From an uncultured bacterium (GTDB lineage: Bacteria > Krumholzibacteriota > Krumholzibacteriia > LZORAL124-64-63): DNA of 64,000 bases. Location of the stretch: contig CAVSZB010000004.1 of NCBI GenBank assembly GCA_963732385.1, positions 128,001 through 192,000 of the forward strand. Direction: 5' to 3'. A program made the position numbers and the translations under genes. Positions 1 to 64,000 of this stretch are shown one piece after another. Below the pieces are notes generated by a model that was not told the origin of the DNA, did no database searches, and worked only from the letters and a program-made list of their open reading frames with translations. Position 1 is the stretch's first letter; each line of letters begins with the position of its first letter.

Positions 1-1
1 G

Positions 2-1270
2 GCCACGGCGCGCCTGGCCGTCACTGGGGCGGAGGCGCAACTGACCCTTTTCCCGCTGCCGTCGCCGGGGGGGGCGGCCGCCCTGCCGCGGCGGTCCCGC
101 GCCAGCGCCGGCGGTCTGCCCCTGCCGCGCCCGGTCCCGGTGCCAGGAGTTCCGGGGGCGGTCGGGGTCTCGGCCGAATTCCTGGCCTGCTGCGACACGG
201 CGCTCGCCGTGGCGGCGGCCGACGTGAACGTCCTCATGTATGGCGAGAGCGGGACCGGCAAGGAGATCCTGGCGCGGGCCGTCCATCTGGCGAGCTCGCG
301 CCGGGACCGGGCCTTCCTGGGGGAGAACTGCGCCGCCCTGCCCGAGGGTCTGCTCGAGAGCGAGCTGTTCGGACACCGGGCCGGCGCGTTCACGGGGGCC
401 GCGCAGGAAAAGGCCGGCCTGCTCGAAGCCGCCAGCGGGGGCACCTTCTTCCTGGACGAGATCGGCGACATGCCTCTGGCGCTGCAGATCAAACTGCTGA
501 GGGTGATGCAGGAGCAGCAGGTGCGGCGGATCGGGGAGCTGGAAAGCCGTCCGGTGAACCTGCGCTGGATCGCGGCCACGCACAAGGATCTCAACGCGGA
601 GATCGCCGTCGGGCGCTTCCGGCTCGACCTGTTCTACCGCCTGCACGTCGTCCGCATCACCATTCCGCCGCTGCGGCTCCGGCCCGAGGACGTGCCGCAC
701 CTGCTGGCGTACTTCCTGCGGCGCCACGGAGGCGAGTCGGCGGGCCGGCGCATCCAGGAGACGGCGCTGGCCGCGCTTCAGGCGCACAGCTGGCCCGGCA
801 ACGCGCGCGAGTTGGAAAACGAGGCGCGGCGCCTGCTTGCGCTGCACGGCGAGGCGCCGGTCATCCGCGTCGAGCATCTCTCGCCGGAGGTGCGTGGTGC
901 GGCGATCCGGCAGGTCAGCGGGGACGATCTGGGACTGCTGCGCCCGCTCAGCGAGGCTGCGGTGTTGCTCGAACGTCATCTCATCCGCAAGGCGGTGGAG
1001 GCGTGCGCGGGGCGCAAGGCCGCCGCGGCGCGGCGGCTTGGCCTGTCGCGGCAGGGGCTGTACCGCAAGATCCGCCGGTACGGTCTGTTTGACCTGCTGC
1101 CGGGCGCGGTGGGGGAGGCGGCGGGGATGGCGAACAGGGCGCTGGCCGACGCTGACGGCGATGCGGACGGGGAGCCGGCGGCCGCCATCGCCGCCGCCGG
1201 CTTCAGCCCTGATGGATCGGCTACTCGAACAGCACCATTGTCTTTGTCGAAGTCTGTCCGGTCGCCGTGA
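2..1270 (+). CDS. Sigma54-dependent transcriptional activator (bEBP, AAA+ plus Fis HTH), 5' truncated by the window
   Basis: Walker [22 protein letters not shown] loop, Walker [33 protein letters not shown]. The frame is open back to base 2. Confidence 0.93.
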
Positions 1271-2936
1271 GACGGTAGAAGTAGACGCCGGCAGCCACGC
1301 GACGGCCGCCTTCATCGGCGCCGTTCCAGGTGACGAAGTGCTCGCCGGCGGCGTGCTCTCCGCGCGCGAGGCGGCGCACCAGGCGCCCCGCCAGATCGTA
1401 CACCGTCAAGTCGGCTGGTCCCGCGACCGGCAGCGAGAAGCGGATGGTCGTGGCGCCGCCGAACGGGTTGGGGGAGTTCAGGCCGAGCGTGGCGGTCATG
1501 ACGCCGGACCGCGGATCGGGCTGAGCCGCGGTCACGTGCGCGAACCAGCCGATATCCTCGAACAGTTCGCGCGCCAGGTCGACATCCTGCGTCAGGTCGA
1601 GGTTGATGGCCGGTTCCATGAGCAGGTTCGGCGTGGCCGAGACATCCCAGTGCGAGATCGAGGAGCCCGCTACGAAGGGATTCGGCGCGTACATCAGGGG
1701 GTGTCCCTGATCGTCGCCGCCGGAGAGCCGGACGGGGTCGAGGGCAATCCTGACCTGTACTCCTGACGCGAGCTGGGCCCGGATCAGGTTGCCGTCCGCC
1801 TGGGTCAAGCTGACGACCGGGATGACGATCGTGGGATCGCTCCCGCCCATGCCGGGCGGCGTGGATGAGATCGCGTTGTCGACGATGATCACGCCGATGG
1901 CGCCGGCGTTCTGGGCGATGAGCACCTTGCTCGTGTAGGTGCAGGTCCCGCGGTCGATCAGCGCGATGTTGCCGGCCATGGCCGCGCCGTTGACAAGCGC
2001 CGTGCAGGCATCGCTGGTGGTGCCGACGCCGTCGTTCGCCTGCACGACCAGACCCGCCACGCCGGGGTCGTTCAGCGGTGCGCCAAAGGCGGCCGTGCCG
2101 GCCAGATAGTCGCCGGCGATCGCGGCGGGGCTGTCCACGAACAGCGTCGGTCGCGGTGAAAGCGTGCCGCGAGCCCGCTGGTGCACGGCCGGGCCGTCCC
2201 ACACCAGATTGCCGGTGTTGATGGCGGAGGCTGCGCGCTCGACGGCGCTCATCTGGTTCCAGTGCAGACCGGTCGTTTTGTCGAGCAGGTACTGATCGAA
2301 GACGGAGGGGAAGCTGCCCAGGTAGCCTCCGGTCGATCCGTTCGTGGTCGTGCTGAAGCCAAGGCCGTGCCCCAACTCGTGCAGAACGACCGCCAGCAGG
2401 TCAATGAGCACCCCTTCGTTGCCGTCGAACCCGTAGTACCAGCCGCTGCCGCTGAGGCAGGTCGGCTGGCCCAGGTTGGCGTTGAAGCGCGCGGTGATGT
2501 CGTAGCCGGCCGGATCCATGTCGTAGCCGGCCCGCTGGTTGCCGAGCGCCACGTGGTACCAGGCGCCGGGAAACTCCGCCCCGGTGAAGTCGCGGAACAC
2601 CGATATCGGCCCGGCGCTGCCCAGGACCGCGCTGGTGGCGGTGCAGGTGAGGGGATCGAAGGCGGCCTGCACGAGGATTGGCACGTGGCCCGGCAGGATG
2701 GCGCCCCAGATGTTGGCCGCGGTCTGGAAGACGTTGAGGCGCTGCTGGCCGATGGTGACGCCGGGGTTGCCGCCGACGGGGGCTGCCGGCGTGGGGTCGT
2801 TGAACCCCTCCCCGGCCCCGTCGATGTTGATGATCGTGATCGTGACGGCGAACGCGGCCGAGGCCGTCAGGGCGAGTCCGAAGGCCAAAGCAACGGCCAG
2901 CGTTCGTCGGCTGGAAGCGCGATGGAGAGCATGCAT
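1221..2936 (-). CDS. Secreted Zn metallopeptidase with PA domain and C-terminal FlgD-Ig / T9SS type A CTD-like domain
   Basis: Signal peptide ending [14 protein letters not shown] zinc motif; PA domain ([26 protein letters not shown]); C-terminus SPNPF...[10 protein letters not shown]...[16 protein letters not shown]. Confidence 0.85.
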
Positions 2937-2939
2937 GGC

Positions 2940-3416
2940 CTACTGCTCCTCCGGTTCGGGGGAGAGGGCCGGGGCGGCGGCGCCGTCCGCAACGATACGG
3001 GCGGCGGCGTCCGCCTCGTGCACGCAAGTGAGGTTCAGTTTCCCGTGCGCGTCACGGGTCGCCAGCAGGTAGTCCATGAGCAGCCCGTCGAGGCGGATCA
3101 TGATGCCGCCTCCCGGCATCTCTTCCTCGAAGAGAGGCTGATCCGAGAGCAGGGCGGCGCCGAACTCCTCGAGCATCAGTTCGTGGCGCTGCGCGAGCGT
3201 GGGCACGGTGAGCGCGCCCGTTTCCGGATCGCGCGCCACGATCATGCCGCCGCCCGCAGACGGCGGCGCGGGGATCGACGCTGGGACGACGACCGGCGCC
3301 GGCGCGGTCTCGGGAGGTTCTCCGGCCGTCGCCGGGAGTGGGCTGACCAGGATGCCGGTCACTAGCAGAAGCGGCAGCAGGCCCCACAAGAGCCGATTGC
3401 TGGCGTATTGCATCAC
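2940..3416 (-). CDS. Small secreted protein resembling the post-PEP-CTERM-1-type family; co-transcribed with the peptidase
   Basis: GGAGG RBS; signal peptide; Pro-rich linker; ARDPETG..P..AQ motif; C-terminal RDAHGKL..C; 3 bp gap to the peptidase start. Confidence 0.65.
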   Translation of the reverse strand: MMQYASNRLLWGLLPLLLVTGILVSPLPATAGEPPETAPAPVVVPASIPAPPSAGGGMIVARDPETGALTVPTLAQRHELMLEEFGAALLSDQPLFEEEMPGGGIMIRLDGLLMDYLLATRDAHGKLNLTCVHEADAAARIVADGAAAPALSPEPEEQ

Positions 3417-3649
3417 AGGTGTCCTCCAGATGTCTGATGGCGCCGTCGCCCGCTACGGGGACTGCCGGCCGGCACATCTATTATAGAGAATATGCTGTCG
3501 TTTGGCCTGGCAAATCTGCGACCACCCCGCCGGCAGGTGGCGAAGCCCCTGAAAGCCGGCCGGATCCGGAGCCATGCGACGGCGTCGGCGGGGGGAAATC
3601 CGCGAGCGCCCGCTCGACAGCGCCTGGCGTGCACGCTATTTTCCTGCAC

Positions 3650-5272
3650 ATGACAGCCCGCCTTCGCCTTTTTTTCGGTGGCATCCTCACGCATGCCAGG
3701 CCTGACGCGGTGGATGGGTGTGCCATCGTGGCCGGCCTGATGGCTACCACGGCGATGCCTCCCTTCACCGCTACCGGCTGGCTGATCGTGCCGGCGCTGA
3801 CGCTGCTGTTCGGGCTGCTCGCGGACGCGCGGAGCCCGGCGCGCGTTGCCGGCTGGTTCGGTCTCGCCCACCAGGCGAGCCTCCTGCACTGGATCTATCT
3901 GCTCGGACCGGAGGCGACGATCTCATCGCGCGGCCTCGTGCCGGTCATGGCGACGCTGGCGGTGTTATACGCGGCGCTGGCCGCCCTCGGGTTCGGCTGG
4001 GCGTTCGCTTTGGCGCGGCGATTCTGCGGACGGGAGGTGGCGCTGATCCTGCTGCCGCTGCTCTGGACCGGCATGGAGGCGGCGCGCGGCGTGGGCGAGC
4101 TTGGGTTCCCGTGGTGTCTGAGTGGCGCCGCCTGGATCGGCACGCCGCTGTTGCCTCTGGCGGCCACCGCCGGGGAGCTGGGGCTTGGCGCGGCGACGGC
4201 GTTGACGGCGCTGGCGTTCGTGGCGGCGCGGGATCTGACGCGGGGGCTGGCGGCGGCGGGAGGGCCGCGGGCCTGGCGCCGCGCGGCGATCGCTTTGGCC
4301 GCCGCCGCCTGGGTTGGGCTGGGGCTCGGCGCGGGGGTGACCGCCCGGACGCCATCCGCCGGCGGGACCACCTCCCGTGAGCCGCTGCGCGTGGCCGTGA
4401 TCCAGGCCAATGTCGCGCTGGCCGACAAGTGGGACGCAGCGAAAATCGATTCCACTATCGTCCCCTATTCGCGGTTGACGGCGCGCGCGGCGCGCGAGGG
4501 GGCGCAACTCGTGGTCTGGGCCGAGACCGCGGTGCCGGACTACCTGATCCATATCCCGTCCCTGTTGACGTGGGTCCGCCACACGGCGCAGGACAACCAC
4601 GTCGCCATCTTCCTCGGCTATCCCCACGCCACGCTCGCCGCAGGCGGCGGGGAGCCGCTGCGCTTCAACGGCGCCGGGCTGTTCCGAGCCGACGGTCGTC
4701 TGGAGGACTTCTACGCCAAGTCCCATCTGCTGCCGTTCGGCGAGAAGATGCCGTTCTCGGCCCTCGTGCCGGCGATTTCGCGGGTCGATTTCGGACAGGC
4801 CGAGTGGACACAAGGCGCCCTGCCGACCCCGATGACCCTCAGGACCCCGGGCGGGGACTATCGGCTGTCCGGTCTGATCTGCTTCGAGTCGATCTTTCCG
4901 GGGCTGTCACGGGTGGCGGTGCGTCGGGGGGCGGAGCTGCTCGTGAACATCACCAACGACGGCTGGTTCGGCGTGACGGCCGGTCCGCGGCAGCATGCCG
5001 AAATGGCCCGTCTGCGCGCCGCGGAGTGCGGCGTGCCGCTGGTGCGCTGCGCCAACAACGGCATCAGCTTCGTGACCGACGCGCGGGGGCGGATCCTGGC
5101 GCGCGCCGGCCTGCGGCAGCGCGCAATCGTTGCGGCCGATGTCATGCCCGGCCCGGGCGGCACCCTCTTCGCGCGCTGGGGATCGCGGCCGGTGTGGGCC
5201 GTGCTTATCCTCTGGAGCGCCCTGGCGACGTTGTTGACCCGGACCCGCACCCGGAACCGGAGCGCCCCGTGA
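3650..5272 (+). CDS. lnt: Apolipoprotein N-acyltransferase
   Basis: Multiple TM segments; GFPW, VVWAET, YAKSHLLPFGE, ICFESIF, NITNDGWFG and NNGIS motifs. ATG 3650 chosen over the longer ORF start. Confidence 0.93.
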   Translation: MTARLRLFFGGILTHARPDAVDGCAIVAGLMATTAMPPFTATGWLIVPALTLLFGLLADARSPARVAGWFGLAHQASLLHWIYLLGPEATISSRGLVPVMATLAVLYAALAALGFGWAFALARRFCGREVALILLPLLWTGMEAARGVGELGFPWCLSGAAWIGTPLLPLAATAGELGLGAATALTALAFVAARDLTRGLAAAGGPRAWRRAAIALAAAAWVGLGLGAGVTARTPSAGGTTSREPLRVAVIQANVALADKWDAAKIDSTIVPYSRLTARAAREGAQLVVWAETAVPDYLIHIPSLLTWVRHTAQDNHVAIFLGYPHATLAAGGGEPLRFNGAGLFRADGRLEDFYAKSHLLPFGEKMPFSALVPAISRVDFGQAEWTQGALPTPMTLRTPGGDYRLSGLICFESIFPGLSRVAVRRGAELLVNITNDGWFGVTAGPRQHAEMARLRAAECGVPLVRCANNGISFVTDARGRILARAGLRQRAIVAADVMPGPGGTLFARWGSRPVWAVLILWSALATLLTRTRTRNRSAP

Positions 5273-5805
5273 ATCTGCTCGACCCCCTGCGCCACGCGCA
5301 CAAATTCTGTCCCCGCTGCGCCGCCGCCATGACCTGCCGGAGCGACAACGGTCTGGTGCGTCCCAGCTGTCCGGAATGCGGCTACATCCAGTACCTCAAC
5401 CCGGCGCCGGCGGCGGCCGCGATCCTGCTGCGCGCGGGGAAGCTCTGCCTCGTGCAGCGGAAGTTTCCGCCGAAGGTGGGCCTCTGGACCCTGCCGGCCG
5501 GCTTCCAGGAGTACGACGAGGAGATCGGCGACTGCGCCGTGCGCGAGGTGCGCGAGGAGACCGGACTCGAGGTCGAGCTCGACGGGCTGTTCGCCGTGCA
5601 CACCGGCGTGCTGCCACCCGATCGTCCGGTGCTGCTGGTGGTTTATCGCGCGCGGGAAACGGGTGGGGTGCTGCAGGCCGGTGACGACGCCGCGGCCGTC
5701 GGCTTTTTCGATTTCGACGCACTGCCGGGCGAGATCGCCTTCGCGGCGCATCGCAAGGTGCTGGCCGCCCTGCGCGCCGAACGCGACCGCGGAGGGCGGA
5801 CATGA
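5269..5805 (+). CDS. NUDIX hydrolase with N-terminal zinc ribbon
   Basis: FCPRC...CPECG ribbon; Nudix box GFQEYDEEIGDCAVREVREETGL; GTGA overlap with the lnt stop. Confidence 0.9.
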   Translation: MNLLDPLRHAHKFCPRCAAAMTCRSDNGLVRPSCPECGYIQYLNPAPAAAAILLRAGKLCLVQRKFPPKVGLWTLPAGFQEYDEEIGDCAVREVREETGLEVELDGLFAVHTGVLPPDRPVLLVVYRARETGGVLQAGDDAAAVGFFDFDALPGEIAFAAHRKVLAALRAERDRGGRT

Positions 5806-6416
5806 ACGGAGCCGGCGGCGCCGTCGCGGTTGCCGTCCTGCTGTCCGGCAGCGGGCGCACGCTCGAGAATTTCCTGCGCCGCATCGCCGCCGGCACGTTG
5901 CCGATCCGTATCGTGGCGGTGGTGGCGAGTCGTCCCGACGCACGCGGGGTGGAGATCGCGGGTGCGGCCGGGCTGCCGGTCGCGGTCTTCCGGCGGCGGG
6001 ATCATGCCGACCCGTCGGCCCACAGCGACGCCATCAACCGGTGGCTCTTGCCGCACGCGCCGCGGATGATCCTGCTGGCCGGCTACCTCTGCCCATATTT
6101 CGCGCCCTCGGGATTCCCCGGTCCGGTGCTCAACATCCACCCCGCGCTGTTGCCGAAGTTCGGCGGCCGGGGCATGTACGGCGACCGGGTGCACGCCGCC
6201 GTCCTGGCCGCCGGAGAGACCGAGAGCGGCTGCACGGTGCACCGGGTGGACGACCAGTACGATCACGGGGAGATTCTCGCCCGGCGTCGCGTGCCGGTCC
6301 TGCCGGGCGATGACGCGCACGCTCTCGCAGCCCGAGTCTTTGCCGCCGAGAGCGAGCTCTACCCGGAAGTCGTGGCGCGGCTGGCTCGGGAAATACAGGG
6401 CGATCCAAGACGCTGA
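5802..6416 (+). CDS. purN: Phosphoribosylglycinamide formyltransferase
   Basis: LSGSGRTL, LAGY, NIHPALLPKFGG.G, SGCTVH..D..YD.G motifs. Confidence 0.93.
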   Translation: MNGAGGAVAVAVLLSGSGRTLENFLRRIAAGTLPIRIVAVVASRPDARGVEIAGAAGLPVAVFRRRDHADPSAHSDAINRWLLPHAPRMILLAGYLCPYFAPSGFPGPVLNIHPALLPKFGGRGMYGDRVHAAVLAAGETESGCTVHRVDDQYDHGEILARRRVPVLPGDDAHALAARVFAAESELYPEVVARLAREIQGDPRR

Positions 6417-6479
6417 CGCTGACGCCGCCCCGGCGCGTTGCAGAGGGCCGGCCGGGCGATGCGGCGCCCCTCCCGTCCG

Positions 6480-7961
6480 TCACGGTCCGTCAGTGTCCAC
6501 CACATCATCCGCAGGGGCCGTTTCCGCCAGCGGCGTCGCCGAGCCGGTCATCAGGTAACGGTGCATGGCGGTGGCGGCGCTGCGTCCGGCGCCCATGGCC
6601 AGGATCACGGTGGCGCCGCCGGTGACGATGTCGCCGCCGGCGAACAGTCCCGGCAGCGACGTCTGCAAGGTCTGCGGGTCGACGACAATCGTGCCGCGCG
6701 GAGTACGCTCGATCTCGGGGCAGTCGGCCAGCAGCAGCGGGTTGGGGCCCTGGCCGATGGCGATCACCACGGTGTCCACCTCGAACACCTTCAGTGCGCC
6801 GGCGATCGGCACGGGACGGCGACGCCCCGAGGCGTCCGGCTCTCCGAGTTCCATCTGCTGACACTCGATCGCGGCCACGGCACCCTTGCCGTTGTCGATG
6901 ATCCGCGTGGGGGAGTGCAGAAGTTTGAAGTCGATCCCCTCCTGCTCGGCGTGGTGGATCTCTTCCTGGCGCGCGGGCATCTCGAGGCGGCTTCGCCGGT
7001 AGATAAGGTGCACCACTTCCGGACGGAGGCGCTTCGACGTGCGGGCGGAATCCATGGCGGTGTTGCCCGCCCCGACGACCGCGATGCGCCGGATCGGCTT
7101 CACCGGTGTGTCGTTGTCGGGGAACTTGTAGGCCCCCATCAGATTCACGCGCGTGAGAAACTCGTTGGCCGAGTAGACGCCGTTGAGGTTCTCGCCCGGG
7201 ATGTTCAGGAACCACGGCAGGCCGGCGCCGGTGCCGACGAACACCGCGTCGAAACGCTCGCGGATCGAGGTCAGAGATTCCGCCTTCCCGACGGGGTAGT
7301 TCATCACGAACTTCACACCCATTTTTTTGAGGCCGTCGATCTCCCTCACCAGGGTCAGCTTCGGCAGGCGGAATTCGGGGATGCCGTAGAACAGGACTCC
7401 GCCCGGCCGGTGCAGAGCCTCGAAGACCGTCACTTCGTGGCCGCGCTGCACCAGGTCGCTGGCGCAGGTCAGGCCGGCCGGCCCGGAACCGATGATCGCC
7501 ACCGTCCTGCCGGTCGGCGCGGCGATGTCCGGGGTGACGTTGATGTCGTGCTTGAGGGCGTAGTCGCCCAGAAAACGCTCGAGCCGTCCCACGCCTCCCG
7601 GTTCGCCCTTTTTGGTGAGACGGCACACCGCTTCGCACTGGTCTTCCTGGGGGCAGACGCGGCCGCAGATAGCCGGCAGGAAGTTCATCTCCTTGATCTT
7701 GCGCAGCGCGCCCTCGAAGTCGCCGGTCATGACGAGTTGCTGGAACGCCGGAATGTCCACGCCGACCGGGCAGCCCTGCACGCACGGCTTGTCCCGGCAG
7801 AGCAGGCAGCGCTGCGCCTCCTGCACCGCCTCATCGGGCGTATAGCCGAGCGGCACCTCTTCGAAGTTGAAGATGCGCTCGCCCGGCGGCTGTTCGCGCA
7901 TCGGCACCTTTACGGTGCTGCGGTTGAGGACGCGCCGGGGCTTGCCGGTCTCGTCGGTCAT
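6480..7961 (-). CDS. nfnB: NfnB/SudA-type (GltD-like) flavoprotein, large subunit of electron-bifurcating transhydrogenase
   Basis: CLLC...CVQGCP and CGRVCPQEDQCE Fe-S motifs; GSGPAG and GAGNTAMD; adjacent to nfnA; no gltB in the window. Confidence 0.85.
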   Translation of the reverse strand: MTDETGKPRRVLNRSTVKVPMREQPPGERIFNFEEVPLGYTPDEAVQEAQRCLLCRDKPCVQGCPVGVDIPAFQQLVMTGDFEGALRKIKEMNFLPAICGRVCPQEDQCEAVCRLTKKGEPGGVGRLERFLGDYALKHDINVTPDIAAPTGRTVAIIGSGPAGLTCASDLVQRGHEVTVFEALHRPGGVLFYGIPEFRLPKLTLVREIDGLKKMGVKFVMNYPVGKAESLTSIRERFDAVFVGTGAGLPWFLNIPGENLNGVYSANEFLTRVNLMGAYKFPDNDTPVKPIRRIAVVGAGNTAMDSARTSKRLRPEVVHLIYRRSRLEMPARQEEIHHAEQEGIDFKLLHSPTRIIDNGKGAVAAIECQQMELGEPDASGRRRPVPIAGALKVFEVDTVVIAIGQGPNPLLLADCPEIERTPRGTIVVDPQTLQTSLPGLFAGGDIVTGGATVILAMGAGRSAATAMHRYLMTGSATPLAETAPADDVVDTDGP

Positions 7962-8806
7962 CGCGGTTCCTCCAGACGGCAGGCGTGGTCGCGGTCGCGA
8001 GCCACGGCTTCTTCATCGCGGTAATAGGCGAGACGCGTCATCAGTTCGTCGAAGTCCACCTCGTGGCCGTTGAACTCCGGGCCCTCCACGCAGGCGAAGC
8101 GGGTCTTGCCGCCCACCGTGACGCGGCAGGCGCCGCACATCCCGGTGCCGTCCACCATGATCGGGTTGAGAGAGGCCTGGCTCGGGATGCCGAGCTCCTG
8201 GGTGAGTTTGCAGACGAACTTCATCATGATCACGGGGCCGATCGCGATAACCTCGTCGATCTTCTCGCCCCCCTCGACCAGCGCGCGCAGGGCGTCGGTG
8301 ACCAGCCCCTTGCGACCGTGCGAGCCGTCGTCGGTGGTGACGATCAGCAGGTCGCAGTGGGCTCCGACCTCTGATTCGAGGATCAAAAGTTCCTTCGTGC
8401 GCGCCCCGAGGATGGCGATTACCCGGTTGCCGGCCGCCTTCAGCGCCTGTACCTGCGGCCAGACCACGGCGATGCCGATGCCGCCGCCGACACAGCAGAC
8501 GGTGCGGCCGCCGGTCGGGATGTCGGTGGGACGGCCGAGTGGACCCGCCAGGTCGAGAATCTCGTCGCCGGGGAGCAGCGCGTTCAGGAGGTGCGTAGTG
8601 TGGCCCACCTCTGCTGCCACGAGCGTGATCGTACCGCGGCCGGGGTCGCGGTGGGCGATCGTCAACGGGATCCGCTCGCCGTTGTCGACGACTCGCAGGA
8701 TGACGAACTGTCCGGCACGACCCCGCTCGGCGATGTGGGGGGCCTCGACCTCGAACAGCATCTGCTTCGGGGCCAGCTCACGGGCGGCGACGATTTTGTT
8801 GCCCAA
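7958..8806 (-). CDS. nfnA: NfnA/SudB small subunit (FAD, [2Fe-2S])
   Basis: GQFVILR..GERIPLTI, GGGIGIA, MVDGTGMCGACRV...CVEGPEF; TTG start after GGAGGAG. Confidence 0.88.
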   Translation of the reverse strand: MGNKIVAARELAPKQMLFEVEAPHIAERGRAGQFVILRVVDNGERIPLTIAHRDPGRGTITLVAAEVGHTTHLLNALLPGDEILDLAGPLGRPTDIPTGGRTVCCVGGGIGIAVVWPQVQALKAAGNRVIAILGARTKELLILESEVGAHCDLLIVTTDDGSHGRKGLVTDALRALVEGGEKIDEVIAIGPVIMMKFVCKLTQELGIPSQASLNPIMVDGTGMCGACRVTVGGKTRFACVEGPEFNGHEVDFDELMTRLAYYRDEEAVARDRDHACRLEEPR

Positions 8807-9125
8807 GGCGTTCTCCTCCGGCGGTGGCCGGACCGGAGGGCGCTGCGCGCCCAGCGGCCGGCAACGGGAATAACGCAACGGAATCGCGGGAGTTTAAGGC
8901 GAAAGTCCTTCCCTGACCAGCCCTTCAAATTTAGTTCCGGCGAAGCGACTGTTTCACCCGCGTGAACCGGCGTCTCCTTCCGCGACGACTAGAGAGCGCT
9001 CGTTTCAGCCGGCCGGTCAACCGGCAGCGGCTCCGGATGTCCCACCCGGGCGACGGCGCTGCAAAGCCCCCACGCGGTCGAAACCGGCGCAAGGCTTCAA
9101 TTTCGTGTGGCGGCCGGCGACAGAC

Positions 9126-9268
9126 AAGAAAATAAGGGCCGACCGGTGGTGGATGCGATCAGGACGAACCGGGGGGACTTCGGTCGTCAGATCGCCGGCG
9201 CGGGCGCGCCGTTCCAGCCGGGTGGTCGGCCCTTGGAATTTGGAAACTGCCCGTTCGCGGACAGGTGG
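9126..9268 (-). ncRNA. Candidate structured small RNA or leader (unassigned)
   Basis: Perfect 11-bp closing helix 9134-9144/9224-9234 with nested helices, an upstream hairpin, a U-rich 3' tail on the minus strand and an upstream sigma54-like motif. Confidence 0.4.
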
Positions 9269-9278
9269 AGGCCTGCAA

Positions 9279-9294
9279 AGCAACCGTCATGCCC
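9279..9294 (-). promoter_or_regulatory. Putative sigma54 (-24/-12) promoter
   Basis: Minus strand reads GGGCATGACGGTTGCT versus consensus TGGCACG-N4-TTGCW; exact GG-N10-GC spacing. Confidence 0.5.
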
Positions 9295-9336
9295 GACAGG
9301 ATGCCGTGCGGCGCAGAGCGCCGTCGCCGGGCCGTC

Positions 9337-9365
9337 TTGACCGCGCCGGGGGTCGCGCCTATGGT
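9337..9365 (+). promoter_or_regulatory. Putative sigma70 promoter of folE
   Basis: TTGACC-17 bp-TATGGT. Confidence 0.5.
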
Positions 9366-9426
9366 GGGCCCGGTCGGTCGCCGCGGAGGGACCGGCACTG
9401 TCCGACGCGAAGGGATGTGGGCAGAC

Positions 9427-9981
9427 ATGGAAGAGTTGATCCGGAGCCTGCTGGTGAAAATCGACGAGGATCCCCGGCGGGAGGGACTCGTGGAGACCCC
9501 CGCCCGCGTGGCGCGGGCATGGCGGGAACTGACGGCCGGCTACCGCATCGACGCCGACGCGCTGGTGCAGAAGGCGCTGTTCACGTCCAGCGGCAAGGAG
9601 ATGGTGCTCGTCAACGACATCGATTTCTACAGCATGTGCGAACATCATCTCCTGCCGTTCTTCGGCAAGGCCCACGTGGCCTACATCCCCAGCGGGAAAA
9701 TCGTCGGGTTGTCGAAGATCGCGCGCGTGGTGGAGGCGTTCGCGCGCCGTCTGCAGGTGCAGGAACGGATGACCGCGCAAATCGCCGAATGCCTGCACCG
9801 GAATCTGCAGGCGGATGGCGTGGGGGTCATCCTGCACGCCCAGCACCTGTGCATGATGATGCGCGGAGTCCAGAAGCAGAACAGCTTCGCGGTCACGAGC
9901 GAAATGCTCGGTGAGTTTCGCGACAACGCCAAGACCCGCGCCGAATTCCTCACGCTCATCGGCGAGAAGACCTGGAACTAG
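9427..9981 (+). CDS. folE: GTP cyclohydrolase I
   Basis: [41 protein letters not shown]. Start is 9427 or 9415. Confidence 0.96.
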
Positions 9982-9994
9982 GCGCCGTGGGCGG

Positions 9995-10930
9995 CTACTG
10001 CTCCGCCAGCCAGCGTTCGCATTCCAGCGCCGCCATGCAGCCGCTGCCGGCCGCGGTGACCGCCTGGCGCCAGACATGGTCCTGCACATCGCCGCAGGCG
10101 AACACTCCCGCCACGCTGGTGGCGGTCCGGCCCGGCACGGTCACGACGTAACCGTTCGCGTCCAGCTCGAGCTGCCCGTCCAGGAAGCCGGTGTTAGGCG
10201 TGTGGCCGATGGCCACGAAACAGCCGGTCACCGCCAGGTCGCGCACGGCGCCGTCGCGGGTGTCCTCCAGCCGCAGTCCGGCGAGCAGGCCTTTCGAGTC
10301 GGGCAGCAGCCCGGTCACTTTGGCGTGCCAGGCGAATTCGATCTTCGGGTGTTTGAAGGCCCGTTCCTGCATGATGCGGGAGGCGCGCAGTTCGCCCCGC
10401 CGGTGGACCAGGGTCACCCTGGCGGCGAAATTGGTGAGAAACAGCGCCTCCTCCAGCGCCGTGTCGCCTCCACCCACCACTGCGATCTCCTGGCCCCGGA
10501 AGAAGAAGCCGTCGCAGGTGGCGCAGGCAGACAGCCCCTTGCCCTGAAAAAGCGGCTCTTCCGGCAGACCGAGCCAGCGGGCCGTGGAGCCGGTGGCGAG
10601 GATGAGCGCCGGCGCCGTGTAGGTCGCCTCGTCGGTCCAGATCGTGAACGGTCGGCGCGACAGATCGACCCGTTGCGCCGTCCGTCCGACGATCTCGCAG
10701 CCGAACCGGGCTGCCTGTGCGCGGAATTTCTCCATCAGTTCCGGTCCCTGGATCCCCTCGGGAAAGCCGGGAAAATTCTCCACCTCGCTGGTGATAGTGA
10801 GTTGTCCGCCGGGCTGGGTCCCCTCGAGCACCAGGTTGGTGACGTTGGCTCGGCCCAGGTAGATGGCCGCGGTGAAGCCGGCGGGGCCGGATCCGATGAT
10901 GATGGCCTTGGGTGCCTGCGCGTTGGTCAT
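9995..10930 (-). CDS. trxB: Thioredoxin-disulfide reductase
   Basis: IGSGPAG, GGQL, CATCDG redox motif, GGGDTA.EEA, HRR, GD. Confidence 0.96.
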   Translation of the reverse strand: MTNAQAPKAIIIGSGPAGFTAAIYLGRANVTNLVLEGTQPGGQLTITSEVENFPGFPEGIQGPELMEKFRAQAARFGCEIVGRTAQRVDLSRRPFTIWTDEATYTAPALILATGSTARWLGLPEEPLFQGKGLSACATCDGFFFRGQEIAVVGGGDTALEEALFLTNFAARVTLVHRRGELRASRIMQERAFKHPKIEFAWHAKVTGLLPDSKGLLAGLRLEDTRDGAVRDLAVTGCFVAIGHTPNTGFLDGQLELDANGYVVTVPGRTATSVAGVFACGDVQDHVWRQAVTAAGSGCMAALECERWLAEQ

Positions 10931-10980
10931 GAATCCTCCAGATTCGCCGTCGGAAACATCAAATCAAGCCGAGGGGCGGG

Positions 10981-11009
10981 AGTCTAACCTCATCCCGGTC
11001 TCTGCGCAA
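10981..11009 (-). promoter_or_regulatory. Putative sigma70 promoter of trxB
   Basis: Minus strand TTGCGC-17 bp-TAGACT. Confidence 0.45.
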
Positions 11010-11067
11010 CCGCATGGATGGGGCGAGTTCTGCCGCGTCGCACCGGCGCAAGGTTCGATTCCGGGGC

Positions 11068-11096
11068 TTGACGGGGCCGCTCCGCGGTGCTATTAA
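11068..11096 (+). promoter_or_regulatory. Putative sigma70 promoter of rplU-rpmA
   Basis: TTGACG-17 bp-TATTAA with an extended -10 TG. Confidence 0.6.
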
Positions 11097-11190
11097 TTAG
11101 CGGTTCCGGCCGCCCCGGGGGCGGTCGTTGTTGTGTCTTCCCAGCCCGGTCGGCGCCCGGGGCGTCCGGCTGCGACGGCGGAGAATGCCC

Positions 11191-11505
11191 ATGTACGCGG
11201 TGGTCAAGATCAAGAACCAGCAGTTCCGGGTCGAGCCGAATCTGCGCCTGGAGGTTCCGCTCCTGGAGGCTGAGGTCGGCGCCCAGATCACGTTCGATGA
11301 GGTGCTGCTGTTCAGCGACGGCGAGCAGGTCGTGGTGGGCTCGCCCTCGGTGTCGGGTTGTACCGTGGCCGCCGAGATCCTGCGGCATGGACGCGAAGAG
11401 AAGATCATCGTTTTCAAAAAGAAGCGGCGGAAGAACTACCGGCGGACCCGCGGGCACCGGCAGCATTTCACCGAGATCCGGGTCACGAACATCGTGACGG
11501 CCTGA
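11191..11505 (+). CDS. rplU: 50S ribosomal protein L21
   Basis: MYAVV...[24 protein letters not shown]. Confidence 0.97.
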
Positions 11506-11548
11506 TCGGCACGACCGGCCAGGTTTCCCGGGCGAGGAGCATGAGGAC

Positions 11549-11803
11549 ATGGCGCATAAAAAAGGTGTAGGCAGTTCGCGCAACGGCCGCGACAGCAATT
11601 CGCAGCGGCTCGGTGTGAAGCGCTTCGGTGGGCAGCGTGTCCTGGCGGGGACGATTCTGGTCCGCCAGCACGGCACTCGCGTGCACCCGGGCCGGAACGT
11701 CGGGCTCGGCAGGGACTTCACCCTTTTCGCCCTGTCTGATGGCGTGGTCCTCTTCGAGACGTTCGGCAAGGGGCGCAAGCGCGTCAATATCACGCCCGCG
11801 TAG
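11549..11803 (+). CDS. rpmA: 50S ribosomal protein L27
   Basis: [24 protein letters not shown]. Confidence 0.98.
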
Positions 11804-11829
11804 CGGGGTGTGGATAGACGGTCATTCGT

Positions 11830-11863
11830 GAACCCATCCCCCGCGGGGGATGGGTTCCGTTTT
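11830..11863 (+). terminator. Rho-independent terminator after rpmA
   Basis: GAACCCATCCCC / GGGGATGGGTTC stem followed by CGTTTT. Confidence 0.75.
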
Positions 11864-11913
11864 GAAGGCGGGCGGTGAACGCCCGCGTCGGCACGTGACA
11901 CGGGAGGCTGGCG

Positions 11914-12648
11914 GTGGCGGGGGCACTGGTGGTGATACCGGCCCGTTACGGGTCGAGCCGGTTTCCGGGCAAGGCCCTGGCCGATCTGCACGGGCGGCCG
12001 CTTGTCGTGAGGGTGGCCGAGCGGGCGGCGGCGATGCGCGAGGCCGGGGCGGTCGTGGTCGCCACGGACGACCCCCGTATCCGCGACGCGGTCGAGGCGG
12101 CCGGGTTCGTCGCAGAGCTGACCGGCGAGCACGCCACCGGCACCGACCGCGTCGGCGCGGTCGCGGCGCGCCGGATGGCGGAGTTCGTGGTGAACCTGCA
12201 GGGAGACGAACCGCTGCTCGATCCGGCCGAGGCCGATCGCCTGGTGGCGCTGCTGCGCGGTGATCCGACGGCGGGGCTCGCCACGCTGGCGCACCCGTTC
12301 GCCGACGCCGACGAATGGCGCGATCCCAACGTGGTCAAGGTTCTGCTGGATCGGCGGGGACGTGCCCTGTATTTTTCCCGTGCGCCGCTGCCCGGGATCT
12401 TCCCGGGCCGCGCGGTGCGTGGCGAGCAGCTCGCGCTACGGCACGTCGGGATCTACGCCTGGCGGCGCGCGGCACTGCTCGATTTCGTGGCCTGGCCCGC
12501 CACGCCGCTGGAGATGGCCGAGGGGCTTGAGCAGTTGCGCGCGCTCGAGCATGGGCTGCCGATCGTGGTGACGCGCACGGAATCGCGTCCGGTCGGAGTG
12601 GACACGCCGGAGGACCTGGAGCGCGTGCGCCGGCTTTGGCACGCCTGA
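11914..12648 (+). CDS. kdsB: 3-deoxy-manno-octulosonate cytidylyltransferase
   Basis: [51 protein letters not shown]. Confidence 0.96.
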
Positions 12649-12679
12649 GCTGCGGGGCGGAGGGCGCACGGAGGTGGCG

Positions 12680-14320
12680 ATGACGAAATTCGTGTTCGTG
12701 ACCGGCGGTGTCGTGTCGGCCCTCGGCAAGGGGATCGCCAGCGCCTCGCTCGGCCGCCTGCTCAAGTCGCGCGGGCTGCGGGTCGTTTTGCAGAAATTCG
12801 ATCCTTACCTGAACGTCGACCCCGGCACGATGAGCCCCTACCAGCACGGCGAGGTCTACGTCACCGACGACGGCGCCGAGGCCGACCTCGATCTGGGGCA
12901 CTACGAGCGCTTTACCGATACGAACGTGGCGCGGATCAACAACCTCACGAGCGGCCAGGTCTACGACACGATCATCACGCGCGAGCGCAAGGGGGAGTAC
13001 CTCGGGCGCACCGTGCAGGTGATTCCCCACGTCACCGACGAGATCAAACGGCGGATTCTGCTGCCGGCTGAGCGCGGCGACGTGGACGTGGTCATCACGG
13101 AAATCGGTGGCACGGTGGGCGACATCGAATCGCTGCCTTTTCTCGAGGCGATCCGCCAGTTCCGTCTCGAACGGCCGCCGGAGGACACCGCTTCGATCCA
13201 TCTCACGCTGGTGCCCTACATCGAGGCGGCCGGGGAGATCAAGACGAAGCCGACGCAGCACTCCGTGCGCGAACTGCGCAGCATCGGCATCCAGCCCGAC
13301 TTCCTGATCTGCCGGGCCCGCGACCCGCTCACCGATGAGGCGCGCCGCAAGATCGCCCTGTTCTGCAACCTGTCGCCGCAGTACGTCATGGACGGGCCCG
13401 ACGCGCGTTCGATCTACGAAGTGCCGCTCAATTTCCACCGCCAGGATTTCGACACGCTGCTCTGCCGACGGCTTGGACTGGATCCCCCGCCGGCCGATCT
13501 GGCCGAGTGGGAGCGCATGCTGGAGGTGCTGCTCAATCCGTCGGCCCGCGTGCGCATCGCGATCGTGGGCAAGTATGTGGAACTGCATGATGCCTACAAG
13601 AGCATCATCGAGGCCTTCATCCACGCCGGGATTCCCACCCAGGTGCACGTGGAGCAGGTCTGGGTCGATGCCACGAGTCTCGAGGGGGCAGAGGTCGACG
13701 CGCAGCGGCTGGCCGAGGTGTTCGACGGGTGCCACGGCATTCTGGTGCCGGGAGGGTTCGGAGATCGTGGCATTCTGGGCAAGGTGGCGGCGATCCGCTA
13801 TGCGCGCGAGCGGCGGCTGCCGTTCTTCGGCATCTGCCTCGGCCTGCAGTGCGCCATGATCGAGTTCGGTCGCGATGTGGCCGGACTGCCGCTGGCCAAC
13901 AGCAGCGAGTTCGATCCCCAGACGCCGCATCCCGTGATCGACCTGATGTGCGAGCAGCGCGCGGTCGACCGGCTTGGCGGCACGATGCGCCTCGGCGCCT
14001 ACCCCTGCCATCTCGAACCGGGGACGCTGGCCGCGCGCTGCTACGGCGCGTCGGAGATCAGCGAGCGCCATCGACATCGCTATGAGGTGAACAACCGCTA
14101 CCGGGCGGCGTTCGTCCAGGCCGGTTTAGTCTTCTCCGGCACTTCGCCCGACGGCCAGCTCGTGGAGATTCTCGAATTGCCCGCGCACCCCTTCTTCATC
14201 GCCGTCCAGTTCCACCCGGAACTGCAGTCGCGACCCAACCGGCCGCACCCCCTGTTCCGCGAGTTCGTGGGGGCCGCGGTCGCCCACCAGAACCAGGCGC
14301 GGGCCGCGGCCGCGCGCTGA
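12680..14320 (+). CDS. pyrG: CTP synthase
   Basis: [49 protein letters not shown]. Confidence 0.98.
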
Positions 14321-14339
14321 GGGGCGGCGGGAGGTCGGC

Positions 14340-15203
14340 ATGGTTAAAAGCGAAACCAGGGCCGGCGGCGACGGCGCCGCCGCAGTGACGCTGCGTGGCC
14401 GGCGGATCGGCTCCGGCGAACCGCTGTTCGTGATCGCCGGGCCGTGCGTGCTCGAGGACCCCGACGCGATGCTCCGGCTCGCCGGCGAACTCGCGGCCGT
14501 CTGCGCGCGGTACGGACTCGGCTACTGTTTCAAGGCGAGCTACCTGAAGGACAATCGCACCAGCGGTGCCTCCCCGCGCGGCCCCGGCCCGGAGGAGGGG
14601 CTGCGGCTGCTCGCCCGCATCGGCGACGCGCACGGCGTGCCGCTGCTCACCGACGTGCACCACCCCGACGAGGCCGCGGCTGCGGCCGAGGTCGTGGACA
14701 TCCTGCAGATCCCCGCCTTCCTCTGCCGCCAGACCTCGCTGCTCGAGGCTGCCGGACGGACGGGGCGGCTGGTGAACGTCAAGAAGGGGCAGTTCCTGGC
14801 CCCGGCGGATCTCGGCCACGCGGCGGCGAAAGTGCGGGGGGCCGGCTGCCCGGGCGTGCTCGCCACCGAGCGCGGCTCGTTCTTCGGCTATCGTGACCTC
14901 GTGGTGGACTTCCGCGCGGTGCCGCTCCTGCACCGGCTCGGCCTGCCGGTAGTGATGGACGCCACCCATGCGGTGCAGTCGCCCGGCAGCACGGGAACCG
15001 TCACCGGCGGCGCGCCGGAAATGATTCCGCTCTACGTGCGCTGCGGCATGGCGGCGGGCGCCGACGCCCTGTTCCTCGAGGTGCATCCCGATCCGCCGCG
15101 CGCGCTCAGCGACGCCGCGAGCCAGCTGCCGCTGCCGGCGTTCGCCGGCCTCGTCGAACAGGCGCGGCGCTTCCGCGATCTCTACCGGGAGTGCGTGTCG
15201 TGA
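14340..15203 (+). CDS. kdsA: KDO-8-phosphate synthase (metal-dependent type)
   Basis: IAGPCVLE, KAS..K.NRTS, QIPAFLCRQT, NVKKGQF, ERG, DATH, FLEVHP.P..A.SD. Confidence 0.93.
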   Translation: MVKSETRAGGDGAAAVTLRGRRIGSGEPLFVIAGPCVLEDPDAMLRLAGELAAVCARYGLGYCFKASYLKDNRTSGASPRGPGPEEGLRLLARIGDAHGVPLLTDVHHPDEAAAAAEVVDILQIPAFLCRQTSLLEAAGRTGRLVNVKKGQFLAPADLGHAAAKVRGAGCPGVLATERGSFFGYRDLVVDFRAVPLLHRLGLPVVMDATHAVQSPGSTGTVTGGAPEMIPLYVRCGMAAGADALFLEVHPDPPRALSDAASQLPLPAFAGLVEQARRFRDLYRECVS

Positions 15204-15841
15204 GCCGACAGCCGTGGCCGCCGCGCACCCCTGAGGCCTACCGGCGCGAGGCGGGCACCGCGCTCGATCCGTCGTTGCATGCCCTCTTCGCCGCTGTCCA
15301 CCTGCTCGTGCTCGATGCTGACGGCGTGCTGACGCCGGCCAACATTCTCTACGGGCCCGAGGGCGAGGCGCTCAAGGAGTTCGACAGCCGCGACGGCTTC
15401 GGCCTGGTTCAGGCGCACGCCGCCGGGCTGAAGCTGGCCCTGTTGACCGGACGCCAGAGCCGCATCGCGGAGCGGCGCTGCCGCGATCTCGGATTCGATG
15501 TCATCAAGCTCGGTCGCTTCGACAAGGTGGCGGCCCTGCGCGAGATCCTGGCGGAGACCGGCTGCGCGGCTCCGGAGACCTGCTACGTCGGCGATGACGT
15601 GATCGATATTCCAGCCCTCGACGCCGTCGGCCTGTCGGTGACCGTGCCGGCGGCGCCGGCCGAGGTGCGGGAGCGGAGCCGCTACGTGACCCGCGCCGCG
15701 GGCGGGCGTGGCGCTGTGCGCGAGGTGACCGATCTGGTACTCAAGCTGCGCGGCCTCTACGGTCCGGCCCTGGTGCGCCTGTCCGCGGCGCCGGAGCCGT
15801 TCGCCGTCACTGACCCCCAACCGGAGGCGCCAGGCTCGTGA
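15200..15841 (+). CDS. kdsC: KDO-8-phosphate phosphatase (HAD)
   Basis: LDADGVLT, F..RDG.G, YVGDD.ID, GGRGAVREV. Confidence 0.9.
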   Translation: MSRQPWPPRTPEAYRREAGTALDPSLHALFAAVHLLVLDADGVLTPANILYGPEGEALKEFDSRDGFGLVQAHAAGLKLALLTGRQSRIAERRCRDLGFDVIKLGRFDKVAALREILAETGCAAPETCYVGDDVIDIPALDAVGLSVTVPAAPAEVRERSRYVTRAAGGRGAVREVTDLVLKLRGLYGPALVRLSAAPEPFAVTDPQPEAPGS

Positions 15842-16839
15842 GCGACCATCTCCTGCCGCTCGATGAGACCGCGGTACTGGCCGCGGGGCGGCGCACGTTT
15901 GTCGCCGAGGCGGACGCATTGGTCGTCGTGGGGGAGCGGCTCGACGCCGCCTTTGTCAGGGCGATAAGGGTGATGCTCGACTGCCGCGGCAGCGTGCTGG
16001 TGACCGGGTTGGGCAAGTCTGGACTGGTGGCGCGCAAGGTGGCGGCGACGCTGACCGCCACCGGTACGCCGAGTGTCTTCATCCATCCGGTCGAGGCGAC
16101 GCACGGCGATCTCGGCATCGTGCGGCGGGGCGACGTGCTGATCGCGATCTCGCGCAGCGGGCACAACCGCGAAGTGAACGGCCTGATCGGGCCGTCCCGG
16201 CAGCTCGGCATGACGGTGATCGCGATCACCGGGCAGCCGGAATCGGAGCTGGCCCGGCTGAGCGACATCGTGCTGCTCTGCCCCGTCGCGCGCGAGGCCT
16301 GTCCGCTGAATCTTACGCCCACCAGCAGCGCCACCGCCGCCTCCGTGATGGGCGATGCCCTGGCGATGAGCCTGCTCGATCTGCGCGGTTTCACGGCGCA
16401 GGACTTCGCCGCCTTCCACCCGAGCGGGGTGCTGGGACGGTCGCTGCTCGTGCGGGTGCGCGAGTTGATGCACACCGGCGACCAGTTGCCGGTCGTCTCC
16501 CATCGCTTCACGCTGCGGGACTCGCTGCCGGAAATCGTGGACAAGCGGCTCGGAGGAGTCTGCGTGGTGGATGACGACGGCCGGCTGCTCGGGCTCTGCG
16601 TGGACGGTGACGTCAAGCGAGCCCTGCTCGCGCGGGAGGATGCGCTCGGCCGCCCGATCACCGAATCGATGAATCCGCTCCCGACCACGGTCGATCCGGA
16701 CGCCCTCGCCCTGTCAGCCCTGCGGTTGATGGAGGCGCGGCCTGAGGGGCCGGTCACCCTGCTCATCGCTGTCGACGCGGAGCGTCGTCCGCTCGGTCTG
16801 CTGCATATCCACGATGTCCTGCGCGCCGGACTGCTTTGA
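15838..16839 (+). CDS. kdsD: Arabinose-5-phosphate isomerase (SIS plus CBS)
   Basis: GLGKSGLVARK, HP.EA.HGDLG, PTSS, FHP.G.LG; C-terminal CBS pair. Confidence 0.93.
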   Translation: MSDHLLPLDETAVLAAGRRTFVAEADALVVVGERLDAAFVRAIRVMLDCRGSVLVTGLGKSGLVARKVAATLTATGTPSVFIHPVEATHGDLGIVRRGDVLIAISRSGHNREVNGLIGPSRQLGMTVIAITGQPESELARLSDIVLLCPVAREACPLNLTPTSSATAASVMGDALAMSLLDLRGFTAQDFAAFHPSGVLGRSLLVRVRELMHTGDQLPVVSHRFTLRDSLPEIVDKRLGGVCVVDDDGRLLGLCVDGDVKRALLAREDALGRPITESMNPLPTTVDPDALALSALRLMEARPEGPVTLLIAVDAERRPLGLLHIHDVLRAGLL

Positions 16840-16852
16840 TCCATGTCGTTTC

Positions 16853-16889
16853 TTGACAACATCCTGCGGACGTGGCACAAATTGTGCAT
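16853..16889 (+). promoter_or_regulatory. Internal promoter: sigma70 -35 TTGACA whose -10 region is overlapped by a sigma54 -24/-12 site
   Basis: TTGACA at 16853-16858; TGGCACAAATTGTGCAT at 16873-16889 (GG-N10-GC; contains palindrome GCACAA-A-TTGTGC). Confidence 0.55.
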
Positions 16890-16911
16890 CGTGCCCGCCC
16901 CTCCCGGTGCC

Positions 16912-17889
16912 ATGACCGGAGCGGAGAGGGGGAGGCCGCTGCCGCCATGGTGGCGCCGCTGGCGACGGCGCGGCTACTTCGTCCTTGCGCGAGTGTTGCT
17001 GACGATGGCGAGGGCGGTGCCGCTGCCGGTGGGGCGTACGGCGGGGGCGGGGCTGGGCGCGCTGGCGCTGCGGGTGAGGCCGCGAGAGCGGGAACGCGCC
17101 CGGGCGAATCTGGCGCTGGCCCTGCCGGAGTTGTCTGCCGGCGCGCGGGAGGCGCTCCTGAAACGGGCCGCGGAGGCCCTCGGAGCGAATCTGCACGACA
17201 CGCTGGCGCTCGAACGGCTGGCGGCCGGTGGCTACGCCGGCGTGGAGGGGGCGGAGGCCGCGGCCACTGCCCGCGCCCTGCTGGCGGAGGGGCGGGGGCT
17301 GCTGATCCTGACCGGCCACCTCGGTTGCTGGGAGTTGCTCGGTGGCTGGCTGGCGCGGGAACTTGGCGGGCTGGCGGTGGTAACCGGCACGATTCACAAC
17401 GCGCCGTTCGATCGCCTGGTGAACGACCGTCGTCGTCGTCTCGGCCTGACTCCGCTGCCGCGGGAAGGGGATCTGCGGCCGCTGCTGCGGGTGCTGCGCG
17501 GTGGTGGCGCGCTGGCGGTGCTTCTGGATCAGAATTCGCCGGTTTTGAACGTTCAGGTGCCTTTCTTTGGTCGACCGGCGCCCACGGCCGCGGGTTTTGC
17601 GCGGCTGGCGCTGCGGACTGGCGCGCCGGTTTTGCCGCTGTCGATTCGTCGGGACGGGCCCGGGCACTGCGTGGAACAGCTGCCGCCGCTGAGGCCGCAG
17701 GGCGGAACGGATGAGGGGGCGGTATATTCATGTCTGACTCAGTGCAACGCCGCCCTCGAGACCCTGATCCGGCGCGCGCCGGCCGAATGGGTATGGTTTC
17801 ATGCGCGCTGGCAGGGGCGGGGGCCGGAAGCGGAGACGACATGCCTGACCAGCGCAGCGCCGCCCGGATCTGGTCGGCCGCCAGCCTGA
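16912..17889 (+). CDS. Lipid A late acyltransferase (LpxL/HtrB family)
   Basis: LTGHLGCWEL (H-x4-E), LLDQ, VPFFG.PA, P.EWVWFH.RW. ATG 16912 preferred because 16843-16911 looks like a promoter. Confidence 0.85.
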   Translation: MTGAERGRPLPPWWRRWRRRGYFVLARVLLTMARAVPLPVGRTAGAGLGALALRVRPRERERARANLALALPELSAGAREALLKRAAEALGANLHDTLALERLAAGGYAGVEGAEAAATARALLAEGRGLLILTGHLGCWELLGGWLARELGGLAVVTGTIHNAPFDRLVNDRRRRLGLTPLPREGDLRPLLRVLRGGGALAVLLDQNSPVLNVQVPFFGRPAPTAAGFARLALRTGAPVLPLSIRRDGPGHCVEQLPPLRPQGGTDEGAVYSCLTQCNAALETLIRRAPAEWVWFHARWQGRGPEAETTCLTSAAPPGSGRPPA

Positions 17890-18428
17890 CCCTGCTGTTG
17901 ATCCTCGCGGCGGGCGGCTGCGGCCGGGAGCCGGAGCCGGCCGCCGGACCGGCGGTGCCCGCCCGCCTGCCCGAACAGGAGATTCTGGACTACCGTCTCA
18001 TCCAGACCGAAGCGGGGGTACGGCGCTGGACCCTGAACAGCGAACGGATGCGCAAGTACGCGGATCAGGTCGAAGTTGAACTGGACGAGCCGCGCATGGA
18101 GTTCTACCGCGCAGGAGTCTACTACTCCACCTTGACCGCCCGCCATGGTCGGGCCAATCTGGATGGCAGAAACATGTTCGCCAAGGGCGGGGTGGTCGTG
18201 GTGACAACCGACGGCCGGCGTCTCGAGACGGAGGAGATAAACTACGACAACGGCACCGGGCGCATCACGAACACGGTCTTCAACCGCTTCACGCGTGGCG
18301 GTGACGTGGTGACGGGGTACGGACTCGACGCCAGCCCGGACCTCGAGCATTTCGAGTTGCGCGGGCGGGTGGTCGCCGAGGTCAGCGACACGCTCGGGAC
18401 GGTCACGCCGGCGGGGCGGGCGCCATGA
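17841..18428 (+). CDS. lptC: LPS export periplasmic protein LptC
   Basis: N-terminal anchor with possible lipobox AGGC; beta-jellyroll-like (G.VVV...DG..L.TEE..YD); directly before lptB. Confidence 0.75.
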
Positions 18429-19186
18429 ACCGGATCCCGGCCTCCGTCGAGGCGATCGCTCCGCCGATCGTGCTGGCGGCAAGGAACCTGCGCAAGACCT
18501 ACCGTGGCCGGGCCGTCGTGGACGACGTCGATCTGGAGTTGCGCCCGGGCGAGGTGACCGGTCTGCTGGGCCCCAACGGCGCCGGCAAGACGACCACTTT
18601 CTATATTATTGTCGGGTTCATCCGTCCCGACGGCGGTACGGTCACCCTGGGCGAGCGGAACATTTCGCGGCTTCCCATGTACCGCCGGGCGCGGCTGGGG
18701 ATCGGCTACCTGCCGCAGGAGGCGTCGATCTTCCGGAAGATGACCGTGGAGGAGAATATCCTGGCGATCCTCGAGACGCTGCCCCTGTCCCGGCAGGTGC
18801 GCCACGAACGGCTGGAGGCGCTGTTGGCCGAGATGGGCATCGAACAGGTCCGTCGCAGCCGCGGCTATCAGCTTTCGGGCGGCGAGCGGCGGCGTGTGGA
18901 GATCGCGCGCGCGCTCACCACCGAACCGCGCTTCATGCTGCTCGACGAGCCATTCGCCGGGATCGACCCGATCGCGGTGGCCGACCTGCAGCGCAGCGTG
19001 GCCAAGCTGCGGGCGCGTGGCCTGGGGGTCCTGATCACCGATCACAACGTACGGGAGACGCTGAGCATCACCGACCGCGCCTATGTCATGTTCGAGGGAC
19101 GGATCGCGCTGTCCGGCACGCCCGACGAAATCGTCGGCAACGCGCGGGCGCGCGAGGTCTACCTCGGCGATTCGTTTCGTCTCTAA
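18425..19186 (+). CDS. lptB: LPS export ABC transporter ATPase
   Basis: [48 protein letters not shown]. Confidence 0.97.
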
Positions 19187-19228
19187 CGCCGCGTCGCGCG
19201 CGGCCGTCCGGTCCGGGAGAGCACGTCC

Positions 19229-20746
19229 ATGAATATGAATCTGAGCCTGCGCCAGGGCATGCATCTGCGTCAGCAGCTGGTCATGACCGTGCGCCTGCAG
19301 CAGGCTCTCAAGCTTCTCCAGGTGCCGACCCTGGAGTTGGAACAGATCCTCCGGTTGGAACTGCAGATCAACCCCCTGCTCGAAGAGATCGATTTTGCCG
19401 AGGAAGAGGAGGAGGAGGGGGGGAGCGAGGCGTCCGCCGCCGGCGAGGACGATGGTGAAGAGGGAGCCCTGGCCGGGGCCGAAGAGGCCGCCGGCGCCTC
19501 GGCCGACGACGCGGGCGAGGAGGCGGCCGAGGCCGCCGCGGCGGAAACCACCGGCGCCAGCGAGGATTCGCCGGAGCCGGTCGACTGGGACGAGTACTTC
19601 AAGGACGGATTCATCGCCGAGCATCTCGAGCCGGAGACGGCTGAGGAGGATCTTTTCGAGCGACTCCCGGTCTATGTGCCGAGCGGACAACAGTCGCTGC
19701 TCGATCAGCTCCAGTTCGCCGTGTCCGAGCCTCTCGATCGCCGGATCGGCGAGTACATCATCGGCAGTCTCAACGGCGACGGATACCTGACCGCGCCGGT
19801 GGGCGAGATCGCCGCGTTTTTCGAAACGGATGAGGCGCGGGTCGCGCGCGTGCTGGCGCTGATCCAGGAGTTCGATCCGCCCGGCGTGGCGGCGCGCGAT
19901 CTGCGGGAATGCCTCCTGCTGCAACTCCGGACGAAGGGACGGTCCGATTCTCCGGAAGCGACAATAATCAGCAATCACTTCGATGCGCTCAAGACCCGCA
20001 AGTTCGGCGACATCGCGCGCGAGATGCACATCACGGTGCAGGAGGTACAGGCGATCGCCGAGCGCATCGGCGAACTCGATCCCAAGCCGGGGATGGCGAG
20101 CGAGAGCGAAGGGGCGCGCTACATTGTGCCCGATCTGGTGGTGCAGGAAGTCGATGGCGAATATGTGGTCTATCTGAACGATGGCAACATTCCGCGCCTG
20201 CGCGTGAGCAAGGCCTACGAGAACCAGAAGCTGCAGGGTCCCGATCGCGACAACCAGACCGTGCAGTTCATCGACGAGAAGAAGCGGTATGCTGAGTGGA
20301 TCATCAAGACCATCGAACAGCGACGCCGCACGATGATCAAGGTGATGGAGGCGATCGTTGTCCAACAGTCGGCCTTCTTCGAACAGGGCGCCATCGCTCT
20401 GCGGCCGCTGACGCTGCAGCAGGTGGCCAATGTCATCGGCATGCACGAATCGACGGTCTCGCGGGTGACGAAACAGAAGTTCGTGCAGACCCCGCGCGGT
20501 GTCTTTCCCCTCAAGTACTTCTTCTCGGCCGGGCTCGATGCCGGGGATGGGGAAGAGATCGGCGCCAAGGCGGTGAAGGAGATGATCAGGAATATCGTTG
20601 CGGCTGAATCTCCGAAGCGACCGTTGTCTGACAAGAAGATCGTGGACCTGCTCGCGCAGCGCGACCTTACCATCGCGCGCCGGACGGTGGCCAAGTATCG
20701 TGAACAGCTGGGCATCCTGTCCGCGCGCATGCGCAAACAGTTCTGA
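19229..20746 (+). CDS. rpoN: RNA polymerase sigma-54 factor
   Basis: Gln/Leu-rich region I, acidic region II, HESTVSR HTH, RpoN box ARRTVAKYRE. Confidence 0.98.
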   Translation: MNMNLSLRQGMHLRQQLVMTVRLQQALKLLQVPTLELEQILRLELQINPLLEEIDFAEEEEEEGGSEASAAGEDDGEEGALAGAEEAAGASADDAGEEAAEAAAAETTGASEDSPEPVDWDEYFKDGFIAEHLEPETAEEDLFERLPVYVPSGQQSLLDQLQFAVSEPLDRRIGEYIIGSLNGDGYLTAPVGEIAAFFETDEARVARVLALIQEFDPPGVAARDLRECLLLQLRTKGRSDSPEATIISNHFDALKTRKFGDIAREMHITVQEVQAIAERIGELDPKPGMASESEGARYIVPDLVVQEVDGEYVVYLNDGNIPRLRVSKAYENQKLQGPDRDNQTVQFIDEKKRYAEWIIKTIEQRRRTMIKVMEAIVVQQSAFFEQGAIALRPLTLQQVANVIGMHESTVSRVTKQKFVQTPRGVFPLKYFFSAGLDAGDGEEIGAKAVKEMIRNIVAAESPKRPLSDKKIVDLLAQRDLTIARRTVAKYREQLGILSARMRKQF

Positions 20747-20777
20747 GGGACAGGGGCGAATCCGGCAAGGAGGAAGC

Positions 20778-21317
20778 ATGCAGCTCGAGTTCAACACGCG
20801 GCACTTCGTGATCGAGGACGAATCCAGGGACAGGATCGAAAAACGGGTCGCCAAGCTCGAACGCTACAGTCCTCGCAACCCGGTTTCCATCCGGCTCACG
20901 ATCACCAAGGAGGGTGGTCGCTTCGAGGCCGAGCTCTCCTACTACCTCCGCAACACCGACTTCCATGCGAAGGCTGAGCGCACCGAGCCCGATCTCGCCG
21001 CCGACGAGGCGATCGAAAGCCTCGAAAGGCAGTTGCGCCGGTTCAAGGACCGCGTGGCCAACCGTGACAAGGGCGATGAGGGGAATACCGGTCTCGGCGA
21101 GGCCATGGCCGCCGGCGAGCTGCTTGCGAGCGAGGGAGCGGTGCTCGATGAGGATGGCTTCCGGTTGAAGGATCTCTCGGTCGAGGCGGCCGTGGAGGCC
21201 TTCCGGGATTCGCGGTATCCGTTCCTGGTCTTCCGTAACCGCAGCAGTTCCCGCGTGGCCGTCGTCTACCGACGCGAGGAGGGCGCCTACGGGATCCTGG
21301 AGCAGCGCGAGGACTAG
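20778..21317 (+). CDS. hpf: Ribosome hibernation factor (long HPF/RaiA)
   Basis: HPF N-domain (A.D.AIE.LERQLRR.K) and C-domain (S.E.A...FLVFRN....VVYRR.EG.YG). Confidence 0.85.
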   Translation: MQLEFNTRHFVIEDESRDRIEKRVAKLERYSPRNPVSIRLTITKEGGRFEAELSYYLRNTDFHAKAERTEPDLAADEAIESLERQLRRFKDRVANRDKGDEGNTGLGEAMAAGELLASEGAVLDEDGFRLKDLSVEAAVEAFRDSRYPFLVFRNRSSSRVAVVYRREEGAYGILEQRED

Positions 21318-21377
21318 ATCCAGGACTGGATCCATCGAGATCCGCAACCGCCGCCGCCGCGGCCCGAAAGCGTCGCC

Positions 21378-22346
21378 ATGAGCAGGATCACCGTCCAGCG
21401 CCTCTGCGCGGATCTCCGCGATGCTCTGGACCTCACCCCCCTGACGCCGTTGCCGGGAGAGGACATCCCGGTCCCGGTGCGCGACGTGCATCGTCCCGGC
21501 ATGGCTCTGATGGGGTTCGCGGAGAATTTCCTGCCCCACCGTCTGCAGATGATGGGCGAGTCCGAGCTGGCGTATCTCGCCGGGCTGCCCCCCGCCGAGC
21601 AGGTCACGGCCTTCGGGCGCGTGCTCGAACTGCAGGCGCCGGCCATCTTCATCGCCCGCGGGCAGGGGCTGCCGGAGCCGCTTCTCGACCTGGCGCGCGC
21701 GCGGGGGGTGCCGGTCCTGCGCACCTCGCTGGCGTCCGTGGATTTCCTGGAGGAGCTGTCGGAACATCTGCGGGAGATCTTCGCGCCGCGCACGGAGGTG
21801 CACGGGTCGCTGGCTGACGTCTACGGGGTGGGGCTGCTGTTCACCGGCCGCAGCGGCATCGGCAAGAGCGAGTGCGTGCTCGATCTGGTGGAGCGCAATC
21901 ACCGGCTGGTCGCCGACGACGTGGTCGAGATCGTCAAGCGGGGCGACGACGTCATCGTGGGTCGCTTCCGCGAAGTGCTGCAGCACAACATCGAGATCCG
22001 TGGCGTCGGCGTCATCGACGTGCAGGCGATTTTCGGCATCAAGGCGATTCGTATGCAGAAGCGGATCGAGGTCGAGGTGCACCTGCAGGACTGGGACGAG
22101 AACGCCGACTACGAGAGGCTCGGGCTGGAGAGGCAATACACGCACATTCTCGGCGTGGCCATCCCACGCGTGGTGGTGCCGATCTTTCCCGGCAAGAACA
22201 TCACGGTGATCGCCGAGGTCATCGCCCTCGATTTCATGCTGAAGATCTACGGCTACGATGCGGCGCAGGCGCTCAACCGGCGTATCCTCGAGACGATGAA
22301 GCCGGGCAGCAACCTGAACCGGTACCTGCGTCACGACAACGAGTAG
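21378..22346 (+). CDS. hprK: HPr kinase/phosphorylase
   Basis: RPG.AL.GF, HG.L.DVYGVG.L.TG.SGIGKSE, LVADD, EIRG.G.I. Confidence 0.96.
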   Translation: MSRITVQRLCADLRDALDLTPLTPLPGEDIPVPVRDVHRPGMALMGFAENFLPHRLQMMGESELAYLAGLPPAEQVTAFGRVLELQAPAIFIARGQGLPEPLLDLARARGVPVLRTSLASVDFLEELSEHLREIFAPRTEVHGSLADVYGVGLLFTGRSGIGKSECVLDLVERNHRLVADDVVEIVKRGDDVIVGRFREVLQHNIEIRGVGVIDVQAIFGIKAIRMQKRIEVEVHLQDWDENADYERLGLERQYTHILGVAIPRVVVPIFPGKNITVIAEVIALDFMLKIYGYDAAQALNRRILETMKPGSNLNRYLRHDNE

Positions 22347-22361
22347 AAGGAGCGGCGGGTC

Positions 22362-22766
22362 ATGATCAGCGGTCTGGTGATCACCCATGGCGCCCTGGGC
22401 GAGGAACTCGTGCGGGTGGTGACGCTCGTGCTCGGCCCGGTGGAGAATCTGGGGGCGCTTTCGAACCGCGGCCTGGGCGCGCGCGACCTGACCGAGGCGA
22501 TCCGCGGCTGGATCGCGGCCGAGCCTCAGCAGGGTGCGGGCGGGATCCTCCTGTTCATCGACGATTTCGGCGGCAGTTGCGCCAACGCGGCCCAGCTCGC
22601 GGTGCAGGCGGGGCCGCCGTCCGGTATCCTGACCGGGGTCAACCTGGCCATGGTGCTCGACTTCCTTACCTGGCGCGATTCGTTGTCGGTGACCGAACTG
22701 TCCCGCCGACTCGTGGAGAAGGGGCGGCAGGCCATCTCGCTCCTTGGTCCCGGCGCGGGCGCCTGA
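22362..22766 (+). CDS. PTS mannose/fructose-family EIIA
   Basis: VITHG phospho-His, D.FGGS..N, TGVNL.M. Confidence 0.88.
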   Translation: MISGLVITHGALGEELVRVVTLVLGPVENLGALSNRGLGARDLTEAIRGWIAAEPQQGAGGILLFIDDFGGSCANAAQLAVQAGPPSGILTGVNLAMVLDFLTWRDSLSVTELSRRLVEKGRQAISLLGPGAGA

Positions 22767-22783
22767 GGGGGCCGGGACGGCGC

Positions 22784-23278
22784 ATGGGCATCGTGCTGGC
22801 CAGGATCGATGATCGCTTCATCCATGGCCAGGTCACGGTCGGCTGGAGCCAGAAGCTGAGGCCCCACCGCATCGTGCTCTGCAACGACGAGATCGCCGCC
22901 GATCCCTGGCAGAGTCGGGTCTACCGCAGTTCAGTGCCGCCCCGCATCGCGGTCGAGATTCTCTCCGCCGAATCCACGGTATCCACGCTTGCCGCCTGCC
23001 CGCCGGGCGAGCGGGTGATCCTCCTGGCCGGTGCCCCGCTCGACATGCACGACCTGCTGGCGCGCGGTCTGCCGCTGGCCGAGGTCAACGTCGGCGGCAT
23101 GCACTGGGTCAAGGGCAAGGAGGAAATGCTGCCCTACGTCTACGTCAATCGCACGGACCTCGATGTCTTTCGCGCTTTTCTGGGGCGGGGGGTGCGGTTG
23201 TCGGCGCGCCCGGTGCCGGGGGCCCGCGAGACGGAAATCGATTTGCCGCTGATCGCGGCGCTCGAGGAGCGGCTATGA
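22784..23278 (+). CDS. PTS mannose/sorbose-family EIIB
   Basis: RIDDRFIHGQV..W, VNVGGMH. Confidence 0.92.
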   Translation: MGIVLARIDDRFIHGQVTVGWSQKLRPHRIVLCNDEIAADPWQSRVYRSSVPPRIAVEILSAESTVSTLAACPPGERVILLAGAPLDMHDLLARGLPLAEVNVGGMHWVKGKEEMLPYVYVNRTDLDVFRAFLGRGVRLSARPVPGARETEIDLPLIAALEERL

Positions 23279-24069
23279 TCCCCCCGTCGCCGGCCATCGT
23301 GATGCTGGCCACGGGCGCCCCTGTGCTGGCCACGGCCGGCGCGGGGCTTCTGGCGCTGCCCTGGCTGCCGGTGGCGCTGCTGGCGCTATTGACGATGGTG
23401 CTCAGCCTCGACGAAACGGCACTGGCGCAGACCTGGCTCAGCCAGCCGTTGCCGGCCGGGCTGCTGGCGGGGGCTCTGTGCGGCGACGCCGCCACCGGGC
23501 TTGCGGTAGGTCTGCCGTTCCAACTCGTCACGTTGGCGGACCTGCCGGTCGGACAGACGTTCACCGGCGAGAAGGTGGCGGCCGTCGTGGCCGGCGTGGG
23601 GGGGGCGATCCTGACCGGGCATGCCCTGCCGCAACTGGCTCGCCAGGCGCCCGAGGCGGCGGCGGGCGCCTTGGGCTGGACTCTGGTGGCGGTCTGCCTG
23701 TTCAGCCTCGCCGGCCACAAATTCGTCCAGATCGAGCGCTCCACCCACTTCCTCTGGATGCTCGAAGGACACCGGACGCTCTGGGACGGGCGGACCGAAC
23801 GGTTGGAACGGCTGCAGGCGAGATGCCTGGTCGCCACGGCCCTGCGCGGACTGGTGCTCTGCCTGCTCTGGCTGACCCTGATGGTTGGTTTCTGGCTGCC
23901 GCTCTACGCTCTGCTTCCGGCGCGTCTCGTGCGCGCGCTGGCCCTCCTGCCGCTGCTCGCGCCGCCTCTGGCCGTGGCCGCGCTGGGCGATCTCTACGGG
24001 TGGCGTAACGCCTGGCGCTGGATAGCGGGGGGCCTGACCGCCGCCATCGTGCTCGCGTGGTGGCTGTGA
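23275..24069 (+). CDS. PTS mannose-family EIIC (divergent)
   Basis: Polytopic membrane protein; QPL.AG...G..CGD...GL.VG...QL....PVG; lies between EIIB and EIID. Confidence 0.78.
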   Translation: MIPPSPAIVMLATGAPVLATAGAGLLALPWLPVALLALLTMVLSLDETALAQTWLSQPLPAGLLAGALCGDAATGLAVGLPFQLVTLADLPVGQTFTGEKVAAVVAGVGGAILTGHALPQLARQAPEAAAGALGWTLVAVCLFSLAGHKFVQIERSTHFLWMLEGHRTLWDGRTERLERLQARCLVATALRGLVLCLLWLTLMVGFWLPLYALLPARLVRALALLPLLAPPLAVAALGDLYGWRNAWRWIAGGLTAAIVLAWWL

Positions 24070-24083
24070 AAGAGGTGCAAGTG

Positions 24084-24863
24084 ATGCAGGCTGGCCGCGA
24101 AGCGTTGCCGCCGCTCGAACTGCCGCCGCGGCGTCTGCTGTGGAGCGTCTGGCTGAGGGCGCTCGCCCTGCAGGCCGCGTGGAACCCCCAGCGCATGCAG
24201 AACCTTGGCCTCGTGACAACGCTGGCGCCGTGGCTGCGGGCCCGCGCGCCCGCCGTACCGATTGTCCGCCGCGTCTGCCGCCGGCACTACGAATTTTTCA
24301 ATACGAATCCCTATTTCGCCAACTTTATAATCGGCGGGTTGATGCGGCTGGAGGATGAGAGTTTGCGCGAAGGGGGCGGGGGAGCCCGGCAGGTGGTGGC
24401 GTTCCGCAGCTCGGTGGCGCGCGCCTTTGCGTCCCTCGGCGACCAGTTGTTCTGGCTTGGACTGCAGCCGTCGCTGTTGCTGACGGCGTCGGTGTTGGCC
24501 TGGGCAGGCCGTCCTTGGGTCGGTTTCAGCCTGATTGTCCTGCTGGCGCTCTGCCAGCTCTGGCTCCGCTGGCTCGCCCTGGGCACAGGTTACCGCCTCG
24601 GGCTTGACATCGTCGACCTGCTCTCCCAGCCGTCCTGGCACCGTTTGATCTGGGCGAGCAAGCGGTCGGGGATGGTTCTGGCCGGAATCCTGGCCGGGGT
24701 GTATCTTGAGGCTCTGGCTGAAACGCCCCCCGGCGGTTTTCGGGTCGCTCTCTGGAGCGCTGGCGCGGGGGGCGCGTGCGGGTTTCTGCTGCACCGGCGC
24801 CTGCCGGGGGAGTTGGTCTTCCTCCTGGGAATCCCCCTTGCCCTGGTCCTGGCGATTCTTTAG
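24084..24863 (+). CDS. PTS mannose-family EIID
   Basis: Q.AWN..RMQNLG, FFNTNPY, LGDQLFW. Start may be GTG 24066 or 24081. Confidence 0.88.
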   Translation: MQAGREALPPLELPPRRLLWSVWLRALALQAAWNPQRMQNLGLVTTLAPWLRARAPAVPIVRRVCRRHYEFFNTNPYFANFIIGGLMRLEDESLREGGGGARQVVAFRSSVARAFASLGDQLFWLGLQPSLLLTASVLAWAGRPWVGFSLIVLLALCQLWLRWLALGTGYRLGLDIVDLLSQPSWHRLIWASKRSGMVLAGILAGVYLEALAETPPGGFRVALWSAGAGGACGFLLHRRLPGELVFLLGIPLALVLAIL

Positions 24864-24917
24864 GGTTCCTGCGTTTGCGGCGCACGGCCACGCGCCGTCG
24901 GGGAGAGGAACGGGCCG

Positions 24918-25196
24918 TTGAAAGCCACCACTGCCACTGTCTCCGATCCGGTCGGTTTTCACCTGCGCGCTGCGGGGCGTATCGTCAAACTCACCAAGCG
25001 GTTCACCGCGGAGGTGACGATCCGCTATAACGGGCGGGCCGCCAACGCCAAGAGCATCATGGGCCTGGCCAGTCTGGCGGCGGAGTGCGGCAGCCGGGTC
25101 GATATCGAGGCGGACGGGCCTGACGAAGGCGAGGCTCTCGACGCGCTCGTCCAGCTCATCGCCATCGAACTCGCTCATCCCGAGCAGGAGCCGTGA
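24918..25196 (+). CDS. ptsH: Phosphocarrier protein HPr
   Basis: His at codon 15 (GFHLRAA), Ser at codon 46 (NAKSIMGL), GPDE.EA. Confidence 0.92.
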   Translation: MKATTATVSDPVGFHLRAAGRIVKLTKRFTAEVTIRYNGRAANAKSIMGLASLAAECGSRVDIEADGPDEGEALDALVQLIAIELAHPEQEP

Positions 25197-25200
25197 CCTG

Positions 25201-26955
25201 ATGCGGACGCTGCGCGGCATCGCCGCCTCGCCCGGTTACGCCGTTGGACCGGTGCACCGGATCGTCAAACGACCCCCCGAGTTGCCGTGCCGCACGGTGA
25301 ACGCGGAGCAGGTCGAGGCGGAGGTGGACCGTTTCCGGGCCGCGGTTGGGCAGGCGCGGGCGGAAATCCGGGTCCTCATGGAGAAGCTCGAGCGGGAACT
25401 CGGCCCGGCCGAGGCGCGGATCCTCGGCAGCCATCTCCTTATTCTTGAGGATGAACTGACCTGGGATCGCACGATTGCCCGCATCCGGGAGGAGCGTCTC
25501 GGCGCGGAGCAGGCCTTCAGCCGCGCCTGCGCCGACATTGCGGTGCAGTTGCGTGACACCGACGCCGTCTTCCGCGAGCGGATCGTTGATCTGCGCGATG
25601 TCGAGGAGCGGGTCCTGCGGGCCCTGACCGGCGAGGTGTCGCCTCGCGTGGCGCCGCCGACAGAGCCGAGCATCGTGGCCGCTCCCAACCTGACCCCGTC
25701 GGACACCGCCGCGCTCGGCCGGCGCAACGTGCTGGCCTTCCTGATGGACGAGGGGAGCCAGACGAGCCATGTGGCGATTCTGGCCCGCTCGCTCGGCGTG
25801 CCGGCCGTGGTCGGTCTCGGTGATGTCGTGGCGGGGTTGACCGACGGAGTGCTGGCGGCGGTGGATGGCGAGGCGGGAGAGGTCGTGCTCGACCCCAATC
25901 CGGAGGTCGTGGAGCAGTGCCGCCGGCGGGGATTTGAGCAGCAGCGGGTGGACCTGCGCCTGGCCGGGCTGCGCGATGCGCCCGCCGTCACCCCCGATGG
26001 CCGGCGCGTGCAGCTGATGGCCAACGTAGAGCTGCCGGAGGAGGCGGACGAGGCGCTGGCGAGGGGCGCCGAAGGGATCGGGCTCCTGCGCACGGAGTAC
26101 CTCTATTTCCGCCACCAGGACATTCCGGACGAGCAGGAGCAGGTCGAAGCGTACGCCGATGTGCTGCGCCGTATGGCCGGTCGTCCGGTCGTCATGCGTA
26201 CCCTCGATGTGGGGGGCGACAAGGTGTCGCGCTACCTCGGCGCCAAGCGGGAATACAATCCGTTTCTCGGCTGGCGCGGCATCCGGTTCTGTCTGGCGAA
26301 TCGCACGCTCTTCAAGACGCAGATCCGCGCCATGTACCGTGCCGCGGCGCAGGGGTCGGCGCGGCTGATGTTCCCGATGGTGACGGGGCTCGAGGAACTG
26401 CGCGCTGCCCGGGAGTTGTGCGCCGAATGTCTGGACGAACTGGCCCGCGAGGGACGGCCGCACGCCCCTGACACGCCGGTCGGCATCATGATCGAAACCC
26501 CCTCCGCCGCCGGCATCGCCGACCTGCTGGCCAGGGAGTGCGACTTTTTCAGCCTCGGCACCAACGACCTCATCCAGTACACGCTGGCCATGGACCGCAC
26601 GAACAGTCGCGTGGCCTACCTTTATCAGCCGCTGCATCCGGCCGTGCTGCGCACCCTGCGCGCGGTGGTGCAGGCGGCCGCGGGTGCGGGCATCCCGGCC
26701 GGCCTGTGCGGCGAAATGGGCGCGGAGACCCGCTACGCCGAGGTGCTGCTCGGGCTGGGTTTCGATGAGATCAGCCTGCACAGCGCGGCGCTGCCGAAAA
26801 TCAAGCAGGTCATCCGCTGGACCCCCTACACGGAGGCGCAGGCCCTCGTGGCGGAGCTGGCCGACCTGGGCACGGCGGCGGAGGCGGCCGCCCACCTGGC
26901 GGCGTATATCGAGCGCAAGAAGCGCCTGCGGCACTACGGGGAGGACCAGCCATGA
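25201..26955 (+). CDS. ptsI: PTS enzyme I
   Basis: GIAASPG, TSH.AILAR, GIGL.RTE, RTLD.GGDK, NPFLGWRG, GTNDL.QY, CGEM. Confidence 0.97.
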   Translation: MRTLRGIAASPGYAVGPVHRIVKRPPELPCRTVNAEQVEAEVDRFRAAVGQARAEIRVLMEKLERELGPAEARILGSHLLILEDELTWDRTIARIREERLGAEQAFSRACADIAVQLRDTDAVFRERIVDLRDVEERVLRALTGEVSPRVAPPTEPSIVAAPNLTPSDTAALGRRNVLAFLMDEGSQTSHVAILARSLGVPAVVGLGDVVAGLTDGVLAAVDGEAGEVVLDPNPEVVEQCRRRGFEQQRVDLRLAGLRDAPAVTPDGRRVQLMANVELPEEADEALARGAEGIGLLRTEYLYFRHQDIPDEQEQVEAYADVLRRMAGRPVVMRTLDVGGDKVSRYLGAKREYNPFLGWRGIRFCLANRTLFKTQIRAMYRAAAQGSARLMFPMVTGLEELRAARELCAECLDELAREGRPHAPDTPVGIMIETPSAAGIADLLARECDFFSLGTNDLIQYTLAMDRTNSRVAYLYQPLHPAVLRTLRAVVQAAAGAGIPAGLCGEMGAETRYAEVLLGLGFDEISLHSAALPKIKQVIRWTPYTEAQALVAELADLGTAAEAAAHLAAYIERKKRLRHYGEDQP

Positions 26956-28010
26956 ACAGCCGGTCCGGGAGCGGCGACGGCATGCTGCCCCTCGTGGCGG
27001 CCATGCCGGAGCATCTGGCGGCCAGCGAACAGTTGCCGGGCCTCGACGCGGTGTCGTCGCTCGACCGCCCGTTCCGCCGGGTCCTGCTGTGCGGACTGGG
27101 GGGGTCGGCCGTGGCGGGCGATCTGGCTCGCCCGCTCGTGGCCGCGGCCGGCGTGCAACTCACGGTGTGGCGCGATTACGAAACGCCGGGCTGGGCTGGC
27201 GACGACACCCTGGTTGTGCTGAGCAGCTATTCCGGTGACACCGAAGAGACCCTGGCGGCGTCGCGTCGCGTTCTGGCGGCGGGTTTGCCGGCGCTGGTGA
27301 TCACCTCCGGCGGCGCTCTTTTGGCCCTGGCCCGGGCCGGCGATGTGCGCGGCCGGTCGGTGCCCGCGGTCGTGCTGCCGGGCGGACTGCCGCCGCGCGC
27401 TGCGCTCGGACACGGGCTGGGCGCTCTGCTGTGGGCATTGCACCGCGCCGGCGTCACGCCGACGCCGCGCGAGGATCTCGCCGACGCCGTGGCGGAGTTG
27501 CGCGCCGGCCGCACGCGCTGGCTGGTCCCCGGGGACCAGTCGGCCGACGAGGCGCCGGCGGTGTTGGCGCGCGCCCTGCTCGGCCGCTTCACGGTGATCT
27601 TCACGACTTCGCCCGAGGCGCACGGAGCCGGCGTCCGCCTGCGGGCGCAGCTCAACGAGAACGCGAAACACCCGGCGAGCCTGGCGGAATTCCCGGAGCT
27701 GGATCACAACGAGATCGTCGGCTGGGAGGTGCTGCGCCGTCGGCGCGAGGCGTTCGCGCTGGTGATCCTGCGCGGCGGCGACGAGCATCCCCGCACGACC
27801 CGTCGTGTGGAGATCACGCGCGAGCTGCTGGCGGCCGAGTTCCACTCCATCCACGACGTGTTTGCGCGCGGCGCCCGTCCGCTGGCCCGCGTGCTTTCTC
27901 TGGTGCAGCAGGCCGATGTCGTCTCCTGCCGTCTGGCCGAAGCGGCCGGCGTGGATCCGCTCCCGGTGGCTCGCATCGACGCGCTCAAGGCGCGTCTCAG
28001 GGAGGAGTGA
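26952..28010 (+). CDS. Bifunctional phosphoglucose/phosphomannose isomerase (PGI/PMI)
   Basis: GLGGSA..GD, SYSGDTEET, PPRAA, Q.NENAK, PELDHNEIVG. Confidence 0.9.
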   Translation: MNSRSGSGDGMLPLVAAMPEHLAASEQLPGLDAVSSLDRPFRRVLLCGLGGSAVAGDLARPLVAAAGVQLTVWRDYETPGWAGDDTLVVLSSYSGDTEETLAASRRVLAAGLPALVITSGGALLALARAGDVRGRSVPAVVLPGGLPPRAALGHGLGALLWALHRAGVTPTPREDLADAVAELRAGRTRWLVPGDQSADEAPAVLARALLGRFTVIFTTSPEAHGAGVRLRAQLNENAKHPASLAEFPELDHNEIVGWEVLRRRREAFALVILRGGDEHPRTTRRVEITRELLAAEFHSIHDVFARGARPLARVLSLVQQADVVSCRLAEAAGVDPLPVARIDALKARLREE

Positions 28011-28014
28011 GTCC

Positions 28015-28989
28015 GTGAAGGCGCTGATTCCGGCGGCCGGCATCGGCACGCGACTGCGGCCGCATACCCTGAACCGGCCCAAGGCGCTGCTGCCGGTGGC
28101 CGGCAAGCCGATTCTGGCCCACATCGTCGACGACCTGCGCGCGGCCGGCATCACCGAATTCGTGCTGGTGGTCGGTTTCGAGGGGGAGGCGGTGCGCGCC
28201 TGGTTCAGGAGCGCCTACCCCGGCGTGCCGGTGACGTTCGTAGAACAGGCCGAGCGGCTCGGGCTGGGGCATGCCGTCTGGACGGCGCGCGATGCCCTTG
28301 GCGATGACCCGTTCTTCTGCATTCTCGGCGATACCATTCTCAAGGCGGACTACGCCGCTCTGCTGGGCGATCCCGCCAACTGCATCGCGGTGCGCGAGGT
28401 GGCTGATCCCCGGCGGTTCGGCGTGGTCGAATTATGCGACGGTCGTGTCGTCCGCTTCGTCGAGAAACCGGAGAGGCCGCCCAGCAATCTGGCGATTGTC
28501 GGCGCCTATCTGCTGCGCGACGCCCCCGCGCTCTGGGCGGCGCTGACCCGCGTAGTGCGGGAGGACCGCCGCACCCGGGGCGAGTACCAGCTCACCGACG
28601 CTCTGCAACTGATGGTGGAGCAGGGGGTGCCGTTCAGCATCGCCACCGTCACCGACTGGTACGATTGCGGCAAACCGGAGACCTGGCTGGAGACGAACCG
28701 CGTCCTGCTCGACCGACATCCGGGTCGCTCGCCGGAAGGCGCCGAGGCGCCCTGCGCGGTGGCGCCGGACGTTGTGGTTGCCGGTTCGCGGCTGGGGCCG
28801 TACGTGTCGATCGGTGCGGGAGCCGTCATCGTGGATTCGGACCTGGCGGACTGCATCATCGGGTCCGGCGCCGAGGTGCGGGGTTGTCGCCTGCGCGACA
28901 GCCTGGTGGGCGAACAGGCGGTAGTGCGCGGTGCGCGGGGACGACTGAACGTGGGTGACTATTGCGAAGTGGTCGTCGAAGGCGCCTGA
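28015..28989 (+). CDS. Sugar-1-phosphate nucleotidyltransferase with C-terminal beta-helix
   Basis: [13 protein letters not shown]...[30 protein letters not shown] start after GGAGGAG. Confidence 0.9.
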
Positions 28990-29065
28990 GGGGTGCGCGG
29001 CGGCAGGCAGCGGCCCGTTCGCGTCGCCCGGGCGCCGGGCCATCATCACGGAAAAGGAGCGAGCA

Positions 29066-30211
<1,146 letters not shown>

Positions 30212-30317
30212 GACCGGTGCCGGGCCCGGCCGCGCTTACACCGCTGCCGCAGCGCGTCAGCAGGATTCGCGCGGATGAGCGCGGCGCCCGCCCCGCCATT
30301 CGGCGGCTTGGGAGGCA

Positions 30318-30357
30318 GAAAGAAGAGCGCGGCCCTTGCGGGCCGCGCTCTTCGTTT
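30318..30357. terminator. Bidirectional rho-independent terminator between convergent metK and PKD genes
   Basis: GAAGAGCGCGGCCC-TTGC-GGGCCGCGCTCTTC 14-bp stem flanked by A-rich and T-rich ends. Confidence 0.8.
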
Positions 30358-30379
30358 GGACGGAGGCGGAAGGGCGTGG

Positions 30380-31057
30380 TCAGCGCGCCGCGTCAACCTG
30401 GACAGAAACGGTGTCGCGACGGATCACGCTGAGCTGGTCATCGGTGACGGTGACGATGGCGTGGCGCAGGCCAGTATCGGCGGCGCTGTAAGCGAACCGC
30501 GGCGCGTGCCCGGTGAAGATCGTGTGCAAGACGTTGCCCATGTCCCAGCGGAACAGGAAGCGATTCTCATAGTTGCCGGTGTCGGTGTCGAAGCCGCAGG
30601 AGGAGGCGAAAAGGCCGAACTGCACCACTTCGCCTGTCGTGACAGTCGTGTCGGGCTCGGCGCCGTCGCCGGTGGGGATGGCGCGCACGGAGAGCGAATC
30701 TTCCTGCACCGTGACCAGCAGGTACTGGGTCTCGCCCTCGCCGTCCTTGTCGCGCACGCTCAGCGCGACATCGTAGACGCCCGGCGTGTCGAACGTATGG
30801 TAGACCAGGCTTCCGTTGCCGGTATTGCCGTCGCGGAAGTCCCAACCGATCGTGAGATAACTGTTGGCGCCGGTGGGGTCCGATTCAAGGTCACCGCCCG
30901 AAGCGCGGGCCGTGAACTGGACCAGCAGCGGGGCCACGCCGCAGTCGGTGCTGCTGGCCCAGCGCGTGAAGTAGGGGACGAGATTGTTGTCCTGACAACC
31001 GGCCAACAGGACGCCGCTCAGGACGGTCATGATGACGATCACCGGAATCTTCCGCAT
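30380..31057 (-). CDS. PKD-domain lipoprotein
   Basis: Lipobox LLAGC; PKD motifs APL.VQF, WDF.DG, HTF..PGVY.V.L.V.D.DG; second Ig-like repeat with RWDMG. Confidence 0.78.
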   Translation of the reverse strand: MRKIPVIVIMTVLSGVLLAGCQDNNLVPYFTRWASSTDCGVAPLLVQFTARASGGDLESDPTGANSYLTIGWDFRDGNTGNGSLVYHTFDTPGVYDVALSVRDKDGEGETQYLLVTVQEDSLSVRAIPTGDGAEPDTTVTTGEVVQFGLFASSCGFDTDTGNYENRFLFRWDMGNVLHTIFTGHAPRFAYSAADTGLRHAIVTVTDDQLSVIRRDTVSVQVDAAR

Positions 31058-31138
31058 AAGCACATCGGCTCCTGACACGGGCAGGGTGGGGCTCAGCGGC
31101 TGTTGGGGAGGACCGCTGGCGGCAACCCGAACGGTATC

Positions 31139-31167
31139 AAATTAGGCCATCGGGGGGGCCGGATCAA
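31139..31167 (-). promoter_or_regulatory. Putative sigma70 promoter of the PKD lipoprotein gene
   Basis: Minus strand TTGATC-17 bp-TAATTT. Confidence 0.45.
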
Positions 31168-31196
31168 GGGATTCCCGCGAAAAGAGCGCCGAGACT

Positions 31197-32270
31197 TCAG
31201 CGCCGGGCGCGGATCCACAGCGCGGCGGCGAAACCGATAAAAAGGAAATTGCCGCCCCAGCCGGCCAGGACCGGTGGCAGGGCTCCGCTGTGACCGAGGG
31301 CCCGCCCCAGATTCATGGTCAGGTAGTAGCCGAAGCTGATTATCACCGTCCAGCCGAAACCGGAGGCCACGTTCGTCTTGCGCGGTCCCGACGCGAGCAG
31401 CACGCCCAGCGCCACGACGATCAGGTGGATCCAGGGGAAGGCGATCCGGAACTGCAGGTCGACGGCGCAGGAGGTCGCGTCGGCTCCGGTGCGGCGCAGC
31501 AGGGCGACGCGGCGGGCGAGCTGGCGTACGTTCATGTCATCGGGGCGCACCCGCTCGCGATTGAGCTCCTCCGGGGTGACCGAGAGGAATGGTGCCTCCA
31601 GGCGCCGGAACGGCGTGGCCGATTCCTGGTCGCCCGTGAAGATGCGCCGGGTCCCGTCGAAAAGAATCCACTGGTGGCCGTCCCACTCCGCCCGCGACGC
31701 ATCGAGCCGCTCGACGACGCTGGCGTTGCGCAGCGTCTGCACCGACAGGTCCGTGACCTCCCCCTGCTCGGGGCGGTAGGAGCGGGCGTAGTAGAGCCGT
31801 TGATCCTCGCCGGTGATGGCAATGTCGACGGTGGGGCGGGCGCGGTCGGGGCGGTGGTGGATTTCCACGTGGTAGACGTGATCGCGCGCGCTGTTGGCGC
31901 GTGGCAGGACCCATTCGCTCCAGGCGAGGGAGTAGAAGCAGGCCGCGGCCGCCAGGCCGAGCAGGGGGAGCACGATCTGGGCCAGCGAACGGCCGGCTGC
32001 GAACAGCGCCGTCAGCTCGTTGTAGCGGGCCATCGAGCCGACCGTGAAGAGCGCCGCCATCAGCATCGCGATCGGCAGGCAGAGATCCAGCACCCACGGA
32101 ATCTTGTAGAGGTAGTAACGCCCGATCTGCGCCAGCGTGGCGTGGTTGTCGAGGAAGTTGTCCACGTGCTCGAACAGATCCACCAGCAGGAACAGCACGC
32201 ACGCGCCGGCCAGCGTCGTCAACAGGGTCCGCAGGAAGGAGGAGAGGACCACGCGGTGGATGAGGCTCAT
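31197..32270 (-). CDS. lptG: LPS export permease LptG
   Basis: 3 TM, periplasmic domain, 3 TM; LPIA.L.A...G......NELTAL.AAG; GALPP.LAGW. Confidence 0.85.
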   Translation of the reverse strand: MSLIHRVVLSSFLRTLLTTLAGACVLFLLVDLFEHVDNFLDNHATLAQIGRYYLYKIPWVLDLCLPIAMLMAALFTVGSMARYNELTALFAAGRSLAQIVLPLLGLAAAACFYSLAWSEWVLPRANSARDHVYHVEIHHRPDRARPTVDIAITGEDQRLYYARSYRPEQGEVTDLSVQTLRNASVVERLDASRAEWDGHQWILFDGTRRIFTGDQESATPFRRLEAPFLSVTPEELNRERVRPDDMNVRQLARRVALLRRTGADATSCAVDLQFRIAFPWIHLIVVALGVLLASGPRKTNVASGFGWTVIISFGYYLTMNLGRALGHSGALPPVLAGWGGNFLFIGFAAALWIRARR

Positions 32271-33688
32271 GGGCGTGTCTCCGGGCCGGTCGGTGGCGAC
32301 GCTCCGTCCGTCGCGGTCCACCGGCGCGGCCAGAGGCGCAGCGGAGCCGACTCGCGCACCGCGCGCATGGCAATCGGGATGCCGGTCGCGGCCAACAGCA
32401 GATTGGCGGCCCACATCGCCAGGAACGGGTCGCAGCGTCCGCGATCGGCGAGCTTTTCGCCCCCGATGAGGAATAGGTAGTAGACCAGGTAGATCCCCAT
32501 CGCTGCAGCCACCGAGACCCCGCGTCCGGAACGTGCGGAACCGAGCGAGAGGGGCAGTCCCCACAGCACGAAGACGAGGCAGGCAAAGGGGATGGCGAAC
32601 TTCTTGTGGTACTCGACCAGATACTTGTTCTCGATCTGCCGGCGGCTGTCGCGCAGGTCCGTCTGGACGCGCGCGGAGCCGGCCGCCAGCTCGACCTCCT
32701 GCTGCGCGGCCCGGAGGACAGCCATCCGGAAGCCTTCCGGAGCCGATTCGTGCGGCGTGGTTCCGCGGCCGAGCAGGAGGGTGCGTTCCTGCGGGTCGAG
32801 AAGCCCCCAGACGCGGCGGGTCAGCCGGGTGGCGAGGTCGGTCGTGTTCGCCAGGATCTCGCTCTGGCCGGCGTGCTCCGCGCGGGCGGCGGCCCGCAGG
32901 GCGGTGAGGTTCATCTCGCGGTCCCCTCGGGAGGTGCGGCCCGATGCTTCGAGATCGCGTTCGGTGTTGCGGACGTACAGGTTGTGCTGGACGAAACGGA
33001 CCACGTCGTAGCGGCCCGGATCGCCGTCGTCAGGCAGGCTGTGGATCTCGCCGTCGTGTAGTTCGAGTACCACGGCATCCTCCGCTGGGCGCGGCACGAG
33101 CAGTCCCCAGGTGGCGGTCGTCAGCCGGGGGCGCAGGTCGCCCGGCTGCGCCTTCTCCAGGATCCGCACCCCGCTCAGCCGGCCGGTGCGGTCGTCCTTC
33201 TCCTCGACCCAGATCGTGACCCGGTCATTCAACTCGGCGAACATCTGCGGACGGATCTCCAGCAGCGGCTTTTTCCGATTGATGTCGAACAACAGGTTGA
33301 CTAGCCTGTGGTTCGCTTCCGGCAGGATGTAGTGGTTATAGGCGGTCAGGCTCAGCGCAACCACGACGCCGCCGGCGAGCAGGGGGCGCAGCAGCGCGTC
33401 GAGGCCGATGCCGCTCGCTTTGAGCGCCACGATCTCATGGTCTGCCGCCAACTGCCCCACGCCCATGAGCACCCCGACCAGCACGGCCATTGGTATGGAT
33501 AATGCAAGTGTATATCCCAGGCTCAGGAACAGCACCTCCGTGGCCAGCAGAAAAGGCACCCCCTTGGTGACGAACATCTCCACGTAGCGATAGAGATCAT
33601 TGATGATGAGCACGAAGGTGATGACGAAGAAACCGAAGGCGAACGGTCCAGCCGTGGCCTTGAGCAAGTGTTTGTAGATCAGGTACAT
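32267..33688 (-). CDS. lptF: LPS export permease LptF
   Basis: LSIPMA.L.G.L...G.L.ADHEI.ALKASG; YHKKFAIPFACL; GEKLAD; overlaps the lptG start. Confidence 0.87.
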   Translation of the reverse strand: MYLIYKHLLKATAGPFAFGFFVITFVLIINDLYRYVEMFVTKGVPFLLATEVLFLSLGYTLALSIPMAVLVGVLMGVGQLAADHEIVALKASGIGLDALLRPLLAGGVVVALSLTAYNHYILPEANHRLVNLLFDINRKKPLLEIRPQMFAELNDRVTIWVEEKDDRTGRLSGVRILEKAQPGDLRPRLTTATWGLLVPRPAEDAVVLELHDGEIHSLPDDGDPGRYDVVRFVQHNLYVRNTERDLEASGRTSRGDREMNLTALRAAARAEHAGQSEILANTTDLATRLTRRVWGLLDPQERTLLLGRGTTPHESAPEGFRMAVLRAAQQEVELAAGSARVQTDLRDSRRQIENKYLVEYHKKFAIPFACLVFVLWGLPLSLGSARSGRGVSVAAAMGIYLVYYLFLIGGEKLADRGRCDPFLAMWAANLLLAATGIPIAMRAVRESAPLRLWPRRWTATDGASPPTGPETRP

Positions 33689-33995
33689 CGATCTCCCGTG
33701 CCCCGGCGCCATCCGGGCGTACTCCCGCGGTTCGTCCGCGCCCCCGGGTGGCCGCCGGAAGGGCGGTCCGGGGGGTGGGGGGCGGGATGATGTGCGTTCC
33801 GGTCCGCAGGGCCCCGGCCGTGGCGGGCGACCCGCCCTGGGGTCACGCTGACCCTTTTGGTGGACGCGGTCGCCCACGGCGACCCAACCGCCGGCGCGGC
33901 ACTGCCGCAGTGTAGCCCCCGGTTCGTTCCGGGACAACGCCGCAGAGACGCCGACGGCCCGGCCGGAGGCGAGAGTCCGCGAAGGAGCCCGGCCG

Positions 33996-36900
33996 TTGAG
34001 CGCCAGCGCCGTATTGTTGCGCCGACCCGCCCGCCGCCCTCGCCAGGCCTGGCGGCGGGGGACGCTGCCGCCGCCTGTCGCTCTCATCGTGGCCATTTTC
34101 CTGCTCTTGGGCGCCGGTTCTCTCCGGGCCGAGCCTGTCTACGACGGCCCCATCCTGCCCGGCTTCGATCCCCTTCTGGCCGCCACGAACGATCCGCGCC
34201 TGCTGGGCGCCGGGCGTCTGGAAGCCCGCCAGCGGCTGCTAGCCCAGGGCGTCGATCTGGCTCGCCTCGTCGAACATCCCACGCTCGAAAGCGTGCTGCG
34301 CGCGTACTACGACCGCGAGTGGCGGCGCCACCGGGAGCGGCTCGAGACCACGCGTGAGTCGGATCGCATCATCGGCGTGGAGACGACCTTCGAATACCCG
34401 GTCTGGTTCGTGTTGTTCCCGGCTTCCGAGCCGCTGCCGGACGGTTTCACCTGGTGGCCGCCGCGACCGGTCGACGCGGTGGAGGTCCGCGTCACGATCG
34501 AGCGTCCGGAGATCGCCGCGGAACGACGCGCCGACGCGGCCCGACGCGCGGCGTGGGCAGAGCGCCTCGACGTCCGCTCCGGCAAAGGGGGTCGAGGCGG
34601 GAGCGAGGGGCTGCTCAACCTGACCATCCCCATCAAGTTGCCGCACACGCTCGAAAAGATCATCGGCAAGGGCGAAAAAACCAACATCCGGGTGAGTGGG
34701 CGGGAACACATCGCGATCTCGGGCGAAAGCACGGTCATCAAGCCGTTCGTCGGCAACGAACGGCGCAGCAAGCCGAGCCTCTTCCCGAATCTCGACATGG
34801 AACAGCAACTCCAGATCAATCTCTCCGGCACGATCGGCGAGAAGATCATCATGGAAGTGGCCCACAACAGCGAGGTTATCGGCCCCGGCGGGACGACGAT
34901 CAAGCTCTCCTACCGTGGTACCGAGGACGAGGTCATCAAGACCATCGAGACCGGCGACGTCGGCCTGACCCTGCCAGGCAGTCAGCTGCTCGGTTACAGC
35001 TCGAACAAGTCGGGCCTGTTCGGCGTCAAGGTGACCGGGCAGATGGGGCGTGCCGATTTTGCTGTCGTGGTCAGCAAGCAGAAGTCGGAGAGCGCCTCCA
35101 AATCGTTCAACAGCAAGGGAGGCGAGGTCGCCGAGCACATCATCGAATGCCAGAACTACGTGAGCAACCGGTTCTTCTATCTCGACCTCCAGGCCGGATC
35201 CACCGCGTTCGACGGCGTGTTCGACCTCCCCGGGCGACCGGCGGGCTGGACCATCGATCCGCAGTCGGTCCACGTGTACCAGTTCGTGGCGAACGCGCCG
35301 CCGTCGGCGAGCGCGGTCGAGAATGTGGCCCTGTACCTGGATGGCACCGGACGCTGGGATCTCACGGCGGCGCCGTCCCCCTTTCTGGGGCAGCGCTTCA
35401 ACGAGGTGGAATGGGATCCTCTCAACGACCAGAACAACCGTATGATCGCCCTGGACCTGACGCACTCGTACGAAGATGGCGCCATCCTGGGCGTGATCTA
35501 CGACGTGGTGGACGCCGCCGGGACGCTCGTGTACGAGGTGGGTGACGACCCTGGGATCGACGAAGGCAATCGCGTGCCCCTCGGGCAGGAGGGGAAAGCG
35601 TACCTGCGCATGAAGTTGCTCAAGCCGGACTTATACACGGAGCAGAATTCACGCACCTGGTACTATGCGATGCGCAATATCTACCCGCTCGGCGGCACGA
35701 ACATCGATTCTGATTCGTTCGAGTTCGAAATCGAGTTGAACTCAGCCTCGCTCATTTCCCCCGAACTGGACACCGCCAACCAGAAATCGTGGATCCGGAT
35801 CTTCGGGCTGGATCGTCTCGACGAATCCAGCCAGCCGGGACACGACGAAGTCGCGGACAAGCAGGATCCCCTGCTGTTCGACCTGGAGAAAGGCCTGCTC
35901 AAGTTCCCCCGTAATATTACGCGGCCTTTCGCGATGTCCGACTCGACCGTGTACATCGAGAACGCCGGGGGTGCGGGCGAATTCGACTGGGAGAACTCGC
36001 TGCTGAGGATCAACCGCGTGCCGCAGATCTACGACTATAAGGAGCCGGCCAGCGAGCGTGGTCGCTACAACCGTTTCCGACTGGTCGCCCGTCATGCCGC
36101 GGCCAGCGGCACGATCGACCTGCGCGACTCCAACATCGAGGAGGACTCGGAGACGGTCATTCTCGACGGGCAGACCCTGACCAAGGGTTCGGATTACGAC
36201 ATCGACTATACCTTCGGCCAGGTCACCCTCAAGGGGGATGCCGCCGCCCGCCTGAGCGCGGACTCGCAGATCAGCGTGAACTACCAATACGCGCCGTTCA
36301 TGGGGGGCGGCAACAGCAACCTGCTCGGCTTCAACCTGGGGTTCGAACTCGGCCGTCAGAGCCATCTGTCCACTACCTGGCTCTATGAATCGAGCCAGAT
36401 CGCAGGGCACAAGGCGAAGCTCGGCGAGGAGCCGAGCCGGACCCTCGTGGGGAACCTCAACCTGACGCACACGCTCAGACCGACGTTCCTCACGAGCGCG
36501 GCCAATTTCCTCTCCCGCCGGGACTCCGACAAGGAGAGCAGTCTCCAGCTCAGCGGGGAGATCGCCGGCAGCGTGCCCAATCCCAACACCCAGGGCGATG
36601 TGTTTCTGGAGGATTTCGAAGGCATTGATGCATCGGACCTCATGTCGGTCAGTCGCCTTTCCTGGATGTGGGGCAGTGCGCCGGCGCAGGGGCGCGACCC
36701 GGAATACGTAAACGCCGTCAACGATGCGCGCGACTTCACGCCACAGGACCGCGTGGACGTGCGCTGGTTCCTGCCCAAGGACACCGTGCAGCGCCGCTTC
36801 CTCAACCCCGATCTGCGCGAGGCCGAGGGCAAGGAGCCTCAGCAGGTGCTGCAGGTCCGGATGGACGCCGGAGGCGCCGGCTGGGGGAATTCGTCCTGGG

Positions 36901-39900
36901 GCGGCATCATGCGCGGCCTCGGCCGCAGCGGCATTGATCTCTCGAAGGCGCAGTTTCTCGAATTCTGGGTGAACGACTTCCGTCCGCAGCAGGCGGTCCG
37001 TCGCGGCAAACTGCACATCGACTTCGGCTATATCGACGAGGACTTCTTCTGGCCCGTGCGCAACGGCGCTCTGCTCACGGACACCTGGGAACGCGAGGAC
37101 GCCAACGCTGATGGTATCTTCACGGCAGCAACTGAGGATATGGGCTTCGACCGGGAATTGAACGGACCGGGCGTCCCCGACTACTACGATCCCGCGTTCA
37201 ACGATTACAGCAACCCCTATCCGTTCATCAATGGGACCGAGCGCAACCTGCGCGAGGATACCGAGGATCTCGATGGCGATACCCAGCTGGATCGTCTGAA
37301 CGGCTACAACAGCATCACCGTCGATCTCGCCGACTCCGCCCTGGTGGATGTGCTGCGCGATTATGCCCCGGACCAGGTGGCGGGGCTCGAGGCCGCGGGG
37401 CAGGCCTGGCGCAAATTCCGCATCCGGCTCAACGATGCCCGCACGGTGTCGCCGCCGAACGGAACCTCGCCCCAGATCCGGCAGGTGACGCACGTGCGCT
37501 TCTGGTACGAGGACGGCGACGTCGGTGCGCCGGCCCAGACGCAGATCCAGCTGTCCGAGATCAAGTTCCTGGGCAGTCGTTGGGAGCGCGAGGGGCTGCG
37601 CAAGAACGTTTCGGAGCAGCTGCTGGCGCCGGCCGAGCGGGGGCCGCGCGAGGCCTTCTTCCTGGGCGAGGTAAACAACAAGGAGAACCCCGACTACTAT
37701 TCGCCCTTCAATGTGCACGAGGAGAATCGCATCCAGGAGAAGGAATCGTCGCTGGTGTTCGACTTTGCCGAGCTCGAGCGCGACCACCTGGCGCGCGCCA
37801 GCCGCTATGTCTCGCCGCGCGGCGACGACTACACCCTGTACAGAAACATCTCCTGGTACTGGTTCAACCCGCGCGCCGACCTGAGCGACGTGGACCTGTT
37901 CTTCCGCGTCGGCTCCGACTCGCTCAACTACTACGAGGTACGATGGCGGTTCGACGAGAGCCCCGGCGCGCGCACCGGCTGGAAGGAGATCAGCCTGGGA
38001 CTGGCGGAGTTGAGCAACGCCAAGCTCGATCCGGTGGACACCGAATACGGCTGGATCGCGACCACCGTGCCGGACCAGGTGACGGGTCAGCCCTACCGGG
38101 TGCGCGTGGTGGGCAGGCCAGATCTGCGCCGCGTGAAGCGCTACTACTTCGGGGTCGTCAACGATCGGCGGGACCTGCCGGTCAGCGGTTATTTCTATTT
38201 CAACGACGTGCGGCTCGAGGCGGTGAAACGAGAGAAGGGCCTGGCCGAACGGGTGGCGGCGCGCCTGAACATGGCGGACGTCATCAAGGTGGACTTCGAC
38301 TGGTCCAAGCGCGACGCGGATTTCCACGGTCTCGGCACAACTCGCGGCCAGGGCTTCCAGAACCAGGATTGGAGTCTCACGGCCAGCCTCAGGGCGGACG
38401 ATTTCGTGCCGCTGCTGGGATTCCAGGTCCCGATCAACCTCTCGCGACGCCAGGGCATCAGTCGTCCAAAGTACCTGACGAACGACGACGTCGAACTGAT
38501 CGACGAGGATATCCGCAACGCGCAGTCCGGGGTCGATACGCGCGAAAGCTATAGTGTCAGCGTGGCTCGCCAGCCATCGCGCGCCGCAGTGCCGCGCTAC
38601 CTGATTGACCCGTGGCGGTTCTCGCTCAGCGGCGCACGATCGAGCCGTCTCGGGCCGACGGACCGTCAGTGGCAGAGCAATTCACAGGCGACCGTCATCT
38701 ACGATCTGCGCGTCCTCGGCAACTACCGGTTGGGGGACTACCTCTTCTTCGGCGCTGTGCCGCTGCTCAGCGATCTGGCGTTGGCGCCGCGCAAGATCAC
38801 CCTTGGCGGTTCGGTCGGCAGTTCGCGGCAGACGAGCGAGTCGATCGCCCTGAACGGTCTGGTGACGACGCGGCCGATGCAGTACGCGCGGCGGGGCAAC
38901 TTCAACGCCGCGGTGGAGTACGCACCGCTGCGGCTCGCGCAAATCAGCCTGAATCTGAAATCCGATCGCGATTTCCTGCGCCCGCAAACGGGCGCCTTCG
39001 GACTGAATGTCGGGCGGGAGTTGTACTACACGCAGGGTGTCCAGGTGCGGTTCAGCCCTCCCAATGCAGAGCGGTTGCCCGACACCTGGCTGTTGGCGCC
39101 GTTGCGTTACGGGGTGAGCGCCCTGAATTCCATGCGTCCTTCCGTGACCTTCAACGGCCAGTTTGCCGCCAACCGCGATCCGAGTCAGCGCCAGGCGGGC
39201 GATCCGGAGAATGTCCGCTCGGTGTCCAACAGTGGCGACTGGGATGTCCGCCTGAGCCTGCCGATCGACACCTTCATCAAAAGGCGCTTCCCCAATCGTC
39301 GCTCGGTTTCGGACGACCAGCGGCGCCAGACTATCGAGCGTCAGCGCCGTCTGGGGCGGCGGGGCGGCGGCACCGCCGGCGGGGAGGAGTCGCCGGGCGA
39401 CGGGGGGATGCCGCCCGGTCCGACACCGTCGGGAGGCGACGCGTCCCCGGATTCCCTGCAGGCGCCCGGGTCGGGCGGGTCGGACGCGAGCGAACCGGAG
39501 TCAGTCGCCACCTCGCCGTCGGAAGAGGAACTGCTCACCCCCGAGGATCGGCAGCGCCGTGAAGATGAGGCCCTGCTCGAACAGGCGCGCGAATTGGAGG
39601 AACGCGAACGCGCCGAGAGCGCCAGGCGCGCGTCGCCCGACACGTCCTCTGCGCCGGCGGAGAGGGGGGGAGGCCGCCGCTGGCTGCGGGTGCCTGATCC
39701 GCGCCAGGCAGCGATCCACCTCCTGCGCGGCCTGAGTCCCGTGCAGGCGTCCTACAGCCTGCGCAAGCAGAGCCAGTACAGCCGCCTCGCCGGGGCCGAC
39801 GAATTCTGGTATCGCACCGGGCTCTCGTCGCGGCTCGAGCAGCCCGACACCGCATACGTGTCGGCCCAGTTCAGCGAGCGCCGTACGAAATCGCTTTCGA

Positions 39901-40616
39901 GCAGCCTCAAACTCGCGCGCAGCGTAACCGCCGACGTGAAGTTCAGTCAGACCATCAGCAACCAGGACGGGGGCGGTCTGCGGCGCGATAATTACGAGGT
40001 CATCTGGCCTGATCTGCGACTGGCGATTGCCGGCGTGGAGCGGTGGCGGGTGTTCGGGGGGGGGGGCGGCGACGGCTGGTTCCGTTCCTCGAACATCGAC
40101 GTGGGCTACAAGTTCGCCAAGAACGTGAACGGGGCGACGTCCACGACCTACAACCCGAGGATGTCAACGTCGATCACGCCGCGCTGGAATTTCACCTTCG
40201 CCAGCGGAATGAGCGCTTCTCTGAACGGGGGCCTGACGCACGATCGGACCATCACCAACGGCACGATCGTCGATGCGCGGCGCCTGAACGTGGGGTTGCA
40301 GGTGCGTCACAGCTTCCGCGCCGAGAAGCTGCTGGCGAAGGTGAACCTGTACCGGCCGGGAAACACCCCGACCATCAATTTGGACTTCGGCGTGAACTAC
40401 AGTCGCGACACCAGCGAGCGTCTCGTGCCGGGCGCCACTGTCGCCGACGCGCGCACCGGGAATTCGCGGCTCGGGATCAATCCGCGGTTCAGCTACCAGG
40501 TGACCCGGAATCTCTCGGGCGCGCTGCGGTTCGTGTTTTCGCGGAACAAGGTGGATGCGACCAACACCAGCACCATTACCTTCGGTCTCGGTCTGGAGGC
40601 GACATTTGTCTTCTAA
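33996..40616 (+). CDS. sprA: SprA/Sov-family giant outer-membrane beta-barrel (T9SS translocon homolog), 2206 aa
   Basis: Signal peptide; SprA-like motifs QINLSGTIGEKI, IKLSY.G.EDEVIK.IE.G.V...LPGSQL, GLFGVK, DY.IDY..G, FLEDFEG, WGGIMR, EFWV.D, DTEDLDG; beta-strand C-terminus ending in Phe. Start uncertain by a few codons. Confidence 0.88.
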   Translation: MSASAVLLRRPARRPRQAWRRGTLPPPVALIVAIFLLLGAGSLRAEPVYDGPILPGFDPLLAATNDPRLLGAGRLEARQRLLAQGVDLARLVEHPTLESVLRAYYDREWRRHRERLETTRESDRIIGVETTFEYPVWFVLFPASEPLPDGFTWWPPRPVDAVEVRVTIERPEIAAERRADAARRAAWAERLDVRSGKGGRGGSEGLLNLTIPIKLPHTLEKIIGKGEKTNIRVSGREHIAISGESTVIKPFVGNERRSKPSLFPNLDMEQQLQINLSGTIGEKIIMEVAHNSEVIGPGGTTIKLSYRGTEDEVIKTIETGDVGLTLPGSQLLGYSSNKSGLFGVKVTGQMGRADFAVVVSKQKSESASKSFNSKGGEVAEHIIECQNYVSNRFFYLDLQAGSTAFDGVFDLPGRPAGWTIDPQSVHVYQFVANAPPSASAVENVALYLDGTGRWDLTAAPSPFLGQRFNEVEWDPLNDQNNRMIALDLTHSYEDGAILGVIYDVVDAAGTLVYEVGDDPGIDEGNRVPLGQEGKAYLRMKLLKPDLYTEQNSRTWYYAMRNIYPLGGTNIDSDSFEFEIELNSASLISPELDTANQKSWIRIFGLDRLDESSQPGHDEVADKQDPLLFDLEKGLLKFPRNITRPFAMSDSTVYIENAGGAGEFDWENSLLRINRVPQIYDYKEPASERGRYNRFRLVARHAAASGTIDLRDSNIEEDSETVILDGQTLTKGSDYDIDYTFGQVTLKGDAAARLSADSQISVNYQYAPFMGGGNSNLLGFNLGFELGRQSHLSTTWLYESSQIAGHKAKLGEEPSRTLVGNLNLTHTLRPTFLTSAANFLSRRDSDKESSLQLSGEIAGSVPNPNTQGDVFLEDFEGIDASDLMSVSRLSWMWGSAPAQGRDPEYVNAVNDARDFTPQDRVDVRWFLPKDTVQRRFLNPDLREAEGKEPQQVLQVRMDAGGAGWGNSSWGGIMRGLGRSGIDLSKAQFLEFWVNDFRPQQAVRRGKLHIDFGYIDEDFFWPVRNGALLTDTWEREDANADGIFTAATEDMGFDRELNGPGVPDYYDPAFNDYSNPYPFINGTERNLREDTEDLDGDTQLDRLNGYNSITVDLADSALVDVLRDYAPDQVAGLEAAGQAWRKFRIRLNDARTVSPPNGTSPQIRQVTHVRFWYEDGDVGAPAQTQIQLSEIKFLGSRWEREGLRKNVSEQLLAPAERGPREAFFLGEVNNKENPDYYSPFNVHEENRIQEKESSLVFDFAELERDHLARASRYVSPRGDDYTLYRNISWYWFNPRADLSDVDLFFRVGSDSLNYYEVRWRFDESPGARTGWKEISLGLAELSNAKLDPVDTEYGWIATTVPDQVTGQPYRVRVVGRPDLRRVKRYYFGVVNDRRDLPVSGYFYFNDVRLEAVKREKGLAERVAARLNMADVIKVDFDWSKRDADFHGLGTTRGQGFQNQDWSLTASLRADDFVPLLGFQVPINLSRRQGISRPKYLTNDDVELIDEDIRNAQSGVDTRESYSVSVARQPSRAAVPRYLIDPWRFSLSGARSSRLGPTDRQWQSNSQATVIYDLRVLGNYRLGDYLFFGAVPLLSDLALAPRKITLGGSVGSSRQTSESIALNGLVTTRPMQYARRGNFNAAVEYAPLRLAQISLNLKSDRDFLRPQTGAFGLNVGRELYYTQGVQVRFSPPNAERLPDTWLLAPLRYGVSALNSMRPSVTFNGQFAANRDPSQRQAGDPENVRSVSNSGDWDVRLSLPIDTFIKRRFPNRRSVSDDQRRQTIERQRRLGRRGGGTAGGEESPGDGGMPPGPTPSGGDASPDSLQAPGSGGSDASEPESVATSPSEEELLTPEDRQRREDEALLEQARELEERERAESARRASPDTSSAPAERGGGRRWLRVPDPRQAAIHLLRGLSPVQASYSLRKQSQYSRLAGADEFWYRTGLSSRLEQPDTAYVSAQFSERRTKSLSSSLKLARSVTADVKFSQTISNQDGGGLRRDNYEVIWPDLRLAIAGVERWRVFGGGGGDGWFRSSNIDVGYKFAKNVNGATSTTYNPRMSTSITPRWNFTFASGMSASLNGGLTHDRTITNGTIVDARRLNVGLQVRHSFRAEKLLAKVNLYRPGNTPTINLDFGVNYSRDTSERLVPGATVADARTGNSRLGINPRFSYQVTRNLSGALRFVFSRNKVDATNTSTITFGLGLEATFVF

Positions 40617-40659
40617 GGTTATTTCGGTCGGTGGTGTCGCCACGCCGCGGGGGACCGCA

Positions 40660-41595
40660 GTGGTGGCGGTGCTGCTGCTGCTGGTGCTCGCTCCGCTCGC
40701 CCCCGGCGCGCGCGCCGTGCCGCCCGCGCCCGTACCGGTCCCCGCCTTCTCGGGCGCCCGCGCCATGTCCTGGCTGCGCGTCCAGTGCGCTTTCGGGCCG
40801 CGTCATCCCGGATCGCCGGGGCAGCATCGTCTGCGGCGCCTGATCAGCGCCCACGCCGACTCGCTCGGGCTGCCCTGCGCGCCGGTCTGTTTCACGCTGG
40901 ACGATCCCTACGGCGACGGTCGGCTCGAAGTCTGTAATTATGTGGTCTCGGCGGGGCCGTCGGGAGGGCAGCGGCTCTGGATCGCCGCGCATTACGACAC
41001 CCGCCCCCGCAGCGACCGCGACCCCGACCCGCGGCTGGCCGCCCTCCCCCTGATCGGCGCGAACGACGGTGCGAGCGGCGTGGCCGTCCTGCTGCACCTG
41101 GCGGAACTGCTGGCGGCGCACCCCCCGGCGCGCGGTGTGGATCTCCTCTTTCTCGACGCGGAGGACTATGGACGGGAGGGGGATCCGGCCAATTACTGCC
41201 TCGGTGCGACCCGTCTGGCGGCGCACTGGCGCGACTTCGGCAGCCCTCTGGCCGGCGGCAGTCCTGAGGGGCTCGTACTGCTCGACATGGTCGGAAAACG
41301 GGATCTGGCCATCCCCATGGAAGGGTATTCGCTGCGTCTGGCCGGTGCGTGGACGCGAACTGTCTTCGACCGGGCCGCAGAACTCGGGCTGGACGCCTGC
41401 GTGCCCGCGGAGGGGCCCTCGGTCTGGGACGACCATGTGCCGTTCCTGCGGGCAGGGATACCGGCTGTCGATCTGATCGATTTCGACTATCCGCAGTGGC
41501 ATACCTCGCGGGATACGCCGGAGATGTGTGACCCGGCCAGCCTGGAGCAGGTCGGCCGCCTGGTGACCGATCTCTGCTACCGGCCGGGGCCCTGA
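40660..41595 (+). CDS. M28-family Zn enzyme, glutaminyl cyclase-like
   Basis: Signal peptide; AHYDTRP..DRDPD, GANDGASGV, DAEDYG, LLDMVG, DDHVPF, IDFDYP.WHT..D. Confidence 0.82.
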   Translation: MVAVLLLLVLAPLAPGARAVPPAPVPVPAFSGARAMSWLRVQCAFGPRHPGSPGQHRLRRLISAHADSLGLPCAPVCFTLDDPYGDGRLEVCNYVVSAGPSGGQRLWIAAHYDTRPRSDRDPDPRLAALPLIGANDGASGVAVLLHLAELLAAHPPARGVDLLFLDAEDYGREGDPANYCLGATRLAAHWRDFGSPLAGGSPEGLVLLDMVGKRDLAIPMEGYSLRLAGAWTRTVFDRAAELGLDACVPAEGPSVWDDHVPFLRAGIPAVDLIDFDYPQWHTSRDTPEMCDPASLEQVGRLVTDLCYRPGP

Positions 41596-41632
41596 TTCCG
41601 CGCTCCCCGGTCCGCCCGGAGGCCGATTTCGC

Positions 41633-41661
41633 TTGCCAAGGCTGGCCGACTGGCATATATT
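41633..41661 (+). promoter_or_regulatory. Putative sigma70 promoter of the rimP-nusA-infB operon
   Basis: TTGCCA-17 bp-TATATT. Confidence 0.55.
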
Positions 41662-41693
41662 GGCCCCGGTCGGTGCACCTCGGGGGGGGCTCG

Positions 41694-41719
41694 GAAGTGG
41701 GCGTAAGTCCACTTCTTTT
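41694..41719 (+). promoter_or_regulatory. rimP leader attenuator hairpin
   Basis: GAAGTGGGC-GTAA-GTCCACTTC-TTTT terminator-like hairpin in the 5' UTR, matching the widespread rimP-leader form. Confidence 0.7.
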
Positions 41720-41762
41720 CTTGTCGGGACCGCCCTCCTCCGGACGGTGTGCCGTGGGAAGG

Positions 41763-42476
41763 TTGCTGGTCTTGGATAAGGATGCGCTCCGGCGCAGGAT
41801 CACCGATCTCATAGAGAGTGAACTCGCCGCGGTCGGGTATGAACTGCTCGATGTGCGACTGTTTACCGGCGGTGGCCGTCTGCACGTGCGGGTATTCTTG
41901 GATCGCGAGGGTGGGATCGGGCTGGATGGTTGTGTCGCGGCGGGCCGGACGATCGGAATGCTGCTCGAAGAGGCGGCGTTTCTCGGCGAGGCCTATGTGA
42001 TCGAAGCCTCGTCGCCCGGTGTGCGGCGACCTCTGCGACTGCCGGCGCATTTCGCGGCGGTGATCGGGCAGCGGATCGAGTTGCGCGTCGGCCGGGGGCG
42101 GCAGACGACGCGGCGCGGGGTGCTGCTGGAGGTCGGTCCGGAGGGGTTGCGCCTACGCGCCGAGGCCGGTCCGGCGGCGCCGACCGGGGACGACGAGGAA
42201 GCGGATGCGGCCGGGGCTGTGGGTGAGACACCGGTTTTGACGCCGGTCGTGCTCCCCGACACGCCAAAGGCGGCGGAGGCGCGGTCGGAGGAGACGGAGT
42301 TTACCGTGGCGTGGGATGAACTCGCCGCGGCGAACCTCGATCCTGATTTCGACATTCAGACGCTTATCAACGCCGACCGACGGCGTCGGCGGGACGAGCG
42401 CAAGACGCGGCAGGGCCAGGCCAGGGAGGCGCGGGAGGCGCGCCTGGCGCGAAGGCGGCGTCCCAGGGCGGAGTAG
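41763..42476 (+). CDS. rimP: Ribosome maturation factor RimP
   Basis: GYEL.DV, VRVFLD..GGI.LD.C, Y.IE.SSPG..RPL....F....G; first gene before nusA; start approximate. Confidence 0.88.
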   Translation: MLVLDKDALRRRITDLIESELAAVGYELLDVRLFTGGGRLHVRVFLDREGGIGLDGCVAAGRTIGMLLEEAAFLGEAYVIEASSPGVRRPLRLPAHFAAVIGQRIELRVGRGRQTTRRGVLLEVGPEGLRLRAEAGPAAPTGDDEEADAAGAVGETPVLTPVVLPDTPKAAEARSEETEFTVAWDELAAANLDPDFDIQTLINADRRRRRDERKTRQGQAREAREARLARRRRPRAE

Positions 42477-42531
42477 GGCGGCGCGGGCGGACCGTCCGTG
42501 GCGCGCGACAGTTTTACGGGAGCGGTGCCAG

Positions 42532-44049
42532 ATGGATTACAATGTCCTTGACGCCCTGGCGATGATCACGCGGGAGAAGTCCGTCGACCGCCGGATCGTC
42601 ATTGAATCGCTTGTGGCCGGCCTGCAGTCCGCCGCCAAGAAGAAGGTGGGGGCCGATGCCGTGGTCGATGCGCGTGTCGACGAAACCACCGGCGAGATGG
42701 TGGTCGAGCAGGTGAAAATCGTCGTGGAGCAGGTGGAGGTCGCCGACGCCCAGATCTCGCTGGCCGAAGCGCAGGTCGAATTCGGCGACCAGGTCCTGCC
42801 GGGCGACGAGGTGCGCTGGGAACTGCCGCTGGAGACTTTCGGCCGCAATGCGATCCTGGTTGCCAAGCAGATTCTCGTGCAGAAGGTGCGCGAGGCCGAG
42901 CGGAATCAGATCTTCGAGGACTTCAAGGATCGCGCCAACGAGATCGTGGTCGGCACGATCCAGCAGGTGGACCGCGGGAACGTGCTCGTGAACCTGGGCC
43001 GCGTGGAGGCTCTGCTGCCGTACCGCGAGCAGATCCGGGGCGAGAAGTACCACCAGGGCAAGACGGTCCGGGCTCTGATCATCGAAGTGCTGGACAACGC
43101 CAAGGGTCCGCAGGTCATCCTCTCGCGCAGCCACCCCGGGTTCCTGAAGTCGCTGTTCGCGCAGGAGGTGCCGGAGATCCAGGAGGGCATCGTCGAGATC
43201 AAGGCGGTGGCCCGCGAGCCGGGCACCCGTTCCAAGATCGCCGTCGTATCGCGCGATGACCGCGTGGACGCCGTCGGCTCGTGCGTCGGCATGAAGGGAA
43301 GCCGCGTGCAGGCGGTTACCCGTGAACTGGCCGGCGAGCGGATCGACATCGTGCCGTGGAGCGCCGAGCCGTCCCTGCTCATCAGCCGCGCGCTCAGCCC
43401 GGCCGAGGTCAGTTCGATCGTGCTGGACGAGGAGCGGCACTCCGCCACGGTCATCGTCAGCGACGACCAGCTTTCCAAGGCGATCGGCAAAGAGGGCAAG
43501 AATGTCCGCCTCGCCGCCAAGCTTACGGAGTGGAAGATCAACCTCGTCTCGGCCCGCGAGCATCACCTGCGCCAGCGGATCACGCAGGAGATGTCGATGG
43601 AGCTTGAGGAGATGTCGGGCGTGACCGCCCGCATCTCCGGGCTGCTGGGCGAGGCCGGCATCTCCACGATCGCGGAGTTGGCGGAGGCGACCATCGGGCA
43701 GCTCGAGGCTATACCCGGCATCGGCCCCAAGACGGCCGAAGCGCTCGCCGGCACGGCCCGCGCCACGCTGGACGAACTGCAGCAGCAGATCGAGGCGACC
43801 GTGAAGGAGGAGCTGGCCCGGCTGGCAGCCGAGGAGAAACCGCTCTTCGACGAGAGCGTCTTCAGCGGGAACGAGGTCGTCCCGGATGGCACTCCGGCCG
43901 AGCCGACCGGCCCGGAGGATGTCCCGATGCCCGAGGGGAATATCTTCGCGGGGTTCGATGAGCTGGTCGATCCCGAGGGTGAGCGCCCGGCCGACGAGCC
44001 GCCGGCGCCCAAGGTCGATCCGTTCGCCGGATCGGGCCTGGACGATTGA
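42532..44049 (+). CDS. nusA: Transcription termination/antitermination factor NusA
   Basis: FGR.A...AKQ...QK.REAER, EVPEI..G, AREPG.RSKIAV, GSCVG..GSRV, AIGK.GKNVRLA; C-terminal HhH. Confidence 0.97.
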   Translation: MDYNVLDALAMITREKSVDRRIVIESLVAGLQSAAKKKVGADAVVDARVDETTGEMVVEQVKIVVEQVEVADAQISLAEAQVEFGDQVLPGDEVRWELPLETFGRNAILVAKQILVQKVREAERNQIFEDFKDRANEIVVGTIQQVDRGNVLVNLGRVEALLPYREQIRGEKYHQGKTVRALIIEVLDNAKGPQVILSRSHPGFLKSLFAQEVPEIQEGIVEIKAVAREPGTRSKIAVVSRDDRVDAVGSCVGMKGSRVQAVTRELAGERIDIVPWSAEPSLLISRALSPAEVSSIVLDEERHSATVIVSDDQLSKAIGKEGKNVRLAAKLTEWKINLVSAREHHLRQRITQEMSMELEEMSGVTARISGLLGEAGISTIAELAEATIGQLEAIPGIGPKTAEALAGTARATLDELQQQIEATVKEELARLAAEEKPLFDESVFSGNEVVPDGTPAEPTGPEDVPMPEGNIFAGFDELVDPEGERPADEPPAPKVDPFAGSGLDD

Positions 44050-44059
44050 GCGCGCGGCC

Positions 44060-44386
44060 GTGACGGACGGAATCGGGCCCCGGCTGCTCGGCCTGTTGGG
44101 CCTGGCACGGCGGGCGGGGAAGCTCGCCGTGGGGACCTCGGCGGTGGAGCGGATGATCCACGAGGGTCGGCGGCCGCTGCTGATCATCGCGAGCGACGCC
44201 GGGGAGGGACCGCGGGCGCGGTTACTGCGCCTTGCGCCGGTGCGGGCGGTGCTCGCGGATGTCGTGAGCAGGGACGATCTGGCGATGGCGCTGGGACGCA
44301 AGGAATTGACGGTGGTCGCCGTGAGCGACCCGGACTTCGTGCAGGGGATCGAGCGGCTGGCCGGGGAGGCCGGCGGCCGGAGGTGA
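44060..44386 (+). CDS. L7Ae/YlxQ-family RNA-binding protein
   Basis: LLGLLGLARRAGKL..G, IIASDA, L..ALG; between nusA and infB. Confidence 0.85.
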   Translation: MTDGIGPRLLGLLGLARRAGKLAVGTSAVERMIHEGRRPLLIIASDAGEGPRARLLRLAPVRAVLADVVSRDDLAMALGRKELTVVAVSDPDFVQGIERLAGEAGGRR

Positions 44387-44392
44387 GCCGTC

Positions 44393-47257
44393 TTGGCGAG
44401 GAAGCTCAGAGTTTACGAACTCGCGAAGCACTACGGCGTGGAAAGCCCGACCATCATGGCCATCCTGCGCCAGATGAAGGCCGAGGCGAAGAGCCACATG
44501 AGCGTCGTCGAAGATGACGCGGTGGATCGCATCCACGCCCGCTTCCAACGCGAGCGAGAGCTGGCGCGGCTCAACTATGCCCGGGCCCACGGGCTGGATC
44601 CCGAGAAACTGAAGCATGTGGCCAGCCTGCGCGAGTTGCCGCGACCGGAGCCGGCCGTGCAGGAGGAGAAGGCGCCCCCGACAGCCAGGAAGGCGCCGGC
44701 CCGGAAGGCGCCCGCGAAGAACAAGATCGTCATCATCAAGAAGGCAGGCACGCGCACGGCCGTGACGCTGGCGAAGGCCAAGGCTCGCGAGCGTGACGAG
44801 ACGTCGGCTGCCGAGCGGTCGGCGGCGCGCGATACGAAGGTCGTCAAGAAACTGGTGCGACGTTCGCTGGATCCGCCTCCACCGCCTCCCACGCCGGCGC
44901 CTCCCGAGATCGCCGTGGTCCCTGATTCGCCGGCCCCGGCGTCCGAGGCGACGACCGTCGCCGCGGCGCCGGACATGCCGGTGGATCCGGAGGCCCCGTT
45001 CGCGCCGCCGGTCGAGGCCGCGCCCGAAGTCGCCGCGTCCGAGACGCCTGCGGTCGGCGATGAGTCGGTTGCGACCGCGCCGACGGACGTTCCGGCCGAG
45101 CCGGCCAAGCCGGCGACTCCGGTCCGACGCGGCGCCCGGATCGTCCGCCTCGGCCCTGGGGCGCCCACCAAGACGACGTACAGCCACCCGCGGGCGGCGT
45201 TGATCGATCCGGGCGTGTCGGGTGAATTGCCGGTGCCGGGCGAGGTTGCCGCGGCCGGGTTGGGCAAGGACGCCAAGGATTCCGTGAAGGAATCGGTCAA
45301 GGCTGCCATCCGCAAGCGGAAGGATGCCAAGGCCCAGGAAGAGGCGGAGCAGGTCCTGCGCAAGCGGGTCCGGCATCGCCGCAAGAAGATCGACGAGGCC
45401 GAGGTCGCCAAGAACGTCAAGCAGACGCTGGCGCAGATCGAGACCGGTCCGGGGCGTCGCCATCGGGCTCGCCGGTCGGATCAGGCGGAAGAGACGGTTG
45501 AAGAGGGAGATCTGTTGCGCGTGACCGAGTTCATCACTGTCCAGCAGATGGCCGAGAAGCTGGAGGTGCAGGCTCGCGACGTGATCGGCAAGCTGTTCGC
45601 GCTCGGCATAATGGCCACGATCAACCAGCGGCTTGACCACGACCAGATCGAGCTGGTGGCGTCGGAGTTCGAACGCGACGTCGAGTTTCTCGGCGAGGAT
45701 GACGAGATCCTGGCGGAGGAGGAGATCCAGCCCGAGGATCTGGTTCACCGCGCACCGGTAGTGACGGTCATGGGGCACGTCGACCACGGCAAGACGTCGT
45801 TGCTCGACACCATCCGTCGTACCAACGTGATCGCCGGCGAGGTGGGCGGCATCACGCAGCACATTGGCGCCTACCGCGTGGAAACACCGGGCGGGCCGAT
45901 CACCTTCCTCGACACGCCGGGCCACGAGGCCTTCACCGCGATGCGCGCCCGCGGCGCCCAGGTGACCGATATCGTCATCCTGGTGGTGGCGGCCGACGAC
46001 CGGATTATGCCGCAGACGGTCGAGGCGATCAATCATGCCAAGGCTGCCGGGGTGCCGCTTATCGTCGCCATCAACAAGATCGACCTGCCGTCGGCGCGCC
46101 CCGAGCTCGTGAAGCAGGACCTGCTGCAGCACGGCATTGTCCTGGAGGACTTCGGCGGCCAGGCGCTCAGCGCCGAGATCTCGGCCAAGAAGAACATCAA
46201 CGTGGACAAGCTGCTCGATCTCGTGCACCTGCAGGCGGATGTGCTCGAACTCAGGGCGAGTCCCAAGGGCCACGCGCGCGGCACGGTCGTGGAGGCTTCC
46301 AAGGAACCGGGTCGCGGCGTCCTCTTCACTGTGCTGATCGACAAGGGCACGCTGAAGGTCGGGGACAATTTCGTGTCCGGGATGCAGGACGGCAAGGTGC
46401 GTGCGCTGCATGACGAGCGCGGTGACGCCCTGCAGGAGGTCGGTCCGGGTGAGCCGGCGGTCATCATGGGCGCCAACGATGTGCCTGAGGCCGGCGACCG
46501 TTTCAATGTTGTCGAGAGCGAGCGCGAGGCCCGGGACATCGCCACGCGGCGCCGCACCCTGCAACGGCAGCAACAGCAGGCGCGGCCCAAGCGTCAGGTC
46601 AACCTGGACAACCTCGCCGCCATGATCAGCAGCCAGGCGCTCAAGGAATTGCCCATCATCGTCAAGGGCGATGTGGCCGGTTCCGTGGAGGCCCTCTGCG
46701 ATCAGTTGATGCAGCTGAACACGGAAGAGGTCCAGATCAAGATCGTCCACAAGGCGGTGGGCGCGGTCACGGAATCGGATGTCCTGCTGGCCGCGAACAC
46801 GGGCGCGATGATCGTCGGGTTCCATCTGCGTCCCGGCTCGACCGTGCGCGAGAAGGCGAAGCAGGAGGGGGTGACGATCGAGGTCTTCGACATCATCTAC
46901 GAGGCCGTCGACACCCTGAAGAAGGCGATGGCCGGCCTGCTCGGCACGATCGAGCGCGAGGTGCCCACCGGCTCGGCGGAGGTCCGTATGGTCTTCACCA
47001 TCCCGAAGACCGGCCAGATCGCCGGCTCGTACGTCACCAACGGTTCGATCCTGCGCAACTCTCGGGCGCGACTGGTGCGCAGCGAGGTCATGATCTTCGA
47101 GGGCAAGATCAACTCGCTGAAGCGGTTCAAGGACGACGCGCGCGAAGTCCAGACCGGCTTCGAGTGCGGTATCGGACTCGAGAACTTCCACGACCTGCAG
47201 CCCGGGGACGTCATCGAGACCTACCGCATCGAGGAGATCGTCCGCACCGAGTTGTAG
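44393..47257 (+). CDS. infB: Translation initiation factor IF-2
   Basis: RVYELAK N-domain, [47 protein letters not shown]. Confidence 0.98.
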
Positions 47258-47269
47258 GCGGGGGCGGCC

Positions 47270-48676
47270 ATGACGACGAGTCCTTACAAAGGCGTGAAAC
47301 TCAACGCCTCGATCCACAAGACCCTGGCCGAGCTGTTGCAGCAGTCGGCCAAGGACCCGCGACTCGAAATGGTCTCGATCGTCAGCGTGGAGCTGAACCG
47401 GGACCGTTCGGTGGCCAAGGTATTCTGGTCCACTCTCGGCGCCGACGGTGAGCGCGAAGCCTGCGCGAAGGCCCTGAGGCGGGCGCGCGGTTTCCTGCAG
47501 AGCCGCCTCGGCGACATCCTCCGGCTGCGCGAGACCCCCGAACTGCGCTTCTACCCGGACGAAACGCTCGATCGCAGCCTGGGCGTGGACGAGGTGCTGC
47601 GCGAACTGGCCACCCGGGGCGAGTTCGAAGACGAGGCGGCTCGTCGACGTCGGCTCGTGCTGGCCGATCTGGTCCCGCCCGCCGACCTGCTCGCCGCGCT
47701 GCGCCGGGCGGAGCGGCTCTGGCTCGTGCCCCACTGGAACCCCGATCCTGATGCGATGGGGGCCTGCCTCGCCCTCGCCGGCGCTCTGCACGCCCTGGGC
47801 AAGGAGGTGCGGGTGTTCTCCTACCCCGATCCGCCGGCAGGGTTCGCCGCGCTGCCGGGCCATCCCCGGCGGACCACACCGGCCGCGGAGGCCGCCGGTC
47901 TGCTGCTGTCCGCTCCGCCCGACACGCTGCTGATGCTCGACTGCCACCGGCGTGAGCGGGCCGAACCGCTGGCCGACGTGCTCGCGCACGTGGCAAACGC
48001 CTGGACCATCGACCACCACCTCACGAGCGGACGGCGGCAGGCGCTGCCGGGCTGGATCGAGCCGGTGGCGGATTCGACCTGCACTCTGGTCTACCGGGTG
48101 ATCGAGGAGCTGGCGCGCGGCGATGCGGCGGGTGACGGCGGCTTCACGCCCGATCCCGGCATGCTGACGAACATCTACGCGGGGATCGTGAACGACACCG
48201 GAGGTTTCCGCTTCCCGAGCACCCTGCCGCTCACCTTCGAACTCGCCCATACCCTCGCCCGTGCCGGGGTGGACACCGCCGCCGTGACCGAGGCGACCCT
48301 GCATCGTCGCTCCCGCGCGGCCACCGCCCTGCTGCAGAAGGTGCTCGCCAGCTACACGTACCACGCCCGCGGCCGGGTTCTCACCCTGCGCGCGGATCTC
48401 GCGATGCTGGCCGAGACGGGGGCCGTGGCGGCCGACACCGAGGGGATGCTCATGCTGGCAAGCGCCGTCGAGGGGGTGGCGTTCGTGGTCTTCCTCAAGC
48501 AGATCGAAGCGGATCGCTGGCGCGCCTCCCTGCGTGCCCCCGGCGGTGGCGACGTGCAGATTGCCGCCGCCCGCTTCGGCGGCGGCGGACACCGGGCGGC
48601 GGCCGGCTGCACGCTGGTCGGCGAACCGGACGCCCTGGAGCGCGAACTGGTGGACGCTCTCCTGGAGCAGTTGTAG
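47270..48676 (+). CDS. rbfA: RbfA fused to DHH/DHHA1 phosphoesterase (NrnA-like)
   Basis: N-terminal ~115 aa are RbfA (KDPRL, V.L..D.SVAKVF, LRETPELRF..D); then HWNPDPD, LDC, IDHH, DTG.F, GGGGH.AAAG in one uninterrupted frame. Confidence 0.9.
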   Translation: MTTSPYKGVKLNASIHKTLAELLQQSAKDPRLEMVSIVSVELNRDRSVAKVFWSTLGADGEREACAKALRRARGFLQSRLGDILRLRETPELRFYPDETLDRSLGVDEVLRELATRGEFEDEAARRRRLVLADLVPPADLLAALRRAERLWLVPHWNPDPDAMGACLALAGALHALGKEVRVFSYPDPPAGFAALPGHPRRTTPAAEAAGLLLSAPPDTLLMLDCHRRERAEPLADVLAHVANAWTIDHHLTSGRRQALPGWIEPVADSTCTLVYRVIEELARGDAAGDGGFTPDPGMLTNIYAGIVNDTGGFRFPSTLPLTFELAHTLARAGVDTAAVTEATLHRRSRAATALLQKVLASYTYHARGRVLTLRADLAMLAETGAVAADTEGMLMLASAVEGVAFVVFLKQIEADRWRASLRAPGGGDVQIAAARFGGGGHRAAAGCTLVGEPDALERELVDALLEQL

Positions 48677-49744
48677 GTGGCATTACGCGACGGTGTCCTG
48701 CTGCTGGACAAGCCGGCCGGCCCGACCTCCTTCCAGACCGTGGCGATCGCGCGCGGGGTGCTCAGGGCCGCCTGGGGCGGACCGCGGCCGCGTGTCGGGC
48801 ATGCCGGCAGCCTCGATCCGCTCGCCACCGGGCTGCTCTTGGTGATGGTCGGCGCCGCGACCCGCCTGTCGCCCTGGCTCATGGGGCTCGACAAAACCTA
48901 TCTCCTGACCGCCCGCTTCGGTGTCGGCACCGATACGCTCGATGCCGACGGAGCCGTGACCGGGCGTCTGCCGGTCGACCGCGGCCCGGAGGCGCTGACC
49001 GCCGCCCTGGCCCGCTTCCGCGGCGGGATCGACCAGGTGCCGCCGGCCTATTCGGCGCTCAAACGGGACGGCGAACGCCTGTACAAGCTGGCGCGTGAGG
49101 GACGCGAATTGCCGGAATTGACGCCACGGCGGGTGCGGATCGACCGGCTGGACTTGCTGGCGACGCGCTGGGGCGTCACACCTGACCGGGTGGACGCGCC
49201 GCCCGCTCCGGCGTTGCCTGCCGTCTCTGCCGAGATGGACGCCGGTTTGCCGCGGCCGTCTGACTGCCTGATTTACGAGGCCGATCTCGTGGTCGATTGC
49301 ACCAGCGGTACCTATGTGCGGGCCCTCGTGCGCGACCTTGCCGCCTTCCTCGGCACGCTCGGGCACGTACGCCGCCTGCGCCGGGAGCGGGTGGGCCCGT
49401 TCGTTGTGACCGACGCCGTCCCGCCCGACGCGCTGCGCGACGCCGCGGCGCTGGTCGGTGGTCTGCGCGCTCCGGCCGCCGGGATAGCGCACCTGCCGGA
49501 GGTGCGACTGCGCGTGGAAGAGGCGCGGGCGGTGCGCCACGGCGCGGCGCCCGAGCCGGCCTGGCTGGCGCGGTTGGGGCGGGCGCCGTGGGAGGATCCC
49601 AAGAGCGGCGACCAGTTCTTCACGCTGCTGGACGAGGCGGGAGAGTTGGCGGCGGTCGTCACGCGTCGCGCCAGCGGCGGGGCTCTGCGCCTGGCGGCGG
49701 TGTTTGCCGCAGCCGGTGCTCCGGATCGGGGGAGGGCGGCGTGA
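48677..49744 (+). CDS. truB: tRNA pseudouridine(55) synthase
   Basis: LLDKP.G.TS, VGHAGSLDPLATG, Q.PPAYSALK..G, CTSGTYVR.L.RD. Confidence 0.95.
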   Translation: MALRDGVLLLDKPAGPTSFQTVAIARGVLRAAWGGPRPRVGHAGSLDPLATGLLLVMVGAATRLSPWLMGLDKTYLLTARFGVGTDTLDADGAVTGRLPVDRGPEALTAALARFRGGIDQVPPAYSALKRDGERLYKLAREGRELPELTPRRVRIDRLDLLATRWGVTPDRVDAPPAPALPAVSAEMDAGLPRPSDCLIYEADLVVDCTSGTYVRALVRDLAAFLGTLGHVRRLRRERVGPFVVTDAVPPDALRDAAALVGGLRAPAAGIAHLPEVRLRVEEARAVRHGAAPEPAWLARLGRAPWEDPKSGDQFFTLLDEAGELAAVVTRRASGGALRLAAVFAAAGAPDRGRAA

Positions 49745-50826
49745 AGCTGATCCACCTGACCGGGACGACGATCGACGAACTGCTCGGCGGCCGGCTCGAT
49801 GGTCGGCATCCCGACGCCGCCCCCTGTGCCCTCTCGCTCGGCGCGTTCGACGGCCTGCACCTCGGCCACCGGCGGCTGATCGCAACGGTGCGCGAGGCGC
49901 AGGCGCGGCTCGGTCTGCCGGTCAGCGCGCTGTTCACTTTCCGCCATCACCCACGGCAGTTGCTCGATCCGGACGGGGCGCCGGCGCTGTTGACGCCGTG
50001 GCGCGAGCGGCTGGCGCTGCTGGACGGGCTCGGTCTCGATCTCCTGGTTGCCGCCGACTTCTGTCCCGCCCTCGCGCGCACGCCGTACGACGACTTCGTG
50101 CGCCTGTTTCTCGTGGGGCATCTTGGCCTGCGTTACATGGTGGCGGGCCACGACGTGCATCTCGGCGCCGGACGGGGCGGTAACGCCGCCACCCTGGCGG
50201 CGCTCGGTCCGGTGCTCGGCTACGGCTTCGAGGAGGTGCCGGTCCTCGAGGTGGACGGGCGGGTCGTCAGCAGTTCCGTCATCCGCCGCTGTCTTGCCGC
50301 CGGCGACGTGGCGGACGCAGCCGTCCTGCTCGGTCGCCCTTACGCGCTCTGGGGCGAGGTGGGTCCCGGCGACGGTCGTGGCGACACCATCGGTTTCCCA
50401 ACCGCCAACATCACTCCGTTCGAAGCGCAAAAACTCCTGCCGGCGCCCGGAGTCTACGCCGTCCGGGTGCTGGTGCCGGCTGATCTCGCGGCTCGCGGCG
50501 CGGCGTGGGGGGCCGACTCCGTTGTACGCGCGACCCCCCCCTCCACGGCGGCGGGTGACGAGTACGTTGTCGGTCCCGCGACCGCCTGGCGCAGCCTGCC
50601 CGGCATGCTGAATTACGGCTGTGCTCCGACCTTCCACGCCGGCGGTCTCGATCGTCCCCGGGTCGAGGCGCACCTGTTCGACTTCGCGGGCGACCTGCGC
50701 GGACGCACCGTGCGCATCGATTGGATCGCCCGTCTGCGCGACGAGCGCCGATTCCCCGGCGTCGACGCTCTCGTCGCCCAGCTTGCCCACGACCGCGAGG
50801 CGGCCCTGCGCGCGCTCATCGACTGA
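49741..50826 (+). CDS. ribF: Bifunctional FAD synthetase/riboflavin kinase
   Basis: LG.FDGLHLGH, VSSS.IR, G.GRG..IGFPTAN, P..GVYA, PTF, VEAH.FDF, LR.E.RF. Confidence 0.93.
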   Translation: MKLIHLTGTTIDELLGGRLDGRHPDAAPCALSLGAFDGLHLGHRRLIATVREAQARLGLPVSALFTFRHHPRQLLDPDGAPALLTPWRERLALLDGLGLDLLVAADFCPALARTPYDDFVRLFLVGHLGLRYMVAGHDVHLGAGRGGNAATLAALGPVLGYGFEEVPVLEVDGRVVSSSVIRRCLAAGDVADAAVLLGRPYALWGEVGPGDGRGDTIGFPTANITPFEAQKLLPAPGVYAVRVLVPADLAARGAAWGADSVVRATPPSTAAGDEYVVGPATAWRSLPGMLNYGCAPTFHAGGLDRPRVEAHLFDFAGDLRGRTVRIDWIARLRDERRFPGVDALVAQLAHDREAALRALID

Positions 50827-50856
50827 CGCTCTTCCATCGCCCGCACATTTTCTCGT

Positions 50857-51852
50857 CTATAGGTCGGCGATCGCGATTTCGCGCCGTTGGCGGTGGGATC
50901 GGTAGCAGGCGGCGACGATTTCCAGGGTGCGCAGGCCGTCCTGCGCCGTGACCGGCGGCGCGGGGCGCCGCAGGTCGCGCGCGTTGGCGAGCCAGTCGCC
51001 CAGCACGAGCGGCAGGGTGGGGGAGGCGGCCGACACGTCGTCCGTCGTTATCTCGCGCCCCCGGATGACGCGCAGACCGCCGAACTGGTAGTCGGCCAGA
51101 AGCTGACCCTCCTCGCCGACCGCTTCGAGCAGACAGCCGCGCGTACGGCCGAACTTGCTCACCTCGAAGGAGACCAGCGTGCCATCGTCGAGTTCGGCGC
51201 GGGCAAGGAAGAGATCCTCGCAGGCGTGGTTGCGCCAGCTTCGCTGGCGGGAGTCCACGGCGACCACTTCACGGCCGGTGAGGAACCGCGCCAGATCGAA
51301 GATGTGCACGCCGGTCAGCAGGACCGAGCCGCCGCCCGCCGTCGCCGGATCCTGCTGCCAGGCGAGCGCTGTCGGCTCGAGCCGTTGCGCCAGGCGCACG
51401 AGACGCACCGGGCCGAGCGTCGGCCAGAGCTGTCGCGCGCGCCGCACCACCGGATTCCAGCGCAGGGTCTGGGCGAGCATGAGGGGCGGGGCGCCGCTCG
51501 CCGTGCCGTCGGCGTCGAGCCGCGCGAGGGCGCGCGCCTCGTCGAGGGTGGCGGTGAGCGGCTTTTCGAGCAGCAGCGGCTTGCCGGCCGCCAGCACCGC
51601 GCGCGCGAGTTCGAAGTGCGAGGAGGGGGGCGTGGCCACGATTACACCATCGACGTCGGCGGCGTCGATCAGGCGCGCCGCGTCGGCCTCGTAGCGAACG
51701 CCGGTTTCCCGCGCGAGCGCCTCGCCGGCTGCGCGGTCGCGCCGGCAGAGGGCGGTGGGGCGCAGCCCCGGCACGTCGCCGAGCGCGTGCCGGAGGTAGC
51801 GCCCCCCGTGAACGCCGGCGCCGATGACGCCGACACGCAGCGGTGTCGCCAT
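50857..51852 (-). CDS. Gfo/Idh/MocA-family NAD(P)-dependent oxidoreductase
   Basis: VGVIGAGVHG, ATPPSSH, AGK.LLLEKP, GGG..L..GVH.FD. Confidence 0.88.
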   Translation of the reverse strand: MATPLRVGVIGAGVHGGRYLRHALGDVPGLRPTALCRRDRAAGEALARETGVRYEADAARLIDAADVDGVIVATPPSSHFELARAVLAAGKPLLLEKPLTATLDEARALARLDADGTASGAPPLMLAQTLRWNPVVRRARQLWPTLGPVRLVRLAQRLEPTALAWQQDPATAGGGSVLLTGVHIFDLARFLTGREVVAVDSRQRSWRNHACEDLFLARAELDDGTLVSFEVSKFGRTRGCLLEAVGEEGQLLADYQFGGLRVIRGREITTDDVSAASPTLPLVLGDWLANARDLRRPAPPVTAQDGLRTLEIVAACYRSHRQRREIAIADL

Positions 51853-53201
51853 CAGGGGCGCGCCGCCCAGGTGAACTGGTGCGGCCAGGCCGCGGTGTTG
51901 GACGGCACCGATGTGTGGCAGATGTTGCAGGCCGACGGCTGCGCGCCGGAGCCGCCGTGTTCTTCGCCGAAATCGCCCGCGCCGCCGCCGTGCGAGTTGT
52001 CGTGGCAGACCGCACAGGAACCGAGGCTCTTCGCACGCGACTGGTACTGGATCGACTGGTAGTTGTCGCTCGCCTCGCGGCTCGGCACCATCGCGTGAGG
52101 GCTGCCGTGGCAACCGGCGCAGTAGACGCCGCCGTGCCCTTTCGCGTTCCGGTACAGGACGGCGCCGGTATCGACCTCCTGCACGCCGCCGTGGCAGGTC
52201 ACACATTTTGGCTCGCTCACCCAGGGGACGCGTCCGCCTGTCGCGATGCTGGAGGCGACCTGCGCCAGGTCCCCGTGGCACGCCACGCAGTGCCCGTCAT
52301 CGGCCGTATGGGCCAGGCTGCGCGTGCACTTCGTCACCGCGCCGGGATGGCAGTCGTAGCAGGCGGCGCCCCGCGCGGCATGCGAGCCGTGGATCACGCG
52401 CGACAGGTAGTTTTCCGGGTCGTCCGGGGTGGCGCTGCCCAGGGCGGGGCTGGCGTGGCATGATGCGCACAGGATCGGTTTGTTATCGACGTGGCTGGTC
52501 CCGTGCAGGACGTCGTGCGCCAGCAGGATATTGTTGAACGGGCTCACGCCGCCGCCGCCGGTCAGGCTCACCGTACCGGTGCCGCCCTGCGCGTGGCACT
52601 TCGCGCAGTCGATCTCGTCGGAGGTGGGCACCGTGCAGCGGGTCTGCGCGATGACCTGTCCGGCGCTGCGGACGGTGATTTCGGCCACCTGGTAGGGGTT
52701 CCAGCTGTTGTCATCGAGCACCGGCACCAGCGGCACGCCGTCGACCGTGAAGTGGTCGCCGCGCAACGTCAGCGCGCCCGACAAGCCGTTGTGGACCGCC
52801 GGTTCCGCCAGGTTCAGCCCGGTGTCAACGGCGAGCGACACCCCGAAGAGCTGCTGCGCGTGCGTCCAGAACTGGGCGAAGATCCCGCCGTGGCTGTCCG
52901 TTTTTCCGGAGGAGGAGGTGTTGCCCACGATCCGGTATTCCACCGTCACTCCGCTCGTGACGACATGGGGCGGTGCGCCGCGCCGGATCACCTGGGCCCA
53001 GATCGTGTTGTACGGCGGCAGGATGACCGCTTCGTCGTAGGTCGGATTGAGGCAGTGCATGCCGAGGTCATTCCAGGCGATCACAATGGTCTCGCTCTGC
53101 TGGATGCCGACCGCGTTGACATCCTGGCTGCTGCAGCCGCTCAGCGCCCACGCCAGCAGGGGCAGCGCCCCCCACGTCAAACACGACAGTCTGTGCTTCA
53201 T
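51852..53201 (-). CDS. Octaheme c-type cytochrome lipoprotein
   Basis: Lipobox LSGC; heme-free N-domain with WNDLGMHC..ILPPYNT; eight CxxCH (CAKCH, CASCH, CYDCH, CVACH, CVTCH, CAGCH, CAVCH, CNICH). Confidence 0.9.
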   Translation of the reverse strand: MKHRLSCLTWGALPLLAWALSGCSSQDVNAVGIQQSETIVIAWNDLGMHCLNPTYDEAVILPPYNTIWAQVIRRGAPPHVVTSGVTVEYRIVGNTSSSGKTDSHGGIFAQFWTHAQQLFGVSLAVDTGLNLAEPAVHNGLSGALTLRGDHFTVDGVPLVPVLDDNSWNPYQVAEITVRSAGQVIAQTRCTVPTSDEIDCAKCHAQGGTGTVSLTGGGGVSPFNNILLAHDVLHGTSHVDNKPILCASCHASPALGSATPDDPENYLSRVIHGSHAARGAACYDCHPGAVTKCTRSLAHTADDGHCVACHGDLAQVASSIATGGRVPWVSEPKCVTCHGGVQEVDTGAVLYRNAKGHGGVYCAGCHGSPHAMVPSREASDNYQSIQYQSRAKSLGSCAVCHDNSHGGGAGDFGEEHGGSGAQPSACNICHTSVPSNTAAWPHQFTWAARP

Positions 53202-53440
53202 GATCGTGGATTCCTTTCCGGGCGAGGGCCCGACACCGAGGCGGCGGGGAGGAATACCTCGTGACTGTACGCCTGCGCAATCGCAGAGTCAAATGACGTA
53301 ACGCCCATGTCGGGCGACGTTGAATGATATTTAAAGCACGCCCTTGCAATGGTTTGTCAAGGATGTATCACGTAGTGCATGAAGTCGCGATCGCAGTTGT
53401 CCACGCATTTGACGTCCCGCCTCTCGCCCTGAAGCGAGGC

Positions 53441-53456
53441 TGGCGCGACTCTGGCA
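53441..53456 (+). promoter_or_regulatory. Possible sigma54 promoter of the lamin-tail protein gene
   Basis: TGGCGCGACTCTGGCA, GG-N10-GC, about 65 bp before ATG 53522. Confidence 0.3.
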
Positions 53457-53521
53457 GCACGGCTCCGTGACCCGGGCGGTCCTGCGCCGCCTTCCATCTC
53501 CTCCCGGATCGGAGTGGTTCC

Positions 53522-54169
53522 ATGTCGAAGCGCCATCGCGCCCCGTTCTCCGTCTGCCTGTTGTGTGCCGCCGCGCTCGGAGTGACTTCGTCATCCCCGG
53601 TCGCAGCGGCGGTCGTGCTGTCTGAAATCCTCGGCGACCCGGCCCGCGACTGGAACGGCAGCGGTGCCGTCGACAGCCGTGACGACGAATGGGTCGAAGT
53701 GCTCAACACCGGTCCCGACCCGGTCGATCTCGCGGAATACTATCTGCGCGATGCGCTGGGGACCGAGCCGCATCTGCGTCTGTCCGGCCTGCTGGCGGCG
53801 GGGGAGGTGCGCGTCTTCCACGGCAGCGACGCGGTAGCCTGGCAGACGGCGCAGGAACTGACTCTCACCGGGCTCTCGCTCAACAACGCCGGCGACACCG
53901 TCGAATTGCACCGCGGCGTTCCGGGCGAGCCCGGTTCGCAACTGGTCGACGTCTACATCTATCGCGACCATGAGGCGGAGGACGATCGTTCGAGCGCCCG
54001 TCAGGCGGATGGCACCTGGATCCTGTTCGACTACTACCTGCCGTACACCGGCGCGCTGACACCGGGCGGCAGTGGCTGCGCCCCTTCGCCCGGCGCCGTG
54101 AACGTCTGCGAAGGCAATGTCGCCGACGAGCGGTCGAGCTGGGGGGGGCTCAAGAGCGACTACCGCTGA
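53522..54169 (+). CDS. Secreted lamin-tail-domain-like protein with C-terminal SWGxLKxxYR motif
   Basis: Signal peptide; VVLSEI..DP...D.NG.G......DEWVEV.N.G...VDL..Y.L.D; LNN.GDTV.L; SPG..N; ends SSWGGLKSDYR. Confidence 0.78.
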   Translation: MSKRHRAPFSVCLLCAAALGVTSSSPVAAAVVLSEILGDPARDWNGSGAVDSRDDEWVEVLNTGPDPVDLAEYYLRDALGTEPHLRLSGLLAAGEVRVFHGSDAVAWQTAQELTLTGLSLNNAGDTVELHRGVPGEPGSQLVDVYIYRDHEAEDDRSSARQADGTWILFDYYLPYTGALTPGGSGCAPSPGAVNVCEGNVADERSSWGGLKSDYR

Positions 54170-54331
54170 TATTTCTGCGGTCGGTGCCGTCGCGCCGCCC
54201 GGCACCGTGCCAGCGCGCCGCCGGCGTCTGGGACCCCGCTACCCGGACGCCGGCTGCCGCGCGACTTCCGCAAAGGCGGTGCCGGTGTTATCGTTTCCCC
54301 GGCGCCGGTGCCGCCGGCGCGGGGAGGCCGC

Positions 54332-55348
54332 GTGACGCAAGCGTCGTATGACCCCGAAGCCCTCGTCGCGCGGCTCTGCGCGGGCGACAACCTGGCCTGC
54401 GCGCGCGCGATCACCTACGTCGAAGCGCTCGACGCACGGTCTGACGCGCTGCTGGCGCTCCTGTTCCCGCGGCTGGGCCGGGCCTGGCGCGTGGGTGTGG
54501 CCGGTCCGCCCGGGGCCGGCAAGAGCACACTGGCGCTGCGCCTGGCGCGGATCTGGAGGGATCGCGGCTGGCGGGTCGGTGTCATCGCTGTCGATCCCAC
54601 CTCGCCGCTTACGGGGGGCGCGCTGCTGGGCGACCGCATCCGGCTGCGGGATGTCGCCACCGACCCCGGCGTTTTCATTCGCTCTTTGGCGACCCGCGGT
54701 TCGCTCGGCGGCCTGAGCCTGGCGACCGGACGGGTCGCCGACGTACTCGATGCCTGGGGCGCCGACGTTGTCCTGATCGAGACGGTCGGCATGGGTCAGG
54801 TAGGGGGAGATGTGCGGCTGGAGGCCGACACCACCGCTGTCGTCATGGTGCCGGAGTCGGGTGACGGGGTCCAGACCATGAAGGCCGGGATCCTGGAGCT
54901 GGCCGACGTGCTGGTGGTCAACAAGGCGGACCGTCCCGGAGCCGCGGACATGCTGAGGCAACTCGCCGCGCGCGGCGGTCGCGCCCCCGGACTGCCCGGG
55001 CACGGCCTGGTGGAGGCCGGAGGCGCTGCCGCGTGGGACCCTCCCGTCATCGGCACCTGCGCCGCCGACGGGGCCGGAACTGTGGAGTTGGCCGCGGCCC
55101 TCGATCGTCACCGCGCCGTGGTCGCGGCGGCGGGCACGCGGGCGCGAGACGACGATGCGTTCTGGCGCGAGAGGTTCGCCCGTCTGGCGGAAACGGCCAT
55201 CGTGCGGGAGTTGCGTGGCGCGCTCGCGGCCGAACCGGCGTTGGCGCCGCGTCTGGCGGCCGTACGGCGTGGCGAAACGCCCTTCGGGGCGCTGCTGGCC
55301 GAGGTCCTTGACCGGTTCCGGGGGCGTCCGACCGGTCATTCCGGATGA
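54332..55348 (+). CDS. meaB: MeaB/ArgK-family GTPase chaperone of B12-dependent acyl-CoA mutase
   Basis: GPPGAGKST, AVDPTSP.TGGALLGDRIR, TRG.LGG, IETVG.GQ, VNKAD. Confidence 0.92.
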   Translation: MTQASYDPEALVARLCAGDNLACARAITYVEALDARSDALLALLFPRLGRAWRVGVAGPPGAGKSTLALRLARIWRDRGWRVGVIAVDPTSPLTGGALLGDRIRLRDVATDPGVFIRSLATRGSLGGLSLATGRVADVLDAWGADVVLIETVGMGQVGGDVRLEADTTAVVMVPESGDGVQTMKAGILELADVLVVNKADRPGAADMLRQLAARGGRAPGLPGHGLVEAGGAAAWDPPVIGTCAADGAGTVELAAALDRHRAVVAAAGTRARDDDAFWRERFARLAETAIVRELRGALAAEPALAPRLAAVRRGETPFGALLAEVLDRFRGRPTGHSG

Positions 55349-55440
55349 AAAGTCTGTGCATGCAGGATTTGTTCGGTTAACCTGCTTCCGCTTCGCGCCG
55401 GCCTGGCGCGCGTGGCGGGACGAGCGTGGGAGGCTCGAGG

Positions 55441-55869
55441 ATGTCCGTCAAGCGCGTGCTGGTCGCCAAGCCTGGTCTGGATGGCCACGACCGGGGGGCC
55501 AAGGTGGTAGCCAACGCCCTGCGCGACGCCGGCATGGAAGTGATCTACACCGGGCTGCATCAGACGCCGGAGATGATCGTCCAGGCCGCGCTGCAGGAAG
55601 ACGTCGATGTGATCGCGCTGAGCGTCCTGTCGGGAGCCCACATGACGGTGTTCCCGCGGGTGATGCAGCTGTTGCGTGACGGTGGCGGCGACCAGATCGC
55701 CGTCACTGGCGGCGGGATCATTCCCGAGGCGGACCGACAGGCCCTGCAGACCCTGGGTGTGGGGCGCCTGTTCGGCCCCGGCAGCACCATGGCCGAGATT
55801 GTCGCCTACATCCGCGCCCTGCCGGGCCGCCCGGCCGACGGGCAGGGAGTTGACGGACCCGCGGGCTGA
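55441..55869 (+). CDS. Stand-alone cobalamin-binding subunit of an acyl-CoA mutase (MCM C-terminal / IcmB-like)
   Basis: [13 protein letters not shown] (DxHxxG), [20 protein letters not shown]. Confidence 0.92.
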
Positions 55870-55956
55870 CCGGTCTCCCCTCGGTCGACGCTCGCGAAGC
55901 GCGCCGCCCCGTCGGGCGGCGTGGCGCGGGTCCGCCGTTCGCGCCGAGGAGGATCG

Positions 55957-57099
55957 ATGGGGTTCACCGAAAACCAGAAGATGATCCGCGACCTTGCCCG
56001 CAGTTTCGCGCAGGACAAGGTCCGGCCGATCGCCGCCGCCTGCGACGAGAGCGGCGATTTTCCCGTGGCCACCGTGCGGGAGATGGGCGAACTCGGACTG
56101 CTCGGCCTGACCGTGCCCGAGGAGTTCGGCGGGGTCGGCGCCGACACGCTTTCCTACGCGCTGGTGGTGGAGGAGCTGGCGAAGGTCTGCGGCAGTCACG
56201 CCCTGATCTGCGCCGCGCATAACAGTCTCGGCTGCGGGCCGATCGTCAACTTCGGCTCGTCCGACCAGAAAGACCGCTGGTTGCCGGGGGCCGCCCGCGG
56301 CGAATACCTGCTCGCCTTCGGCCTGACCGAGGCGGGCGCCGGCAGCGACGCCGGCGGCACCCGCACGACCGCCGTGCGCGACGGCGATGGCTGGCTCGTC
56401 AACGGCAGCAAGATGTGGATCACCAACGCGCACCAGGCGGGCGCGGTGATCATCACGGCGGTGACCGGCCAGGCGGGCGGCGCCGGCCACGGCATCAGCG
56501 CCTTCATCGTCCCGACCGGGACCGCCGGTTTCACGGTCGAGCGCAAGGAGGACAAGCTCGGGGTGCGCGCCTCCGACACCTCTCCGCTGACCCTCGTGGA
56601 TGTTCGCCTGCCGGCGGACGCCCTGCTCGGCGCCGAGGGGCAGGGATTCCGGGCCTTCATGCAGATTCTCGACGGCGGGCGGATCTCGATCGCCGCCATG
56701 GCGCTCGGCCTGGCGGTCGGCGCCTTCGAGGCGGCGCGGTCCTACGCGAAGACCAGGGTGCAGTTCGGACGACCGATCGCCGCCAACCAGGCCGTGCAGT
56801 TCATGCTCGCCGACATGGCGACCCGCATCGAGGCTTCCCGCCTGCTCACCTGGGAGGCGGCCCGGCTTAAGGATGCCGGTCGGACGCACGGACGCGAGGC
56901 CGGCATGGCGAAGCTGTACGCCAGCGAAACCGCAATGTTCGTCACCGACCGGGCCATCCAGATCCTGGGGGGCTACGGCTTCACCAGGGACTACCCGGTG
57001 GAGCGGTTCTACCGCGACGCGAAACTCTGCACGATCGGCGAGGGGACGAGCGAGATCCAGCGTCTCGTCATCGCCCGAGCCCTGCTCGAGGACGACTGA
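55957..57099 (+). CDS. Acyl-CoA dehydrogenase (1)
   Basis: [40 protein letters not shown]...IGEGTSEIQ. Confidence 0.93.
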
Positions 57100-57114
57100 G
57101 AAGGAGGACCCGTC

Positions 57115-58302
57115 GTGAGCGACAAGCCGGTCATCGTTGAAGCCCTGCGCACCCCGATCGGCCGCTTCCAGGGCGGCCTTGCCGATCTGCCGGCGCCGCG
57201 CCTGGGCGCGGTTGCCGTGCGCGCCGTGCTCGAGCGCTGTGGTCTCGATCCCGAACTGATCGACGAGGTCATCATGGGGAACGTCGTGCAGGCGGGGCTC
57301 GGCCAGAACCCCGCGCGGCAGGCGGCCATCCACGGCGGCGTGCCGCCGAGCGTCAGCGCCCTGACCATCAACAAGGTCTGCGGCTCGGGGCTCAAAGCGG
57401 TGGCGCTGGCGGCGCAGGCTATCCGCGCCGGCGACGCGAGCTGCGTCTTGGCGGGGGGCATGGAGAACATGAGCCGCATCCCGTACGCGTTGCTGGGCGC
57501 GCGCGACGGACTGCGTCTCGGCCACGGGCAGGTCACCGATCTGCTGGTTCACGACGGCCTGTGGGACGTGTACAACGACTACCACATGGGGATGACCGCG
57601 GAGCTGGTCGTCGAGAAGTACGGGATCACGCGCGAGGAGCAGGACGCTTTTGCGGCCGAATCGCAGCGGCGCGCCGTGGCCGCGCGCGACGCCGGCGAAT
57701 TCGCGCGTGAAATCGTCCCGGTCGAGGTGCCGCAGCGCAAGGGCGATCCGGTGAAGGTGACGCAGGACGAGGGTCCACGCGCTGAAAACACTGTGGCGGC
57801 GCTGGCGAAACTCAAGCCGGCGTTCAAGCGCGACGGCGGCACGGTCACGGCCGGCAACGCCTCCACCATCAACGACGGCGCGGCGGCGCTGCTGGTCTGC
57901 GGTCAGTCGTTCGCGCGGTCGCACGGCCTGAAGGTGCGCGCCGTGATCGAGGGTTACGCCACCGGCGGCGTGGAACCGCAGTGGGTGATGATGGCGCCGG
58001 TGCGCGCGCTGCGGAACCTGCTCGGACGCGTGGGGCGTCCGCTGGCCGATTTCGGCCTGTTCGAATTGAATGAGGCGTTCGCGGCGCAGGCGGTGGCCGT
58101 CTCGCGGGAGGCGGGACTCGATCCCGCGCTGGTCAATGTGCGCGGCGGTTCGATCGCTCTCGGGCATCCGATCGGCGCTTCCGGCGCGCGCATCCTGGTC
58201 ACGCTGCTGCACGCCATGGAGGACCGGGACGTCAAGCGCGGCATCGCCGCGCTCTGTCTCGGCGGTGGCGATGCGGTCGCCCTGGCGATCGCACGTCCGT
58301 GA
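57115..58302 (+). CDS. Acetyl-CoA C-acetyltransferase (thiolase)
   Basis: [39 protein letters not shown]. Confidence 0.95.
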
Positions 58303-58342
58303 CCGCGCGCATCGACAGTCACCACAACGCGAAGGGAAGGGC

Positions 58343-59185
<843 letters not shown>

Positions 59186-59200
59186 CGCGGGGAGAGGGCC

Positions 59201-60340
59201 GTGGATTTCAGCCTGACCGAACAGCAACGGACGATCAAGCAGCTGGCCGCCGATTTCGCCGCCCGCGAGGTGGCGCCGATCGCCGCCGCGATCGACCGCG
59301 AGGAGCGCTTCCCCACGGCGGTGGTGAAACGGCTCGGCGAGCTCGGCTTCATGGGGATGAACGTGGCGCCCGAGTACGGCGGCGCCGGGCTCGACACGAT
59401 CAGCTACGTGGTCGCGATGGAGGAGGTCTCGAAGGCCTGCGCCAGCACCGGCGTGATCATGTCGGTGAACAACAGCCTGGTCTGCTGGCCGCTGGAAACG
59501 TACGGGGACGAGGCGCAGAAACGCGACTTCCTCGCGCCGCTGGCGAAGGGGGAGAAGCTCGGCGCCTTCTGCCTGAGCGAGCCCAACGCCGGCACCGACG
59601 CCGCCAACCAGCAGACCCGCGCCGTGCGCGACGGCGACGAATGGGTGCTCAACGGGATGAAGAACTTCATCACCAACGGCGCCCACGCCGACCTGCTGAT
59701 CGTGTTCGCGATGGCCGAGCCGGACCAGAAGCACAAGGGGATCAACGCCTTCATCGTCGAGACCGACCGCCCCGGATTCGCGGTGATCGCGAAGGAGAAG
59801 AAGCTGGGCATTCGCGCCTCGGACACCGCTCAACTCGCCTTCGACAACGTGCGGATCCCCGCCGGCCATCTGCTCGCCCGGCCTGGCGACGGCTTCCGTA
59901 TCGCCATGTCGACGCTCGACGGCGGACGCATCGGGATCGCTGCGCAGGCGCTTGGCATCGCGCAGGCCGCCTACGAGGCCGCGCGCGCCTACGCCCGCCA
60001 GAGGGAGCAGTTCGGCCGCCCGATCGCCGGTTTCCAGGCCATCCAGTGGAAAATCGCCGACATGTGGATGCGGCTGGAGTCGGCGCGCCTGCTCACCTAC
60101 CGCGCGGCCTGGCTGAAGGACCAGAAGGTGCGGCACACGGAGGAATCGGCCATGGCCAAGCTCGCGGCCAGCGAGGCGGCCGGCTTCATCGTGAACGAGG
60201 CGGTGCAGATCTTCGGCGGCAACGGCTACAGTAAGGAGTTCCCGGTCGAGCGTCACTTCCGCGACGCGAAGATCACCGAGATCTATGAAGGCACGAGCGA
60301 GGCGCAGCGCCTGGTGATCGCCGCGTCCCAGTTGAAGTAG
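59201..60340 (+). CDS. Acyl-CoA dehydrogenase (2), butyryl-CoA dehydrogenase-like
   Basis: FCLSEPNAGTD, NG.K.FITNG, LDGGRIGIAAQA, RDAKITEIYEGTSE. Confidence 0.93.
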   Translation: MDFSLTEQQRTIKQLAADFAAREVAPIAAAIDREERFPTAVVKRLGELGFMGMNVAPEYGGAGLDTISYVVAMEEVSKACASTGVIMSVNNSLVCWPLETYGDEAQKRDFLAPLAKGEKLGAFCLSEPNAGTDAANQQTRAVRDGDEWVLNGMKNFITNGAHADLLIVFAMAEPDQKHKGINAFIVETDRPGFAVIAKEKKLGIRASDTAQLAFDNVRIPAGHLLARPGDGFRIAMSTLDGGRIGIAAQALGIAQAAYEAARAYARQREQFGRPIAGFQAIQWKIADMWMRLESARLLTYRAAWLKDQKVRHTEESAMAKLAASEAAGFIVNEAVQIFGGNGYSKEFPVERHFRDAKITEIYEGTSEAQRLVIAASQLK

Positions 60341-60348
60341 GCGGCGCG

Positions 60349-61491
60349 ATGGACTTCGCATTCACCGAGAACCAGCTCATGATGCGCGACATGGTGCGCG
60401 ATTTCGCGCGCCGCGAGATCGCTCCGCTGGCGCGCGAGATGGACGAGCGCCAGGAGATCCCCGACGCGCTCCTGGCGAAAATGCGCGAGCACGGCTTCTT
60501 CGGCCTCTCCTTCCCCGAAGCCTACGGCGGGCTGGCTGTGGACACGGTCACCTACGCCCTGATTATCGAAGAACTCAGCCGCGCCAGCGCCGGCGTGGCG
60601 ATCATGGTGACGGTGCACAACAGCGTCGGTTCCTACCCGCTGGCGATGTTCGGCAGCGAGGAGATCAAGCAGCGTTTCCTGCCGCGCATGGCGGCGGGTG
60701 AGATCGCGGCGTTCTGCGTCACCGAGCCGGGCGCCGGCAGCGATGCCGCGGCGTTGGCGAGCACGGCCCGCCGCGAAGGCGATACGTACGTGCTCAACGG
60801 CAGCAAGCTGTTCGTGACCAACGGCGCGAAGGCCGCCTTCTACGTGATCCTCGCCCGCAGCCCCGGCAGCAGCGGACACCAGGAGGTGCACGCGTTCCTG
60901 GTGGAGCGGGGGACCCCGGGCCTGACGATCGCCAAGAAGGAAGACAAGATGGGCCTGCGGGCCTCCGACACCGTCGCTCTCGACCTGACCGATGCGCGCG
61001 TGCCGGCTTCCCAGCTGCTCGGGCGCGAAGGGGACGGATTCCGGATCGCCATGTCGGCGCTCGACGGGGGGCGCATCGGCGTGGCGTTCCAGGCGCTGGG
61101 CATCGGCCTGGCCTGTCTCGATGAGGCGATCGGCTACGCGAAGGTCCGGGAGCAGTTCGGGCGTCCCCTGGCAGACCAGCCGTCCGTGCGCAATCTGCTG
61201 GCCGACATGGCGACCGAACTGCAGGCGGGCCGCCTGCTCGGCTTTCACGCTGCCTGGCTGAAGGACCATGGCCGGTCGTGCACCAAAGAGGCGGCCATGG
61301 CGAAGCTGTACGGCACCGAGGCCGCCTGCCGGGCGGCCGACGCGGCTCTGCAGATCCACGGCGGCTACGGCTACGTCAAGGATTACGCGGTCGAGCGCTA
61401 TTATCGCGATGTCCGCGTTACCCGCATCTACGAGGGCACGAGCGAAATCCAGCGTCTCGTCATCGCCCGGCGGCTGCTGGCCGAGAGTTGA
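60349..61491 (+). CDS. Acyl-CoA dehydrogenase (3)
   Basis: FCVTEPGAGSD, NGSK.FVTNG, LDGGRIG, HGGYGY, IYEGTSEIQ. Confidence 0.93.
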   Translation: MDFAFTENQLMMRDMVRDFARREIAPLAREMDERQEIPDALLAKMREHGFFGLSFPEAYGGLAVDTVTYALIIEELSRASAGVAIMVTVHNSVGSYPLAMFGSEEIKQRFLPRMAAGEIAAFCVTEPGAGSDAAALASTARREGDTYVLNGSKLFVTNGAKAAFYVILARSPGSSGHQEVHAFLVERGTPGLTIAKKEDKMGLRASDTVALDLTDARVPASQLLGREGDGFRIAMSALDGGRIGVAFQALGIGLACLDEAIGYAKVREQFGRPLADQPSVRNLLADMATELQAGRLLGFHAAWLKDHGRSCTKEAAMAKLYGTEAACRAADAALQIHGGYGYVKDYAVERYYRDVRVTRIYEGTSEIQRLVIARRLLAES

Positions 61492-61558
61492 TTTGCGCGG
61501 ATGGCCGCTCTCCCCCCGCGGGAAGCCGGTCCCTGACCCCGGCAACACTCCATCATCA

Positions 61559-61969
61559 TCAGCGGCAGTGGAGAATCTGGTAGCCCCAGGCGGCCGTCAG
61601 CGCGACCGCGGCACCGAGGCGCCAGAAGCGCCGCTCCGCGGGCCCGAATTCCACCGTGGCGCGCAACCGCGGCGCCGCTGTCGCTGCCGCGCCCCAGGCG
61701 CCCCACAGTCCCAGGGCCAGCGCCCCCACTGTTACCAGCGGGTTCGCCTGCAGTGCGGCGCCCGGATCCAGGCGCGCCAGGGCGAGCGCCGCGCGTGTGC
61801 CGCCGCAGGTCGGGCAGGGAAGGCCGGTGAACTCGAACAGGGGGCAGCGTGCGGCGCGCGCGATCCCATCGCCCCACCAGCGCAGGGCGGCCCAGCCCAG
61901 CGCGGCGATCGCGAGATAGACGAGCGCCAGCAGGCGCGGCAGGGGGTCGGTTTCCGGGCGGAGGTGCAT
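61559..61969 (-). CDS. DUF2752-family small membrane protein
   Basis: CPL...TG.PCP.CG.TRA...L......A...NP between TM helices. Confidence 0.8.
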   Translation of the reverse strand: MHLRPETDPLPRLLALVYLAIAALGWAALRWWGDGIARAARCPLFEFTGLPCPTCGGTRAALALARLDPGAALQANPLVTVGALALGLWGAWGAAATAAPRLRATVEFGPAERRFWRLGAAVALTAAWGYQILHCR

Positions 61970-61977
61970 GGCCGGCG

Positions 61978-62640
61978 TCAGTGGAGCAGGCCCTTGGTGA
62001 TACCCAGCAGGGCGAGTCCTCCGCAACTCGCCAGGCAGATGATCATCGGCAGGGTGACGGCCAGCACCGCGCTCCCCGTCGTCGCGCCATGCAACCGGCG
62101 CAGGCCGATGATGGTCACCACTGCCCCCCAGAACAGGGCCACGGTATTACCGCAAAAAGGCACGGCGGCCAGGATCCAGACCGCCTGGGCGTACGCTACG
62201 GCGCGGAAGGTCGCTTCGAACCCGCGGTGCGTTCCGGCCACGAGGAGCAGGCAGAGGTGGACAATCCCGGCCTGCACGAAGACGGTCACGAACGCGATGC
62301 CGGGGCTCATTATGAAAAAGAATCCGGAGGAGAGCTGCCCCCGCAGGAGGCGCGCCACATCCTCCTCGATCAGGATGCGCAGCGAGGAGGCGGCCAGGGT
62401 CCACATCCAGTCGAGAAAGGCGCTCAGTGTCCCCACCACGAGCGCGAACAGCAGGGGCTGCCACAGCCCGCCGCGCACCGGCACCCGCGCGAAAAAGCGC
62501 TCCGGAGCGCCCAGAACGTCGCGGGTCGTGAGGTAAAGGGCGTTCAGAAAACCGTAGCGCCAGCGCTCTTCCCACGGCGGCAGTGCCGGGGCGGGCCCCG
62601 GCGGCGGTGCGGATGCGTACTGTTCGCCGTCGATCTGCAC
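61978..62640 (-). CDS. YIP1-family membrane protein
   Basis: PPWE.R, P..FF, FEATFR.VAYA, +PFCG; about 5 TM; GTG start after GGAGG. Confidence 0.75.
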   Translation of the reverse strand: MQIDGEQYASAPPPGPAPALPPWEERWRYGFLNALYLTTRDVLGAPERFFARVPVRGGLWQPLLFALVVGTLSAFLDWMWTLAASSLRILIEEDVARLLRGQLSSGFFFIMSPGIAFVTVFVQAGIVHLCLLLVAGTHRGFEATFRAVAYAQAVWILAAVPFCGNTVALFWGAVVTIIGLRRLHGATTGSAVLAVTLPMIICLASCGGLALLGITKGLLH

Positions 62641-62890
62641 GTGGCCTCCCGCGGCCGGACAACGCCCCCGAAATAGCTGCGCGTAAGGATGACTACGCAG
62701 GTCCGCTGTTACGGTTGCCGAGCTTCGCACACGGCGCGACGGCCTGCAAGCGGTGCGTCGTGCCGGCCGGTGCCGCGTCTCCACATCTCTCTCCACATCC
62801 TCTCTTCCCCTGCACCGCGACGGTGGTAAGATCGCCGGTGTGGCCGGACATGTCGTGACGGTCTGCAATAACGGCGGAGGGAACGTCGCA

Positions 62891-64000
62891 ATGGAGTGGA
62901 GCGTTGGCGTGGGGAAGGCGACCACTGTGGTGGCCGATCTGCTTGTGGTGGCGGTGCCGGAGGGGCGATCCGGGCCTGATTTCAGCGGGCTCGAGAGTCT
63001 CGACAGCGCATGCGACGGGGGGCTGGGCGCGCTGGCCGACGGTCGCGTCTTCGCCGGACGCAAGGAGACGAGCGCGGTGCTCCCGGGCCGGGGTTGCGCA
63101 GCGCCGTGGGTGCTGCTGGCAGGTCTTGGCCGTCCCGGAGATCTCACCCTCGAGCGCCTGCGGCGCTGCGCCGGCACGGCGGCCGCCCAGGCCCGCCGGC
63201 TGAAGGCGCGGCGCTGCGCGCTGCTTTTGCCGGACGACTCACTTGGCGGGTTCGATCCGCAGGCCGTGGCGCGCGCCTGGGTGGAGGGGACGGAGCTTGC
63301 CCTGGGCGCCGTGGAACGGCTGCGCGGCGTCCCCGCGGGCGGGCCGGGTGACCGGCGTCCTCGCACCGCCGACGACGAGGCCGACGCGGTCTTCCTCCCC
63401 GATGCCTGGCGACTCGTCGAGCCAGGGCGCCGGCGGATCGCCGCGCTGACGAGGGGGCTCGCGGAGGGGCAGGCCTATGCGGCGGGGTGCCTGTTCGCCC
63501 GTCGCCTGGTCAATCTGCCGCCGAATGTGCTTACCCCGTCGCGTCTGGCTGACGAGGCGCGCGGTTTAGCCCGCGTACAGGGGTATGACTGCCGGGTGCT
63601 CGGTCCGGCCGGGATCGCGAAGCTCGGCATGGGCGGCCTGCTCGGCGTGGCGCGGGGCAGTCGGCAGGAGCCCCGGCTCATTCTCCTCGGATCGCGGCCG
63701 GGGCCCGCCGGCGGCCGGCGCCGGCGCACGCCCCTGGTGGCTCTCGTTGGCAAGGGGCTCACCTTTGATTCGGGCGGCCTTTCCCTCAAGGCCGCGGCCC
63801 GCATGGAACAGATGAAGGACGACATGGGGGGCGCTGCCGCGGTGCTCGGGGCGGCGCTGATCGTGGCGCGCCTGAAGTTGCCGGTGCGGCTGCTCGTGGT
63901 GATCCCCGCGGCTGAGAACCTGCCCGGCGGCGATGCGCTGCGTCCCGGGGATGTCATCACCATGGCGTCCGGACGCACGGTCGAGGTCATGAACACCGAT
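62891..64000 (+). CDS. pepA: Leucyl aminopeptidase (M17), 3' truncated by the window
   Basis: Open frame from ATG 62891 to the window end (absent from the ORF track because there is no stop); LVGKGLTFDSGG.SLK, MKDDMGGAA, AEN.PGG.A.RPGDVI, TVEVMNTD. Confidence 0.93.
   Translation, partial: MEWSVGVGKATTVVADLLVVAVPEGRSGPDFSGLESLDSACDGGLGALADGRVFAGRKETSAVLPGRGCAAPWVLLAGLGRPGDLTLERLRRCAGTAAAQARRLKARRCALLLPDDSLGGFDPQAVARAWVEGTELALGAVERLRGVPAGGPGDRRPRTADDEADAVFLPDAWRLVEPGRRRIAALTRGLAEGQAYAAGCLFARRLVNLPPNVLTPSRLADEARGLARVQGYDCRVLGPAGIAKLGMGGLLGVARGSRQEPRLILLGSRPGPAGGRRRRTPLVALVGKGLTFDSGGLSLKAAARMEQMKDDMGGAAAVLGAALIVARLKLPVRLLVVIPAAENLPGGDALRPGDVITMASGRTVEVMNTD

What the first reader, a model, noticed from the sequence alone, without database searches (positions are those of the whole stretch)
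33996..41595. Candidate T9SS-like export system in an apparently non-Bacteroidota genome: SprA translocon homolog followed by a glutaminyl-cyclase-like enzyme
Seen: a 2206-aa signal-peptide protein with SprA-like motifs along its length and a terminal Phe, followed about 40 bp later on the same strand by an M28 enzyme; no porK/L/M/N, porV, porU or gld-like genes are recognisable in the window. Known: SprA/Sov is the outer-membrane translocon of the type IX secretion system, characterised in Bacteroidota, where it needs the PorKLMN/GldKLMN motor. Inference: gene order and GC content point to another FCB lineage, and the window also encodes two types of candidate cargo (1221-2936, 53522-54169). 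This may be the core of an uncharacterised, possibly motor-divergent T9SS variant. SprA homologs in wider FCB genomes are not new in themselves; the mechanism is the open question.
Basis: partly seen in the sequence, partly recalled or inferred. Interest (0 to 1): 0.8.

Follow-up and report, generated by a model that had tools for sequence, protein, structure and literature searches.

The report
Type 9 secretion pore lacking motor
This gene encodes the giant outer-membrane export pore of type 9 protein secretion in an uncultured bacterial phylum whose sampled genomes keep the pore, its carrier barrels, its sortase and tagged cargo, yet show no detectable copy of the rotary motor that studied bacteria need to run it.

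Summary
Confirmed. Window 33996-40616 is a full-length SprA/Sov translocon: TIGR04189 452 bits (cut-off 200), and both predicted halves match only SprA structures strongly. Relatives' labels place the host in Krumholzibacteriota. The genome has porU-porV and about 84 proteins with a type A export tail. In 121 sampled genomes of the phylum, SprA is in 121, PorV-family barrels in 121 and PorU in 120. GldK, L, M and N reach their cut-offs in 0. Profiles that recover held-out Bacteroidota GldL/M/N at E<=1e-28 find nothing in this genome (best E 0.65, six frames). Best reading: an outer-membrane-only T9SS with another way of releasing carrier-cargo. The leading candidate is a conserved ExbB-ExbD-ExbD(-TonB) motor encoded next to a PorV-like barrel (about 35%); passive release locked in by PorU cleavage is about as likely (30%). 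No physical link was shown. The M28 gene is glutaminyl-cyclase-like and lies directly behind sprA in 99 of 101 genomes. It sits in a conserved housekeeping block and was not found in 8, so it is probably not a core part. Ten paper searches found no description, but this scan noted similar motor-less SprA systems before on other DNA (27 notes, two on the same accessory operons).

The parts
33996..40616 (+). SprA/Sov-type T9SS outer-membrane translocon, 2206 aa
   Evidence: TIGR04189 451.9 bits, cut-off 200. Alignment profiles of both halves hit only SprA in PDB, E 5e-89 and 1.6e-23. Foldseek top four hits for both AlphaFold2 halves are 8GL6/8GL8/6H3I/6H3J, E 1e-26 to 3e-47.
33996..34130 (+). 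Probable Sec signal peptide (residues 1-45); the TTG start is not proven
   Evidence: Read from the sequence; no SignalP available.
34131..34643 (+). N-terminal, presumably periplasmic domain (residues 46-216): helices, a beta-hairpin and a long helix; the position where F. johnsoniae SprA docks SkpA/SprE
   Evidence: Model (pLDDT about 40-80). Only 12-25% identical across families, against 41-51% for the barrel segments. No significant alignment to the Parabacteroides N-terminus.
34683..35111 (+). First seven predicted barrel strands (residues about 230-372)
   Evidence: DSSP on model, low confidence. Aligns to Bacteroidota SprA with hhalign probability 98.5%.
39303..39695 (+). Low-complexity acidic/Gly-Pro insertion (residues about 1770-1900), poorly conserved
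   Evidence: Alignment fill 0.46-0.87; pLDDT below 50 over much of it.
40660..41595 (+). M28-family glutaminyl-cyclase-like enzyme; conserved neighbour, not shown to be a T9SS part
   Evidence: PF04389. Closest PDB sequences are Bacteroidota M28/QC entries 3GUX, 3TC8, 6QQL, 7CJE, 6QRO, E<=4e-37. Metal/catalytic-type residues invariant wherever covered in 29 homologs.
31197..33688 (-). lptF-lptG, divergent from sprA; part of the conserved gene block
   Evidence: Present upstream in 9 of 9 cross-family sprA loci.
41763..47257 (+). rimP-nusA-(ORF)-infB housekeeping operon downstream of sprA-QC
   Evidence: nusA downstream in 9 of 9 cross-family loci.
1221..2936 (-). Candidate cargo: signal peptide, PA-domain metalloprotease-like protein with a type A CTD
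   Evidence: TIGR04183 40.4 bits over cut-off; strongest CTD hit in the genome.
53522..54169 (+). Lamin-tail-domain secreted protein ending in an SWGxxKxxYR tail; link to SprA untested
   Evidence: PF00932; one of 16 such tails in the genome.

Best explanation
The gene is the SprA pore of a type 9 secretion system that has kept the outer-membrane half (SprA, PorV-family carriers, PorU sortase, CTD-tagged cargo) and lacks the Bacteroidota energy chain (GldL/M motor, GldK/N ring). Shown here: the identity of SprA, PorV and PorU, about 84 C-terminal type A tails, and no detectable Gld proteins. Inferred from F. johnsoniae: cargo crosses the inner membrane by Sec, folds, enters the pore, and its CTD binds PorV at the lateral opening without energy. 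The carrier-cargo pair must then be released, and PorU cleaves the CTD and anchors or frees the cargo. Inferred and unproven: how release is driven. My single best guess (about 35%) is the conserved ExbB-ExbD-ExbD(-TonB) proton motor encoded with a PorV-like barrel and a periplasmic GWxTD protein. Motor-free release made irreversible by PorU is almost as likely (about 30%). The confidence below is for the motor-divergent T9SS, not for the energy source.
For: SprA identity and fold. Long-strand count 11 + 25 = 36 from the two half-models, matching the 36 strands I recall for F. johnsoniae SprA. PorU 416 bits over profile positions 5-1077, directly upstream of PorV, with GHG and SC motifs; same order in 7 of 7 other-family genomes fetched. 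CTDs: 67 TIGR04183 hits, 63 at a C-terminus and 59 with a signal-peptide-like N-terminus by a crude rule whose background is 43%; a genome-built profile gives 84 C-terminal hits of 94. Phylum sample of 121 genomes: SprA 121, PorV family 121, PorU 120. Over cut-off: GldM 0 with two models, GldL 0, GldN 0, GldK 0; 17 genomes have no GldK-model match at E<=1e-5. Controls: the NCBIfam models recognise metagenomic Bacteroidota-type GldK/L/M over cut-off in 2 of 2 operons and GldN in 1 of 2. Leave-out profiles recover held-out GldL/M/N at E 1e-28 to 1e-131 (24 of 24 tests), while the full profiles give best E 0.65, 12 and 7.7 on 38,170 six-frame ORFs of G000. A GldL-GldM topology screen (recall 66 of 74 and 49 of 51) returns 3 gene pairs, none resembling them. 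Ton candidate: this ExbB paralog is in 119 of 121 genomes; a GWxTD gene lies directly upstream in 112 of 112 same-contig cases; a PorV-like gene is in the operon in 13 of 13 assessable loci.
Against: All absence calls rest on profiles trained on Bacteroidota proteins, so a motor diverged beyond recognition cannot be excluded. No Bacteroidota whole genome could be run as a positive control in the genome-search tool; the controls were run on proteins instead. SprE/PorW, PorG, PorZ and PorQ were not searched with dedicated models. Export is not shown. Against the Ton idea: the operon starts with a TonB-dependent transporter, the ordinary client of such motors (12 of 13 loci); no TonB match in 3 of 14 loci; a second transporter + PorV-like + tailed-protein operon has no motor genes (C3:443513-452145); and a general Ton motor would be conserved anyway, since G000 has about 8 such transporters. 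The genomes are kin, so 121 is not 121 independent tests.
Confidence: 0.72

Rival explanations
1. Energy variant A: a Ton-type ExbB/ExbD motor, through TonB and/or the GWxTD protein, supplies the force that releases PorV-cargo from SprA.
For: Mostly single-copy ExbB paralog in 119 of 121 genomes, in one operon with a PorV-like barrel in 13 of 13 loci and a GWxTD gene in 112 of 112 same-contig cases. The PorV-like barrel stays in the operon when the tailed cargo gene is missing (4 of 13 loci). ExbBD and GldLM are both 5:2 ion-driven motors (recalled).
Against: The operon carries its own TonB-dependent transporter. TonB is not matched in 3 of 14 loci. The operon is not adjacent to sprA or porU-porV (different contig in G000; tens of kb away where on one contig).
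Confidence: 0.35
2. Energy variant B: no motor. PorV-cargo leaves the pore by thermal dissociation, and PorU cleavage and surface attachment make the step one-way.
For: Cargo loading needs no energy in F. johnsoniae (PMC10994853, passages). PorU is in 120 of 121 genomes. The plug domain PF17116 is not found in 5 of 5 genomes and Skp is single-copy in 5 of 5, which fits a simpler cycle.
Against: In F. johnsoniae, cargo stays trapped on the translocon without the motor, so the interface would have to be weaker here; this was not tested.
Confidence: 0.3
3. Ordinary T9SS whose GldK/L/M/N equivalents (or another unrecognised motor) have diverged beyond profile detection.
For: SprA here scores only 452 bits against 3177 for a Bacteroidota SprA, so divergence is large. 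FGE-fold proteins occur in 104 of 121 genomes.
Against: The short, highly conserved membrane segments of GldL and GldM find nothing (best E 10 and 15). The topology screen is empty. None of the five FGE loci in G000 has a K-L-M-N-like context, and 17 genomes, several 95-98% complete, have no GldK-model match.
Confidence: 0.17
4. SprA here is not a general secretion pore: it serves outer-membrane biogenesis or only a few dedicated partners, and the tails are FlgD-like Ig domains with another role.
For: sprA lies next to lptFG and housekeeping genes in all cross-family loci examined. The genome has flagellar genes including a true flgD.
Against: The tails are C-terminal on unrelated signal-peptide proteins, whereas the true FlgD hit is internal. 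PorU and PorV are kept in the Bacteroidota order.
Confidence: 0.08
5. The glutaminyl cyclase is a functional partner that matures T9SS cargo or components.
For: Directly downstream of sprA in 99 of 101 genomes with both on one contig and in 22 of 22 long-enough loci.
Against: The whole metK-lptGF-sprA-rimP-nusA block is conserved. No match in 8 of 121 genomes with this query, including 4 of 9 in one family that keeps sprA. Gln at +1 in only about 47 of 546 predicted SPI proteins (8.6%, background 3.3%) and 7 of 56 CTD proteins, by a crude predictor. PMC5837995 argues against a role of pyroglutamate in T9SS targeting (passages).
Confidence: 0.15

Closest known systems
SprA of Flavobacterium johnsoniae (PDB 6H3I, 6H3J, 8GL6, 8GL8) / Sov of Porphyromonas gingivalis; TIGR04189
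   Same: Colinear homology over most of the chain (profile matches to residues 168-1249 and 1282-1897 of 6H3I), same predicted fold and about 36 long strands, terminal Phe.
   Different: About 200 aa shorter; 11-18% structural-alignment identity; N-terminal domain not alignable; last 300 residues matched only by predicted fold.
Bacteroidota T9SS (SprA, PorV, PorU, CTD cargo, GldKLMN energy chain, SprE, SkpA, PorG, plug)
   Same: SprA, porU-porV in the same order, type A CTD cargo, extra PorV-family barrels next to large tailed proteins, reminiscent of dedicated carrier-cargo pairs (PMC12618676).
   Different: No detectable GldK/L/M/N; no plug domain in 5 of 5 genomes; one Skp; carriers score as PorV/PorQ family rather than PorP/SprF; the host has flagellar genes.
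Bacteroidota glutaminyl cyclases and related M28 entries (PDB 6QQL, 6QRO, 7CJE, 4FUU/7D1D)
   Same: Best structural relatives by sequence. Asp/Asp/His zinc-ligand pattern, Glu168, Asp209, Asp258 and Trp280-His281 are conserved. Homologs in four other families have lipoprotein-like signals.
   Different: The window's copy has an SPI-like signal; no Bacteroidota-style Q-rule in this genome; activity untested.
Suggested T9SS parts in other FCB phyla (Chlorobiota, Ignavibacteriota, Rhodothermota, Gemmatimonadota, Cloacimonadota, Fibrobacterota; PMC11285876, PMC5837995, PMC6851124)
   Same: T9SS-like signals or genes outside core Bacteroidota.
   Different: The passages I read give no component inventory, do not name Krumholzibacteriota and do not discuss a missing motor.

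Membership tests
SprA/Sov translocon (TIGR04189) | Score above the curated cut-off | tested here: met
   451.9 bits vs 200
SprA/Sov translocon (TIGR04189) | Giant single-chain barrel of about 36 strands with SprA fold | tested here: met
   Two half-models give 11 + 25 long strands, Foldseek top hits all SprA. Halves were folded apart, TM-scores are low (0.23-0.39) and the first seven strands are low confidence; a closed barrel was not modelled.
SprA/Sov translocon (TIGR04189) | N-terminal SkpA/SprE-docking domain | tested here: inconclusive
   A domain of similar size is present, but alignment to one Bacteroidota N-terminus is not significant
T9SS (canonical Bacteroidota) | PorV carrier | tested here: met
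   NF033709 186.5 bits vs 90, next to porU; below the strict PorV equivalog cut-off (114 vs 250); family in 121 of 121
T9SS (canonical Bacteroidota) | PorU sortase | tested here: met
   416 bits vs 420, full length, in G000 (just under cut-off); 120 of 121 genomes, 101 over cut-off
T9SS (canonical Bacteroidota) | CTD-tagged, signal-peptide cargo | tested here: met
   67 TIGR04183 hits, 63 C-terminal; 84 with a genome-built profile. Counted in G000 only.
T9SS (canonical Bacteroidota) | GldL/PorL-GldM/PorM motor | tested here: not met
   0 of 121 over cut-off; own profiles and topology screen negative in G000; weak hits are SMC, Skp and soluble coiled coils
T9SS (canonical Bacteroidota) | GldK/PorK-GldN/PorN ring | tested here: not met
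   GldN 0 of 121; GldK best 100.5 bits vs 350, generic FGE domain only
T9SS (canonical Bacteroidota) | Plug protein | tested here: not met
   PF17116 0 of 5 genomes at E<=0.1; no positive control genome
T9SS (canonical Bacteroidota) | SprE/PorW, PorG, PorZ, PorQ | not tested
   No dedicated genome search; only a crude TPR pattern scan and a tail-only PorZ match
T9SS (canonical Bacteroidota) | CTD-dependent export across the outer membrane | not testable with these tools
   Needs proteomics or genetics
Type II (M28) glutaminyl cyclase | Zinc-ligand and catalytic acidic residues plus Trp-His motif | tested here: met
   D136, E168, D169, D209 in 29 of 29 homologs; D258, W280, H281 in 27 of 29, 2 not covered. 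Zinc ligands of the human enzyme from PMC11312887; the roles of the other residues are recalled. M28 aminopeptidases share several of these.
Type II (M28) glutaminyl cyclase | Pyroglutamate-forming activity | not testable with these tools
   Enzyme assay needed

The most novel reading that the evidence does not exclude
Krumholzibacteriota run a working type 9 secretion system with no GldKLMN chain. Carrier release is powered by a Ton-type ExbBD motor through a GWxTD adaptor, or by no motor. This outer-membrane core, with a possible second ten-residue export tag (SWGxxKxxYR), would predate the Bacteroidota gliding machinery, reversing the published inference that T9SS arose as part of that machinery.
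Probability: 0.3. Interest if true: 0.85.

Novelty: new variant of a known kind. Interest (0 to 1): 0.6.

Why it matters
Current models make the GldLM motor and GldKN track essential for ejecting carrier-cargo from SprA (PMC10994853) and infer that T9SS first evolved within the Bacteroidota gliding machinery (PMC12635249). A phylum in which all sampled genomes keep SprA and PorV-family barrels, and almost all keep PorU, while none shows the motor, is a natural experiment on both points. It names testable candidates for the missing step: an ExbBD/TonB/GWxTD operon, a 1163-aa outer-membrane protein in the porU operon, or motor-free release. It also supplies the likely route for dozens of secreted enzymes in a widespread uncultured group. 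The gene itself is not new: NCBI already labels close relatives as SprA.

Tried and rejected
TonB-SprA binding: a complex-prediction job for the TonB C-terminal domain against the SprA N-terminal domain gave no result.

Whole-genome positive control for the Gld searches: the Parabacteroides record lacked gldN, and metagenome loci are not held by that tool. It was replaced by protein-level controls.

Weak GldM/GldL hits in the phylum (6 of the 7 examined): SMC, Skp and soluble coiled-coil proteins with no match to the membrane segment. One reached E 9e-9 on the coiled-coil part only. Six-frame ORFs (8,825) of 61 fetched Krumholzibacteriota-type loci gave no GldK/L/M/N hit at E<=1.

FGE-domain genes as GldK: rejected on score and context.

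The 1163-aa protein of the porU operon as a second SprA: only about 100 columns align (hhalign 95.7%; TIGR04189 28 bits), no PDB hit, Atlas neighbours unnamed with an SprA-family cluster at 0.87. Unresolved.

GWxTD protein as plug or SprE stand-in: no PDB hit. Untested.

By-eye similarity of the SprA N-terminus to the Parabacteroides one: not significant (Atlas uninformative).

The operon's TonB-dependent transporter vs the one after Parabacteroides sprA: only N-terminal generic similarity.

Expression: one RNA-library run holds contigs of relatives across the region. DNA carry-over is not excluded, so it is not used as evidence.

SprA tree: quick tree only; submitter labels were inconsistent, so not used for taxonomy beyond nearest labels.

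Papers not held: PMC5446621 and PMC3553832.
Full report
OBSERVATION. The window has a 2206-codon frame at 33996-40616 (+) ending in Phe and an M28 gene ending at 41595. A codon-model gene caller placed the M28 start at 40660, 43 bp behind the sprA stop. The large protein scores 451.9 bits on TIGR04189 (cut-off 200), and its only PDB sequence relatives are F. johnsoniae SprA chains. Profiles from 29 and 32 relatives match SprA residues 1282-1897 and 168-1249. AlphaFold2 models of the two halves (mean pLDDT 81 and 71) return the four SprA entries as top Foldseek hits, E 1e-26 to 3e-47, with the next hits at 1e-5 or weaker. I count 11 long strands in the N-half and 25 in the C-half, which equals the 36 I recall for SprA. 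The halves were folded apart, TM-scores are low and the first seven strands are uncertain, so a closed barrel was not shown.

HOST. The genome is 3.82 Mb in 9 contigs, 95.8% complete, about 68% G+C, with flagellar genes. I did not build a marker tree. The nearest named SprA relative (85% identity) is labelled Candidatus Krumholzibacteriia, as are many others. Record titles are mixed (Krumholzibacteriia, Latescibacterota, many 'uncultured Fibrobacteraceae') and do not form clades. All 120 other genomes drawn from the phylum are in the same class. Krumholzibacteriota is the best reading; none of the labels shown is Bacteroidota.

WHAT THE GENOME HAS. porU (416 bits, full length) lies directly before porV at C7:221462-227058. 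They are followed by an M6-like CTD protein, a 305-aa protein, DUF5683, an NHL protein, a 1163-aa probable outer-membrane protein and an Omp85-like protein. porU-porV and the 1163-aa gene recur in 7 of 7 genomes fetched from other families. Five PorV-family genes pass the cut-off, several beside large tailed proteins. TIGR04183 finds 67 tails, 63 of them at a C-terminus; a profile built from them finds 84 C-terminal cases among 94 hits. Sixteen small proteins instead end in SWGxxKxxYR-like tails. A strict pattern for this tail occurs in 31 of 41 genomes with 0 reversed-pattern controls. Its link to SprA is untested.

WHAT IS MISSING. In 121 genomes (at least 85% complete, 9 families), SprA is found in 121, PorV-family genes in 121 and PorU in 120. 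None passes the cut-off for GldM (two models), GldL, GldN or GldK (best 100.5 bits vs 350; 17 genomes with no match). The tool's control genomes include no T9SS-positive one, so I pulled gldKLMN operons from metagenomes (80 loci with DNA of 119 matches). NCBIfam confirmed two of them. I built profiles from 74 GldL, 51 GldM, 43 GldN and 53 GldK sequences. Trained only on sequences under 25-33% identical to a held-out member, they recover it at E 1e-28 to 1e-131 in 24 of 24 tests. On 38,170 six-frame ORFs of G000 the best E-values are 0.65 (L), 12 (M) and 7.7 (N), and the conserved membrane segments give 10 and 15. A topology screen for adjacent GldL/GldM-shaped genes found three pairs, none plausible. 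The five FGE-domain loci of G000 have no K-L-M-N context. The plug domain was not found in 5 of 5 genomes, and Skp is single-copy in 5 of 5. SprE/PorW, PorG, PorZ and PorQ were not properly searched. These results mean 'not found with Bacteroidota-trained profiles'; extreme divergence remains possible, and the genomes are kin.

THE M28 GENE. Its closest solved relatives are Bacteroidota glutaminyl cyclases and related M28 entries, and the expected acidic and His residues are invariant where covered in 29 homologs. It follows sprA directly in 99 of 101 genomes with both on one contig; 7 more have them on different contigs and 5 could not be placed from the listed rows. The surrounding lptGF and rimP-nusA order is just as conserved. 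The gene was not found with this query in 8 of 121 genomes, 4 of them in one family. Gln follows the predicted cleavage site in only 8.6% of 546 proteins (background 3.3%, crude predictor). PMC5837995 reports predicted values above 48% in nearly all Bacteroidetes and concludes that pyroglutamate does not control T9SS targeting. I treat it as a co-inherited envelope-protein maturation enzyme, with a 15% chance of a real functional tie.

HOW IT MOST LIKELY WORKS. In F. johnsoniae the CTD binds PorV inside SprA without energy, and energy is needed to release the carrier-cargo pair (PMC10994853). Here the loading and processing parts are present and the energy chain is not. One candidate substitute is an operon at C7:708384-719703: TonB-dependent transporter, tailed 945-aa protein, PorV-like barrel, GWxTD protein, ExbB, ExbD, ExbD, TonB. 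This ExbB paralog is in 119 of 121 genomes, the GWxTD protein in 119 of 121, and they are adjacent in 112 of 112 same-contig cases. Among 14 fetched loci (one cut by a contig end), the PorV-like gene is in 13 of 13, the transporter and GWxTD in 12 of 13 each, the tailed protein in 9 of 13 (one partial) and TonB in 11 of 14. Against it, the transporter is the ordinary client of such a motor, a similar transporter-carrier-cargo operon exists without motor genes, and the operon is not next to sprA. I put Ton-driven release at about 35%, passive release ratcheted by PorU at 30%, hidden diverged motor parts at 17%, and the rest on other routes. No interaction was shown.

LITERATURE. Ten full-text searches turned up no paper describing T9SS in Krumholzibacteriota or a T9SS without GldKLMN; I judged most results from the listing and abstract start only. 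Read as passages: PMC10994853; PMC12635249 (infers that T9SS first evolved as part of the gliding machinery); PMC11285876 (T9SS 'may also be present' in six other FCB phyla); PMC5837995; PMC6851124 (CTD-like tails in Fibrobacter); PMC12618676; PMC11312887. PMC11969387: outline and one section. Term searches without relevant hits: PMC11495043, PMC8542988, PMC7323717, PMC4454575 and bioRxiv 10.1101/2023.07.10.548433. No supplements were read. Two older surveys were not held, and subscription reviews are outside the library; they may already tabulate partial T9SS gene sets in Bacteroidota allies. NCBI already names close relatives SprA.

EARLIER SCAN NOTES. A word search returned 27 notes in at least 25 genomes on SprA outside Bacteroidota; the 8 shown cover Elusimicrobiota, Margulisbacteria, Poribacteria, spirochaetes and others. 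Two further notes describe the porU-porV operon and the Ton-type operon. They are unchecked AI notes and are not counted as support; I had seen both operons and tested them here.

VERDICT. A genuine SprA, in a system that works like T9SS but fails the canonical membership test on motor and ring: a new variant of a known kind. The phylum-wide pattern is well supported; the energy source is open. Interest 0.6.

Noticed in passing
window 53522-54169 and 15 other genes in G000; 31 of 41 phylum genomes: Small secreted proteins end in a ten-residue tail [ST]WGx[VIL]Kxx[YF]R right before the stop codon. This looks like an undescribed C-terminal sorting signal.
   Followed up: partly
L034:13555-17046 (G000 C7:233555-237046): 1163-aa probable outer-membrane protein in the porU-porV operon, followed by an Omp85-like gene. 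Conserved in 7 of 7 other-family genomes; shares only a ~100-column segment with SprA.
   Followed up: partly
L035:6384-17703 (G000 C7:708384-719703): TonB-dependent transporter, tailed protein, PorV-like barrel, GWxTD protein, ExbB, ExbD, ExbD, TonB operon, followed by TolC and ABC genes; conserved across the phylum.
   Followed up: partly
L057-L067, between lptG and metK/sahH: Several families carry a 470-570-aa gene here; in L059 it matches the GWxTD protein and others may be similar. The window's family has a PKD-domain lipoprotein (30380-31057) instead.
   Followed up: no
L036:8170-9080 (G000 C8:113170-114080): A PorV-family gene is split into two overlapping frames, behind a lamin-tail protein with a CTD-like end and before a helix-hairpin-helix outer-membrane protein and a BamG-like barrel. 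It may be an assembly error or a pseudogene.
   Followed up: no
G000 C8:357009-367039: A 2694-aa tailed surface protein sits directly upstream of a 649-aa protein whose N-terminal part is a PorV-family barrel and whose C-terminal end looks TPR-like.
   Followed up: no
G000 C7:221462-225964: The porU frame begins with about 135 residues of a small membrane protein that is a separate gene in other families: a fusion or read-through frame.
   Followed up: no
G000 contig C2: C2 beyond 100 kb fits the genome's codon model less well (0.65 vs about 0.8), and the gene set near 30-48 kb looked foreign to me. It may be part of the 2.65% contamination.
   Followed up: partly
G000 C3:92566-94441 and C7:445345-467432: A second motA-motB-like pair lies apart from the flagellar cluster, which has its own.
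   Followed up: no
window 51852-53201 (-): Multiheme cytochrome c (c7/c3-type Pfam hits) with a lipoprotein-like N-terminus.
   Followed up: no
window 47270-48676 (+): RbfA fused to a DHH/DHHA1 phosphoesterase in one frame.
   Followed up: no
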